Shown piece after piece: positions 1-64,000 of a stretch of DNA of 64,000 nucleotides. The stretch lies in contig NIVC01000989.1 in the NCBI GenBank assembly GCA_002269645.1, positions 186,001 through 250,000 of the forward strand, in the 5' to 3' direction. Below the pieces are notes generated by a model, which saw only the letters and a list, made by a program, of their open reading frames with translations, searched no databases and had not been told where the DNA came from. The number at the start of each line of letters is the position of its first letter. Within the stretch, counting starts at the first letter, position 1. The position numbers were made by a program, and so were the translations under genes. Source of the stretch: Macrostomum lignano (Eukaryota).

Positions 1-40
1 GCGTGAAAAAAGAAATTGTTATGATTTTGTGCGAATGAAG

Positions 41-402
41 TTTTTTTTATTAGAGGCAGGGGGGTTGTGTGCACCCTGGCGCACTTTAAGCGACATAGGC
101 ACACAACCGGCGAGAGGCATTGCTGCCCATTCCGCCGACTCCCCTGAGCAGGCATACAAGCGCGCGGATACGTACGCAGGCACACACTCACACAGGAGTG
201 TACAGCGGCCCTAACTTTATCAATTGTTAGGCATGTACACTTCACTGCGACTTGGGGGGTTGGCTCTCAAAGCCGTTAATTGCACGAGCAGAGCCAAGCC
301 GAAATTCCAATTCAGCCCCAAATTAATGTGACTGCACTTGGAATCGAGCCTGGGTCGCTGGCACACCAGAGCAGCTGCGCTACCGCTGGGCTACGGCCCC
401 CC
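41..402 (-). mobile_element. tRNA-derived SINE, family A (full-length copy)
   Basis: The minus strand starts GGGGGGCCGTAGCCCAGCGGTAGCGC (A-box-like), has GGCTCGATTCC (B-box-like) and ends TCTAATAAAAAAAA. It aligns along its length with 14626-14970 (+) and partly with 30323-30470. Confidence 0.8.
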
Positions 403-1182
403 TGCGAATGACGTTTATATTTTTTTTAATTCCCTTCCTCGCGGCGGCTTAGTTGCGTAATTTGAGGGTTGAATTGTGAGTGAGAAGTTGTCGCAATAAG
501 AAAGAAAATTTTTATCTCGCTTGGCGGGTGCAACTTTTGACTTGCTGAGTGTATTTAGCATGTCTGATACTCATCAAGAGAATTTACTCAAAATTTGGAA
601 ATTTAACTAATACATGAATACCAGCAATGTAATTAACAATTTTTATCAACTGCCAAGTTTTATGTTTTTTATTTTTATGTAGTGTTTCATTCTTTTGCTA
701 TTTTTGTACTTTTTGTTCGTTTCTGCGCTAAAATCTGATTTCTCTAAACTGAAACCATTATTTTTTTATTTCAATTTTTTTACAAGAAATATTTGAACAA
801 TTGACTACTTTGTTAATAAAGTTATTTAGTAATATCTCAAGGATTTTCAGATTATGTGTTCAAAATCCAATAAGGTAGGCGCAAAGGTCACTAAGATTAG
901 CGGGAATTTTTCCAATTGTAAATGAAGCAGTTGCCTCCCTCCTGGCGACCAAACTTAAGCTTGATAGAGCAGTCCTATGTCCACTTACCAACTGAACCAC
1001 TGCTTGTGAATTGAGACTTCGAGACTTTGTCTTAACTGTCCTTTTAAACTGAAGGAAAGTACCAATAATGAGATTTTATAGTCTCAGATGTCAACTGACA
1101 GTTGACAAATTTTGGTCAAAATGTTTGCTGTGTGTGCCGCATGGCACATGCGAACAGTGAGCGTCTGCTAAAGTGGGTATCT

Positions 1183-1632
1183 AGCTTCCCAAATCCCCCA
1201 AGGTTCCCAAATCCCCAACCTTCCCGAATCCCCAACCTTCCCAAATCCCCCAAGCTTCCCAAATCCCCCCAAGCTTCCCAAATCGCCCCAAGCTTCCCAA
1301 ATCCCCCCAAGCTTCCCAAATCCCAAACCTTCCCAAATCCCCCCAAGCTTCCCAAATCGCCCAAACCTTCCCAAATCCCCCCAAGCTTCCCAAATCCCAA
1401 ACCTTCCCAAATGCCCCAAGCTTCCCAAATCCCCAACCTTCTCAAATCCCCCAAGCTTTCCAAATCCCCCAAGCTTCCCAAATCCCCCAAGCTTCCCAAA
1501 TCCCCAACCTTCTCAAATCCCCCAAGCTTTCCAAATCCCCCAAGCTTTCCAAATCCCCCAAGCTTTCCAAATCCCCCAAGCTTCCCAAAACCCACAAGCT
1601 TCTTGAATACCCAAGCTTCCCGAATCCCAAAT
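1183..1632. repeat. 18-bp minisatellite (CTTCCCAAATCCCCCAAG)n
   Basis: Tandem units with 9-bp sub-periodicity. The same family recurs at 2213-2520. Confidence 0.95.
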
Positions 1633-1635
1633 TCC

Positions 1636-1872
1636 TCCGGTTTCTCAAATCGGTCGGGTCTGCTGTTTGTCAGCGAGCGTTCAGGGCAAGTGGTTTGTTT
1701 GATGCGGAGTGACGGCACTGTGCTGCAGACTGTCGCAGTCGAGGGTCAGACTGGCAGTGGCGGGAGAAAACTTGATAGCCCGCTTGGCTTGGCGATCATT
1801 GAGCGAAGCCCGAAGGTGCTGGCGGTGTGTCAAGATTCAAAATCGATTGGCCTTTATAAGCTTAATGTGTGA
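1636..1872 (+). CDS. 3' exon of an NHL/beta-propeller-like protein (5' end unresolved)
   Basis: Non-repetitive translation [20 protein letters not shown]...[10 protein letters not shown]...IGLYKLNV* resembles NHL-repeat blades (LFVS; P-x-GLA). The acceptor site was not determined. Confidence 0.4.
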
Positions 1873-2212
1873 TTTTTCAAGCTCATTCGGATATATATTT
1901 GGTAGTAAAGCTTGCGACACTTAAATAACTGAAATAACACTATAAATTACATTTGATATTGTCTCATGCAAATGGCTAAAATTTCTCACTTTTTTCTGAT
2001 CCCCCAACTGCAGCATCGCTAGACCTGCACTGTTTTTGTGCTGTTTTTACTCTAAATTGGACCTACTATTTTTGGCTAAAAATTATACGAAAAATTGACT
2101 CATTGCTGATAAGTAATACAATGTCTCAAAGCGCTTTTTTAACTTTGTGCGTTTGAAATGCATTTGGTAGCTCTAAATATAAGAATGGATTAGCGTGAAA
2201 CATTTCACATTA

Positions 2213-2520
2213 AAATCTCCCAAGTTTCCCAAATCCCCCAAGCTTCCCAAATCCCCCAAGCTTCTCAAATCCCCCACTTCCCAAATCCCCCAAGCTTCTC
2301 AAATCCCCCACTTCCCAAATCCCCCAAGCTTCTCAAATCTCCCAAGTTTCCCAAATCCCCTAAGCTTCCCAAATCCCCCAAGCTTCTCAAATCCCCCCGC
2401 TTCCCAAATCCCCCAAGCTTCTCAAATCCCCCCGCTTCCCAAATCCCCCAAGCTTCTCAAACCCCTAAGTTTCAGAAATACCCAAGCTTTTAAAATCCCC
2501 CAAACTTCAAAAATCTCCTA
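2213..2520. repeat. 18-bp minisatellite, second array
   Basis: Same CTTCCCAAATCCCCCAAG unit as 1183-1632. Confidence 0.95.
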
Positions 2521-2585
2521 AACTCTAAGCCGTTTTTAAATTGTGTCTTAGTGACTCTCAGTTCTGTGTAAATATTGCAGTTATT

Positions 2586-4125
2586 ATGAAACAAAATATG
2601 GTCTCCGCTAGCAAGTCTGGCCAGAGTCCCAACGCAGACACATTCGATGACCTGCCACTAAACGATACACTGAAACGCTCCATCCGTAACCATGGTTTTA
2701 TCGAACTGTCTACAATTCAAAATCAAGCTTTCCCTTTGTACTTGAATGGGGAAAATGTGTTTGTTCAGTCACCGTCTGGCACTGGCAAGATGTCTATGGC
2801 CGCAATTTCAGTTCTGCAATCAGTGAAACTCCCAAGTTTGAGCTCTACAAATCCTGACAATCCTGTTCAGAGTCGTACAGCTCAAGCTTTGGTGCTGACT
2901 CCGTCAAGAGAGTTGGCTCTATCTGCGAGATTCATGTTTAATGACCTGGGAAAATCAATGGGCGTATTGTGTTGCGCTTGCGTTGGAGGTATTAAGGTTT
3001 GTGATTTGGCGTATCGAATAGTTCTATTGGCGTTGTCTATCAATTATCCCATAATTATTTATGAATCGTTCGATCCCATTTCCCCAGCCGCGGGATCAGA
3101 AGACTGAGCTAGATGCAGGCGTGGATATTGCGATTGGCACCCCAGGCCGAGTTGAAGACTTAATAAATCGAGGATGGTTGAGCACTGCTCAGATACGATT
3201 GATAATCCTCACTGAGACCGACGATTTGATTAGACGAGGTTTCAAAAACAATCTGATTAACATAATTAGTCAGATGCCTGAAGGTTTGCAGGTAGGCTGT
3301 GCTTTGTTTAAACCTTAAAACAATATATTCCATTTTTAGTAGAGTCGCCCACCAAACTCATTAAAGAATCGCCCTCAAAAGCCAAGAAAGAATCGCCCTC
3401 AAAAGCCAAGAAAGAATCGCCCTCAAAAACCAAGAAAGAATCGCCGTCAAAAGCCAAGAAAGAATCGCCCTCAAAAGCCAAGAAAGAATCGCCCTCAAAA
3501 GCCAAGAAAGAATCGCCCTCAAAAGCCAAGAAAGAATCGCCCTCAAAAGCCAAGAAAGAATCGCCCTCAAAAACCAAGAAAGAATCGCCGTCAAAAGCCA
3601 AGAAAGAATCGCCGTCAAAAGCCAAGAAAGAATCGCCGTCAAAAGCCAAGAAAGAATCGCCCTCAAAAGCCAAGAAAGAATCGCCCTCAAAAGCCAAGAA
3701 AGAATCGCCGTCAAAAGCCAAGAAAGAATCGCCCTCAAAAGCCAAGAAAGAATCGCCGTCAAAAGCCAAGAAAGAATCGCCCTCAAAAGCCAAGAAAGAA
3801 TCGCCGTCAAAAGCCAAGAAAGAATCGCCCTCAAAAGCCAAGAAAGAATCGCCCTCAAAAGCCAAGAAAGAATCGCCGTCAAAAGCCAAGAAAGAATCGC
3901 CCTCAAAACTCATCAAAAGCCATCAAAGAATCGTCTTTTAACTTCCTGAAAAGTTCATCTAGCACTTTAAAGAAACGCCATGCCGCTGACTAAAGCTCCG
4001 AACCTCCATCATTTCAGGTGCTGATATTCTCGCCTACAGCTCCAGTTGAATTGATGGAATTATTGAACAGTTTGAACTTAAACCCAAGCCCAGTGCATGT
4101 TCGACCTAATCTGGACCGACCGTAA
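2586..4125 (+). CDS. eIF4A-like DEAD-box protein, N-terminal RecA domain only, degenerate motifs (240 aa)
   Basis: Exons 2586-2996, 3088-3291, 4018-4125, both introns GT-AG and phase 0. Q motif GFIELSTIQ, motif I SGTGKM, Ia PSRELA, Ib TPGR, II LTETD, III FSPT, then TAA. Confidence 0.8.
3341..3935. repeat. 24-bp minisatellite (AAGAATCGCCCTCAAAAGCCAAGA)n in helicase intron 2
   Basis: About 24 near-identical units between donor 3292 and acceptor 4017. Confidence 0.95.
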
Positions 4126-4747
4126 AACTTGATATCTGATTATCTAATCTAACTTTTTGCTCCAACCTAATTATTGCCTTAATCATGTCACATTCCCTGC
4201 TATTATGCAATACTATGGAAACAGCAAAACAGTTTTCACTGCATGGCTAATCATTCAGTATCCTTGTTGTTATTGCACTGCGAACTTGGCAGTTATAAAT
4301 AATATTTCCATCTATACTAAAAAAATTAATGAAGAATCTGAATGAACGCCGTTCTAAGACTTAATTACACGAGCAGAGCCAATCACTTGAAGACCTTGAT
4401 TTTGTCATACCTTGACAAAAAGCCGAAGCTGTGATGTAAATTCGTATTTTATATATTTTTATTCTAAAATTGTTTTAATAATTGAAAAATATACTATGCA
4501 AAACTTTTCAAGCTTTTTATTTTCTTACTAAAAGTATATGTTTTAGTCATTGTCTAATAATTTTAACTCCCTGTTCGGTAGACAAAAGTTTTTTCTACTA
4601 GAGTTTTAGATGTTTTAGAATGTCCAAAGAAGTTGAGAAAGCTCAATAATAGCAAAAATCTGAAATTGCATTTTTTCTAGCCTGAAATTCGACTTGCCAC
4701 TATTTCACTGTCAGCAATTAGGGTTGCGGTTAAGGATTTAGGTTAGT

Positions 4748-4985
4748 TTAGTGGTTGGTTGGCTTTGGTTGTGGTTCGGGTTGTTTGTGGTTCAGGTTGG
4801 TTGTGGTTCGGGGTGGTTGTGGTTCAGGTTGTTAGTAGTTCAGGTTGGTTGTGGTTCGGGGTGGTTGTGGTTCAGGTTGGTTGTGGTTCGGGGTGGTTGT
4901 GGTTCAGGTTGGTTGTGGTTCGGGTTGGTTGTGGTTCGGGGTGGTTGTGGTTCGGGTTGGCTTTGGTTGGGGTTGTTGTTGTGTT
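4748..4985. repeat. GT-rich ~21-bp tandem repeat (GGTTGGTTGTGGTTCGGG-type)
   Basis: Visible tandem units upstream of the TEX10 start. Confidence 0.85.
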
Positions 4986-5120
4986 AGTGTCGACAAGCAG
5001 GTGTGGGGGACCCCAGTCGTAACATATTGCTGCATACCCTTTTAAGCATTGACATCTCAGGAGCTTATTTCAGACATCATGCATAACGATATCTTAAACA
5101 AATATTTCAGCTGCCAAGCC

Positions 5121-8100
5121 ATGGTGAAGCATCACAAAAAGAAAGAGAAAAATGCCGACTTCACTAAAGTGCGCCTGAAAGTTGGTCGAAAATTGCCGAA
5201 ATGCCTGAATGAAACTAAAATCAGTTTGGCTACAGGTAAAATTGTTGTTCGCGGTCAGGAGTCCGCCGCTAGCTCGGCTGATTTGGCATCTCCGGCCAGT
5301 CAGCCACTGCAGTGGTCCACCGGCCAGGCTCTGTTGAGAAAATTGAGAGCCAGCCAGATGGACGAGCGAGTGGCCGCGGCTAACAAATTGGCAAGGTTCG
5401 TGTTTGGGATAAGTTTTATCTAAAAAATCCCCCTTAAAACGCATCAAAGAATCATCCTCAAAAGCCACCAAAGAATCGCCCTCAAATGCCATCAAAGAAT
5501 CGCCCTCGAAACCCACCAAAGAATCGCCCTCGAAACCCGTCAAAGAATCGCCCTCAAAACCCACCAAAGAATCGCCCTCGAAACCCACCAAAGAATCGCC
5601 CTCGAAACCCGTCAAAGAATCGCCCTCAAAAACCATCAGAGAATCGCCCTCAAAAGCCATCAAAGAATCGCCCTCAAAAGCCATCAAAGAATCGCCCTCA
5701 AAAGCCATCAAAGAATCTCCCTCAAAAGCCATCAAAGAATCGCCCTCAAAAGCCAATAAAGAATCGCCCTCAAAAGCCATCAAAGAATCTCCCTCAAAAG
5801 CCACCAAAGAATCGCCCTCAAAAGCCATCAAAGAATCGCCCTCAAAACTCATCAAAGAATCGCCCTCAAAACTCATCAAAGAATCGCCCTAAAAACTCAT
5901 CAAAGAATCGCCCTCAAAAGCCATCAAAGAATCGCCCTCAAAAGCCATCAAAGAATTGCCCTCAAAAGCCACCAAAGAATCGCCCTCAAAACCATCAAAG
6001 AATCGCCCTCAAATGCAATCAAAGAATCTCCCTCAAAAGCCAATAAAGAATCGCCCTCAAAAGCCATCAAAGAATCTCCCTCAAAAGCCACCAAAAAATC
6101 GCCCTCAAAAGCCATCAAAGAATCGCCCTCAAAACTCATCAAAGAATCGCCCTCAAAACTCATCAAAGAATCGCCCTCAAAACTCATCAAAGAATCGCCC
6201 TCAAAAACCATCAAAGAATCGCCCTCAAAAGCCATCAAAGAATCGCCCTCAAAAGCCACCAAAGAATCACCCTCAAAAGCCATCAAAGAATCGCCCTCAA
6301 AAGCCATCAAAGAATCGCCCTCAAAAGCCATCAAAGAATCGCCCTCAAAAGCCACCAAAGAATCACCCTCAAAAGCCATCAAAGAATCGCCCTCAAAAGC
6401 CATCAAAGAATCACCCTCAAAACCGCTCAAAGAATCACCCTCAAAAGCCATCAAAGAATCGCCCTCAAAAGCCATCAAAGAATCGCCCTCAAAAGCCATC
6501 AAAGAATCGCCCTCAAAAGCCATCAAAGAATCTCCCTCAAAACCCATCAAAGAATCGCCATCAAAAGCCATCAAAGAATCGCCCTCAAAAGCCATCAAAG
6601 AATCGCCCTCAAAAGCCATCAAAGAATCGCCCTCAAAAGCCATCAAAGAATCGCCCTCAAAAGCCATCAAAGAATCGCCCTCAAAACCCATCAAAGAATC
6701 GCCCTCAAAAGCCATCAGATAATCGCCCTCAAAACCCGTCAAAGAATCGCCCTCGAAACCCACCAAAGAATCGCCCTCAAAAGCCATCAAAGAATCGCCC
6801 TCAAAACCCATCAAAGAATCGCCCTCAAAACTCATCAAAGAATCGCCCTCAAAACCCATCAAAGAATCGCCCTCAAAACCCATCAAAGAATCGCCCTCAA
6901 ATGCCATCAAAGAATCGCCCTCAAAACCCATCAAAGAATCGCCCTCAAAAGCCATCAAAGAATCGCCATCAAAAGCCATCAAAGAATCGCCCTCAAATGC
7001 CATCAAAGAATCGCCCTCAAATGCCATCAAAGAATCGCCCTCAAATGCCATCAAAGAATCGCCCTCAAAACCCATCAAAGAATCGCCCTCAAATGCCATC
7101 AAAGAATCGCCCTCAAATGCCATCAAAGAATCGCCCTCAAAACCCACCAAAGAATCGCCCTCAAAACCCACCAAAGAATCGCCCTCAAAAGCCATAAAAA
7201 AATCGCCCTCGAAACCCCTCAAAGAATCGCCCTCAAATGCCATCAAAGAATCGCCCTCAAAAGCCATCAAAGAATCGCCCTCAAAAGCCATCAGAGAATC
7301 GCCCTCAAAACCCGTCAAAGAATCGCCCTCGAAACCCACCAAAGAATCGCCCTCAAAAGCCATCAAAGAATCGCCCTCAAAACCCATCAAAGAATCACCC
7401 TCAAAACCCATCAAATAATCGCCCTCAAAACCCATCAAAGAATCGCCCTCAAATGCCATCAAAGAATCGCCCTCAAAAGCCATCAAAGAATCGCCATCAA
7501 AAGCCATCAAAGAATCGCCCTCAAATGCCATCAAAGAATCGCCCTCAAAACCCACCAAAGAATCGCCCTCAAATGCCATCAAAGAATCGACCTCAAATGC
7601 CATCAAAGAATCGCCCTCAAAACGCACCAAAGAATCGCCCTCAAAACTCATCAAAGAATCGCCCTCAAAACCCATCAAAGAATCGCCCTCAAAACTCATC
7701 AAAGAATCGCCCTCAAAAGCCATCAAAGAATCTCCCTCAAAACCCATCAAAGAATCGCCATCAAAAGCCATCAAAGAATCGCCCTCAAATGCCATCAAAG
7801 AATCGCCCTCAAAACCCACCAAAGAATCGCCCTCAAATGCCATCAAAGAATCGCCCTCAAATGCCATCAAAGAATCGCCCTCAAAACCCACCAAAGAATC
7901 GCCCTCAAAACTCATCAAAGAATCGCCCTCAAAACCCATCAAAGAATCGCCCTCAAAACTCATCAAAGAATCGCCCTCAAAACTCATCAAAGAATCGCCC
8001 TCAAAACCCATCAAAGAATCGCCCTCAAAACCCATCAAAGAATCGCCCTCAAAACCCATCAAAGAATCGCCCTCAAAAGCCATCAAAGAATCGCCCTCAA

Positions 8101-11100
8101 ATGCCATCAAAGAATCGCCGTCAAAAGCCAAGAAAGAATCGCCCTCAAATGCCACCAAAGAATCGCCATCAAAAGCCACCAAAGAATCGCCCTCAAAAGC
8201 CATCAAAGAATCGCCCTCAATGGCATGAAAGTTAATCCCACTGCAATGCTCAGGTGGCTTACCGACCTCGCTGCCAGTCAGCAACAGCAGCAGCAGCATC
8301 ATAACCGGCCAGTGCCATTCACAGTGCAGGACCTGACCGAGTACCTGTCCCCATGCCTCCGCGATCCAGCCAGCGCAGAACTTCGATCAGCCTGTCGTCG
8401 TGTTTTCACCGCCCTGCTCACCTGCGGCGTTGCCAACCAGCCAGTCTGCCGGCCTGCACTGTTCCAGTCTCTGCGCACCTGTTGGTGTCACGTGGACGAA
8501 TCAATTCAAAACGAATCGGTACAACTACTCGAGTCCTTGCTAACTCACGCTCCCATTGTACTGTTGGAACGTGCTGACGATTTTCGAGCGTTGCTCAATC
8601 GAAGTTTGAAGAGGCGTTTAACTGCGACAGTGCCAACAGGGGCATCAGCGGCTGCGGCTGCTGCTGGTGCGGGTGTTGCTTCGGCTTCTGTGGCTCAGCG
8701 AAGTCGAGGCCAGTTGATGTCGCTGGCTGCCTGTGTGGCCAGCTTTGCCGACCTGCTGGCTGAGAACTACTCTTCTGGTAAGTGCCCTCAAAAGCTATCA
8801 AAGAATCGCCCTCAAAAAGCCATAAAAATCGCCCTCAAAAGCCATAAAAATGGCCCTCAAAGCCATAAAAAATCGCCCTCAAAAAGCCATAAAAATCGCC
8901 CTCAAAAGCCAGAAAAATCGCCCTCAAAAGCCAGAAAAAATCGCCCTCAAAAGCCAGAAAAAATCGCCCTCAAAAGCCAGAAAAAATCGCCCTCAAAAGC
9001 CAGAAAAATCGCCCTCAAAAGCCAGAAAAAATCGCCCTCAAAAGCCAGAAAAAATCGCCCTCAAAAGCCAATAAAGAATCGCCCTCAAAAGCCAGAAAAA
9101 ATCGCCCTCAAAAGCCAGAAAAAATCGCCCTCAAAAGCCAGAAAAAATCGCCCTCAAAAGCCAGAAAAAATCGCCCTCAAAAGCCAGAAAAATCGCCCTC
9201 AAAAGCCAGAAAAAATCGCCCTCAAAAGCCAGAAAAAATCGCCCTCAAAAGCCAATAAAGAATCGCCCTCAAAGAATCGCCATATCAAAAGCCAATAAAA
9301 AATCGCCTTCAAAAGCCATTAAAATCGCCCTCAGCAGCCATTAAAGAATGGCTTTGATGCCATGCAGCGCTGACGATCGTTGGAGGGAGTGTGGTCGGTT
9401 GTAGCCTAGCCGTCAGAGCGTCGGACTCACGACTGAAAGGTCTGGGGTTCGATTCCCAATCCCACTCGGAACAATTTGTGTCCTTATGAGCAAGACACTT
9501 AACTCTGCATTGCTTCAGTTCACCCAGCTGTAAAATGGATGCCAGGATTAGCTGGGGATAATTGAGGGTCCGCAATAGCTGCAGGTGAGCTGCCGGTTGC
9601 ACATCTGCCCATTAGCGCTGACTCCGTACTGTATACTGTGTACAGCGGCCCTGTCATTCACGTGACATCGTGACATCGTGGAAGATAACTTTTCCGTTTT
9701 TTTTATTATTTAACCCACCACTTCCAGCTTCCCAGTTGAGCAGCTCAGATGCTTCATCATCTGCTCAGCACCAGCAGAGTAGGATTCTCGACTACCTACC
9801 GGACGATTTCGATTTAAACAGCGCGGCTTGGTCCCGCTATCAGCTCAGCTGGAACTGCGACCTGGCGGCTACGGACTCGGATCCTACAGCTCTGGTTGGC
9901 TTGGCCATCTCCGATCTTTATAACAGCAGCAGTAACAAAGACAAAGACCTACTTGTCGACGATGCAGAGACTGGCGGCGTAGAATCTTCAATTAGCAGTG
10001 ATAGCAGTATTTTTGAAATCAATTTTGCTAGCCTAATTAAAGAGCTGTTTCCCGCTGAGTTCTCTGGTCGAGTTGGCGGCGTGAACGCTTATGAAGAGTT
10101 GCTGGCTTTGTTGAAGTGTCTGAGAAGCTTGTTGGCGTTGCATTTTGCTCGCACCGCTGCCGAGAGGCGAGACAGGGGCGGTGACAATCTAGTAGGCTCT
10201 GAGGAGCGGTGGTGGCAGTGTGACTGTTTCACTGCCGGAAAACCTAAAAATGGTAACATCTTTTGACACTTTGAATGCCTAAATAGATTGATATTGTATT
10301 ATGAGTTCGAAATTCTGCTGTGTGAAATCCTAGCTAGTCAGTGAAATGCCAGTTAAGGAAATTCTAGTTAGGGAAATCCCAGTCAGGGAAATCTTAGTCA
10401 GGGAAATCCCATTTAGGGAAATCCTGATTAAGGAAATTCTATGCGGGAAATCCCAGTCAGGGAAACCCCAGTTAGGGAAATCCAAGTTAGGGAAATCCCA
10501 GTCAGGGAAATCTTAGTCAGGGAAATCCCATTTAGGGAAATCCTGATTAAGGAAATTCTATGCGGGAAATCCCAGTCAGGGAAACCCCAGTTAGGAAAAT
10601 CCAAGTTAGAGAAATCCCAGACAGGGAAATCCCTTTAAGGGAATCCCAGTCACTAAACCCCAGTCAGGTAAATCCCGGTTAGAAAAATTGTTTATTTGAT
10701 ACATTAATTGTTTGATAGGATGATCTATTAATTGATCCACAATTTCCGCAGGTTAATTAATCATAGTACTTCCTTTACAATCAAACGTCAGGTCTCATTA
10801 ACCCAACCCAAACCCCCACCTCGGTAGGAAGTGCTAGATTTGATAGATTAATTTATTTGATAGATTAATTGTTTGATAGGATGATCTATTAATTGATCCA
10901 CAATTTCCGCAGGTTAATTAATCATAGTACTTCCTTTACAATCAACCATCAGGTCTCATTAACCCAACCCAAACCTCCACCTCATCTCTGCTCCAGACTC
11001 CGGCAGAAAGCGCTCCAACCAAAAGCGGTTCACACCCTGTCAGCTGGCTGTGTCAGACCTACTGTCGTCAGCTCTGTGTCCCCTGTTCCCCCTGACCGTG

Positions 11101-11868
11101 TCTACCACTGCGGACTCGTCGTCAGCCGGCTCCGGTCAGGCTAACAAGAAGCGTCGCAAAAGCCACGGCGGCAGAGACGCACTGAAAGACTTGGCAAAGA
11201 AATCTACGGAGCTCAATAATGCGATAGTGGAGTGCGCCCTGCTGGCGGGTCCCCAGCTGCAGGCCTGTCTCGGTCAGGCTAACACTGACGCCTTCGCTTT
11301 GGCCGTCTATAACTACTTAGCTGCTAGATACTCCAATACAAGATCTTCTACAGCTAAAATACTGGCTACAGATACTACTTATTGGCTAAATGCCAGTAGT
11401 CGATTGGTTTGCCAACACCTGGATAGCAGTCCTCTGGCTAGACTGTTTCTAGCCTTCTTTGCCGATTCGATGCGTAAAAATCGATTCGAACAGCCGGATG
11501 TTGTTGCCGATTTTCTAGTGAATTTAGCTACTTATAGCAGTAGTATTAGTAGCGTCTGTCGGCAGAGTTTGGATTTTCTACCGCAATATCTGATTGATCG
11601 ATTCGATGCTGCCCAGCTTCACTTGTTGCCGCCTGTGTCAGCTTCTTCTTCTTCATCATCGAAGTTGCTTAACAGCGCCAGTCCTGAGCAACAGTCGGCC
11701 TGTTCCGCTGTTCGCTGTCTTCTGCTTTTGCTGGCTAGCCAATTTCCTGGAGCTGAAGAGGCTGCGATTGCTGCTTGCGACAGGCTGGTGCGCTACTGTC
11801 CCGATCGGCTGTTGAGAAGGAGTTTGAGTGCCTCTCTAGCCTCTGTTGGCAACGCTGCTTCCGTTTAA
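5121..11868 (+). CDS. TEX10: TEX10/Ipi1-like pre-rRNA processing (Rix1 complex) protein, 731 aa
   Basis: Exons 5121-5395, 8254-8777, 9728-10252, 10997-11868, with intron phases 2,1,1 consistent and 2196 nt in total. The N-terminus KKKEKNADFTKVRLKVGRKLPK matches the Ipi1/TEX10 DFxKxKLKVG signature, followed by helical ARM-like sequence. Confidence 0.8.
5422..8220. repeat. 24-bp minisatellite (AAGAATCGCCCTCAAAAGCCATCA)n filling TEX10 intron 1
   Basis: About 2.8 kb, more than 110 units. It starts ~26 bp after the donor and ends ~33 bp before the acceptor. Confidence 0.97.
8784..9335. repeat. 22-24-bp variant of the same minisatellite (GCCAGAAAAAATCGCCCTCAAAA)n in TEX10 intron 2
   Basis: Starts immediately after the GTAAGT donor at 8778. 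Confidence 0.95.
9393..9665 (+). mobile_element. tRNA-derived SINE, family B, with CORE-like central domain
   Basis: tRNA-like head (GTAGCCTAGCCGTCAGAGCG ... GGTTCGATTCCC), then TGTGTCCTTATGAGCAAGACACTTAACTCT...CAGCTGTAAAATGG (9477-9539), which resembles the CORE/MIR-type conserved domain. Confidence 0.65.
10345..10685. repeat. 15-bp minisatellite (GGGAAATCCCAGTCA)n with ~120-bp higher-order unit
   Basis: Tandem units in TEX10 intron 3. Confidence 0.9.
10692..10983. repeat. ~161-bp-period direct duplication upstream of the TEX10 exon 4 acceptor
   Basis: 10692-10822 is near-identical to 10853-10983. Confidence 0.9.
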
Positions 11869-11921
11869 TACTGAGCTTGGCTTGTACTTTTGTTTGTCAG
11901 ACTGGCTGCTAACTGTCCAAT

Positions 11922-12022
11922 GCTAATTAGTTAGGGATTTGGGAATATGCTAATTAGTTTGGGATTTAGAAATATGCTAATTAGCTAGGGATTTAGGAAT
12001 ATGCTAATTAGCTAGGGATTTA
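11922..12022. repeat. 27-bp tandem repeat (ATATGCTAATTAGYTAGGGATTTRGGA)
   Basis: About 4 units just after the TEX10 stop. Confidence 0.8.
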
Positions 12023-12344
12023 CGAAAATGCAAGCTAAGGATAAGGTCAGCTAAGGATATTAATTAGTTTTTTGCATTTTTATCAATTAGGTTCATCGGA
12101 CTAATGTACAGGCCTTGGCCTCCAGTTTAATAAAGATGTGCATGACCGTTTGCTGTCATTTGATTACATTTTCAAATAAATTTGTGGAAAATAATTTTTT
12201 ATAATCTTGTCGTATTCATTTTTCGTTAAACTTATTACAGTTAGCAGTTAGATTTTTAGACAAACAAATTTGAAAGGAAATTTTGAAAAGTAAATAATTT
12301 TTTATATCGTCTAGTTACCTACAAACTGTCAGTTGATCAGCAAA

Positions 12345-13075
12345 AACTGACTATCAGTGACATGTGACTGTCAGTGACATTTTACTTTCAGTGACATTTG
12401 ATTCTCCGTGACATTTGACTAGCCAGTGACACTTGACTGTCAGTTACATTTAACTGTCAGTAACATTTGACTGTCAGTGACATTTGACTAGTCAGTGGCA
12501 TTTGACTGTCAGTGACTTTTGACTGTCAGTAACATTTGACTAGCCAGTGACTTTTGACTGTCAGTGACATTTGACTAGCCAGTGACTTTTGACTGTCAGT
12601 GACATTTGACTAGCCAGAGACATTAGACTAGGCAAAGACATTTGACTAGCCAGTGACTTTTGACTGTCAGTGACATTTGACTAGCCAGAGACATTAGACT
12701 AGGCAAAGACATTTGACTAGCCAGTGACTTTTGACTGTCAGTAACATTTGACTAGCCAGAGACATTAGACTAGGCAAAGACATTTGACTAGCCAGTGACT
12801 TTTGACTGTCAGTGACATTTGACTAGCCAGAGACATTAGACTAGGCAAAGACATTTGACTAGCCAGTGACTTTTGACTGTCAGTGACATTTGACTAGCCA
12901 GTGACTTTTGACTGTCAGTGACATTTGACTAGCCAGAGACATTAGACTAGGCAAAGACATTTGACTAGCCAGTGACTTTTGACTGTCAGTAACATTTGAC
13001 TAGCCAGTGACTTTTGACTGTCAGTGACATTTGACTGTCAGTGACTTTTGACTAGCCAGTGACATTTGACTGTCA
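12345..13075. repeat. 17-bp minisatellite (GACTGTCAGTGACATTT / GACTAGCCAGTGACTTT)n
   Basis: Tandem units with higher-order alternation, ending ~55 bp before the XPNPEP3 acceptor-like site. Confidence 0.95.
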
Positions 13076-13135
13076 TTCAACGACATTCAACGAGTGACAT
13101 TTAGCGATTCCTTTGAACATTTTTGCAGCCTAAGA

Positions 13136-16100
13136 ATGCTTCGTAAATTTAGCGCCTGCCGTCGCTTCCTAAGCAGCAGCAGCAGCAGCAGCTCCTCTTA
13201 CACTGCATCAGCCTCGCCTGCTCAATCTTCATCAACCACGTCGTCGGCTTCTTCAACGCCGTCCCATCTGGACGGTCCGGAGCTGCTGTTGCCGCGGAGT
13301 GGTCACTTCTATTTGGATCCGTTCACGCCAGCTGACTATGCTGAGCGAAGGTGCGCGAAATGCTTTAGATATGGCTGGCCTGTGGCCTTGTTGACTGCTG
13401 CTTTTTGGACTTTGGATTCTGCTCTCTACAGCTGCCTGCTGGGTTGCCGCGCGCTCTCTCCCTCTCCCTGTCCCCATCTCTCTCTCACCCTCTCCCTGTC
13501 CCTATCTCTCTCTCACTCTCTTCATGTCCCTATCTCTCTCACCCTCTCCCTCACCCTGCTTCTATCTCTCTCACCCTCACCCTCTCCCTGTCCCTATCTC
13601 TCTCTCTCACCCTCTCCCTGTCCCTATCTCTCTCTCACTCTCTTCATGTCCCTATCTCTCTCACCCTCTCCTTCACCCTGTTTCTATCTCTCTCACCCTC
13701 ACCCTCTCCCTGTCCCTATCTCTCTCTCACCCTCTCCCTGTCCCTATCTCTCTCTCACCCTCTCCCTGTCCCTATCTCTCTCTCACCCTCTCCCTGTCCC
13801 TATCTCTCTCTCACCCTCTCCCTGTCCCTATCTCTCTCTCACCCTCTCCCTGTCCCTATCTCTCTCTCACCCTCTCCCTCTCCCTCTCCCCATCTCTCTC
13901 TCTCACCCTCTCCCTGTCCCTATCTCTCTCTCACCCTCTCCCTGTCCCTATCTCTCTCTCACCCTCTCCCTGTCCCTATCTCTCTCTCACCCTCTCCCTG
14001 TCCCTATCTCTCTCTCACCCTCTCCCTGTCCCTATCTCTCTCTCACCCTCTCCCTGTCCCTATCTCTCTCTCACCCTCTCCCTGTCCCTATCTCTCTCTC
14101 ACCCTCTCCCTGTCCCTATCTCTCTCTCACTCTCTTCATGTCCCTATCTCTCTCGCCCTCTCCCTCACCCTGCTTCTATCTCTCTCACCCTCACCCTCTC
14201 CCTGTCCCTATCTCTCTCACCCTCTCCCTCTCCCTGTCCCTATCTCTCTTACCCTCTCCCTCACCCTGCTTCTATCTCTCTCACCCTCACCCTCTCCCTG
14301 TCCCTATCTCTCTCACCCTCTCCCTCACCCTGTCCCATATCTTTTTCATCCGCTTTTTTTCACGCCCCCGTTAGAGATAAAGCGTCAGAACTGAAATGTT
14401 ATTTTCGATACATATCGGCGATCTGCACTCTTGTCTGTTGAAGTTATGGGGAAACTGACTGTTACACTTCACTAACAAATTGCTGCAACTGATTAGATGG
14501 CTAATGCCTGTCGGTAAGGAGGCATGCAGTTGGCCCGGACTCGTTTTATCTTCAGCTACAGCATTGAACACACTGATGGTGTTTTGGGAGATTGGCCAGT
14601 TAATTATGACTGGCATATCTAGTTAGGGAGGCCGAAGCCTAGCGGTCTAGCGCAGGCTCTGATGTGCCAGCGGCCCAGACTCGATTCCAAATGCAGTCAC
14701 ATTAACATTGGGGCTAAATTGGAATCTCGGCTTGGCTCTGCTCGTGCAATTAACGGCTTTGAGGGTCAGCTCCCAAGGCACAGTGAAGTATACATGCCTA
14801 ACGATAAATAAAGGGCCTGTGTGAGTGTGTGCCTGTGTCTCCCACCCTATCCCTCCGCGCGCTTGTGTGCCTGCTCAGGGGAGTCGGCGGAACGGGTAGT
14901 AATGCCTCTCGCCGGTTGTGTGACAATGCCGCTTCTTAAAGTGCGCCAGGGATACTGTTCTAATAAAAAACATATCTTTATACTAGCGTAGTATCTGCGA
15001 TCTAGTCAGTTGCAATACTGTACGCAGGCACTCACTCACACACTCTCTGTATCTTTCAACCCCTCTCCAGACGCCTCCTATTCGAAGAGTTCACCCGCCG
15101 ACTGTCAACCGACAAGCAGTTCGCGGATTTTGACCGTCACATACTACTGGTACCGTCGGCTCAGCAGCAGTTCATGGCGCATCACGTGCCCTACACTATG
15201 CGGCAGAATTCGTATTTCCGCTACCTGACCGGGCACCTGGGCGCCGATGCCATGCTGGTGCTGGCTTGCAACGGTGGTTCGGGTGTTAGCGACTTTGACA
15301 CGGCGCGCCTGCTGGTGCATCGACAGTCGGAGACTGAGCGACTGTGGGACGGTGGTGAGCCGACGCCTGTTGAAGCTGCCCAACGGGCGGGCCTGCCAGA
15401 TCCGGCTAATTCTGGATTGTACACCGAGGATGAGGAGGCGGCCAAGTTTTTGGCTGACCAGATGACTAGCGCTAAGGGAAAGTGAGTTCAGTGTATTCTC
15501 TTTTTGCTAAAGACGATATTTTCTATTGGGCAACGTCTGAAGTCTTTGTTTTAGTCTATACTTGGTCTTTGGTCTTTGGTTTAATTAAAACTTGAGTCTT
15601 TGTTTTAGTTCAAACTTGAGTCTTTGTTTCAGTTGGGATTTGAGTCTTTGTTTCAGTTGAGACTTGAGTCTTTGTTTTAGTTGAGGCTCGAGTTTTTGTT
15701 TTTGTTAAGACTTAAGTCTGTTTTAATTAAGATTTGAGTCTTTGGTTTAGTTTAGACTTAAGTCTGTTTTAATTAAGATTTGAGTCTTTGGTTTAGTTTA
15801 GACTTAAGTCTGTTTTAATTAAGATTTGAGTCTTTGGTTTAGTTTAGACTTAAGTCTGTTTTAATTAAGATTTGAGTCTTTGGTTTAGTTTAGACTTAAG
15901 TCTGTTTTAATTAAGATTTGAGTCTTTGGTTTAGTTTAGACCTAAGTCTTTGTGTGGGACTTGAGTCTTTGTTTTAGTCTATGCTTGAGTCTTTGTTTTA
16001 GTTTAGACTTAGTCTTTGTTTCGGTGAGACTTAAGTCTTTGTTTCGGTGAGACTTAAGTCTTTGTTTCAGTTGATTATTAAGTCCTTGTTTAAGTTTAGA

Positions 16101-19100
16101 CGTGATTCTTTCTTTTAGTTAACACTTGAGTCTTTGTTTCAGTTGAGGCTCGAGTCTTTGTTTTTGTTAAAACTTAAGTCTGTTTTAATTAAGGTTTGAG
16201 TCTTTGTTTAAGTTAAGGCCTACTTTAAAAAGCTATCAGTATTGATTTTTGTGCTCCAGTTCAGTCTTTATGTCTGGAATTATTTATATGTAATCATTAA
16301 GCTGATTGGATATTTCAATACTTCTATTAATTGTCAAATTTGATTGCGTTAATCTATAAACATGGAGTCTGCAGACTTCTGAAACTTCTGTTGGTCAGAG
16401 AGGCTCAGCAGTGTTAAGGGTAGGGTATAAAGATGTTGAGCGTTTTATTTAATTATGAATTTTTGACTGATGCCAGCTGGCTATCCTAAATTTAAATCCC
16501 TCGGGAGACGCATCCGGTTCTGACGCTTAAAAATGACCCAGTTCTTAGTAATGTGGCTGGTGAGTAGTATTTTAATGTTATTACTGGTATCGGATAAGGT
16601 CGGGAAAACTATAAATAGCAACCTTATCTTACTATCAGTGTCTGGATGAAATTGGATTCAAATGCTACCATTCTGCTCTATAATATCTCATAATCCAGAA
16701 TACTAAAGGTGGTGCGTTGTTTGTAGTAAAATAAAAGTCAATACCGCAAGGTTGAAATTTGAAAATTGAAAGTTAAAAATCATCATTTAATTTCGGCGAT
16801 AGGGAAAATCAAAATTGTGAAAGTTGAGTAATCAGTATAATATTGTCTAAAAGTTTATAGACTGTAAAATGCAGGGAGTGAGATTCAGGGAGACAGGTAG
16901 TGAGATGCAGGGAGACAGGGAGTGAGAGTCAGGGAGACAGGTAGTGAGATGCAGGGAGACAGGTAGTGAGATGAAAGGAGACGGAAATTAGGATGTAGGA
17001 GACAGGGAGTGAGATGCAGGGATACAGGTAGTTGGATGCAAGGAGACGGAAATTAGGATGTAGGGAGACAGAGAGTGAGATGCAAGGAGACAAGGAGTGA
17101 GATGCAAGGAGACAAGGAGTGAGATGCAAGGAGACAAGGAGTGAGATTTAGGGACACAGAGTGAGATGCAAGAAGGCAGGAATTAAGATGCAGGGAGTCA
17201 GGGGTTAGATCTATATACTAAAAATGGTCTGCCGGTAGGTATCTATCTAGGTAGATATGTGATCGATTTTAGCAAAAATTAAATCTGTATTTCCATGTAG
17301 AGATCATATGGAGTTCAAATAAAGATCATCTGATGCTATTGAATGTGAAGTTTCCATTTATAACCGCTTTCACATAGTTTAAGATCATATCTTCACCCGC
17401 ATACTGTAGACTATTGTATCTTTTTCCTTATCATTTTGAAATGCATTAGTTACCCGGCATCTCATTTCATTTATTGGCCAAAAAATCTGACCAATTTTTT
17501 TGCTATTTTACTAGAGACTCACCTCGAAACCTAAAATCTTCAACTAGTCTGTTGGTTTTCTAGCGAACTGCTGCTTGTTTTAGCGAGGGAATTTCACATT
17601 TCCTATTTCTATGCATGTAGGAGGAGACAATTGATTTATAGCGGTGTAGTTAAGTGCTGCCATGGCAACGGATTTATAAATCCCCTATGCGTGATTGGAA
17701 TATCTGTTTGTTTTTAATGCAATTTTGCTTGAAATGATTTTTTGTTAATATCAGCTATTTTATTCAAAGCGTTGCTTGATTTGAATATAAATAACTGAGG
17801 AGGCGGATAGGATGGGGTAGAGATATAATACGATATTGGGATAGGAAGATCTGGAAAAGAGAGATTCAGGGATACAGGGAGAAGAGATGTAGGCAGATAG
17901 GAAGTAGAGATGTAGGGAAGTGGGGAGAAGAGATGTGGGGATAGATGGAGAACAGATTCAGGGATAGAGGGAGTAGAGATGTAGGGAGATTTTTTTGAGA
18001 AAAGATTAAGCATAGAGGGAGTAGAGATGTAGGGAGATGTGGAGTAGAGATATAGGGAGACGGGAGTAGAGATATAGGGAGACGGGTGTAGAGATATAGG
18101 GAGACGGGGAGTAGAGATATAGGGATACGGGGAGTAGAGATATAGGGATACGGTGAGTAGAGATATAGGGAGACGGGGAGTAGAGATATAGGGAGACGGG
18201 GAGTAGAGATATAGGGAGACGGGGAGTAGAGATAAAGGGATACGGGGAGTAGAGATATAGGGATACGGGGAGTAGAGATATAGGGATACGGGGAGTAGAG
18301 ATATAGGGATACGGGGAGTAGAGATATAGGGATACGGGGAGTAGAGATATAGGGAGACGGGGAGTAGGGGTGCATTGAAACGGGGAGTAGAGGTGCATTG
18401 AGACGGGGAGTAGAGGTGCATTGAGACGGGGAGTAGAGGTGCATTGAGACGGGGAGTAGGGGTGCATTGAAACGGGGAGTAGAGGTGCATTGAGACGGGG
18501 AGTAGAGGTGCATTGAGACGGGGAGTAGAGGTGCATTGAGACGGGGAGTAGAGGTGCATTGAGACGGGGAGTAGAGGTGCAGGGAGACGGGGAGTAGAGG
18601 TGCATTGAGACGGGGAGTAGAGGTGCAGGGAGACGGGGAGTAGAGGTGCATTGAGACGGGGAGTAGAGGTTCAGGGAGACGGGGAGTAGAGGTGCATTGA
18701 GACGGCGAAGGGTAGCAGAGGTGCAGGGAGACGGGGAGTAGAGGTGCATTGAGACAGGGAGTAGAGATGCAGGGAGACGGGAGTAGAGATTTAGGAGTTG
18801 GGAAGCGGAGAGGTAAGAAGATGGGCAGCGGAGATACAGAGTCGTATGAAACGACTCAATGATAACATCTCATACAAATTAGAAATACGAGACTTAAACT
18901 CAGACATACATCGCCGCCCTCACCCCAGGTTAGCTCTATGGTACAACTACAAAGAGCCAGCCAATGGCAATCTGGATCGCAGTCTGGTTTTAGCAGCTGT
19001 GAAACAGCGCGGCCCGCAGGCAGTGGCCAACATTGAGCCCGTGTTGGACCGAGTTCGATGGCGTAAGTCAGCCAAAGAGTTAGCTGTCATGCGTCGAGCG

Positions 19101-22100
19101 GCTCTAATCGGTTCTGAGGCGATGAACTCGGCTATGAGAGCGACTAAGCCGGATATTAATGAGGCTGCCGTGTGGGCCGTGTTGGACTTTGAATGTCGAA
19201 GGCTGGGAGCGGATCGGTTGGCCTATCCGCCTGTGATTGGTGAGTTAGTTTCGGGACATTTATGGCTGCCAAATAGTAGTGATAGATGTAGGGATTACTA
19301 TAGGTTAGATGCAGGGATTATTGTAGGTTAGATGTAGGGATATTGTAGGTTAGATGTAGGGATATTGTAGGTTAGATGTAGGGATATTGTAGGTTAGATG
19401 TAGGGATATTGTAGGTTAGATGTAGGGATATCGTAGTTTAGATGTATTGATTACTGTAGGGATGGATGTGGAGATTACTGTAGGGTAGATCTAGGGATTA
19501 CTGTAGGGTAGATCTAGGGATACTTTAGTGATAGATGTAGGGATACTCTATGGATAGATGTAGGGATACTCAAGTGATAGATGTAGGGATACTCAAGTGA
19601 TAGATATAGGGATACTCAAGTGATAGATGTAGGGATACTCAAGTGATAGATATAGGGATACTCAAGTGATAGATGTAGGGATACTCAAGTGATAGATATA
19701 GGGATACTCAAGTGATAGATGTAGGGATACTCAAGTGATAGATATAGGGATACTCAAGTGATAGATGTAGGGATACTCAAGTGATAGATGTAGGGATACT
19801 CAAGTGATAGATGTAGGGATACTCAAGTGATAGATATAGGGATACTCAAGTGATAGATGTAGGGATACTCAAGTGATAGATATAGGGATACTCAAGTGAT
19901 AGATGTAGGGATACTCAAGTGATAGATGTAGGGATACTCAAGTGATAGATATAGGGATACTCAAGTGATAGATGTAGGGATACTCAAGTGATAGATGTAG
20001 GGATACTCAAGTGATAGATATAGGGATACTCAAGTGATAGATATAGGGATACTCAAGTGATAGATGTAGGGATACTCAAGTGATAGATGTAGGGATACTC
20101 AAGTGATAGATATAGGGATACTCAAGTGATAGATGTAGGGATACTCAAGTGATAGATGTAGGGATACTCAAGTGATAGATATAGGGATACTCAAGTGATA
20201 GATGTAGGGATACTCAAGTGATAGATATAGGGATACTCAAGTGATAGATATACGGATACTCAAGTGATAGATGTAGGGATACTCAAGTGATAGATGTAGG
20301 GATACTCAAGTGATAGATGTAGGGATACTCAAGTGATAGATGTAGGGATACTCAAGTGATAGATATACGGATACTCAAGTGATAGATGTAGGGATACTCA
20401 AGTGATAGATGTAGGGATACTCAAGTGATAGATGTAGGGATACTCAAGTGATAGATGTAGGGATACTCAAGTGATAGATATGGAGACAGGATTTACAGAT
20501 GCAATGAGTCATACTTGACATTTACTAATGCATCACATAGAAGTGATTTTATTCCGTATGGCTATGCAAAAAATTCAAAAGTTCTCTCTGTCTCCGTCTC
20601 TCTCATCCCCAATCAACTTTTCGATGCATCTGCTCTCAGAAAGTCGGGAGTCGGTCAGAGATCAAAGCAAAGCCGAATCCGATTTTAAATCAAATAAATT
20701 CTGCATCAGCTGGGAAAAAACCTAATCTATTCATTGAAGCCCAGCTTCACAGAGAGCGGTCGTGTTAAACTTTTTTCTAATTCTCACGCCCAGTTGTACC
20801 TTGATTATTGCTCATTACTCTCGCTTTACCCTTCTTGGTACTATAGCACTGCTGGGTCTACTCTGTCTGCATCTCTGTCTACTCTGTCTGTATCTCTGTT
20901 TACTCTGTCTGCATCTCTGTCTACTCTCTGTTTGCATCTCTGTCTACTCTCTGTCTGCATCTCTGTCTACTCTCTGTCTGCATCTCTGTCTACTCTCTGT
21001 CTGCATCTCTGTCTACTCTCTGTCTGCATCTCTGTCTACTCTCTGTCTGCATCTCTGTCTACTCTCTGTCTGCATCTCTGTCTACTCTCTGTCTGCATCT
21101 CTGTCTACTCTCTGTCTGCATCTCTGTCTACTCTCTGTCTGCATCCCTGTCTACTCTCTGTCTGCATCTCTGTCTACTCTCTGTCTGCATCTCTGTCTAC
21201 TCTCTGTCTGCATCTCTGTCTACTCTCTGTCTGCATCCCTGTCTACTCTCTGTCTGCATCTCTGTCTACTCTGTCTGCATCTCTGTCTACTCTGTCTGTA
21301 TCTCTGTTTACTCTGTCTGCATCTTTGTCTACTCTCTGTTTGCATCTCTGTCTACTCTCTGTCTGCATCTCTGTCTACTCTCTGTCTGCATCTCTGTCTA
21401 CTCTCTGTCTGCATCTCTGTCTACTCTCTGTCTGCATCTCTGTCTACTCTCTGTCTGCATCTCTGTCTACTCTCTGTCTGCATCTCTGTCTACTCTCTGT
21501 CTGCATCTCTGTCTACTCTCTGTCTGCATCTCTGTCTACTCTCTGTCTGCATCCCTGTCTACTCTCTGTCTGCATCTCTGTCTACTCTGTCTGCATCTCT
21601 GTCTACTCTGTCTGTATCTCTGTTTACTCTGTCTGCATCTTTGTCTACTCTCTGTTTGCATCTCTGTCTACTCTCTGTCTGCATCTCTGTCTACTCTCTG
21701 TCTGCATCTCTGTTTACTCTGTCTGCATATTTGTCTACTCTCTGTTTGCATCTCTGTCTACTCTCTGTCTGCATCTCTGTCTACTCTCTGTCTGCATCTC
21801 TGTCTACTCTCTGTCTGCATCCCTGTCTACTCTCTGTCTGCATCCCTGTCTACTCTCTGTCTGCATCTCTGTCTACTCTGTCTGCATCTCTGTCTACTCT
21901 GTCTGTATCTCTGTTTACTCTGTCTGCATCTTTGTCTACTCTCTGTTTGCATCTCTGTCTACTCTGTCTGCATCTCTGTCTACTCTGTCTGTATCTCTGT
22001 TTACTCTGTCTGCATCTTTGTCTACTCTCTGTTTGCATCTCTGTCTACTCTCTGTCTGCATCTCTGTCTACTCTCTGTCTGCATCTCTGTCTACTCTCTG

Positions 22101-24129
22101 TCTGCATCCCTGTCTACTCTCTGTCTGCATCCCTGTCTACTCTCTGTCTGCATCTCTGTCTACTCTGTCTGCATCTCTGTCTACTCTGTCTGTATCTCTG
22201 TTTACTCTGTCTGCATCTTTGTCTACTCTCTGTTTGCATCTCTGTCTACTCTCTGTCTGCATCTCTGTCTACTCTCTGTCTGCATCTCTGTCTACTCTCT
22301 GTCTGCATCTCTGTCTACTCTCTGTCTGCATCTCTGTCTACTCTCTGTCTGCATCTCTGTCTACTCTCTGTCTGCATCCCTGTCTACTCTCTGTCTGCAT
22401 CTCTGTCTACTCTGTCTGCATCTCTGTCTACTCTGTCTGCATCTTTGTCTACTCTCTGTCTGCATCTCTGTCTGCATCTCTGTCTATTCTCTGTCTGCAT
22501 CTCTGTCTACTCTCTGTCTGCATCTCTGTCTACTCTGTCTGCATCTCTGTCTACTCTGTCTGTATCTCTGTTTACTCTGTCTGCATCCCTGTCTACTCTC
22601 TATCTGCATATGTCCATCCCATTTCCCTGCCTCTCTCTACTCCCTCAAAATCGCCCTCGCTCCACCCTGCCTACTTCTAAAGAGTTTTTTCTCTCAAATA
22701 ATGATGAAGTCTGGCAGCTCATATTTCTTTTTATAAGGTTTTCAAATCTTGCAATCGTAACTCTACTCGTGTGCATTGTAGTTCTCAGCAACTTCTCAAA
22801 AGTCTTGTGAATATCATTTTTTCTCTGCCAGTCAAAATCAATTTCTCTAAATCCTTTGCAACACGGCATGATAGGAAATTAGTCTTGGCTTGAGTTTAGC
22901 AGCTAAAATGGCTTCTTATCTGTCTGTCTGTCTGCAGTTGCTGCGTGTGCACCTTAAATGCGTAGCTTGGATTTGAAATAATAAAACGACATTATCTGAC
23001 CTGAGATATCAAATTTTCTTTCATCTCTCCGTCTGTCTCTCATGGCTAAATGTACTTCTCTCTGTCTACTTCTCTATTGCCTACTTTTCTCCTCTATGTC
23101 TACTTCTCTCCTTTATGTCTACTCCTCTCATTCATGTGTACTTTCTCTCCTTAATGTCTACTTCTCTCCTCTATGTCTACTTCTCTCCTTTATATCTACT
23201 TCTCTCCTCTGTCTACTCTTCTCCTCTCTGTCTACTTCTCTCCTTTATGTCTACTTTCTCTCCTTTATTTCTAATTTCTTTCCTCTCTGTCTACTTTTTT
23301 CTGTCTAATTTCTCTCCTCTCTGTCTACTTCTCTCCTCTGTCTAATTCTCTCCTACCTACTTTTCTTCTGTCTACTTGGCTTTTATCTGTCTACTTCTCC
23401 ACTATCTACTTATTTCTCCCTTCTGAACGAGAGACTATATCCATCTCCTATAATGCTCATTTTTCCACTATTCCCTCGTGCTCTCCAGGCGGCGGCCAGC
23501 GCTCCACGGTGATTCACTACATGAAGAACAACCGGCCGGTGCAGCCGCCCGACCTCATCCTTGCCGACTCCGGCGCTGATGTCCAAGGCTACGTTAGCGA
23601 CATCACTCGAACCTGGCCAGCCTCCCCGGACGGTTTCACGCCTCATCAGCTAGTTGCCTACGAGATTGTCCGTCAGCTACTGATTGACTGTCGGGATCAT
23701 TGTCGGATCGGAGTGTCGCTTGACGATGTCCACCTGTACATGGGCCAGAAACTGCGGGCTCGCCTCATTGAAGCCTCGATGCTCACGGAGGCCGGGGCCA
23801 GCCTGAGCTCTCACGCGCTGTGCCACGCCCTCTGTCCTCATCACGTGTCTCACTATCTCGGCATGGACGTCCACGATACGCCCAGCGTGTCCAGGTCCGA
23901 GCCTCTGCAGTGTGGCGTGGTGTTTCCCCTGGAGCCGGGGCTCTACCTGTCCCCTGACTGTCAGCTGGTGCATCAGGAGTTCCGCGGACTTGGCGGTGTT
24001 CGACTTGAAGACGATTTCGCTATTGGAGACACTGGCGAGCTGGAACTGCTGACTGGATCGGCTGCGCTGGACCCTGAGACTGTTCAGCGGCTGGCTGGTG
24101 ACGCTGAGACCTACTCTGCCAGCATCTGA
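13136..24129 (+). CDS. XPNPEP3: Xaa-Pro aminopeptidase 3 (mitochondrial Icp55-type, peptidase M24B), 525 aa
   Basis: Exons 13136-13350, 15071-15481, 18929-19239, 23489-24129, phases 2,2,1, total 1578 nt. Motifs RQNSYFRYLTG, LAYPPVIGGGQRSTVIHY, ADSG...YVSDITRTWP, HHVSHYLGMDVHD, LEPGLY and GVRLEDD (all metal ligands present). The Arg/Ser-rich N-terminus is presequence-like. Confidence 0.93.
13454..14335. repeat. 28-bp pyrimidine-rich minisatellite (CCCTCTCCCTGTCCCTATCTCTCTCTCA)n
   Basis: In XPNPEP3 intron 1. Confidence 0.95.
14626..14970 (+). mobile_element. tRNA-derived SINE, family A
   Basis: Reverse-complement homologue of 41-402. Head GGGAGGCCGAAGCCTAGCGGTCTAGCGC...GACTCGATTCC, tail TAATAAAAAA. 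Confidence 0.8.
15550..16220. repeat. AT-rich 23/46-bp minisatellite (TTAAGTCTGTTTTAATTAAGATTTGAGTCTTTGGTTTAGTTTAGAC)n
   Basis: Homogeneous 46-bp core at ~15697-15940 with degenerate flanks; XPNPEP3 intron 2. Confidence 0.9.
16870..17200. repeat. 21-bp purine-rich repeat (GAGTGAGATGCAGGGAGACAG)n
   Basis: Tandem units in XPNPEP3 intron 2. Confidence 0.9.
17810..18835. repeat. 23-bp minisatellite with two sub-domains (GGGGAGTAGAGATATAGGGAKAC, then GGGGAGTAGAGGTGCATTGAGAC)
   Basis: Abrupt unit switch at ~18365; XPNPEP3 intron 2. Confidence 0.95.
19290..20482. repeat. 22-23-bp minisatellite (GATAGATGTAGGGATACTCAAGT)n
   Basis: About 40 homogeneous units from ~19550, starting shortly after the donor at 19240. 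Confidence 0.97.
20858..22612. repeat. 23/25-bp minisatellite (CTCTGTCTGCATCTCTGTCTACT[CT])n
   Basis: XPNPEP3 intron 3. A short copy lies at 25225-25460. Confidence 0.97.
23050..23412. repeat. degenerate ~20-bp pyrimidine repeat (TCTACTTCTCTCCTCT...)
   Basis: Upstream of the XPNPEP3 exon 4 acceptor. Confidence 0.8.
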
Positions 24130-24177
24130 TTAGGGGTGCCGTTAAGATTTTGTTTGGGGATATTCGTGGCGCTTATC

Positions 24178-24590
24178 TCCCTCACTAATCCCCTTTTTAG
24201 ATCCCCCCTCTAATCCCCTTCTCAGATCCCTGTCTAATCCCTTTCTCAGATCCCCGTCTCTAATCCCCTTTCTCAGATCCCTCTCTCTAATCCCCTTTCT
24301 CTTATCCCTCTCTCTAATCCCCTTTCTCAGATCCCTCTCTCTAATCCCCTGTCTCAGATCCCTGTCTCTATTCCCCTTTCTCTTATCCCTCTCTCTAATC
24401 CCCTTTCTCAGATCCCTCTCTCTAATCCCCTGTCTCAGATCCCTGTCTCTATTCCCCTTTCTCAGATCACTCTCTCTAATCCCCTTTCTCAGATCCCTCT
24501 CTCTAATCCCCTTTCTCAGATCCCTCTCTCTAATCCCCTTTCTCAGATCCCTGTCTCTATTCCCCTTTCTCTTATCCCTCTCCCTCTCCT
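24178..24590. repeat. 27-bp repeat (CTAATCCCCTTTCTCAGATCCCTCTCT)n
   Basis: Begins ~50 bp after the XPNPEP3 stop. Confidence 0.9.
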
Positions 24591-25224
24591 TTCATGATGC
24601 CCTCCCCTGATCCTCTCTCTCCCACTAGTTTTCGACTCCATTTAATTTGAGAACTCCTAGCTCTCTCTGGATTGAGAGGTTTCGCTTGTCACTGTCACCT
24701 TTGCAGCTTGCTCATTGAGCGGTTACTGGAGCCCAGACAGTTGCAAATCCGATTTTTATAATGTTTGTTTTCAAAGGTGCACATCATCTGCATGCATTGA
24801 ATGAAAATAACTCAGTTTTGTTATTGCCACATGTCAAATATATATATGATGAAGCAGTTATTTATAATCTTTAATTCTGTGAATCATGAGGACCCGCAGA
24901 ATTTATGCATTATGTACATTCTGACTTCCAAATAATTTCTCGACTCTACGAGTCCCGACAGTTAAACAACACGGATTTAAAGAGAGATTTGTCGCGATGG
25001 CAGGAAAAGCTCCTTCTCTTTTATGGTGTTTTTTTCACAAGTTTTATTATTCAGAAGTAAATTTGCGTTTTGATTTCTAATCGATATTCGAATGATCCCT
25101 ATCTATAGTTTACCTATCTATTAGATAATTCTTTCTTGGGATACACATAGTGAGCCGCATAGAAACCAGGGACTCTGGTTTGTTTCAACATTCCAATCTG
25201 TTTTGTTCCTACAAGCGTGTAAAA

Positions 25225-25460
25225 GCATCTCTGTCTACTCGTATCTGCATCTCTGTCTACTCTGTCTGCATCTCTGTCTACTCTGTCTGCATCTCTGTCT
25301 ACTCGTATCTGCATCTCTGTCTACTCTGTCTGCATCTCTGTCTAATCTTTATCTGCATCTCTGTCTACTCTGTCTGTATCTCTGTCTACTCTGTCTGCAT
25401 CTCTTTCTACTCTGTCTGCATCTCTGTCTACTCTCTGTCTGCATCTCTGTCTACTCTTTT
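25225..25460. repeat. short copy of the CTCTGTCTGCATCTCTGTCTA minisatellite
   Basis: Same unit as 20858-22612; downstream of the GPCR stop. Confidence 0.9.
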
Positions 25461-25581
25461 TCCCTGCCCCTCTCCCCTACTTTATTTGTTAAACACGTGT
25501 CCCTTGCTTCTCTGCGGCTAAGCTCAATGTGCTTGAATTACACGTTATAAGAAATAGCAATTCAAAAATGAGCGGCGTCTT

Positions 25582-26766
25582 TCACACTGCCGTCTCTCTG
25601 GCCGCGTCTAGAGCTGCACCGAAGCGGCTTGGCGAACATTCCAACAGAGTGATGGTGTCGAATTCCTTTCTGATGGCTTGTACTGAAGCTCGCTTAGGTT
25701 CAGACTCTGCCACTGTTTCAGTTGTTGGTTTTGCCAGTTTAGTTGACTCCTGCGGCGACCATTGACGCTTCCGCCGGCCGCGACGCCTGTCAGAGTAGGA
25801 ATAGGCGCTCCTGTCTCCGCCCCGGCGGCACATTCCAGTTGTGCAAGTGAGAACAAAGAAGTTGAACAGCGAGTCGAGCTCTACCAGGGTGTTGACTATC
25901 AGCTCAGATAGGGGTGTCTTGCTGCGCACAAAGCCGCACAGGTCTGTTGGGCCTTCGAGAATGAGGCAGCTGACCGACAGAGTGACTATGATGCGAATGG
26001 CCTGTCGCTCTCGTCTGCACTGACGCTCGGTGGCGCCGGAGGCTGCTGTGGCCCGGCGCTGGAATCCGGCTCGACGAAGGACGCACACAGTGACGCAGGT
26101 GGCTGCAAAGATAGACACTATCGGCAGCATGCCCTGATAGGTGTAGAACGTCACCTCGATCGCGTGCAATCGCCATCCATCGAGCTTGTTAGCGTCGTGA
26201 GCTATCACCATGGCAACGCTGAGCGCCAGGCCGACCGCGCCTGCTCCGATTTCCATAGCGACCACGTTAGACAGTCGAAACAGAGAGTGGGACCTAGCCG
26301 CTAGCGGTCGGAACACAGCTTCCAGACGGGACCAGGAGATGAAGTTCATAGTCCAGTTGCGCATGGTCAGGGAGAATCTCAGTACGCAGAGCTGCACAGC
26401 CGAGCCCAGACTGGGAACCGGATCTAGACGGATTCCTTCCACCCCGCTGGCTCTCTGGTGCAGCATCCTGGCGTAGAATGCCAGCACAGAGCCGTGGAAC
26501 ACCACTTCAAAGGCCGACAGGGCCACTAGGAGTCGGCGTAGCACCGGGTGCACCGAGCCGACGTTCCTGGCGAAGAAGCCCAACGACCAGGCTGACAGCA
26601 GCGCGTTCACGGTGGACAGAGGAATGTAGAAATACGGCTCCAGCTCGTGCATCCTTGAGCAGTTCTGGCTGCAGTAGTTTATCCCACGGATTTGTTGGCC
26701 GCTATCGTTGCTGCTTGAGTCGATATTATTAACCGACAGGTGGATCTCATGCGTGATGGACTCCAT
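25582..26766 (-). CDS. single-exon rhodopsin-class (class A) orphan GPCR, peptide-receptor-like, 394 aa
   Basis: Seven hydrophobic segments, N-terminal N-glycosylation sequons, Cys at the top of TM3 (QLCVLRF), S-R-L in place of DRY, TM6 CLILEGP, TM7 LDSLFNFFVL. Confidence 0.85.
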   Translation of the reverse strand: MESITHEIHLSVNNIDSSSNDSGQQIRGINYCSQNCSRMHELEPYFYIPLSTVNALLSAWSLGFFARNVGSVHPVLRRLLVALSAFEVVFHGSVLAFYARMLHQRASGVEGIRLDPVPSLGSAVQLCVLRFSLTMRNWTMNFISWSRLEAVFRPLAARSHSLFRLSNVVAMEIGAGAVGLALSVAMVIAHDANKLDGWRLHAIEVTFYTYQGMLPIVSIFAATCVTVCVLRRAGFQRRATAASGATERQCRRERQAIRIIVTLSVSCLILEGPTDLCGFVRSKTPLSELIVNTLVELDSLFNFFVLTCTTGMCRRGGDRSAYSYSDRRRGRRKRQWSPQESTKLAKPTTETVAESEPKRASVQAIRKEFDTITLLECSPSRFGAALDAARETAV

Positions 26767-27589
26767 GCTTGTATGTAAATTACTTGAGCTTCGCTCTAGG
26801 CTGCGCTTCGGAATGCGTCCCGACAGCTGGCTTGCGGACGGCTTGTTGACTAGACGCTGGATTAAATCTTCGGGTCCCGAGCCAATGGGAGACGATGCTA
26901 TTTGTAGTGCTCACTGGCTACTGCTCCTCCAATGCTGTGCACTATTGCTTTATCCAATATGCGACTGGCAAACTGTCTCTGAGCCAACAATTCCTCACTT
27001 GATCGCCTGAGCCAACTGATTATCTGCGCTACTTAAAACTTAGCTTGGGACTAATTAATAAATGTCTGAAATTTGGAAAGCAAGCACAAGTGTCGATTAG
27101 TTAGTGAGGTTCGTTCAACTCAAGTTGTATTTTTTATAAGGACTGGCTGACTGACTCTGTCTGTTAATCTGTCTGTCTGTCTTTCTGTCTGTTAGTCTTT
27201 CTGTTAGTCTGTCTGTCTGTCTGTCTGTCTGTCTTCGAAGTCTTAAAATAGCAGTCAGTCACCAAAACAGCCTGCTTATAAAAATCCCTTAAAACACTCA
27301 GGCACGCAAATCAGCAGCGTTGGGAATCCGGAAACTTTGTTCGTTCGATAAACCTTGGCTTAATATCTAATTAGTCGTGTTTTCCAGTTGCTAGTACAGT
27401 GGCCTGGGATTCCAAAGTAACTTTTCAGCGGATGAGGACCCGACTCTCTACCATTTTTAGTTGATTTTCAAAGCTAGTTTTTAATTACAGAGATTTCTTC
27501 ATAAGTTTTCAAGCAAGGTTTGAGTCGTCAATTTTTGAAATGCAATTAAAAGAACAATTTGCAAAAAAATTTCATTACTCAGGTTTCTC

Positions 27590-27780
27590 GGATGCTGGGC
27601 CAGCCTCCCAGATCCTCAGTTGCTGGGCCAGCCTCCCAGATCCTCAGTTGCTGTGCCAGCCTTCCAGATCCTCAGTTGCTGGGCCAGCCTCCCAGATCCT
27701 CAGTTGCTGGGCCAGCCTCCCAGATCCTCAGTTGCTGGGCCAGCCTCCCAGATCCTCAGTTTCTGAGCCAGCCTCCCAAA
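27590..27780. repeat. 28-bp repeat (GCTGGGCCAGCCTCCCAGATCCTCAGTT)n
   Basis: About 6-7 units. Confidence 0.9.
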
Positions 27781-28224
27781 TCCATAGTAGTTTTGCTAGT
27801 ACTCTCTTCATAATTTCAGTAGCTTTTGAAAATCATTTGACAACTAAATGCCGCATATCCATTTAATGATGCCCGTATAGGGTGGGCGCTCCGACTTCGT
27901 CTTGTCTAAGAGAAAGGAGACCTTTCTAGGCACTAATGAGATCCTTTTTCTTTCGGCAACTTGTAATTTTGAGTTTGACCAGCCAAGTCTGCATGCATGC
28001 CGTCTGCTTTGAAGATCAGCTTGTCCGCTCCGTGCAATTAAAAAGTATAGGCATTTGTAAGGCTAACCTTCATTTTTGCGAGGCCAGGGAAGCTTTTTAT
28101 TGGATCATGCTAACCTTATCTTAACGTTACACCCAAAATTTAAATCAAGTTTAGGTCTTGACCAATTTCTTGTTTGCATTCACATGAAATGCGCTATGAT
28201 TTCCTGGTTGCAATAGAGCCAATA

Positions 28225-28452
28225 GAGGAATGTGCCATGATTATCTGTTGCACTTGAGGAATGTGCCATGATTACCTGGTTGCACTTGAGGAATGTGCCA
28301 TGATTACCTGGTTGCACTTGAGGAATGTGCCATGATTATCTGTTGCACTTGAGGAATGTGCCATGATTATCTGTTGCACATGAGGAATGTGCCATGATTA
28401 CCTGGTTGCACTTGAGGAATGTGCCATGATTATCTGTTGCACTTGAGGAATT
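28225..28452. repeat. 31-32-bp repeat (GAGGAATGTGCCATGATTACCTGGTTGCACTT)n
   Basis: About 7 units. Confidence 0.9.
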
Positions 28453-29782
28453 GGGAGGCTTGGCAAAAGAGCAGGCGTACATGATTTAAGCTACACAATC
28501 TAGCACAGACTTTTTATACACAATCAGCATTGTCTTCTTCATTTAAAAACCTCATATGCTAAAAAACAAATCTAGCTATTTTTCCTGCAATTGGGAAAAT
28601 TTTCCCTGTCTAATCCGCTCTGCTGCATCAGAATGATCTCCGCTCATTCTACTTAGCTGCTGTCTTCTAAAATAAGCGCTTTTAATGTCTGCCGCTGGCA
28701 ATTTCAAACGGCTCTCGACGAGAATGTAGAGAAAATCGTTTGAGTTTTTTTGGAGACGCAGTGTAGAGATATCCAAATACGGTACAAAGTAAACTACTAT
28801 AAGTAGTAACGTAAAAATGCGAAAATGCGAATTTAAAAACTCCGAGTTGTCATACTCTATCTTTAAAAGACCACGAAAACAACGAGTGATCATCTTTTGC
28901 AACATCTAAATTCAGAATCCCAAATGTGGTACTCGATGCTCAAATCTATTGTATTCTATTCAATTTTTGAGTGGCCAAATTTCCAAAACGCGAAATCGTC
29001 ACCTACTAAAAATAGCCTGATTCTCGCAAAATTTTACTATAAATACAAGCCAAAATCCGAGCTAAAAATCTCAGACTTGGAGCAGCCTCAAAACACCTTG
29101 AGTTTATTGCAGAAGCTAATCGAGGCTACCGATAGGAGCACACAACTCCGATTCCGTTATTTCTAGAAGACGCCCTTTTTGGAGGACCTCGTTATTGTTA
29201 TAGAAAGTTGACTTTGTTATTAGGGCGCATCGTTGATATTGATTTCTGCACTCGAGGAACACTGCGACTTTCGGCCGATTTTAGAAATCAAGAAGACTAC
29301 TCAGAAGAAAGAAGCTTCAAGGAGACGAGCTCTACAGACGCGCGCTACAAAGAAGAGGAGCCCACAATAGTAAGTGATCACTGACTTTGTTCCCAGGCCT
29401 GTGTCTGGAAGTGGGAGTTTTCGGGTGACTGATCACCACCCGATCAAACTCTTCAGCAGAATATATGGGCAGATTTTTGTATTTTGTTTTTTTTTTCATT
29501 TCAGCATACTCTGTGTGATGCAGCAGCGGACATGGTTTGTACTTCTTCTGGTCTGACTCTCCCTTGCTCTGCCAACCCTGGGAATCCAGGCCCTAGCGAA
29601 TGACTCTCCTTGATAAGTCACTCCTTACGCCCACCTCACTCCTCCTTCACGGCCTACCCCTTTCCTCCTTAGTAGCAGAATCGAGCTATTGAAGACCCTT
29701 TCCGATGTCTATGGCCCAAAAGGAAGTCCGTGGACCAACCAGTTTTTTTATTTGAAGTTCTTGGGTTGAGCTATACTATAGG

Positions 29783-30167
29783 TTTTGTCAGCCTAACTGA
29801 GAATAAAGCCATCCAAAGTGAGAATCCTGCCTACGCTGACTGCGAAGGGCCTAGCTGCGTCCAGCCTAATCTATGAGCCATAGACTATAAAGGACAAGCA
29901 AAGTTTTAAAAAGACATCATCCAGTGTGTTCCTGTTTCCGTTATTCCGTTCAAGCTATTGGCTAGTCATATGGCTCAGAAGGTATAAAAATAAAAGAATA
30001 CGACGCATAGACCAATCGATTCTCACATTGGATGGCTTTTTATCACTTTGCTTGTCCTTTATTGTCTATGGCCCATAGACTAAGGCTGCACGCAGCCAGG
30101 CCCTTCGCAGTCAGCGTAGGCAGGATTCTCACTTTGGATGGCTTTATTCTCAGTTAGGCTGACAAAA
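29783..30167. mobile_element. foldback/MITE-like element with long terminal inverted repeats
   Basis: The outer 70 bp are a perfect inverted repeat (TTTTGTCAGCCTAACTGAG...GAAGGGCCT), extending imperfectly to ~145 bp per arm, with a ~95-bp spacer. No TSD is evident. Confidence 0.8.
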
Positions 30168-30322
30168 GCAATACTAACTATCAAGGACCAATGGAATGTT
30201 ATAGTCTATAGTCTAAAAGTCTATACAGTCTATAGTAGTCCTTGCTAACTATATATGACATACTAATGCCCTGGTTCAACTGTTTATTTCTACTCCATTT
30301 TGTTTTGTTAAATAAACGCAAA

Positions 30323-30470
30323 CAGGAGTGTACAGCGGCCCTAAACCTTATCTATCATTAGGCATGTACACTTCACTGTGCTTTGGGGGTTGGCCCTCGG
30401 GGCGTTAATTTCACGAGCAGAGCCAAGCCAAGGTTCCAATTTAGCCAAAAAAATAGCATCAAGCCTGGGC
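30323..30470 (-). mobile_element. SINE family A, partial diverged copy
   Basis: CAGGAGTGTACAGCGGCCCT...GGCATGTACACTTCACTG...CACGAGCAGAGCCAAGCC matches ~193-320. Confidence 0.75.
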
Positions 30471-30749
30471 CATTGGTCCCCATTAGACGTGCGTTATAGT
30501 TACAATGAAAAGCAATTCTCCCCACTAAAGGATTCAATAGCCTGCGCAGTGTCTCGATTGGCTTGGAAAATGTCATACTACTACATGTAGGGCAAGCTAT
30601 TCATTACTGTCACTCACTATGCCCTATGCCGTTCTTAAGCCAGCATTTCACTGCCTCGATCCAAACAAAAGATCAACCCCCCTACACACGGGCCCTCCTT
30701 CCCTGTACTGACTATAGCACTCACGTGAATATTGATGTGAATCCTATTT

Positions 30750-31140
30750 ACCTTGACATCTCAGCTATTCCCCCCGTAAGCCTTGACATCTCAGCAAATC
30801 CCCCCGTGAGCCTTGACATCTCAGCAATTCCCCCAGTGAGCCTTGACATCTCAGCAATTCCCCCGGTAAGCCTTGACATCTCAGCAATTCCCCCCGTAAG
30901 CCTTGACATCACAGCAATTCCCCCCGGTAAGCCTTGACATCTCAGCAATTCCCCCGGTAAGCCTTGACATCTCAGCAATTCCCCCAGTAAGCCTTGACAT
31001 CTCAGCAATTCCCCCCGTAAGCCTTGACATCACAGCAATTCCCCCCGGTAAGCCTTGACATCTCAGCAATTCCCCCGGTAAGCCTTGACATCTCAGCAAT
31101 TCCCCCAGTAAGCCTTGACATCTCAGCAATTCCCCCAGCG
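30750..31140. repeat. 30-31-bp repeat (CCTTGACATCTCAGCAATTCCCCCGGTAAG)n
   Basis: About 13 units. Confidence 0.93.
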
Positions 31141-31370
31141 AGCTTTCAACAGTTTGATTAACCCAAAAAGCATTAAATTGGAAGCCCTGTGTAGGCTTGC
31201 AAAATTTCTTGTATACACGAGCACGATACTCCAATAAAATAGACTTTTAAGTGTCTCAATTATTTGTTAATTATGAAGAAAATCATTTGCTACTGATACT
31301 ACTAGAGAATTAGATAAGTAGTCATATTCTTTCGTTAATACAAATAAAAGTAAAACATGTCTGCTATGCA

Positions 31371-32264
31371 CAGGCGCGTCGCCACCGGGGGGACAGGGGG
31401 GGGGACATGTGGGAGCACGAGAACTGCCCGCCGAGATTTGCCCGCCGAGATTTGCCCGCCGAGAATTGCCCGCGAGCGAATTTTGAACAGCGCATTTGGC
31501 CACGCGGCAGATTTTGTCTGCATTGCCTCCCTAATGCTTAGTAAGACTTTATAAAGAGATTCACCCGAACAAACGTTTTGATAGTAATTGCAAATCAAAT
31601 GCATATTTTTTGGGAGGGGGGGGGCATTGCAGACAGAATCTAGCTGCCAAATGCGCTATAAGAAAAAAGCATTGCGGGCAAACCTCGGCGGGCAGTTCTC
31701 CTGGACCCGGGACATGCCCCTCCCCCCCAGTCAAGGCTATGGGGGGACATGCCAATGCTTTGCCCCCCACCTTACCTTGAGACCCGTTGTGACAATCAAT
31801 AATTTTTCTTCCGGGTGCCAGAATATAGCGCCTTCGGCGCCAAAATGAGTGCCTGAGGCGCTAAAATGAGTGCCTGCAGCGCAAAAATGAGTGCCTGTGG
31901 CGCAAAAATGAGTGCCTGCGGCGCCAAAATGAGTGCCTGCGGCGCCAAAATAAATGCCTGTGGCGCCAAAATGAGTGCCTGCGGCGCTAAAATCAGTGCC
32001 TGCGGCGCTAAAGTCAGCCTGTGGCGCCAAAATGTGTGCCTGCGGCGCCAAAATGAGTGCCTGTGGCGCCAAAATGAGTGCCTAAGGCGCCAAAATGAGT
32101 GCCTGCGGCGCCAAAATGAGTGGTGCCAAAATGAGTGCCTGTGGCGCCAAAATGAGCGCTGTCAACACCGATTCTCAAAATAATGGACATGTAGGAATTT
32201 AGTCATGTCCATGTTGAATTCTTGGCTTTAACCCCCCACCATAAAATCCATGGCGACGCCCCCG
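31371..32264 (+). mobile_element. non-autonomous hAT-like DNA transposon with internal 21-bp minisatellite
   Basis: Imperfect 14-bp TIRs CAGGCGCGTCGCCA / TGGCGACGCCCCCG and an exact 8-bp TSD GCTATGCA (31363-31370, 32265-32272). Internal (GGCGCCAAAATGAGTGCCTGC)n at ~31835-32160. Confidence 0.88.
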
Positions 32265-32279
32265 GCTATGCAAGACATT

Positions 32280-32420
32280 CAGTTTGGCGCCATTATCTCT
32301 GAGTTTGCCGCCATTGTCTCTGAGTTTGGCGTTATTATCTCTGAGTTTGGCGCCATTGTCTCTGAGTTTGGCGCTACTGTCATTCAGTTTAGCGCCATCA
32401 TCACCTCTTTGGCGCCGTTG
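32280..32420. repeat. 21-bp repeat (GAGTTTGGCGCCATTGTCTCT)n
   Basis: About 6 units immediately outside the right TSD of the hAT-like element. Confidence 0.8.
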
Positions 32421-33153
32421 AGGCTTTCAAACTGTTTTTGTTCATTCTGAAGTTCATGAAAGATAATAAAACTCAATTCACGCGGTTCATGATGCTATTG
32501 GTTTAAATATGATTAATCTAATGAGAATTACAGTTTATCACAGAATTTTGCTGTATTTATTTTTGTCAGCTTGAGAACTATCACGAATTGAGAATGACTT
32601 GCCTACCCCTGCTCTAAATTAGGAATCTATTAGACCTCTAGGCTCAAGCTTTGTTTCCGAGTCTAAAATGAGCCGTGGCATGGTTACAGAGGCCGGCGTA
32701 GGGTTCTTTGGGCGCCCCCCCCTTCTCACGTATGTCTCTACCCTCCCCTCCCGTGTGTTTGTGTCCGCCCAGTCCGCCCAGTAATAATTTCTCTGTGCTC
32801 ATCTTCACTGTCTTGAACTTCTTATAGCTTATTAATGCCTTCATTGCTTATCAAACGCGCGTGTGTGCGTATGTGTGGTACTACGCTCGTACGTTTTGTG
32901 TGCAACTGGCTAAAAAACCTTAGTATACTAAGAAGCTTCAACCTCACCCTGCATATCAGCATTGACCCAGTGCTGCTTTTTAAAAACGAGAGAGATAGAG
33001 AGACCTGCGGGTAGCGAAAGACACGATTCGAACGGCCCACCGCGCATAACAGATCTACAGATTTTTTTTAGTCTAGCAACAACGCCTTTAAAAGAATGAA
33101 TTTTTCCAATGCGCTGATTTATTGCGACAATTAGAGCACAGGAAAAAAAGTAG

Positions 33154-35860
33154 ATGGAGCCGCTCATGCAGCTGGTGGTTCCCGAGCTTGATGGCGGCGT
33201 CTTGAGACCGCTATTCGACACTATGCTCCAACAAGGTGTCAATGCAACTGACGACGTTGAATGCAGTGCCAAAGCAAGCACTGTTAGTCAGAACCGCAGC
33301 TTCTGCGAACAGAATGTAACCTACGTGGACCTTGGCAAACCCTTATTAGCCTGGTACCTTCAAAAGTTAAAGTCTCAGGTGCCGCTGTTCGTATCGGCTG
33401 GACTGATCTGGCTGATTCTCCTGGCAGCACTGATCGCAGTCTACTCGCGACTAGCCAGGACGACTAAAGTGCACGAAGCTCACAGATCTAACAGCCCTGT
33501 CGAGCGGAAACACCTGCGACCATTGTTTGTCTTCCTGACCTCCATAGTTCTGCTCATCGTCATCGGCGTTGTGCTGGCGGTGCTGCACTGGGCTGGACGA
33601 GCTCGATTCTCTGGAATGTCCGATCTGGGAGGCTGCAGAAACGGGACGAAGGACTGTGGCGACGACCAGCAGCAGAGGCAGCTGTGGAATCTCTCATCTG
33701 GCACTGGTCGCACGCACATGGTTGCCGCGTTCCGGCTGACAATTGACGAATTTGACGCTTTCGTTGAGCAGTCCATCGTAGAGACCAACGCCACGGTGCT
33801 AGCGCTAGCGGTGTGCAAAGAGGCCCTACCAGAAGTTCTTGCCGTACTGCAAACTGTTGCAACCGACCTGCTGGACAGGCTGGCCAGAGACTTCAAACTG
33901 ACGCCTCTGTTGACGTCCTTCGATGAGTTCATCAATCTGGTGAAGCTGCTGGTTGCCAGCATGCGGGCAATTATGGAGTCCCGCGACACCGTGGTTGAGC
34001 CACTCGTCCAGTTCTCTACGCTGGTTGACTCGGCCAGGCGAGATCTGCAGGAGCTCACAACCGATGCGTGCGCCTCGAACGCCTCTTCCGCGCCAACCTC
34101 AGCCGCGACCGCCGATCTGTGCCGAAGAATTTCTGCTCAACTCAACCTGCTGGACGTTGGCATTGATCAGCGACGCTTAAAGTCGGACAGCAGCGTGACA
34201 GTTGTCACATTGTTGGAGACGATGTTTAAGCTCAACTTTAGCCAAGTTGAAGACCAGGTGAAGAACGCCAAGGGTCAGCTGTACGGCAGTCTGGAGCTAG
34301 TTCGAGCCGAAGTGAGAAAACTCTTTGATAAATTAACTCTTGAAGTGTCGCAAAACTTCAACGCGGCCCTGACAGATGCTGAGTTATTTCGCGACGGAGT
34401 ACGCGGTGCCAAGAAGGACCGAGGATTCTTGGACGCCATGAAAACTGTGGACAGCCTTGTACACAGCTTCACAGTAGCGCTGGCCTTTGGCAGTGTTGCA
34501 TTTGTAATCATTAATGTCATTGCAATGTTCATCTCGATTCGCTACCTGCTTAGCTTTCGCGGTATCAGCAGCGACAGTACAGACGGAGGAACAGATGGAG
34601 AGCAAATCCCTCTGCAGTACATTGGGAATGGAAATTCTGCGCCAGTAGCCAATGGCAACGGACGTTGCATCGAGTTGCCGTTCCTTCAAAACAGCGATAT
34701 CGTCCGGGTTGACCAAAGACAGAAGGCCAAGGAGCCTCGCGACTGGCACCTGGTCTGCCTGTTTGCCAGCGGTTTGCTGGTTCTGGCGGCGCTGATCTAC
34801 GCGTCCGCGGTGTTCTACGCTGGCGCCGAGACCCAGATGGACGCGTGCCGCTACCTGACCACGGAGACAGGCATCAGCTACCTGGATCAGCGCGTCTACA
34901 GTGCAATGATTAACAGGTTATGGCCGCTAGTTGAAGCATTGATGCCAAATCATTTGATTGATTATTTGGGCTTCAGCAGCGATTTGATGCCGAGAGAATT
35001 GCTCAGCACCATCTTGAGCCGATGCGGGAACGACTCGGTGACAATTTTCCAAGCTCTCGGCCTGAGCAGTGCCGGGGCATTAGTCAACGCCAGCCAGTTG
35101 CTGCGTGCGCCATTCGTGACCAGGGAACTTAGCAAAGGCGGTGAAATGATACAGGTGAAGAGGTCTTGAAGAGTTTTCGTTTTCTACTTGTAGACGGAGT
35201 TCGCAGGGATTAGCTTTTTTCAACTAGAGGTGAACGCAGTTCCGCCATAAACAAATTCCCAAATGTCAGATAGATAAATCATTTCATGCAGAAGAAGGGG
35301 TGATGAGAGGCGAGTGAAGAGACGAGAGCGGAGAGAAGAGACGAGAGGGGAGATGAGTGAGGAGAGAAGAGACGAGAGGGGAGAGAGGAGGGAAGAGGGG
35401 AGAGAAGAGACGATAGGGGAGAAAAGAGACTATAAGAGAGAAGAGACGTGAGGGGGGGAAAGACAAGGGGAGAGAAGAGACGAGAGCGGAGAGAAGAGAC
35501 GAGAGGGGAGAGAAGAGACGAGAGCGGAGAGAAGAGACGAGAGGGGAGAGAAGAGACGAGAGCGGAGAGAAGAGACGAGAGGGGAGAGAAGAGACGAGAG
35601 GGGAGAGAAGAGACGAGAGCGGAGAGAAGAGACGAGAGGGGAGAGAAGAAACGAGAGGGGAGAGAAGAGACGAGAGCGGAGAGAAGAGACGAGAGGGGAG
35701 AGAAGAGACGAGAGCGGAGAGAAGAGACGAGAGGGGAGAGAAGAGACGAGAGCGGAGAGAAGAGACCAGGGGAAAGAAGAGACGAGAAGGGAGAAAAGAG
35801 ACGAGAGGAGGAGAAAAGAGACGAGAGGGGAGGAAAGAGACGAGAGCGGAGAGAAGAGAC

Positions 35861-35892
<32 letters not shown>

Positions 35893-36006
35893 CGAGAGGG
35901 GAGAGAAGAGACCAGGGGAAAGAAGAGACGAGAAGGGAGAAAAGAGACGAGAGGAGGAGAAAAGAGACGAGAGGGGAGGAAAGAGACGAGAGCGGAGAGA
36001 AGAGAC

Positions 36007-36038
<32 letters not shown>

Positions 36039-37088
36039 CCAGGGGAAAGAAGAGACGAGAAGGGAGAAAAGAGACGAGAGGAGGAGAAAAGAGACGAGAG
36101 GGGAGGAAAGAGACGAGAGCGGAGAGAAGAGACGAGAGGGGAGAGAAGAGAGCGGAGAGAAGAGACGAGAGGGGAGAGAAGAGACCAGGGGAAAGAAGAG
36201 ACGAGAAGGGAGAAAAGAGACGAGAGGAGGAGAAAAGAGACGAGAGGGGAGGAAAGAGACGAAAGGAGACACTAAAGGAGAAAAGTGTAAGAAAGTGCGT
36301 AAGACTACAAGGAGGACGTGAGCAACTGACACTCATGTGACACGCTTGCAAAACACTCGAAAATTTCGCAGGACCTGGTCCGCGATCTGGACACAAACAA
36401 TCTCATTCCCGCCGAGGTGGACGATCTCCTGAAGAATACCCTGCCAAATTTCGCTTCGGCAATTGACTCGGAGAATTTCGCTTCGAGCATTCTGGAATTG
36501 AACAAACCGTTGCTGTTACTGTCCGCAGCGGACTTTCGCAGCCTTCGGCGGCACCTGAGCCGGCTTGAGGACAATCTGAGGCGAGCAAATTCTACCGATC
36601 GAAGACCCGACCTGATCAACTACATGGCGCACAAAACTGAGAGAAATATCGACAGATGGAACCGGACACTCATAGCGGGACTAAAATTTCTATTAGGAAA
36701 TTTTACAACTCTGCAAACGAATCGAAGATTAACAAATTTGACGTTTAGTCTGACGGTTGATGCGTTGAATCTTAAAAAAACTTTAGCGAACAAATATTTC
36801 TTGCTAAGGTCGATTGCTAGACGCTACAATGAGACTCTGTTTGAGCACATGTCGATGATTGCCGAGCTTGGGAACAGCCTCATCAGTCGGCTGCTCAATC
36901 GGGTTGGACGGTGCGGTCCGCTGCGCGACATCTTTCAGATTTCCGTCAAATGGTGCCAGGTGCAAATTGAGCCACTGCCAGAAACTGGGATCTACTTGAT
37001 GGCGTCTTGTATTGCATTTTACATTATGGTGCATCTCATGCTGTGCCTCATGTATCGCATGAGAACGAAAACTGAGGTGTACTCTTAA
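33154..37088 (+). CDS. prominin-like five-transmembrane glycoprotein, 905 aa
   Basis: Exons 33154-35154 and 36372-37088, phase 0. Five TM segments in prominin topology (TM1, TM2, large loop, TM3, TM4, large loop, TM5), with ETQMDACRYL after TM4, RCGNDSVTIFQALGL and a CGPL motif before TM5. Confidence 0.7.
35300..36262. repeat. 19-bp GA-rich minisatellite (GAGAAGAGACGAGAGGGGA / GCGGA variant) with higher-order units
   Basis: Fills the prominin-like intron. Confidence 0.95.
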
Positions 37089-37180
37089 CGGGTGAGGCAC
37101 TCTTCCAATGGGTGAGGCACTCTTCCAATGGGTGAGGCACTCTTCCAACGGGTGAGGCACTCTTCCAACGGGTGAGGCCA
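37088..37180. repeat. 20-bp repeat (ACGGGTGAGGCACTCTTCCA)n
   Basis: About 4.5 units starting at the stop codon. Confidence 0.9.
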
Positions 37181-38278
37181 TTGCTATTTGCCTGTCTGCT
37201 AGAACTTTTTTTCTCAATTTACTGATTGTAACTTCGAATACTACTACAGTGGCTACTAAGTAGTAGTTCAATCGCTATTTTAAATCCGATTTTCTGGTGC
37301 AGAGTCAGGTTTTGGAGAAGTCTTTCGTCTTTAAAACTTTATTGCCAGTTTAATCTGCTCTCGCGTCATAAAACCACAAAAACCAGATAATTTTTTATAT
37401 CTCTAGGCCCTACATAAAGTAGCGAGTCGAGTAGAGAATTTGGATATTTTGCTTCTCTTTTCATTGGAATTGTAGTTCGAATTCAAACTAGCTTATTGTA
37501 CAGTACAAATTTGCTTCTTTTTTACTTTTTAAATTTGTTTGATGTTAATCGAATTTTGTTGAAACCTGAACATACGTCTTGCCTTGCCGCCCACTGGGTC
37601 GTCAAACTCCACAATTAATATGAAAACAAAAACAATTTTTGCGTTTTCCAAAATACAATGCGCCTTAGGAAAATATTCATTTTTTCTTGCTATTTTTGAA
37701 TTGCCAAAGTTGGAAACAACTAATCTTTGCCTTTCCATCTTTTTGTATTTGGTTAATTGTCACAGTGAATAATTGAAAAAAGGAATATCTGTCAGTCAGT
37801 TAGGCGTCATCAAGGCTAATAAATATTATGATTTTATAATTTTATAAACATGTAAAGATTGCTTTCGTCAGTCAAGTTGATAATTACGCCAATCAAATGG
37901 GGATAATAAGGAAGAGGGAGCAGCCCATTTGGGCCTTCGCGCATTTAATTTAATCCAAGATTCATTTGCCAATGCAATGGGGCTTTTGTCTATGGTAGCA
38001 AGGGGTTTCAGAAAGCTATATTAAAAACAGCACTAATTGTCAAAAGTTTTGTGCCCAAAATTGTCTATGGCGAAGTGGAGTTTCTGTAACTGGCTTTGAT
38101 TGGCTTTATTGTCTTTGGCCGAGTGTAGATCTGTGGCAGTGGCTTTTATTATCAGCAAAAGTCCACAACACCCTGCGGTTTATGTACAGAGGAAGACTAT
38201 AAAATAAAAATACATTAGATTTTTAAAAAGACATTAGATTACATTAGAAAATAAAAGATTAGCACCTGCTACTAATTT

Positions 38279-41200
38279 TCAAATGTAGGCGGTTACCAAC
38301 AATTCAAAGCCATTGATTGTTTGGTCTCCGTTAGGTGAGACCAAGTGATGCAGCTGGCACAGCAGTTCGCGCAGCTTCGCAGTTGTCAACCCAGCAGCGT
38401 ACTCAATGACTGGCCAATCGGCTGATACCTGCTGCTTAACGTCAATTGCTACCAGAGCTCTCATGCTGAGTCGTCTCTGTGCTAGAACTCTTTGACGAAT
38501 GTCCGACAGAATGTCTGACAGCACTGGCAGCTGGTCACGGCGAGACTGGATAATTTCGAGTTGTCGGATTACTTTTAATCATTCATAACTCGTGATCTGG
38601 GAAAAGCCAGCAGTTTCTGCACACTAAGTAGTTACGTACGCAGTCACACAAGCTCACACAGGATGTAAAACGGCCCTGACTTTCTCACCGAGAGATAATT
38701 GTACACAGTTCTTACCATGCGAAAAATGTTGACTGCCTGACTAAAGTAGACACTGTACTCCACAACCAAATAGCTTTGAGTGAACATTGCCAGCTGCAAG
38801 GTGACTTGGCGTTCACGAGTTCTCAACTCAACAGATGCATTGATTACACCGGCCGATGGCGAGCTTGACGCGGATGCTGTGGGGGGAGATCCGGTTAAGA
38901 ATGTTAAGTTAAGTTAAGAATCTCCGCCGCCCCTCCCCATCTACCGAGTGCACCTGTTAAACCAAACCCATCTGGACGTCTCACCCGGCCAAAGCTCCGG
39001 CGTGGCAGAGTAGAACAGCTCCATGAACTGCACAAACTGCAACTCATCCTTGATATCTCGAGCAGCCAGGGTCTCGGCGCTGTCACCAGCAGCATTTCGC
39101 TTGTCGGGACTGGCGCCAGCGCTCAGCAAGAATTGAACCAGTCCAAGGTGGCCTCCAGTGGTGGCTCTGGTCAGCCAAGTCTCGCCATCTGCCGGGTCGA
39201 TGGCGTCAATATCGACACCAAGCCGATCAGTGAGCAGGTTCAATAGTTTCACGTTGAACTGGGGAACTGCCATTGACAGCAGGCGTCTGGGAAGACCTTC
39301 AATAAATTCATCGGAACAGAAATCGAAGCTGAACACTATCAGAGCTTCCAGGATTCTTCTGTGACCAGCCTCGACAGCAAATTCAAGAAGCTGCTGGTGC
39401 TGCTGTTCGCGATGATGTCGCTGACGATGCCAGTCCTCTCGACGCTGGTAGCATAGTCTGTCAAGTCAGCCGGGTCGGTAATAAAAAAGGTGATGTTTTT
39501 TACATGACAATCTTTACTAGCTCATCTAGACTTTTTGCGACGCAATTATCACTATGGAGCCTTAAAGTCGTATCTGAGGCGTGCAAGAGTCGCTTTAGAA
39601 GCCTTGAGGCACACTCAGTGCTTCTGCGCATCTGCACATCTTCTGCGCATCTGCACATCTTCGTCACTTAATGAATTAGAATCGCATTTCACATTTATAT
39701 CAACTCTATTATTTAGTCAACTTGACTTAGTAGAAAGTTATGCGTTAGCACAGCGACAGCGAATTTTTTGCGACTGGCAATTCTTTACAACTCACGTGAT
39801 GCGCTCGTGACTCAACAGTCACCTCTCCGTCGCATTTCAGTCGTTTTAGCTGTTAAAAAGTCACAGGAGTCACCCCAGAGTCAATAGAGTTACTGGTGAG
39901 TTGTTTGCAATGACTATTTAGCGATTCTTAGCACGGTAACGTTTTCAACGGGGTTGGGCCGCCTCGAAAGGGTCAAATTCAGCTGCGTACTAACTCCAAT
40001 CGACTAGTCTCTGTTGTTATCGAATACTGTTGAAATTCTGTCTCTTTGACTTTGAGTTTCAGAGAAGAACATCGGTAATGATACTGCATGGTCGGTAATC
40101 GGTAATGTATAAATATGATATTCTGCTGGTTACTTCTCAGGATTTTGGAAAAAAACTTACTTTGAAATTTCAATACATCCGTTTCATACATCGAAGTAGC
40201 AACTCGATGGTGCGCAGGACACACACGGCTACTGCTTCACTCACCTAGCCAGAACTTCAGCCTCCCATCCGCGTTGCACAGCGAGTCCCAGCAGACTGAC
40301 GCCGGAGTCTCCCAGGCTCGGCAGCGGCAGAATTTGTTGAGCTTTGCATCCGCGATGACCCGCCAAGCAGCGCAGCACGTTTAGGCAGCTTCTTTCGGCG
40401 AGCAACTGCGACGGCGTTCGGCCAGTCTTGTCCGTCCTGTCCAACGGGCCGCCGCGTCTGGCGATGAGCTGCAAAACTGCGCAGGCTGTGGCCTCGTCCG
40501 GGCAGTGGGCGCAGCACAGGTGAGCCAAGGTCAAGTCTGAGTGGCTTTTAACCGAGGCTGAGCACTTTCCTTCGATCAGTAGGTAACGTAGAGCCGACAG
40601 TTTCCCTAGCGCGGCGGCCCAGAAAGTTGGAGTGAAGCCATGACGGTCGCGATGATCCAGGGTGGCGCCAGCAGCCTTCAGATAGCGCAGAATCGCCTCT
40701 GTGGCGTCGGGATTTTCGCAGAGGATGGCAGCGACGGGCAGAGTTAGCGACAGCAAGCCGTCTTTGGCGCCGCAGAGTCCGCTTGGAATTGAGGCTGTTG
40801 GGAGCTGCTCAACAAGGGTTAACGAGATTAGTGACTGTCTTTAATATTATAGAAACAAAGAGGACAATGAAAATTCATTTGTCTCGAGAGGGTTCATGCG
40901 TAACTCTTGGGCAAGCAAGTGTAGCCATGCTCAAAAGTACAAAAATATTCCTTACGTTGATCTCTCCGGGGTGACAGTCGAATACGAAGTTCAAATTAAT
41001 TCCGCAATTTTTAACCGCTGCATCGAGCAGGTCAATGCGACCCAGAGCTGTCTTATTGATCAGGCAGTGCTGTATAACATAGTCGCTGGCGGTCTTGTAA
41101 ATAATAGGCGGTGGCTTCTTGTTCATTGCGCCCAGTGACCCGGCTACCACCTCTTGTAAGTCGATGGAAGCAAGTATCCAAACTGATTGAACAGCTTTGC

Positions 41201-42104
41201 AGACTTCCTGTTAAGTTTTAGAGGACTCTTCTTGTCGTTTAAACAAAGGGAATATCGAACGAACGAACGAACGAACGAACGAACGAACGAACGAACGAAC
41301 GAACGAACGAACGAACGAACGAACGAACGAACAAACAAACGAACGAACGAACGAACAAACGAACGAACGAACGAACGAACGAACGAACGAACGAACGAAC
41401 GAACGAACGAACGAACAAACAAACGAACGAACGAACAAACGAACGAACGAACGAACGAACGAACGAACGAACGAACGAATGAATGAATGAACGAATGAAT
41501 GAACGAACGAACGAACACACAAACAAAAGAATGGACAAATAAAAAAGAATGAAAAGCAGTCAAAACAGAACCAGAGAACGAATATATGTAAAACGTGCAC
41601 CCAACTACCGGTACTATCTACCTTTGCAGCACCGTAGGCTAGCACAATCTTCATGATCTCGTTAGCATCACGAACAGCTCGACTCGCTACAGCTCCGTAC
41701 AACGCGTAATGAATCAACGATACACCTTCGAAATCAGTGAATTCGTTCTCGTCAGTCAGCAGAGTGGGATCCGCTAGCAGCAGTTCGCGTACAATCTCGG
41801 GAGATCCGTGAGACACCGCTCGCATCAGCGCGGACTTGCCGCGATTGTCTCGCATAGCCGGATTGGCCCCGTGTTCGAGCAGAAGCTTGGTGCAAGCCAG
41901 GTGATTATAGCCACAGGTAATGTGAAGCGGTGTCTTACCATTTCTAGCCCTAAACTTGATGTTGGGATCCACCATGCCAGCCTGTAGAATCATTCTGACA
42001 GCGCTTGTGTTGTTCTCTTCAAGAGCTGATACGAATGTCGCCATCAGTTCGGCGGCCGCGCGATCTCGGGGCGACCCGAATAGCCAGCCTCGAAAAAGAT
42101 CCAT
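38279..42104 (-). CDS. multi-exon ankyrin-repeat protein (~731 aa)
   Basis: Exons 42104-41622, 41207-40956, 40804-40245, 39457-38985, 38876-38716 and 38545 (or 38596)-38279, phases 0,0,2,1,0. Ankyrin motifs GKTPLHITCG, GKSALMRAV, GFTPTFWAA, GRTPSQL, GETWLTRA...GHLGLVQFLLSAGA. Confidence 0.78.
41258..41520. repeat. (GAAC)n microsatellite
   Basis: About 65 units in ankyrin gene intron 1. Confidence 0.98.
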
Positions 42105-42954
42105 TTGTTGTTGCTTCTAGAATCTTCTTTATAATATTGCTCTGTGTAGCTGGCGCTCTTATGATTGCAGTCGAATCTTTTTTTGGTTTCAGCTTCCCTC
42201 ACAAATACGAGTAAAAGTTAAATAACTGAACTATATAAACAACGTACTGAACAATAGACGAGGGTTGAAATAAATTTTCGTTTTCGTTTTCCTACTGCAC
42301 TGCACTAATTGTGGCGTACATTCAGACTAATCTCTCTACTGTACTGTGTAGTACATGCAAGTTGCTGCACAAGAAAGTTTTAATGTACAGTTGCACGTGC
42401 GCGACTACGTACAGTAAAGCGATTGGGGTGTGTAGAAAATACCCCTGCCTATCTTAATAAAATAGCTGGCGGTGCCTCTAAAAGCGGAATTCAAACAGCG
42501 CACATTTAATTATTGTTCCTTGTATTGAATGTACGCGAGGATTTGGTATACTCTTGCACTTTTTCTACGAAATCGAATCAAACTGCTCTGATATATGGCA
42601 AACAGCTGTTGCAGCAGTAGACTGTGTCTAAAATTATTGCTCGGCTCTAAAAGCTGTGGCTGCATGTCTCACGACTTTCTTATCGTCAATTTCTTCAGTT
42701 CATCTGCACTTGTCTCTATTTACCTGTTTTCTCTGTCTCTCTTTCCGCTCCATGCTCCTAGCTCAACAGAAATAAATACATAGTTTAGTTACCTTTTTTC
42801 TATTTAGAAACAACATGTACCTCTTCCGAATGGTCTTAGACAAATGTGGCTTTAAAATCGCATTTGAATCTCAGGGGATAGCCTGCAGGACGCTTGAAGG
42901 ACTTTCGGCACTCTACCTACATGTAATTTAATTGGCAAAATTATATCATGGCGC

Positions 42955-43335
42955 CCCTGGTGCTAAAGCCCTTGGTGCTAAAGCCCCTGATGCGGAAGTC
43001 CTTGGTGCTAAAGCCCCTCCTGGTGCTAAAGCCCTGGTGCTAAAGCCCCTGATGCGGAAGCCCTTGGTGCTAAAGCCCCTGGTGCTAAAGCCCTGTTGCT
43101 AAAGCCCCTGATGCGGAAGCCCTTGGTGCTAAAGCCCTGGTGCTAAAGCCCCTGATGCGGAAGCCCTTGGTGCTAAAGCCCCTGGTGCTAAAGCCCTGGT
43201 GCTAAAGCCCTGGTGCGCTCTAAAGCCCCTAGTGCTAAAGCTCCAGCTTGGTGCTAAAGCCCCTGGTGCTAAGGCCCTCAGGTGTTAAAGCCCTGGTGCT
43301 ACATGTAAAGCCCAGGTGCTATAAAGCCCTGGTAT
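42955..43335. repeat. (GGTGCTAAAGCCCCT)n minisatellite with GATGCGGAAG interruptions
   Basis: Tandem 14-16-bp units. Confidence 0.9.
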
Positions 43336-43676
43336 CCATAATTCACCGTCGTAGTTTATCCTCATCCATGCACATTTTATGCATGTACATGTAACAAAAA
43401 AGACAGACGTCGTCTACCTAAGAGCATATATATGTCGTAGTTATAGTCATGCAGGGCCATATCATTGTAGTGGGGGGAAAAAGTAAGAAAAGCGAAGCGC
43501 GTTGTTCTTGCGTTTGCAGTTAAAACGCACTACGTACATGATGTAGGCAGTCGACGACTGTGCGAAATATCTTTGTGTACGTGTTTGCGTTCCGCTTCTG
43601 TGACTCTTGTCTAGTTGAAAAGAAGCAAGCGAGCAAAAAGATTTTTGGAGTATATTTGGTAGGCATATGTCTATAG

Positions 43677-44087
43677 CTTTTACGTCGCCAAGGATTTGGG
43701 GACAAAGCCAAGAATTCAACATGTACGTCATGCACATAACTATAAATTCCTAACATGTCCATAATTCTGAGAATCGTGTTGTCAGCGCTTATTTTGGCCC
43801 TGATTTAAATTGGCTTTGCAGGCACTCATTTCAAGGGCATCAGGCATGTTCCTTTAAGCGCCGCAGGCAGCTCATTTTAGCCTCCTTGGTGCCGCAGGCG
43901 CTCCTTTTAACGCCGTTATAGACACTCATTTTGGCGTCGAAGGCGCTATATTTTGGCGCCCTGAAGAAAAATTATTGATTACCACAACGAGTCACAAAGG
44001 GGGGGGGTTAAACCATATATTTGGCCTGTCGGCCCCCCCCCCCAAAAGCTTTTTCCGGGGCGTGTCTCCCCGGTGTCGACGCGCATG
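43677..44087 (-). mobile_element. diverged copy of the hAT-like element (reverse orientation)
   Basis: Reverse-complement matches to the 31371-32264 internal sequence (GAGAATCGTGTTGTCAGCGCT, GAAGGCGCTATATTTTGGC). Ends in TGTCGACGCGCATG. No TSD recovered. Confidence 0.7.
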
Positions 44088-45606
44088 AGTAAATTGCATG
44101 GTCTCTAAGAAGTAAAATTATGCTAAATATATTTTACAGCAATTTTGGCGATAGTGGAATGGCCTGTATAGTTATGTGACGAATTTAATCTGGCGCAGCG
44201 TAGCAGTCCTTGGCAGAACAAGACCAAACAGAGAACAGAAAAATACAAGTATAGTAGCGCAGAGCTAGTCCAATATATGCAATTAAACTGATATATTTTT
44301 GCTTGCTTGGTTGGCCAAGTTTATTAATATTTTTTTGAGTAGCGACGAAAACGATTAGTTAATATAATAGATCAAAACGATAGATGATACAGCGAATTGT
44401 GATTGTTGGCTGATAGTTACGATGGGCGCTGAGCAAAATTATCGATTTGTTAAAAATTTATCACTTGCTGACATAATTCATACGAAATATGATACACTTA
44501 CGTAGTAGTCTACTGATAGTGTGACGTTGCTAGTTTAAGGTGGTCCCGCAAAAGGGCCGTTTGACTGTAGTTTCCCTTGCAATTTCTCATTTTAATTTCT
44601 CCAATAGTTTATTTTAACGTTTACTTGTAGTAGCGTGCAAATAATCTGTATCAATGGCTAATTCACTGTGTATTTGGTAGGCCCTGCGTTCGTCTGTAAA
44701 TTTTAGCACGATCGATAATTTCAAGTTCTCTCGCCAGCCAATGAAAACTCTCCGTGTTTTATGCTAACCCTTCTGCGCTCTTTATTAACCCCCGCCTGGC
44801 GGCGGGCTGGGGGCCTCCTCACTTCTGGCTTCGGGCGTCTGGCTCTCGTTTTCCTTCTCTCTCTCCTGGCTGCCTCGAGCCTCCTTATCTCTCGCCACGG
44901 CTCCTCTGTCTGGGCCAGCCTGTTTACACTCTGTACTCCACTGTGTACTGCCACGGCTAACGCCACTCTCACCGCTACTTATCTGCCTGTCTACTTACTA
45001 CTCACTGCCTCCGCTGTGCTCATCGACATCACTCACTACGTTGCGTCGCCATTGTATCCTTTGCCTGCTACTCGACTTCATATTCTAATCACTTCAAAAC
45101 CATTGTTGCAGCCGCCAGTGCCCAGAACACTATAAGTTTTGTATTGATACTGACCAGTCTAATATTGATCTCGACAATAAATTAGCTACGGCAGTTTCCT
45201 GCCCTTATACGCCAAGTGCTCCGCTACACAATCCGCTTTGCAAGAATTGGCTTTGAGTCATTTTGGGACTACAGCAACTTACGACAATTCTCGTCAAACG
45301 GCCCTTCTAAGGGTCATAACCTCTACGCCAATAACGTGACAGAATAGTAAAAAAAATAGTAAATACGTGGACATTTTCCACTAAGTCCCACCGTCACAGT
45401 TAATTGTACTACACCCGAATAATTTGTATGCGTATTTATATTTTATATTTTTTATTTTCTCTTATCATCGATTATTTATAGTTTTTTTAATATCTATCTT
45501 CACTTATGTACAGACAATTTACGCTATAAAACTGGGATGATAAACATTGTGTTATAAAATAATAAAAAGTTCTTTTTTTAAAGTGGGCCTTTTTATATTG
45601 CTTGCT

Positions 45607-45870
45607 CTGGGTGTTGCTATTTCGCGGCCCGTCCCGGCCCGGGCGGCCCCTATTTAGCCAATGTAAATATATTTTAGTAAATAAGTAAAACAAAAAATAC
45701 TGACCAGAATGCCGCATATTTTTTGAGTCAATTGTAAGTTTACTACATTGTAAAATATTAATTGTTAATTTAATGAACTTCTGATGCTCTATTTTTTAAA
45801 TTAAGTTAAAAACCAAAGTAACAAGACCGCCGGGCCGGGCCGGGCCGGGCCGCGAAATAGCAACACCCTG
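45607..45870. mobile_element. hAT-like MITE (~265 bp)
   Basis: TIRs (CT)GGGTGTTGCTATTTCGCGGCCC / GGGCCGCGAAATAGCAACACCCTG, subterminal GGCCC repeats, and flanking direct repeat CTTGCTCT (45601-45608, 45871-45878). Confidence 0.82.
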
Positions 45871-47149
45871 CTTGCTCTGGTTCCAAAACCAGAACCAATT
45901 TGTGAAGTATAACTTTTTGTCTCCATAACTAGAGGGAGATACGTGCTATAAAGTTTTTATTATTGAATGACAATCGCCAAGAAGAAAGTGAAAAATTGTG
46001 CTAAGTTAGGTTGTTAAGGCAGTCAAATATTAACAGTTATACTGCTGTTTTTCTGCTATAGTTTAATAGTTATACTGCTGTTTTTCTTGTTGGAATTCCG
46101 AACCTATTCTGGTTCTGGAATTGGTAATATGAAAAGGCCCAGTGACGCCGGCGCTCTTGTCGCCCGACCGAGGTGAACCGCGCATGAGCTCGCATGTTGC
46201 TGTATGCTGTCCATAAGCAGTTTTCCTGGCATTGGGGACACCGGAAATTGGTCATTTTTAGTGTTCAGAACCTTTGAATTTATAGTTGATAATAACCTAT
46301 ACATACAAATTTGTTCCTAATTCACAGATTTTACCAACTCCAAATCTTTCGTTGGATTTTTTTTAAGTTTAAAACTTTGTCTTTAAACTTCAGTTAGGGG
46401 GCTGCGACCTGCCTAGTCTAGTCCGTGTAAGCTTTTTAAAAGCAAAACTTCATTTGAATGTTCTCAGATTTCATTTAAAGTTTAAATAGCTTCTGTTTTC
46501 AATTAAAGAAACCTAGATTGGGGGTTAAGTCTTACTATAGTCATAGACAATACTGCATACTTTTATATCTAAAATCTATGTCAGTATTGCGATAATAATT
46601 GAATTTTTTGCATTGCAATAGTAAATGCCCTTTTTGTATTATTTAGGCCTAAAAGATCTTTTTTGGCAAATAATTTTGGTTGCATAATTATCTTTCTTGT
46701 TTATACTACTATCTATAGCAGAAAATTGAATAAATAAATACAATATATATATATATATATATAAACTTTTGTTAAAAAGCCTTAAAAATTCACAGCCTTA
46801 ATAAGCTTGAAAATTGGAAAGCTTGAAATTTACACTAAAAAATAAAATTTTCAATTTTTTCCACTTAATATTATCTTTTCTACATGATTTTATGAAGTTT
46901 ATGGGAGGTGTATATGCATATTATTTTCTTAGAAGTCATGCAATAATGCATACCAAGTTTTAGTATTAGCCTAGTATGCTAGAATTGGGGATAAATATTC
47001 AATTTATACTACCATAAAGGGTATGCTTTAGAACTACTCCTAGTTCTAGTGGTGTGAGTGTCTAAGTGGCAAAACACTGTCTAATTAGTCCAAGGGAGTA
47101 GAGACCATAGTCAGGAAAGTGCGCCATGTGCGCTGGAATAAATTTTCTT

Positions 47150-48060
47150 TTTTTTCTAGCCTGCTGCTGCTAAAAGTGGCCAACAAATAGACAGCAAGGT
47201 GTCAATTTTTCATGGCAATCAATGACCTTACTAACACAATACTTCCTCAAAGCCCACTGTTGAAGATCATTAAAAAGGGCCACAATGTGGTTGAAGACTG
47301 CTCTTGATTGCCAGTGTAAAATAGGCATGCTGCCTTATTTAGCAGTAGCTAGCATTCCCGCATGTTAATCTTTGGGAGCATCCAGCACAGCTTTGCTCTC
47401 AGAGCCAAGGTCAAGTTCCTTTGTCCACCCTGCTGCTCCTGGGAGCCCATTATTGAATAAAAGGTCTCAATGATAGCTTCTGAAATAAATGAAAGTGAGG
47501 GTTTAATTCTATGATCATGGCTAATCCTGGTTATAGCATGCATTTGTAAATGCAAGAACAAAGTTGGTACATAAAAAACTCCTACCTGTGCCACCACAGT
47601 GAAGGATGAAGTCTAGTAAACAACAGGCTGCTCGACCTGCAACTTTGAAAAGGTGGGGATTCCTGTATATTGATTGATAGACTGCTGCCTCATTCAGCCA
47701 CACATTGTGTCTGTAGCTAGATTCCATGGTGACAAGTAGATGCAAGTTCAATAAGTCAAGTTGTGAGGTTGATTCAGCAACTTTAGAAATGTGTCTAGCA
47801 ACAGGAGGCTCAAGCCAACACTCATGGCCAATACCTGACAAGAAGGCCTTGTGAATCAATGATATATAATCAGCCAAATATTTTCAATGCAGCTTGGCTG
47901 TTAGTTGCTTATTCTTGTGATGCTCAGCCTGCTAGACAAAGCGCTTTATAGCAGTTGAGTTGAGGTTGTAAATTTCTCTGTATTGACATCTAGGTCAGTT
48001 GAGGTCAGCAATAGAATGACTGCAGCAGCATCATTTAGCATTAGCATCAGCAGTTGCCTA
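47150..48060 (-). pseudogene. fossil intron-containing transposase-like gene
   Basis: One frame persists from ~48060 to 47586 with scattered TGA/TAG stops. A 106-bp GT-AG intron (47585-47480) joins the two listed ORFs into LDFILHCGGT-EAIIETFYSIMGSQEQQGGQRNLTLALRAKLCW. A later TAG and a frameshift precede KYCVSKVID. Confidence 0.55.
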
Positions 48061-49347
48061 GGAAATTGGGTGCAGTGCACTAATGGGGAATTCTAATAGG
48101 TAATAAATAATTGTAGTATAGAGGTTAGGATGCTCAGTAGAAAATTTAGTAAGAGGGCAGAATGCATAATAGAGCATTAAGTAAGAAGGCAAGATACCTA
48201 ATGAACAAGGGGGGTTCTTTGGCAGGGGAGGGCAGAAACACCTGGGATATAAGTAGAATGCCTGGGCAGACAGTGTCTAGACGAGGGAATAAGGCTATAT
48301 ACCTGAATAGATAGAACAGCTAAAAAAAGGGGAAGAAATATAATATGCTTGTTCAGCTAGGTAGGGGAGAATAGGCAAGTTGCTTGGGAAAAGGGAGGCT
48401 GTATATCCTTGGGAAAGGGGGATAAAGAGCTATGTGCCTCGGACTATATAATACTTTCTAGGAAAAAGAAAAAGAAAACACCTTTAAATGAAGAGACTGA
48501 CTCAAGTCTATTTTTAAAAACAAAATATTTAGTAAAGCCTCTAAGTAGGGATAGTAGCCCCAAATCCCAGAACTATTTTTGTTATTATTTTTACAAAAAG
48601 TATTGTAATATCAACATAATTGGGGCTACAACTACTTTATTATGCTGCGCTAATTTCCATTAAAGTTCCTCATACTGTGTGGCACCTTTTTAAACCCTGC
48701 ATTATAGATTTAAATGTTAAATTTATTCCAATGTAAATTTTAATACATGATTAGCTTCTCTACTATTAATTAATACTTTTTTAATACTTACTTAATACGT
48801 TACAAGATAATGCTGTTTTTTATCTACATAAAAATGGAAGCAAAAATCAGTTTAGCGCATATTCTGCCTTAAAATTTCAACCCAAAAGCTTATAAATCTG
48901 TATTTTTCTGATCCTGGGATTGAATCCCAGGATTGGCCAAATTCTGGGATTTGTTCCTGGGATCCTAGGATCGCAAAAAATAGGATTTTGCAATTCCTAC
49001 CTATTAATACAATGCTAAAGAGGCAAAAGCCAAGGCAAGGCAAGCCAGGTTGGTCTTTAATGATATATTTTTGTTTGTATATATATAGAAAAAGTTATAG
49101 ATATTAGACTAATTTTAATAAAGTTTCACCATAGATAAGCTTCTATACAAGTATTATTTGGCTGGGCAGATGAGTATTATTTGGCTTGATTTTCAAAGAA
49201 AGAGGTATTTATTATTTTTAAGTACAATACTTATAAAATAAAATGTGCATAATAAGGCAGTTATAAGCATGGAGCAAAGGCAAATACTAACATACAAACT
49301 ACTAAAGAAAAGCAAGGAATATATGTTTTTATGAGAAATAATTATAA

Positions 49348-50133
49348 GGCTCATTCCATATAAGCATGGTCATAACATGACAGGTTATTTTTACTTATAA
49401 AATGAAATCTAATAATAGAATATACTAAACCAATATTTTAAATGAAAGATTATTTTGTCTAGAATATATTTATAGAGTTTCATATAGATATCATCATTAG
49501 TATAGATGCTATTAAACCTTAAATGACACTTATGGTCGTAACGACAGGATTTTTGACATATAGAAACTAAAAGCTAAAAGTCTTATAACATTTTTCATTT
49601 TTGATATTTTGCAATACATTTTTAAAATTTGACTAAGAACATCTTTAGAAATCATACTCTTTTATTAGAATATATAAACTCAAAAGGCAACAAAGATACA
49701 AAAGAAAAGGCAGCCTTATGGTCGTAACATTATGGTCGTAACATATTTTTTTCTGTCAATTCAGTAACTTTGAGGTACTAATACATTAAAAATATAATAG
49801 ATTATTTGGTCACCAATGCTTTTATCTGATGATGCAAGTACTATACTTTTATCTATAGTTTGTTTCAACCTTCAAAAGCTTTCTAATTGTTTTTAAAAGG
49901 TACAAAATCTTAATGATGTCTTTTGCTTCGAAAAATGTCCAAATTTTTACAAAAATGACTTTTTGCCAATTGATAACATACTAATCCAACATTTTACCAT
50001 TCCTTTATTCTTAGATTGTATATATTGCACAATATAAACATTTGGTAAAAAAATAGGCTAATTAGGCAATGGCAAGCAAAAATATTGACTTTTTTCTATT
50101 TTCCAAATATGTCCATCTTATATGGAATGAGCC
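49348..50133. mobile_element. non-autonomous DNA transposon, 17-bp TIR, 4-bp TSD
   Basis: Perfect TIR GGCTCATTCCATATAAG / CTTATATGGAATGAGCC with ATAA on both flanks (49344-49347, 50134-50137). Internal repeated motif ATGGTCGTAAC. Confidence 0.78.
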
Positions 50134-50539
50134 ATAAGGATATTTTAAAAATTTACTATTGCCTTAGATGTTTAAATTTTATATCATGTTTCTTTGAAAT
50201 ATTGCAAAGACTTTGCATGACTCAAGATACCAGGGATCTCATTATGGAAAATTAATTTTATTAAGTTTTGTAGCTAATTATATTCTTTCTTTTAAAAGTC
50301 ATTTTGTCTGCAAGCAGATAAAAAGGTGGCAAACAAAATGAATGCATATAGGACACCTATTGTGGCACCAATTCAAACTTGAAAATAATATGAAAGAACA
50401 ATATAGGTTGCAATATAATGGGCCGCCCTATTCAAATTTATTTTTTGATTTATAGACTTAATTTCTAGTAGTGTAAGTATAGACCTATCATAATTTTCTA
50501 GTTGTGCTGTTTTCTTTATTATATTATCTTTAACACCAA

Positions 50540-50880
50540 AGGGAGCTCATATACTGAATTCTTGAAAATCATAAACAACACCCATTAAATCCTAACATTA
50601 AATTTACTACCAAAATACAAGATGCAATTGTCTACAAATTCTTGTGCATTGCTGAGCAATGCTAGTTTTATATAGTTTAAACTGATAGGCACCTAGATAC
50701 AAGGGTTAAAGAACACTATGCAAGAACAAGCACTGTGTACAACCACCTCATGATAAGCAACCAATGCACTAAAGTTAGACATGCTGAGAAATTTGAAATT
50801 ATCAATTGCAATTACTAGAGTATAAAGTTGTCTATTCTAGATAACTAAAGTATAAATATTAGTACTATCTTATGACTAAG
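50540..50880 (+). mobile_element. decayed Penelope-like element fragment (RT thumb fused to GIY-YIG endonuclease)
   Basis: A single frame from 50591 reads PNIKFTTKIQDAIVYKFLC...C*FYIV*TDRHLDTRVKEH...VYNHL...FEII. HPNIKFT and VYKFxC..YIGxTxRHLxTRxKEH are characteristic Penelope motifs. Confidence 0.6.
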
Positions 50881-52928
50881 TCTATACATTCATAATACCC
50901 AGCCAATTCAGCCTGGTTATGAAAGGTCTAGCTAAGGTAATTTGCAAAAATGCACATCTGAAAAAGACAGTATACTAATTAGATGACGAGATATTTATTC
51001 TTAATAATATAGTCAGTTACTTCTGTTGTTTATCCAAAATGTATTACTAAGTCTATTTTTCAGGTAGGCATTTTTGCAACTTGCCAAATCAGCCAGCTTG
51101 GCTAGGTGTTGCACATGTGTATATTGGCTAAATTATGCAATTTTAATCTAACAATAAGAGAATTAAATGTCATGACTACAAACAATTTTCAAGTAGCCTT
51201 TTTGCTAAAAAAATTAGCATATTTTTGCCCCTCACTGAGAATATTAGAATATACAGATAAATGAAGGTCAAATCCTAATTTAAATGCCTTTAGGTATATA
51301 TATATATTATGTATAATGGAAGTACCAATTGTATATAATATTTAATATATATTATCTGACCCTATTGATGCACATGGCATAAGTGTGCTAGAAGCCTACC
51401 CTAACTGCTCCATGCTTGCAGACAATGCTGCAATGCTCCAAGTGGTCCTCTGTGCTACACTATGCCTTTCTACCATGTTGTACCTCTCAGTCTCTACACT
51501 ATGCCATGTCATACCCAGGCAGGCCAGACTGAAACATGTTGGATGCCATCCACCAAAATGCCTATGCAATATGTATTGCAATCAAGTCATCCAAAAGCTA
51601 AAACTGAATTGCTTTTTTATTTTTCAGGTTTCTTTATATAAAACCAGTGACTACAAATCATAGCTTTAATAATAATTTTGACTAACTGATTGTATGTAAT
51701 TAAATTATAATTAAAACTCAATAACATTCAACTATATCTTTGTGGTTTAGTCTAGTTGAATGCTCATTTAGCTTTGATACAAAGTTGTCTCGCATCATTT
51801 TAACATCAATGTATCCATATACATACTTTTTTGTCTTTCAATATTAATATTGTTGATTTTTGGTCTTTTTATTTTCACTTCTCATTGCTTGTTCATTGAT
51901 TTATGAAATATTTATATACATTGTTATTGAATTAACAGTTTTTTTCATTTAAATACAAAGTGAAGTCTTTTACAGACAACCTATATTTTTTACATGACAG
52001 ATTTTTCAGCATTCTAAACAGTCTTTCATTAGATTTTGTCTTATAATTCTTCATTTGTTTGATGGATACAATTATCAGAATGAAAACTTTGTATATTTAC
52101 CTGCAATATTTCGCCGTACAGAACTGATTTCTTTATTGTCTGTACTGGTAGTAAGTGCAGGAATATTGTTAACTGTGTTGGTTGTTAGTTTACTCACTTC
52201 GATTTGTGAATGTTTTGCTTCAATGCAGGTCCACAGTTCACAAATCTATAGAACGCAGTGACATTTTTATTAAAACAGACTATTCCTTCCTTTTCAAGTT
52301 TTCTCTATAAAAATCATTTGTCTTACTGTTAGTAGGACATTGGAAACTGGTAATAGGTTGTGCTAAATTTAAGATACTTACAAAGTAGCATAACTATTTG
52401 ATAAGAGACCACGAAATTATTATCGATAATAATAGCGAGGCTTGAAAGTTATAATTATTTTTACAACAATAAGAAAATACATTTTACAGTACAGTATACT
52501 GGCTGAAAACAGCACTTACTTTATTGCATTTACACATTTAATTAGTAGCCCTAGCCGATATGTATCGAAATTAACTTTACATGGCTGTATTTTTAACGGA
52601 AATTCGCAAAATTGAAATAGATTATTATTTTTTTTGTCCACTAGATATGATTGCGGAGAGATTAAAACTAGTCCAAATTGTCTTTCATTAGATCAGTTGA
52701 TTCAAAGGCGTAGAAGCAACAACAATTTTTGCGTATAAATTACAAATAATCTTGTTTGCAACTGCAATACGTTTATATAAGCGAACTACAACTATCAGTT
52801 TGCTGGCTTCAACGATAAGCAGAAGTAAAAGAACTACCGGTTTTTTCAACATTCACTACATCCAAAGCAAGTTAGTTCAACTGTGTCTTTGTAAACGTTG
52901 GGTAATTTTTTGAATTACAAAAAAATTA

Positions 52929-53010
52929 CGTCGCAAGCAGGATTCGAACCTGCGCGGGGAAACCCCATTGGATTTCGAGTCCAACGCCTTAACCACTCGG
53001 CCATCGCGAC
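52929..53010 (-). tRNA. trnS-CGA: tRNA-Ser(CGA)
   Basis: 82 nt. Acceptor stem GTCGCGA/TTGCGAC+G, D-arm TGGCCGAGTGGTTAAGG, anticodon arm TTGGA-CTCGAAA-TCCAA, long variable arm, GGTTCGAATCC, followed by a T-run Pol III terminator. Confidence 0.97.
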
Positions 53011-53121
53011 ATACCTGTTTTGGCAGATTTATGTAAATTTAATACCCATATGGCGTTATTGATCTTGCTCACAAGCGATTGACAATACCTAAATGTAGTC
53101 GATGTATGTCAACCCAGGTTG

Positions 53122-56100
53122 TTACTTGCATCGCTTCTCAATAATAAAAGTCTCTTTAACATTTTTAGCAATATTTGCCGTGTTGCACTTCGGACAACAA
53201 GGCGATAGTTCCTCTTCCCAGCGCGTCCAACAATGTCTATGGTACACGTGGCCGCACGAAGTTCTCATTGTTGAGCAGACAACCGCGTTGTAACTACGCG
53301 TGGACTCGTGATCGGGCGGGGCGTGCAATGCGCAGAAGCACATTAGGCAGCTGTGCGTCAGAGGCAGGTCGCACAGGTAGCAGTCGCGGCTCCAGTCTGA
53401 ACGGAACACTCTGCGTAGGCACCTGAGAAAAGTGGAATAGAGCTAATCAGATTGCTGGGCATTACATTGGAGACGGTGGTATTTAACTAAGGGCGCCAAG
53501 GCTTGCTGTAAGTAGCCATATTACCATGGAGGATGTCAGCACTCAGTGACATATCTCTGAGGGATGTAAGCACTCAGTGACATATCTCTGAAGGATGTCA
53601 GCACTCAATGACATCTCTGGAGGATGTCAGCACTCAGTAACAAAACTCTGGATGTCAGCACCCAGTGACATATCTCTGAAGGATGTCAGCACTCAGTGAC
53701 ATATCTCTGAAGGATGTCAGCACTCAGTGACAAAACTGGAGGATGTCAGCACTCAAGTGACATATCTCTAAAGGATGTCAGCACTCAACTCTGGAGGATG
53801 TCAGCACTCATTGACATATCTCTGAAGGATGTCAGCACTCAGTGACATATCTCTGAGGGATGTAAGCACTCAGTGACACCACTCTAAAGATGTCAACAAC
53901 ACACAGTGGCACATGCCACTACACTATGAATTATTTTAGTGTTCAATGTCACACAACTCTGAATTAAGATGTCTGTCAGCTTCCACAGTAAGACACAACC
54001 GGCTATGAAGGATGTTAACACATGCACTCAGTGACACAACTCACCATCGACAGAGGGCGCTCAGCATGCCGCTGTGCTGCATATCGTGATAATTAGCCAG
54101 ATCTCGACAGTCCAATGCCAGGTGGCTGATGTCCGACCCGGCAGAACTGCCAACCACTGGTTTCCTTGGCGTCATCGTCCCTATGGAAGACTTGGACGTG
54201 TGACGCGAGTAGGGCTGCGGTTGATTGTATAGAAGCAGCTGGTGACTGTGCGGTTGCAGGCGATCCGAAATGCTATCAACCATCGATCCGGTTGGATAGT
54301 ACTGCAGCTGTCCGTCCAAGAAGGTGCTTGGCAAATTCAAGATCAGGATCGGTTTGTCCGCCGAGCACAGACTGCGACTGCCGCTCGGCGCTGCAGGGTC
54401 TTCCCATGAGCGGCTCTGCTTCTGACTCTCTGTAAAATGTGCATTTTCAGTACGAAACAGATACAATAATTACCACTGGGGGGCTGGGACATCTCCCCCC
54501 ACCAGTAAAAGCTATGGGGGGACATGCCAATGCTTCGTCCCTATCCACCCCACCTTGAGACCCGTTGTGGTAAAAATAATTTTACTTTAGGGCGACAAAA
54601 TATAGCGCCTTCGGCGCCAAAATGAGTGTCTGCGGCGTCAAAATGAGTGCCTGCAGCGCCAATTTAAATGAGTGCCTGCGGCGCCAAAATGAGTACTTGC
54701 GGCGCCAAAATGAGTACCTTCGGCGTCAAAATGAGTGCCTGTGGCGCCAAAATGAGTGCCTGCGGCGCCAAAATGAATTCCGGTGGCGCTAAAAAGACTG
54801 CCTGCGGCGCCAATTTAAATCAGTGCCTGCGGCGCCAAAATGAGCGCTGACAACACGATTCTCAAAGTGATGGAAATGTAGGAATTTAGTCATGTACATC
54901 TTGAATTGTTAGCTTTGTCTCCCCATCATAAAATCCATGGCGACGCCCCTCCTGCCTTGGGGGGGGGGGGCTTGGATCTCACGGGTGTGAAACGCACGAC
55001 AAACCTCAGGACTCAGAAGAAAAAAATGAACTCTGCAGGGCAGCCAAGAAAGCCTCACACTAACCGGACAGGTCCAGAGCTTCCCAGGCACCTTCATCAG
55101 AGGCAGTCTTTTGTTCGCTGCCAGATTCTGCAGCAGTGGTTACGGCGGCGGTGGCACCCTCGGATCCGACGCGCACCAGCAGAACGCTATCCGAGCCTTC
55201 GTTATCTGCAGAGTGCCGCAACGACTGCGCGTCGTCTCTGTTTTCGTCAGGTTCAAGTGTCTTGATGGTCGAAGTGGTGTCACCCGTGAGATGAGATACA
55301 CTCGGGGTGTCCCATTCTTTGTACTGGCTGCCGTCGTCAATGTTGCTGCAGTTGGCCTGACCGCTGGCGACGTTGGAGTTCCAACAGTTGGCCAGCGAAG
55401 ATTTCTTTGCCAAGGCTGCAAATCGCTGTCTTAGAAATCTTTCGGCTGATTGTTTCGATGAAGACGTAGGCGTTGATTCGCACCGTCTGCAAGATGTCTC
55501 GCATGTCAGGCGGTACTGCTTTGAATAGGAAGATTTAGCTAGTTTGGCAGTTACGTTCGTTGAATCTGAAGCTTGTACGTTCGTTGAATCCGAAGCTTGT
55601 GCGTTCGTTGAATCCGAAGCTTGTACGTTGGTTGAATCCGAAGCTTGTGCGTTCGTTGAATCCGAAGCTTGTACGTTCGTTGAATCCGAAGCTTGTGCGT
55701 TCGTTGAATCCGAAGCTTGTGCGTTCGTTGAATCCGAAGCTTGTACGTTGGTTGAATCCGAAGCTTGTGCGTTCGTTGAATCCGAAGCTTGTACGTTCGT
55801 TGAATCCGAAGCTTGTGCGTTCGTTGAATCCGAAGCTTGTACGTTCGTTGAATCCGAAGCTTGTGCGTTCGTTGAATCCGAAGCTTGTACGTTGGTTGAA
55901 TCCGAAGCTTGTGCGTTCGTTGAATCCGAAGCTTGTACGTTCGTTGAATCCGAAGCTTGTACGTTCGTTGAATCCGAAGCTTGTACGTTCGTTGAATCCG
56001 AAGCTTGTACGTTCGTTGAATCCGAAGCTTGTACGTTCGTTGAATCCGAAGCTTGTACGTTCGTTGAATCCGAAGCTTGTACGTTCGTTGAATCCGAAGC

Positions 56101-56712
56101 TTGTACGTTCGTTGAATTCAAGGCGTGTACTATTGCTAAATCCGAAGCTTGTACTTTAGTCAAACCCGAAACATGTACTTTTGTCGAATCCAGTGCATGC
56201 ACTTTTGTTGAATCCAGCCGTTGTAATTCTGTCGAATCCGGTACTTGATTTGACCTCTCTACTTCTTGGCATTTGACGGCTGAGCCATCTCGTTGTATCG
56301 TTGAAGCAGCCGATGCTTGCTCAACCTCTGATGTGTCAGAATCTTCCGCATTCGCCTCGTCAGCTTCTGCAGCTTCTAGAACTCCTTGAAGCCACGGGCT
56401 CGGCGATTTCAACCAGCTTCCAGTGTAGGATTCGCTAAAAATAGTTAATTTTAAAGTTCGCTACCGTTAAGTTGTAACAAGACTAATTGGCCTTATAAAA
56501 ATCTACAATATAAAATTGTTACCAATTTTCAATCGAATCTTCCCAACGTGAGGCTGAAGAAACATCTGATCCGGCTATCTGAGCGATTTCGGCACCGATG
56601 TGAATGAAACAATTTGAACTGGCAGTTTTGTTAATCAGTTGATCGAGAAGTTGAGCTCTGCTAGAATCCATATTGGCGTCGTTATGCAGCTGCATGTAGG
56701 CAAGAAAATTCA
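53122..56712 (-). CDS. low-complexity/repeat protein with C-terminal RBX1/APC11-type RING-H2 (5' end unresolved, >=748 aa)
   Basis: Exons 56712-56523, 56434-55065, 54429-54045, 53422-53122, GT-AG, phases 2,1,2 all consistent. The last exon encodes CYLC-x7-CLMC...C-x6-CGHVYHRHCWTRW...CPKC. Confidence 0.7.
53530..53880. repeat. 31-bp repeat (GGATGTCAGCACTCAGTGACATATCTCTGAA)n
   Basis: About 11 units in the last intron of the RING gene. Confidence 0.92.
54472..54951 (+). mobile_element. copy of the hAT-like element (left end truncated or degenerate)
   Basis: Shares GCTATGGGGGGACATGCCAATGCTT, TATAGCGCCTTCGGCGCCAAAATGAGTG repeats and the right end ATAAAATCCATGGCGACGCCCC with 31371-32264. It lies in an intron of the RING gene. 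Confidence 0.85.
55555..56120 (-). repeat. coding 24-bp tandem repeat, (QASDSTN[V/A]) x ~23
   Basis: Lies in frame within exon 56434-55065 and is preceded by degenerate octapeptides. Confidence 0.9.
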
Positions 56713-56949
56713 CTGATCATAGCGCTCACGCCTGCACATCTGAATTTACCGGACTTAGCATTGGCCATAGACTAAATTTGAACACTGCATAGATTGAGGC
56801 GACCAGGCGCAGCAAGGAGGCAAGCCAGTCATTTCCAACTATTTCCGACCCCCCCCCCCCACCGATCCAACACCACATGCTCACACAGAGTGCACAACGG
56901 TACTGACTATCTCACCGCAGGTCATGTACACAGGTTGGCCACAGGCCAG

Positions 56950-57140
56950 GATAGAGATGGAGAGAGAGAGATAGGGAGGAAACTATGAAAAGAGTGAGAT
57001 AGACAGGGTGAGAGGTAGAGAGAGATGGAGAGTGAGAGATGGAGAGGGAGAGACGGAGAAAGAGAGACGGAGAGTGAGAGACGGAGGGTGAGAGACGGAG
57101 AGGGAGAGACGGAGAGGGAGAGACGGAAACCGAGACGGAG
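56950..57140. repeat. GA-rich low-complexity repeat
   Basis: GAGAGACGGAGAG-type units. Confidence 0.8.
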
Positions 57141-57579
57141 AGATGCAAAGGTAGAGTCAGAGACCAAGAAGCTGTGCACGGGGGCAGCACAGAGTAGTAA
57201 GAGAAAACAAAAAATCCTGCTGATGTTTCTAAGAAATGATGCTGAAGAGTTTGAAGTGGCCTCCCATGCGCGGATCGCAATCAGGGAGAACTCGCGCAGA
57301 ATTCCGGCCTAATGCCTCCTCTAATTGGCAATTAGTTCGAGCGACAACTCGGCCCCTAGCATGCTCAAGCAGTTTTTTCCATACAGCCTGGAAAGGAATC
57401 TGAAAAGAGCTCGACTTTGCCCCCCCCCCCTGGAAACCGAATGCAGCTGACCTGAATTGTGCGGCTGACCGTCACTCCGTCTGCTTAGAAAATCTCTGGA
57501 TTAAATGGGTCAGTCAGGCGACGGCTTCTGGTAGATGGGGCAGAAATTTGTTCAGGAATTTGCATATTCGGTCCGTATT

Positions 57580-58095
57580 GGATTGCTAATCTATGCAATG
57601 GATTGCTAATCTATGCAATGGATTGCTAATCTATGCAATGGATTGCTAATCTATGCAATGGATTGCTAATCTATGTAATGGATTGCTAATCTATGTAATG
57701 GATTGCTAATCTATGCAATGGATTGCTAATCTATGCAATGGATTGCTAATCTATGCAATGGATTGCTAATCTATGCAATGGATTGCTAATCTATGCAATG
57801 GATTGCTAATCTATGCAATGGATTGCTAATCTATGTAATGGATTGCTAATCTATGTAATGGATTGCTAATCTATGTAATGGATTGCTAATCTATAGAACG
57901 GATTGCTAATCTATAGAATGGATTGCTAATCTATAGAATGGATTGCTAATCCATGTAATGGATTGCTAATCTATAGAACGGATTGCTAATCTATAGAATG
58001 GATTGCTAATCTATAGAATGGATTGCTAATCTATAGAATGGATTGCTAATCTATAGAATGGATTGCTAATCTATACAATGGATTGCTAATCTGTA
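57580..58095. repeat. 20-bp minisatellite (GGATTGCTAATCTATGCAAT)n
   Basis: About 25 units with polarised variants (GCAAT, GTAAT, AGAAT). Confidence 0.97.
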
Positions 58096-58659
58096 GGAAC
58101 CTTTTACAAAAGCAAGCATTTTTGAAGCAAGAAGTTGCGACCTTCTTAGCATCATGTGTGAAATTTCTCCAGCTTAATCTTAGTGCAAGGTGCAAGCTCC
58201 TAATCCACCAAAAGGTTTGTATATTTGTGATTAGCAGTTACCCGCCTGTTCAGCGGACCATGGATGGGTTAGCAGCGAAGTTATGAAAACTGCCAGCAAA
58301 ATAGTCAATGTTGGAAGCAAAGAAATTCCGCGCGATTGAAGTGAAGAAATGGCTTACATTTTTTGTGTTTATACCATAGGCGGTTGGCTGTATACGGTTT
58401 GGGAGGAAATAAACACACACACACACTTGCCCCCAATTTTGTTATACCCTCTGTATCTGGAGGGATCTTCGTAACAAGGAGTAAATATCTCGATGAGAGA
58501 TGTAAGTGCGTGTCTAGGTGTGCTTTTTGGGGGTTGGCGCACTGTGACTGACTGATTTGGATTTTACGAGTTAAACAATATCAGCTGATTGGGGGGTGAC
58601 GAGTAGAGTGAGTGACAGAATTGGGGGAGACAGCGATTGATTTATGAGGCAGGGAATAG

Positions 58660-59150
58660 CGGGAGACCAGAGAGAGTGAAGGGAGAGAGTGATGGGGGAG
58701 AGTGATGGGAGAGAGTGAAGGAGAGAGTGAAGGGAGAGAGTGATGGGAGAGAGTGAAGGGAGAGAGTGATGGGAGAGAGTGAAGGGAGAGAGTGAAGGGA
58801 GAGAGTGAAGGGAGAGAGTGAAGGGAGAGAGTGAAGGGAGAGAGTGATGGGAGAGAGTGATGGGTGAGAGTGAAGGGAGAGAGTGAAGGGAGAGAGTGAT
58901 GGGAGAGAGTGACGGGAGAGAGTGAAGGGAGAGAGTGATGGGAGAGAGTGATGGGAGAGAGTGATGGGAGAGAGTGACGGGAGAGAGTGATGGGAGAGAG
59001 TGACGGGAGAGAGTGATGGGAGAGAGCGAAGGGAGAGGGAGAGAGTGACGGGAGAGAGTAAGAGGTGAGAATGAAGTGTGAGAATGGAGGGTGAGAATGA
59101 AGGGAGAGAGTCATGGGAGAGGGTGAAGGGAGAGGGTGAGAGTGACGGGA
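58660..59150. repeat. 13-bp repeat (GAGAGAGTGAWGG)n
   Basis: Visible tandem units. Confidence 0.92.
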
Positions 59151-59169
59151 GAGAGACCAGAAATTAACC

Positions 59170-60090
59170 AGAGCTGACCTAAGAGTGATCACAGAGTGAC
59201 CAGTGAGAGTAACCAGAGTGACCAGAGAGTAACCAGAGAGTGGCCAGAGAGTGACCAGAGAGTGACCGGAGGTGACCAGAAAGTGACAAGAGAGTAACCA
59301 GAGAGTGACCAGAGAGTAACCAGAGAGTGACCAGAGAGTGACCAGAGAGTGACCAGAGAGTGACCAGAGAGTGACCAGAGAGTAACCAGAGAGTAACCAG
59401 AGAGTAACCAGAGAGTGACCAGAGAGTAACCAGAGAGTGACCAGAGAGTGACCAGAGAGTAACCAGAGAGTGACTAGAGAGTAACCAGAGAGTGACCAGA
59501 GAGTAACCAGAGAGTGACCAGAGAGAGACCAGAGAGTGACCAGAGAGTGACCAGAGAGTGACCAGAGAGTGACCAGAGAGAGTGACCAGAGAGTGACCAG
59601 AGAGAGACCAGAGAGTAACCAGAGAGTGACCAGAGAGAGTGACCAGAGAGTGACCAGAGAGAGACCAGAGAGTAACCAGAGAGTGACCAGAGAGAGTGAC
59701 CAGAGAGTGACCAGAGAGTGGCCAGAGAGTGACCAGAGAGAGACCAGAGAGTAACCAGAGAGTGACCAGAGAGAGTGACCAGAGAGTGACCAGAGAGAGA
59801 CCAGAGAGTAACCAGAGAGTGACCAGAGAGAGTGACCAGAGAGTGACCAGAGAGTGGCCAGAGAGTGACCAGAGAGAGACCAGAGAGTAACCAGAGAGTG
59901 ACCAGAGAGAGTGACCAGAGAGTGACCAGAGAGTGACCAGAGAGAGACCAGAGAGTAACCAGAGAGTGACCAGAGAGAGTGACCAGAGAGTGACCAGAGA
60001 GTGACCAGAGAGTGACCAGAGAGTGACCAGAGAGTGACCAGAAAGTGACCAGAGAGTGACCAGAGAGAGTGACCTGGGACAGTGACCAGA
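59170..60090. repeat. 11-bp minisatellite (GTGACCAGAGA)n
   Basis: About 80 units with higher-order variants. Confidence 0.95.
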
Positions 60091-60427
60091 GAAGCGAGGC
60101 AAGTCAGAATTTGAGCTCATTCCTCACGATAAAGAGTACAGCTAATGGAAGTTATGAATCACCTTCAGCAGCAAGTGATGCCGGAGCTCAATATCTGAAT
60201 TCCCATTGGGGGATTACAGCTATCGCTACACTGAGAACCCATTAATCCATCTCTTTTTTCTTGCCCTTTTTTTGCGCCAACCTTGCCAAGTGGCTTATAG
60301 CGATAAAAATAAACCATAGCTATAACGCGATTTTCTTGCGTATTTTTATTTAGCTAAACTTCTCAAATCTGCCTTAATAATTGTAAGCGAAGGTCACAGT
60401 TCCCTGTCGCTGAACGAAACACATTTT

Positions 60428-60812
60428 AGTGCCGATTTTAGCGTCACACACTAGATTTTAGCGCCGATTTTAACGTCACAAACTAGATTTTAGCGCCGAT
60501 TTTAGCGTCACAAACTAGATTTTAGCGCCGATTTTAGCGTCACAAACTAGATTTTAGCGCCTATTTAGCGTCACACACTAGATTTTAGCGCCTATTTAGC
60601 GTCACAAACTAGATTTTAGCGCCAATTTAGCGCCACAGAAAGATTTTAGCGCTAATTTACCTGCACAGAATAGATTTTAGCGCCACAGAAAGATTTTAGC
60701 GCCAATTTAGCGTCACACACCACATTTTAGCGCCAAGTTAGCGTCACACACAAAATTTAACGCCAAAAGAGTATATTTTAGCGCCAATTTAGCGCCAAAG
60801 GCTAGATTTTGG
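60428..60812. repeat. 32-bp repeat (TAGATTTTAGCGCCGATTTTAGCGTCACAAAC)n
   Basis: Homogeneous at the left, degenerating to the right. Confidence 0.9.
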
Positions 60813-61404
60813 CGCTACATTAATAAGCACTTTTTATTCTTTCCTAGGGGGGTCTTTGCAGACCACCTTGACCTCCCCTAGATGGCCCCTTTATTGCGGA
60901 GCGGCAATGCCCTTATCTCTCGAATCGTGAGATGAGGTTCTACCATAGACAATAGTCGGCCGAGAAAACCCGCATACCGCAACTTCACTCTGCAGATGGG
61001 AACAGCAAAATACTGAACCTAAGGCTTCCTATCTGGTCAGTGCAATTCGCGAAAATTTAGCCAGCTTTGGTTGTCAATGCAAGCCCTAAACTCTGCGATA
61101 ATTACACAGCACTGCTTTCCTTCCCAAGTTTGCATTTAGCCAAAACTTTAGCCAGAAGCCTCCCTCCCTAATCATCCAACCCCGAGATACCGACACAGCA
61201 TGAACCCTCACTGTCAGATCCTTAGAAACAGATAAAAGAGCGGCCCAAAGAATCCTTTGTCGAAGAGAGAAAAAAAGGCAGCAAGCAGAAAATCCTAACA
61301 AGGAAACAAAAAACTCGCGATGACATATGGGGACTTATTTCTTTATACCCAGCGAATGGTTGCGTTTTCATCGGCACTTTTCTAAGAAAAGAATCGAGAA
61401 TGGA

Positions 61405-61443
<39 letters not shown>

Positions 61444-61654
61444 TTTGCTGCATTTTTTGCTGCTGTTGTTGTTACTTTTCTGGCAATGTCAGGATTTGAA
61501 AAGAACTGGTCTGAAACCCCCAAGAAGTGGCTTTCAAGGGGATTTTGACGTGGGCGGCGTAGGTCATGCAGGCAGAGGTTTCTGCAGGAACCAATTTTAA
61601 GCAATTGTAACTTTCAGAGAGAAAGTTGAAGCTCAGAATACGGAAAATCACACA

Positions 61655-63050
61655 TATTTAATGCATTCACACAGATTCTTAATGCATTCACACAGATTCT
61701 TAATGCATTCACACAGATTCTTAATGCATTCACACAGATTATTAATGCATTCACACAGATTCTTAATGCATTCACACATATTCTTAATGCATTCACACAG
61801 ATTCTTAATGCATTCACACAGATTCTTAATGCATTCACACAGATTCTTAATGCATTCACACAGATTCTTAATGCATTCACACAGATTCTTAATGCATTCA
61901 CACAGATTCTTAATGCATTCCCACAGATTCTTAATGCATTCACACAGATTCGTAATGCATTCACACAGATTCCTAATCTTAGAATTCACACAGATTCTTA
62001 ATGCATTCAAACATATTCTTAATGCATTCACACAGATTCTTAATGCATTCACACAGATTCTTAATGCATTCACACAGATTCTTAATGCATTCACACAGAT
62101 TCTTAATGCATTCACACAGATTCCTAATCTTAGAATTCACACAGATTCCTAATGTTAAAATTCACACAGATTCCTAATCTTAGAATTCACACAGATTCCT
62201 AATATTAAAATTCACACAGATTCCTAATCTTAGAATTCACACAGATTCTTAATGCATTTACACAGATTCTTAATGCATTTACACAGATTCTTAATGCATT
62301 CACACAGATTCTTAATGCATTCACACAGATTCTTAATGTATTCACACAGATTCGTAATGCATTCACACAGATTCGTAATGCATTCACACAGATTCGTAAT
62401 CTTAGAATTCACACAGATTCTTAATGCATTTACACAGATTCTTAATGCATTTACACAGATTCTTAATGCATTCACACAGATTCTTAATGCATTCACACAG
62501 ATTCTTAATGTATTCACACAGATTCGTAATGCATTCACACAGATTCGTAATGCATTCACACAGATTCGTAATCTTAGAATTCACACAGATTCTTAATGCA
62601 TTCACACAGATTCCTAATCTAAGCATTCACACAGATTCCTAATCTTCACATTCACACAGATTCCTAATCTTCACAGTCACACAGATTCCTAATCTAAGCA
62701 CTCACACAGATTCCTAATCTTCACAGTCACACAGATTCCTAATCTTACCATTCACACACAGATTCCTAATCTTAGCATTCACACAGATTCCTAATTTTAG
62801 CATTCACACAGATTCATAATCTTAGCATTCACACAGATTCCTAATCTTCACAGTCACACAGATTCCTATTCTTAGCATTCACACAGATTCCGAATTTTAC
62901 ATTCACAAAGATTCCTATTCTTAGCATTCACACAGATTCCTAATCTTCACATTCACAAAGATTCCTATTCTTAGCATTCACACAGATTCCAAATTTTACA
63001 TTCACAAAGATTCTTAATCTAAGCATTCACACAGATTCCGAATCTTCATG
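61655..63050. repeat. 21-bp minisatellite (AATGCATTCACACAGATTCTT)n
   Basis: About 65 units, with a ~170-bp higher-order duplication at 62220-62590. Confidence 0.97.
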
Positions 63051-63402
63051 CAGATGTTGAATCTTTAGACTGGTTCCAAATTTTCACACCGATTCAAATA
63101 GTTTATTTAATCTCTCCACAAACCAGAAACCTAACACTCCTAATTGACAGATTTCCAATCCAGATTTCTGCCATTGCCCGTCCAGCTAGTATTTTTAGCG
63201 ATCCTTGCTCTGCGAGAGCCTCTGTCAGCCAATCGGTAAACAGCAGAACTGCCATTGGCTATCAGATTTGGTATGTCCTGCATGCATCAAATAAAAGTGG
63301 CGCACAAACACACGACTAAAATTAAAACACAAGATTAAAATTTCATCGGCACAGAGAGACATCAATTCGACACCTTTGCCACAATTGTAAACAGCAATAA
63401 AA

Positions 63403-63975
63403 ATGTCTAATAAATCAACTATCACATTGTTATTAACTATCCATCTAGCAGCTGTCAGTTCAATCAGTTTCAATATCGAACTAGACGAAGACAACGGCGA
63501 ATTGACAAGTTCGAGGTCGAGAATATTTGCTCGACTGTCTGATTACGTCACCGGGCCGATCCTGGACACGATGCGCTTCGAGACCGATCAGCACTCGTCG
63601 AAGGTGGCCAAGTACTTCAACGTGGACTCGAGAACTGGCGAAATGTCCACGCTGGGCAATGGCAGCCTGGATTTGGACCGGCTGTGCCAGCAGGTGGAAG
63701 TCTGCTGCCAGCGTCAACAGGTGTGCAGCGTCCGGGTTCGAGTCCGCCTGATTGACAGCGCCAATGTCGACGGCACCCAATCAGTGTGGGCCAACATCAG
63801 GCTGAGAGACTTGAACGACAACGGGCCCCAGTTTCTGCATTCCAGCTACAATTTGACCATTGAAGAGGGCGGGCAGCCTGGCGAGAATATTCGGCTGCCT
63901 CAGGCGGCGGATTTAGACTCGGAGGAGTTCGGCGTGAGGGAGTACACCTTGCTGGAGCCGAGCGCCTACTTCCAG
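63403..63975 (+). CDS. protocadherin-like cadherin, first coding exon (continues beyond window)
   Basis: Signal peptide, EC1 with FNVDSRTGEM and LDLDRLC...CC...C, linker DLNDNGPQF, EC2 AADLDSEEFG. Donor CAG|GTGTGG at 63976. Confidence 0.85.
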
Positions 63976-64000
63976 GTGTGGCTTTTTTAGATAGAAGATG

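Follow-up and report, generated by a model that had tools for sequence, protein, structure and literature searches.

Organization of the gene and its surroundings

The window, by which we mean the whole 64-kb stretch of DNA that was analyzed, contains a gene from the flatworm Macrostomum lignano whose product corresponds to no more than the first half of a DEAD-box helicase and is referred to here as the half-helicase. The gene lies on the forward strand and comprises three exons, whose 723-nt coding sequence is free of frameshifts and translates into a protein of 240 aa. Both introns have GT..AG ends, and the intact spliced ORF with canonical introns described in the initial annotation is thus confirmed. 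The features of the locus, all on the forward (+) strand, are listed below, with exon-intron boundaries indicated by a slash.

2575..2580, +, candidate SL (spliced leader) trans-splice acceptor TTGCAG, 5 nt 5' of the ATG, which fits the motif [T/C]TNCAG
2586..2996, +, exon 1, residues 1-137, with donor AAG/GTTTGT; it encodes F20, the Q motif (2694-2720), motif I SPSGTGKM (2769-2792), motif Ia PSRELA (2901-2918), and GG (2985-2990)
2997..3087, +, intron 1, 91 nt, GT..AG, with acceptor CCCCAG/CC
3088..3291, +, exon 2, residues 138-205, with donor CAG/GTAGGC; it encodes motif Ib TPGR (3139-3150) and motif II TETD (3211-3222)
3292..4017, +, intron 2, 726 nt, GT..AG, with acceptor TTTCAG/GT
4018..4125, +, exon 3, residues 206-240 and the stop codon, with motif III SPT (4030-4038) and TAA (4123-4125)
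4126..5110, +, 3' flank and spacer up to the next gene, with a 16-bp tandem array at 4765-4979 and devoid of any helicase-C remnant

No other ATG lies between an in-frame TAA at 2526-2528 and the start codon at 2586, and the junction at intron 1 is the one required to yield the GenBank protein PAA50590.1. Intron 2 is largely made of a 24-bp minisatellite (3363-3908, 22.8 copies). Retention of this intron, with read-through into the minisatellite, was excluded because the exon-2 frame stops 8 codons past the donor. Exon 3 codes for the last helix and strand of the first RecA-like domain (RecA1), followed by 8 linker residues. The next gene on the same strand starts with an ATG at 5121 and shows, in its first exon, a weak resemblance to the N-terminal part of IPI1/TEX10 (E=0.0012 and 0.04), in line with the TEX10 gene that had been placed downstream of the half-helicase.

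Domain content and relationship to eIF4A

Pfam assigns a single domain to the half-helicase, namely DEAD (PF00270) at residues 43-218 (E=7.2e-30), which covers profile positions 2-165 of 167, and no Helicase_C match is found in the 240-aa protein. A weak match to CMS1 (E=0.006, under the curated cut-off) was disregarded. Among PDB sequences, the best phmmer matches are eIF4A-II and eIF4A-I (131-132 bits, E ~1e-37), followed by eIF4A-III (128.5 bits), yeast eIF4A (~103 bits), and Dhh1/DDX6 (~90-100 bits). Judged by these alignments, the homology to eIF4A structures, at E ~1e-37, is far past chance.

An AlphaFold2 model was made on P0001, a 97%-identical copy of the protein, from an alignment of 11 sequences. 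The model, with a mean pLDDT of 86 and a pTM of 0.84, shows the alternating strand/helix topology expected of a RecA domain, and low pLDDT is confined to the first 13 residues and to a loop at about residues 86-99. This loop corresponds to a lineage-specific insertion of 12 residues after helix 3. The top Foldseek matches of the model in the PDB are the DEAD domains of human eIF4A1 (5ZBZ and 2G9N, TM 0.92-0.93 on the target, E=2e-23), and the next ones are eIF4A3 in CWC22 and EJC (exon-junction complex) complexes. The domain is thus predicted by the model to fold still. In the alignment, the protein stops 8-10 residues beyond the final RecA1 strand, at the place occupied in canonical eIF4A by the linker between the two domains, '...PIRILVKKEELTL'.

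The half-helicase is an eIF4A-family RecA1 domain and nothing more. The initial annotation had described it as an eIF4A-like domain 1 only, which agrees with the lone Pfam DEAD domain, the eIF4A matches in the PDB, and the end of the protein in the linker. Over all 240 aa, eIF4A1, eIF4A2, and eIF4A3 give the best matches in both sequence and fold, with agreeing domain boundaries. These minimal DEAD-box helicases act in translation initiation (eIF4A1/2) and in the exon-junction complex (eIF4A3). Neither branch is favored, as the scores are 128.8 bits for eIF4A1/2 and 128.6 bits for eIF4A3, with identities of 38% and 40%, respectively. The identity of 38-40% to eIF4A1-like and eIF4A3-like sequences compares with 66-68% between these two groups, and the half-helicase does not show the high conservation typical of eIF4A orthologs. 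A comparison with eIF4A1/2/3 and DDX6 by phylogeny had been proposed: the scores do place the eIF4A proteins above Dhh1/DDX6, but the position in a tree is unreliable. In a neighbor-joining tree of 130 RecA1 domains, the half-helicase sits on a long branch near unrelated sequences, which we judged to be a long-branch artefact.

State of the catalytic motifs

The defining feature of DEAD-box proteins is a pair of RecA domains, which hold ATP and RNA in a clamp. The second domain (RecA2) carries motifs IV-VI and the arginine fingers. In the first domain, the Thr of Walker A and the first Asp of DEAD position Mg2+, and ATP hydrolysis also needs residues of motifs V/VI in RecA2.

In the half-helicase, several motifs are as in eIF4A. 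The Q motif is retained (GFIELSTIQ, residues 37-45, with Q45) together with the upstream aromatic F20, and so are the GxGK of the P-loop, motif Ia (PSRELA, which reads PTREMA in P0001, the canonical form being PTRELA), GG at residues 134-135, motif Ib (TPGR), and RGF past motif II. Of these elements, the Q motif serves adenine recognition, and Ia, GG, and Ib are loops that contact the RNA backbone. The catalytic motifs differ. In motif I (Walker A, SPSGTGKM), the glycines and Lys68 are kept and the Thr is replaced by Met69 (nt 2790-2792), so that the sequence departs from AxxGxGKT. In motif II, TETD stands in place of DEAD, with the first Asp and the Ala replaced. In motif III, SPT stands in place of SAT, with Ser and Thr kept and Ala changed into Pro. 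The same GKM/TETD/SPT states are found in the second copy, P0001. The eIF4A alignments thus bear out the earlier reading of these three changes with conservation of the Q, Ia, and Ib motifs.

We defined invariant positions as those conserved in at least 95% of 39 canonical eIF4A-like sequences. Of these, 27/34 (79%) are kept in the half-helicase, compared with 32% identity at the remaining aligned positions. The invariant positions that are lost include the Walker-A Thr (residue 69) and the Ala of DEAD.

As judged from its sequence, the half-helicase lacks the defining DEAD-box helicase features RecA2, GKT, DEAD, and SAT. The ATPase and unwinding activities are predicted to be lost because the Mg2+-positioning Thr and Asp are replaced and RecA2 is absent, and it is very unlikely that this protein would hydrolyze ATP or unwind RNA. 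The fold is kept and the catalytic residues are lost, which would make the half-helicase a pseudoenzyme, as the initial annotation had predicted; this prediction gains support from the absent RecA2 and the changed motifs through the established DEAD-box mechanism. The retained motifs would be compatible with residual contacts to nucleotide or RNA, and equally with a purely structural conservation.

Search for the second RecA-like domain

According to the initial annotation, no helicase C-terminal exon precedes TEX10. We extended this observation with a tblastn search in which the 64-kb window was compared with 151 DEAD-box proteins, mainly full-length ones, and all matches are confined to 2500-4000 (+). 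We also built a helicase-C HMM from 31 of these 151 proteins. Against all six frames of the window, it gives only an overlap with exon 3 at the end of RecA1 (15 bits), and the result is the same, with again only the exon-3 overlap, at the paralogous locus (L001, described below). As a check on sensitivity, this HMM gave scores of 29-63 bits to fragments of 40 residues from a canonical helicase-C, which is a lenient positive control as the control protein may be in the training set. Neither strand thus holds a helicase-C across the ~60 kb downstream of the gene, and the absence before TEX10 extends to the window and to L001.

The scenario in which transcripts would use the GTAAAA donor at ~4122 to reach downstream helicase-C exons is not upheld. 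Within the 64 kb, such a read-on at 4122 is effectively refuted because there is no helicase-C target for it, and the GenBank gene model stops at the same TAA.

Database status and transcript support

The close database proteins are all from M. lignano. UniProt A0A1I8I7E0, which is P0001, has 240 aa and is 97% identical to the protein of the window, with 7 substitutions. NCBI PAA50590.1 (BOX15_Mlig002855g2, annotated as 'partial') is the protein of the window with one leading Ile and the same stop; it is encoded at locus L001, which lies on contig NIVC01003604.1 in assembly GCA_002269645.1. The ORF is therefore already public as an 'RNA helicase' or a hypothetical protein, and what is new here is its architecture and the reading of its motifs. 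The gene id 'Mlig002855' has no occurrence in the supplements of PMC5816591, PMC5730564, PMC7336406, and PMC12896417.

The GenBank annotation originates from a genome-guided transcriptome, obtained with StringTie and TACO on RNA-seq data and complemented by de novo assembly (PMC5730564). Trans-splice and poly(A) sites that had been mapped by experiment determined where its transcripts were cut, and the ORFs were called by TransDecoder (PMC5730564). If the gene model was built as described there, the two splice junctions and the stop codon are supported by RNA. The gene is real and transcript-annotated in M. lignano.

The GenBank CDS is labeled '5-prime partial' and begins at the first complete codon past the AG of TTGCAG, at position 10001 of L001, which corresponds to 2583 of the window. 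The SL acceptor motif of M. lignano is [T/C]TNCAG (PMC8629364). We infer that SL trans-splicing probably takes place 5 nt upstream of the ATG, because TTGCAG fits this motif and the partial CDS starts right after it despite the genomic stop at 2526-2528.

Paralogous copies and recent evolution

In M. lignano, about 85% of the genome occurs threefold, as paralogous copies that diverge by 2.2% overall and by 1.1% in coding sequence (PMC10733133). We find three versions of the gene, in the window, at L001, and in P0001, which fits such a three-copy genome; the gene exists in at least three near-identical paralogous copies. The truncation is common to all three versions and therefore predates their divergence.

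The window and L001 form a mosaic. The unique sequence of 2516-4017 is 100% identical between them, introns included, whereas identity amounts to 97.5% in the 3' flank and 94.2% in the upstream region; intron 2 is longer in L001 by 14 repeat units (336 nt). The identical tract of 2516-4017 suggests homogenisation, and the identity of exons 1 and 2 is uninformative on selection because the introns are equally identical. Exon 3 differs at four positions (4062, 4065, 4080, and 4119), and 4/4 of these differences are third-position and synonymous (neutral P=0.004-0.01).

The comparison with P0001 points in the other direction. Its protein differs from that of the window by S9I, Q95L, S106T, L109M, R115S, F116C, and I197T (7/240), two of these changes being in motif Ia. 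A relaxed constraint is hinted at, since this proportion of residue changes exceeds the 1.1% nucleotide divergence of the coding sequences between paralogs. In a neutral simulation at 2.2% divergence, an ORF as long as this one has a 58% chance of remaining open, so that the three intact copies constitute weak evidence of selection. The recent constraint is equivocal, with 4/4 synonymous differences on one side and 7 residue changes in P0001 on the other.

Long-term evolution and lineage restriction

An exhaustive scan with HMMER across 1.84 billion cluster representatives returned nothing above 42% identity except P0001, and the GKM/TETD/SPT combination is absent from all of the best 80 matches. 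A 90%-cluster search likewise yielded no ortholog of 50-90% identity, and no orthologs were found in other species. Three other proteins, P0016, P0044, and P0146, share with the half-helicase a 'GWL' before motif II. A shared ancestry with these proteins was rejected, as their identities to it (34-35%) are below those of canonical eIF4A (38-40%).

In a neutral simulation carried to 40% amino-acid identity, with indels ignored, the frame remained stop-free in 0.07% of replicates. This low survival under neutrality, together with the retention skewed to invariant positions, argues for long-term selection on the ORF and shows that the reading frame has been under selection for most of its divergence, although some of that period may lie before RecA2 was lost. 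The possibility raised in the initial annotation of a decaying duplicate is accordingly disfavored on the long term, with an intact ORF at 38-40% identity and 27/34 invariant positions kept; for the recent period, the constraint is equivocal.

Comparison with known systems

The half-helicase differs from eIF4A, to which it is 38-40% identical, by the absence of RecA2, by its GKM/TETD/SPT motifs, and by its 12-residue loop. Recombinant RecA1 fragments of eIF4A (2G9N, 1QDE/1QVA, and 3BOR) have the same polypeptide extent and fold alone. Unlike the half-helicase, these fragments were made in the laboratory by truncating active enzymes, and their GKT, DEAD, and SAT motifs are intact. The PDB also has nucleotide-bound entries (AMP/ADP) of N-terminal domains from related DEAD-box proteins. 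It is physically plausible that a RecA1 domain should occur naturally on its own, because the isolated fragments fold and the related domains have nucleotide-bound entries.

Two of the proteins mentioned above, P0044 and P0016, resemble the half-helicase in being long-branch eIF4A-like proteins with altered motifs. P0044 (218 aa) is an eIF4A-like RecA1-only protein, encoded by an intronless ORF on a Logan contig (L002), which keeps DEAD and ends at the end of RecA1. P0016 (395 aa) has two domains, with DDVD and SST. Both look independent of the half-helicase, given that their identity of 34-35% to it is lower than that of canonical eIF4A.

Our literature search returned no described natural RecA1-only DEAD-box protein, and Utp25 was the sole pseudohelicase precedent that it found. 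Utp25 functions without catalysis, keeps both RecA-like domains, is conserved across eukaryotes, and belongs to a known complex. In PMC9539457, Utp25/Def is presented as a DEAD-box-like pseudohelicase of the SSU processome with sequence similarity to helicases. The half-helicase resembles Utp25 in that both are related to helicases and read as pseudohelicases, and Utp25 provides a precedent for retention as a structural or binding module. Unlike Utp25, which has two domains and is eukaryote-wide, the half-helicase has one domain and is restricted to its lineage.

Origin and possible role

We consider it somewhat more probable than not that the half-helicase is a lineage-restricted, transcribed, and catalytically dead RecA1-only paralog of eIF4A, which acts, if at all, by binding. 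It would descend from the eIF4A branch of DEAD-box helicases, with the first RecA-like domain alone left. Devoid of both Mg2+-coordinating residues and of RecA2, this domain would be unable to close on ATP and RNA, to hydrolyze ATP, or to unwind RNA, and would thus be a pseudo-helicase. Its most likely mode of action would be that of a non-enzymatic binding module: it would engage the usual ligands of the RecA1 face of eIF4A or eIF4A3, be they proteins or, weakly, RNA or nucleotide, and so behave as a competitor or an adaptor. A role as decoy or adaptor for MIF4G/MA3 partners is plausible and would be the most natural mechanism, the identity of the putative partner being speculative.

A transcribed relic is a possible but less probable origin. 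Here, a deletion or rearrangement that preceded the recent genome triplication would have removed the 3' half of a divergent full-length eIF4A paralog, and the functionless 5' half would be slowly drifting, its transcription resulting perhaps only from its position in a polycistronic unit. The 7/240 residue changes in P0001, two of them in motif Ia, fit this origin when set against the divergence of 1.1% in coding sequence and 2.2% overall between paralogs (PMC10733133), and so do the 58% expectation of an intact ORF at 2.2% neutral divergence and the identity of exons 1 and 2 between the window and L001, which the introns match. The M. lignano genome is moreover rich in rearrangements and indels (PMC10733133). 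Transcription need not mean function, because the genes are closely spaced on one strand with SL-type acceptors, and much of the long-term maintenance of the ORF could predate the truncation. On the other hand, the stop falls exactly in the inter-domain linker and leaves a complete, confidently folding domain, no remnant of helicase-C is present downstream in either the window or L001, the truncation is common to three copies, and the exon 3 differences are 4/4 synonymous. The losses at invariant positions are also unlike a uniform decay, as they partly concern residues of the catalytic motifs, with the Q motif, the P-loop Lys, Ia, GG, and Ib persisting.

The persistence of Ia, GG, Ib, the Q motif, and the P-loop would also make sense if RNA and nucleotide were still bound, as in a split helicase whose RecA1 protein associates in trans with a separately encoded RecA2 and rebuilds an RNA clamp or a weak ATPase. 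The highly rearranged genome (PMC10733133) would be favorable to such a separation, but we regard a split helicase as very improbable: there is no helicase-C in the 64-kb window or at L001, and both Mg2+ ligands (the Walker-A Thr and the first Asp of DEAD) are gone, so that hydrolysis would be crippled even with a partner. An artefact of annotation or assembly, with the gene running on through GTAAAA at 4122 or across an assembly gap to missing or misplaced helicase-C exons, appears even more remote. Although the genome is repeat-rich and the length of the minisatellite in intron 2 varies between loci, the same C-terminus comes from three separate sources, i.e. the window, the Mlig_3_7 contig NIVC01003604.1, and the sequence behind UniProt A0A1I8I7E0. 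The transcript-built gene model ends at the TAA of 4123-4125, helicase-C is absent on both strands over the ~60 kb downstream, and an unrelated gene begins on the same strand 1 kb downstream.

Returning to a catalytically dead eIF4A paralog that acts by binding, a more specific role can be proposed, although we hold it to be rather unlikely. The half-helicase would be a selected stand-alone RecA1 regulator that mimics the N-terminal face of eIF4A or eIF4A3 and titrates a partner, and it would thereby tune translation initiation or EJC assembly, maybe from an operon with TEX10/Ipi1, a ribosome-biogenesis factor. The candidates for the titrated partner would be an MA3 protein of the PDCD4 type, eIF4G through the secondary interface of its HEAT1, CWC22, and CASC3. 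If this were true, no regulator of this kind, a single-domain pseudo-helicase of DEAD-box origin, would to our knowledge have been described before.

RNAi by soaking works in M. lignano. Transgenesis is also established in this organism (PMC5730564), and with both methods at hand the function of the half-helicase is directly testable in M. lignano itself. If the half-helicase is a relic, it is one of many truncated duplicates in a rearranged neopolyploid genome. If it is kept by selection, it would mean that the surface of RecA1 alone can serve as a useful module, and the few known pseudo-helicases would be joined by one with a new architecture.

Possible homogenised tract shared with a paralogous locus

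The RecA1-only eIF4A-like gene (the DEAD gene) has a paralogous counterpart at locus L001, on M. lignano contig NIVC01003604.1. Between window positions 2516-4017 and L001 positions 9934-11771 the unique sequence is 100% identical, introns included, whereas both flanks of this tract show only 94-97.5% identity between the two loci. A perfectly identical tract set between divergent flanks suggests that this tract was recently homogenised between subgenome copies, in a manner resembling gene conversion.

Tandem arrays and neighboring genes

Features around the DEAD gene and farther along the window are as follows (window coordinates; strand where assigned).

1102-1872, + strand: open frame upstream of the DEAD gene, ending at 1872
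1183-1628 and 2213-2515: 18-bp tandem arrays (AGCTTCCCAAATCCCCCA) upstream of the DEAD gene
2575-2580: [T/C]TNCAG acceptor of spliced leader (SL) type, DEAD gene
3363-3908, 5422-8220, and 8784-9349: 24-bp minisatellite family (AAAGAATCGCCCTCAAAAGCCA..)
4765-4979: 16-bp tandem array in the spacer between the DEAD and TEX10/Ipi1-like genes
5105-5110: SL-type acceptor of the same motif, TEX10/Ipi1-like gene
5121-11868, + strand: TEX10/Ipi1-like gene, multi-exon
41211-42104, - strand: ankyrin-repeat ORF (Pfam Ank_2, E=2e-17)
52928-53011, - strand: tRNA-Ser gene, anticodon CGA (both ARAGORN and Rfam)

A single 24-bp minisatellite family occupies both genes: 22.8 copies fill intron 2 of the DEAD gene (3363-3908), inside which the repeat leaves all three forward frames open, and 116.7 copies, together with a 23-bp variant array, lie in intronic sequence of the TEX10/Ipi1-like gene. 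Its copy number varies between the paralogous loci, L001 carrying 14 units more than the window. Upstream, the second 18-bp array stops 70 bp short of the DEAD gene ATG, and the open frame looks like the final exon of another same-strand gene. The first exon of the TEX10/Ipi1-like gene (5121-5396) has weak matches (E=0.0012 and 0.04) to the IPI1/TEX10 N-terminus from solved pre-60S structures, and three ORF-sized pieces of the gene (5121-5396, 9670-10266, and 11050-11868) gave no Pfam match. Farther along the window, the tRNA-Ser gene lies shortly after an AT-rich region (48-52 kb, GC ~0.30).

Trans-splicing and a possible operon

Each of the two SL-type acceptors sits a few nucleotides 5' of its gene's own ATG. 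Since the M. lignano SL has ATG as its 3' end, predicted trans-splicing at 2580|2581 would create a 3-codon uORF (ATG TTA TTA TGA) overlapping the real DEAD gene start codon. The DEAD and TEX10/Ipi1-like genes are on the same strand, 985 bp apart (~770 bp without the tandem array); given this spacing and an acceptor at both genes, they may constitute an operon by published criteria (PMC8629364).

Other degenerate eIF4A-like proteins

P0044, a database protein of 218 aa, is encoded by an intronless eIF4A-like ORF (positions 1024-1680 of Logan contig L002, SRR32051687), next to an ORF that is presumably importin-like, judging by its first residues. P0044 likewise stops at the RecA1 boundary, with DEAD intact, GKS as motif I, and TPT as motif III; it apparently represents a second, independent instance of an eIF4A-like protein with RecA1 alone. 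P0016, from metagenome SRR3990167, is a two-domain eIF4A-like protein of 395 aa whose motifs are degenerate: it reads DDVD, SST, and PDRCLG, and motifs V and VI are changed as well. It is a candidate for another pseudo-helicase offshoot of eIF4A.

Follow-up and report, generated by a model that had tools for sequence, protein, structure and literature searches.

A Macrostomum lignano gene encodes a 742-residue, mostly low-complexity protein with an RBX1-like RING-H2 pattern at its C terminus

Introduction

RLIM/RNF12, RNF6, Praja1/2, Arkadia/RNF111, and RNF38-type E3 ligases are largely disordered, and E3s commonly combine a long disordered stretch with a RING-H2 at the C terminus, as do RLIM, Praja, and Arkadia. 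RINGs with the extra zinc site of the RBX1/APC11 type have generally been described only for cullin-RING ligases and the APC/C, in their small catalytic subunits. RBX1 binds three zinc ions (PMC3366790), and among all Drosophila RING proteins the type is confined to just four, each of ~100 amino acids and each a cullin/APC subunit (PMC3166285). Here we describe a gene of M. lignano in which the RBX1-type ligand pattern stands at the end of a much longer chain. All coordinates refer to the window, which is the whole 64,000-nucleotide stretch of contig NIVC01000989.1 that was analyzed.

Results

The gene, BOX15_Mlig024114g1, lies on the minus strand and comprises four exons (56695-56523, 56434-55065, 54429-54045, and 53422-53122); its spliced coding sequence, read from the ATG at 56695, gives on translation exactly the 742-aa GenBank product PAA73877.1 (P0006). 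The three junctions proposed in a sequence-only reading of this DNA (56523/56434, 55065/54429, and 54045/53422) were all GT-AG and all in phase, and the joining of the RING exon to the upstream exons agreed with the PAA73877.1 model, which itself derives from a genome-guided RNA-seq transcriptome (PMC5730564). The M. lignano annotation was built by RNA-seq, StringTie/TACO, and TransDecoder (PMC5730564), and a transcript of the gene was assembled in two independent annotations. The locus is a transcribed M. lignano gene, without a detectable relative outside the species, and has already been deposited in GenBank and UniProt as an uncharacterized RING-type protein (UniProt name, "RING-type domain-containing protein"). 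Searches of the literature and supplements for Mlig024114 and Mlig024339 found no mention of either, and exact-sequence look-ups of a neighboring open reading frame and of P0001, the UniProt A0A1I8HR70 model, gave no match.

Coding exon 1 (56523..56695, minus strand) begins with the ATG at 56695-56693, preceded by an in-frame stop at 56719-56717. The ATG at 56671, which had been proposed as the gene start, is indeed in frame, but PAA73877.1 starts eight codons upstream of it, and P0006 begins MQLHNDANMDSS. The same exon has a site at 56690/56689 on the minus strand (ttttcttgcctacatgcag followed by CTG) that may be an acceptor, either for SL trans-splicing or in cis, and P0001 begins straight after its AG (LHNDANMDSS); an alternative donor is also present (minus strand, 56548 followed by GT). 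Coding exon 2 (55065..56434, minus strand, 1,370 nt; 450-aa open reading frame at 55060-56412) encodes acidic, Ser/Thr/Asn/Gln-rich sequence, holds the octapeptide array, and has an alternative acceptor at 56385/56384 on the minus strand. Coding exon 3 (54045..54429, minus strand, 385 nt; donor TCGATG/gtgagt) contributes 128 aa with no detectable homology. Coding exon 4, the RING exon (53122..53422, minus strand), has the acceptor cttttctcag/G and the stop codon TAA at 53124-53122. As had been claimed, it contains no ATG ahead of the first Cys, and the frame is open for just 7 codons upstream of the acceptor. It is the last exon in PAA73877.1 but not in UniProt A0A1I8HR70, where an alternative donor (AA/GTAACA, 53126/53125, minus strand), used in the P0001 model, leads to a terminal mini-exon at 47468..47479 on the minus strand (preceded by the acceptor CATTTATTTCAG; A AGC TAT CAT TGA, giving K-SYH and a stop). 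With this mini-exon, the window reproduced P0001 exactly except for two repeat units. A candidate polyadenylation signal, ATTAAA (53038..53043, minus strand), recognized from sequence only, lies ~80 nt past the stop codon, shortly before a tRNA gene.

A second genomic copy, on NIVC01003089.1, had zero substitutions from 56817 to 51153, three 1-bp homopolymer indels being the only differences. One of these, at exon 1 position 56562, explains the annotation of that copy as a fragment of 179 aa; being identical across the gene, the copy gives no information on selection.

The RING exon carries the pattern C-x2-C-x7-C-x2-C-x20-C-x6-C-x-H-x2-H-x-H-C-x11-C-x2-C at 53185..53382 (minus strand; residues 657-722), the ligands being C657, C660, C668, C671, C692, C699, H701, H704, H706, C707, C719, and C722. 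The family expression C-x2-C-x7-C-x2-C-xn-C-x6-C-x-H-x2-H-x-[HC]-C-x10-13-C-x2-[CD] matched once when the window was translated in all six frames, and the 12-ligand pattern was found in 0 of 2,000,000 composition-preserving shuffles of the RING exon (a generic RING-H2 pattern was found in 416). The 12-ligand RBX1/APC11 pattern and RBX1 spacings described in the sequence-only reading were present, except that the last spacing is x11, not the x10 of RBX1; with APC11/RBX2 the domain shares Cys, and not Asp, as its final ligand. All 12 ligand positions aligned to RBX1 and to P0005, a 119-aa RBX1 ortholog, by BLASTP and hhalign, and C668, C671, C692, and H706, the extra ligands, fell exactly at the four positions of the RBX1/APC11 third zinc site. 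In hhalign, L659, W711, and P720 aligned with RBX1 I44, W87, and P95, the E2-contact residues of RING-H2 E3s (an aliphatic residue within the first CxxC, a Trp in the helix that follows ligand 6, and the Pro of the last C-P-x-C), and N723 occupies the position of the RBX1 linchpin N98.

The generic RING-H2 (C3H2C3) expression C-x2-C-x(9-39)-C-x-H-x2-H-x2-C-x(4-48)-C-x2-C also matched residues 657-722, and the zinc topology could differ from that of RBX1, with C657/C660/C668/C671 as a separate C4 knuckle and C673-x2-H676 as the first RING pair. One rival explanation is that the domain only resembles a RING and is a zinc module inactive in ubiquitin transfer: a decoy binding E2 or a partner, a dimerization module, or a two-zinc RING after a separate C4 knuckle. 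CxxC-x7-CxxC could bind zinc alone, the alternative pair is available, and the domain is sub-threshold against every Pfam RING model. We nevertheless regard such a module as improbable, as C692 and H706 lie exactly at RBX1 C68 and H82, a coincidence left unexplained unless both are ligands, and as the E2-contact residues L659, W711, and P720 and the linchpin-position Asn are kept.

Profile scores were low. The HMMER check suggested for RBX1-type assignment gave 22.5 bits for zf-rbx1 (PF12678; gathering cut-off, 31) and 7.3 bits for zf-ANAPC11 (PF12861; cut-off, 25), both below the cut-offs, whereas the controls scored 89.3 and 50.4 (human RBX1) and 57.8 and 37.9 (P0005). For zf-RING_2, the score was 10.5 bits against a cut-off of 27.3, which is due to penalization of the 38-residue first loop. 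Since the two-zinc Hrd1 RING scored 36.6 with zf-rbx1, this score is not diagnostic; a third-site ligand mutant of the present protein still scored 20.2, and zf-rbx1 was dropped as evidence of RBX1 type because these controls showed no discrimination of three-zinc from two-zinc RINGs. In hhalign against a profile of RBX1, RBX2, APC11, and P0005, 61 columns were aligned from the first Cys onward (93% probability; E = 3.4e-7), compared with just 29 C-terminal columns after mutation of the four extra ligands and just 26 for the two-zinc Hrd1 RING. The hhalign probability was likewise set aside, as Hrd1 also obtained 93%, and only the extent of the alignment was taken to be informative.

When 1.84 billion representative proteins were searched exhaustively, P0005 was the only whole-RING match (E = 8.9e-4); P0005 itself matched human RBX1 with an E value of 1.6e-17. 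A word-indexed search with the two-sequence RING alignment returned only two small RBX1-like proteins, P0005 and P0008; this search relies on shared 5-mers and is no survey of divergent long proteins with an RBX1-type RING. The best PDB sequence match was the Hrd1 RING (6f98; E = 4.8e-4), RLIM and AMFR were among the best PDB matches over the C-terminal half of the RING, and RBX1 itself was not recovered by phmmer against the PDB at E ≤ 10. A better match to a known multidomain RING family, which would have spoken against the initial assignment, was not found.

AlphaFold2 (AF2) gave a pLDDT of 40 on the single sequence and of 71 to 82 for the RING core from a 3-sequence alignment, a support that is weak and partly circular because the alignment consisted of two RBX1 homologs. 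The 22 best PDB fold matches of the RING model were all RBX2, RBX1, or APC11, with Foldseek E values of only ~3e-3 and high root mean square deviations. A membrane-anchored, Hrd1-like ligase was also considered and was ruled out by the lack of a hydrophobic segment; the highest 21-residue hydropathy window (1.21) falls inside the RING itself.

The protein had been proposed to be a cullin-RING-like E3, which would make it an RBX1/APC11 paralog docking on a cullin or an APC2-like scaffold, a RING subunit carrying its own substrate or tether arm. In favor of this are the 12-ligand pattern and spacings, otherwise characteristic of RBX1/RNF7/APC11, and the restriction of the type to small cullin/APC subunits in Drosophila. 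The N-terminal strand by which RBX1 family members are anchored was, however, found neither by hmmsearch, in which a strand-only HMM scored -1.9 bits over all 742 aa, nor by hhalign, in which the match started at profile column 23 (D-N-C), one residue before the first Cys. W639...D648 upstream of the RING has the spacing of RBX1 W27...D36, but this coincidence comes from a forced global MAFFT alignment and is not significant, and the 25 residues upstream of the RING had a pLDDT below 50. Stable cullin binding reportedly depends on the RBX1 N-terminal strand (Zheng et al., 2002). Because this strand was not detected, docking of the protein on a cullin is improbable. The protein is no RBX1/APC11 ortholog, membership of the RBX1/APC11 family is not supported, and we consider the docking paralog the least probable of the explanations discussed here.

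Residues 1 to 643 are acidic and rich in Ser/Thr/Asn/Gln, residues 58 to 514 lie on the disordered side in charge-hydropathy analysis, and the region as a whole is probably mostly disordered. The 742-aa model bore out the placement of the RING at the C terminus of a long, acidic, Ser/Thr-rich, and mostly low-complexity protein. Residues 1 to 643 have no detectable homolog or domain; no Pfam or PDB similarity was found for them, PDB sequence searches giving noise only. The octapeptide units derive from an in-frame 24-bp coding minisatellite (55552..56239, minus strand), a common feature of the M. lignano genome, of which tandem repeats make up 15% (PMC5730564). Octapeptide repeats had been noticed before, and their count of ~23 is corrected here to ~28 units in register: 5 degenerate units at the 5' end and then 22 perfect DSTN[VA]QAS units. 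Tandem Repeats Finder (TRF) reported 24 bp by 26.7 copies with 92% matches, plus 2.8 degenerate copies, and the core of the array is built from just three DNA unit variants. The repeat number varies between database models, P0001 having two units fewer. Many other minisatellites in the window are open in several frames.

These features bear on whether the locus is an orphan gene of recent origin that evolves fast and has scarcely any conserved function, if any at all. A RING exon, perhaps from an RBX1-like duplicate, would then have been linked to transcribed DNA bearing a minisatellite, and the long open reading frame would be tolerated and not selected. With the C-terminal 391 residues, the exhaustive search returned nothing but RING-only matches from the 1.84 billion representatives, and the word-indexed homolog search returned no match at E ≤ 0.01. 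The repeat-rich genome, the open minisatellites of the window, and the differing repeat numbers fit such an origin, as does the absence of the gene from the searched supplementary lists of germline, neoblast, or reproduction genes. Conversely, none of the 12 zinc ligands or of the E2-contact residues has been lost, ~510 non-repeat codons are open through four phased GT-AG exons, the degenerate 5' units point to an array of some age, and the transcript was assembled twice independently. On balance, we think an orphan without selected function unlikely, if still the most serious rival.

Discussion

We lean toward the explanation that BOX15_Mlig024114g1 encodes an E3 ligase of the RING-H2 class that is restricted to its lineage and works autonomously, with a disordered arm and a RING whose third zinc site is like that of RBX1. 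This RING would fold as a three-zinc cross-brace and bind ubiquitin-charged E2 by the usual contacts (L659, W711, P720, and N723); the protein would act as an autonomous single-chain E3, and the N-terminal arm may bind substrates or partners or be where phosphorylation regulates the protein. If a 742-aa protein has an RBX1-type RING without a cullin anchor, one of two conclusions would follow: RING-H2 domains can take up the third zinc site as a portable structural feature, or autonomous E3s can recruit RINGs derived from RBX1. We give very little credence to a bolder version, in which an RBX1-derived three-zinc RING, either freed from the cullin scaffold or docking on a cullin/APC2 by a diverged anchor near CRW/CLRRVFRSD, was joined to a multivalent, fast-evolving arm of repeats. 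If true, a single chain would unite RBX1 with a substrate arm of its own, and an RBX1-type RING would be able to work outside cullin-RING ligases and the APC/C. The practical weight of the gene is limited by the want of a detectable homolog outside M. lignano and of a known phenotype and by its prior deposition; it does illustrate how the abundant minisatellites of this genome turn into long in-frame coding repeats.

Among known RING proteins, Hrd1/synoviolin and gp78/AMFR also have a RING-H2 with a long loop between the first ligand pair and C-x-H. Hrd1 differs in lacking the four extra ligands, with only 26 C-terminal columns aligned to the RBX1 profile versus 61 from the first Cys here, and is a multipass membrane protein, whereas no transmembrane segment is apparent in the present protein.

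RBX1/ROC1, RBX2/RNF7, and APC11 have the same ligand pattern, C-x2-C-x7-C-x2-C ... C-x6-C-x-H-x2-H-x-H-C ... C-x2-C/D, and their E2-contact Ile/Leu, Trp, and Pro and the Asn after the last ligand are also kept here; these three are the best fold matches, and an RBX1 ortholog is the best whole-RING sequence match. They differ in size (~85 to 120 aa versus 742 aa), in their N-terminal strand, which inserts into a cullin or APC2 and was not detected here, and in the third-site loop (20 residues here versus 11 in RBX1 and 6 in APC11), and identity to them is only ~28 to 30%.

The architecture had been presented as novel, a claim that does not hold, since a long disordered region with a C-terminal RING-H2 is already common among E3s. 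RLIM/RNF12, RNF6, Praja1/2, Arkadia/RNF111, and RNF38-type E3s have no sequence similarity to this protein outside the RING, and their RINGs are two-zinc domains in which the first loop is short, unlike the predicted three-zinc RING described here. They resemble it in layout, with a RING-H2 at the C-terminal end of a disordered arm that is charged or Ser-rich, and likely also in mode of action, that of an autonomous E3.

Gene structure and transcript evidence

The RING gene occupies 56695-53122 on the minus strand, and from the ATG at 56695 its four spliced exons (56695-56523, 56434-55065, 54429-54045 and 53422-53122, all minus) translate exactly into PAA73877.1 (BOX15_Mlig024114g1; 742 aa). 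The three junctions proposed in the sequence-only reading are exactly those of PAA73877.1, all GT-AG with good consensus; the ATG proposed there, at 56671, is in frame but is the second in-frame ATG. As also reported, no ATG precedes the cysteines of the RING exon, whose frame is open for only 7 codons upstream of the acceptor. The Mlig_3_7 annotation was made from RNA-seq (StringTie/TACO), mapped de novo transcripts, spliced-leader (SL) and poly(A) reads, and TransDecoder (PMC5730564), and the linkage of the exons therefore rests on transcript data, via the annotation. PAA73877.1 is a 'hypothetical protein' in GenBank and a 'RING-type domain-containing protein' in UniRef, with no Pfam family on its database record. 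The gene is deposited already, yet uncharacterised, and the RBX1-like ligand pattern is unrecorded there.

The UniProt model A0A1I8HR70 (702 aa) departs from PAA73877.1 in four ways: it starts directly past an AG acceptor at 56690/56689 (ttttcttgcctacatgcag, then CTG; minus strand, 56689-56695); it uses an alternative donor (56548) and acceptor (56384), with the loss of 25 aa; its repeat array has two units fewer; and at its 3' end 53126 is joined to a mini-exon at 47479 (47468-47479, minus), adding SYH and a stop. With ...GCATG at its end, the M. lignano spliced leader (PMC8629364) would supply an ATG in the frame of LHNDANMDSS, from which we infer that acceptor 56690/56689 may be an SL trans-splice site. 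The mini-exon could reflect read-through toward downstream minus-strand ankyrin-repeat ORFs (42104-40241). Some 110 nt past the RING-gene stop codon comes a tRNA-Ser(CGA) gene of the same orientation (52928-53011, minus), with ATTAAA (53043-53038) a short way ahead of it; in A0A1I8HR70 the tRNA gene falls within the 5.6-kb terminal intron.

A second copy of the locus is present on NIVC01003089.1 (6194-13833, corresponding to 58096-50439 in the window). Over window positions 56817-51153, introns and intronic repeats included, the copies have zero substitutions and three 1-bp homopolymer indels; the flanks differ by 0.5-7%. Because of a 1-bp indel at 56562, in exon 1, the second copy is annotated as the short 179-aa PAA53425.1; this indel resembles an error of long-read sequencing. 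The near-identity of the copies could stem from assembly redundancy, very recent duplication or gene conversion.

The RING and its likeness to RBX1

The RBX1 RING holds three zinc ions (PMC3366790). Residues 657-722 (53382-53185, minus) carry RBX1-type ligands, as the sequence-only reading had claimed, in the arrangement CYLC-x7-CLMC-x20-C-x6-C-G-H-VY-H-R-H-C-x11-C-PK-C. Across all six translated frames of the 64-kb window this 12-ligand pattern is found once, and it occurred in 0/2,000,000 composition-preserving shuffles of the RING exon, versus 416/2,000,000 for a generic RING-H2. Exhaustive HMMER searching of 1.84 billion representative proteins (E<=1e-3) gave five matches: the protein itself, three covering half of the RING, and P0005, a 119-aa protein matched over the whole RING (E 8.9e-4). 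P0005 is an RBX1 orthologue (E 1.6e-17 versus human RBX1, N-terminal strand included), and BLASTP aligned 12/12 ligands between it and the M. lignano RING. Against a profile of P0005 and human RBX1, RBX2 and APC11 (the RBX1 sequence agreeing with the PDB alignment), hhalign aligned 61 columns from the first Cys at 93% probability and E 3.4e-7; the two-zinc RING of Hrd1 also reached 93%, but over only 26 C-terminal columns, and an in silico mutant of the four third-site ligands aligned over 29 columns only. The zf-rbx1 (Pfam) score, 22.5 bits against a gathering threshold of 31, was rejected as a marker of RBX1 type, Hrd1 scoring 36.6 and the ligand mutant still 20.2. In an AF2 model the RING core had a pLDDT of 71-82, and the 22 best PDB fold matches were all RBX2, RBX1 or APC11, with Hrd1 behind, at weak E-values (~3e-3) and with two RBX1 homologues in the model's three-sequence alignment.

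Since these controls temper the support, the case for a third zinc rests mainly on C668, C671, C692 and H706, which occupy the exact positions of RBX1 C53, C56, C68 and H82, zinc ligands in the RBX1 structures. We consider that the RING is probably a genuine RBX1-like three-zinc fold. In P0008, a 119-aa RBX1 homologue from a JGI metagenome with its N-terminal strand intact, the three Cys of the third site are replaced (…CSICRNSLNEPSIEYQ…GLSIAFGNCGHVYH…), so some lineages can do without this site.

Pairing with a cullin is another matter. The N-terminal strand of the RBX1 family was not found: the hhalign alignment starts one residue ahead of the first Cys, and a strand-only HMM reached at best -1.9 bits across the 742 aa. 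The 25 residues ahead of the RING have a pLDDT below 50 (AF2), and a W...D spacing match to RBX1 came from a forced MAFFT alignment and is not significant. The protein falls outside the RBX1/APC11 family by size, Pfam thresholds and N-terminal strand, and it is therefore not filed there. Of the sequence-only reading, then, the RBX1-type RING pattern stands, but the step to a 'cullin-RING-like' E3 is not supported, the defining strand having no detectable counterpart; that the protein is an RBX1 paralogue docking on a cullin, for all the likeness of its RING, is very improbable.

The N-terminal arm and its repeats

Residues 1-643 form the Ser/Thr/acidic arm described earlier (19% Ser, 12% Ala, 9% Asp, 8% Thr, 8% Gln; net charge -43). 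By charge-hydropathy, residues 58-514 lie on the disordered side, and exons 1 and 3 are borderline ordered; no hydrophobic segment pointing to a membrane anchor or signal peptide was found in the protein. The octapeptide repeats are real but number about 28 units in register, not ~23 (24 bp, 26.7 copies, 92% matches by TRF). Five degenerate units are followed by 22 perfect DSTN[VA]QAS units from only three DNA variants, which indicates recent expansion or homogenisation. Tandem repeats make up 15% of the M. lignano genome (PMC5730564) and fill the window, so an in-frame coding minisatellite is unsurprising. Introns 2 and 3 hold minisatellites as well (54591-54844, 21 bp x 11.7 copies; 53530-53878, 31 bp x 11.7 copies).

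Long arrays, open in several frames, lie at 1100-8300, 13000-14450, 17700-18750, 20700-22800, 35280-36400, 57020-60120 and 61650-62150, among them an array-borne 784-aa 'FEGDSLMA' ORF (5948-8302) and arrays of 20 bp x 25.7 copies (57579-58092) and of 11-13 bp (58670-60000); every ORF-based reading in this genome needs care. Neighbouring coding sequence (2541-3107, 18798-24129 and 63403-63990, plus; 40241-42104, minus) includes exons for a DEAD-box helicase fragment, for an M24 (Xaa-Pro type) metallopeptidase and for ankyrin-repeat proteins, and also a large cadherin gene that is transcribed away from the RING gene and starts about 6.7 kb upstream of it, with repeat DNA between.

Proposed function and comparison with known E3 ligases

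Residues 1-643 have no homologue in Pfam, PDB or protein database searches. That the locus is a young orphan gene lacking any conserved function we regard as unlikely. In the RING, the hhalign alignment places L659, W711 and P720 at the E2-contact positions I44, W87 and P95 of RBX1, and an Asn after the last ligand matches RBX1 N98; a zinc module that is non-catalytic or differently wired seems to us a poor prospect. The protein is most likely an autonomous RING-H2 E3 ligase, in which the RING probably recruits E2~ubiquitin and the disordered acidic repeat arm would bind a partner or substrate, or serve in regulation.

The architecture of this long protein with an RBX1-like RING is not categorically new. 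Among all Drosophila RING proteins, only Roc1a, Roc1b, Roc2 and lmg, each of ~100 aa, belong to the three-zinc C6H3C2D type (PMC3166285), in contrast to the 742 aa of the M. lignano protein. Its layout is that of RLIM, Praja and Arkadia-type E3s, from which it is set apart by the probable RBX1-like third zinc site.
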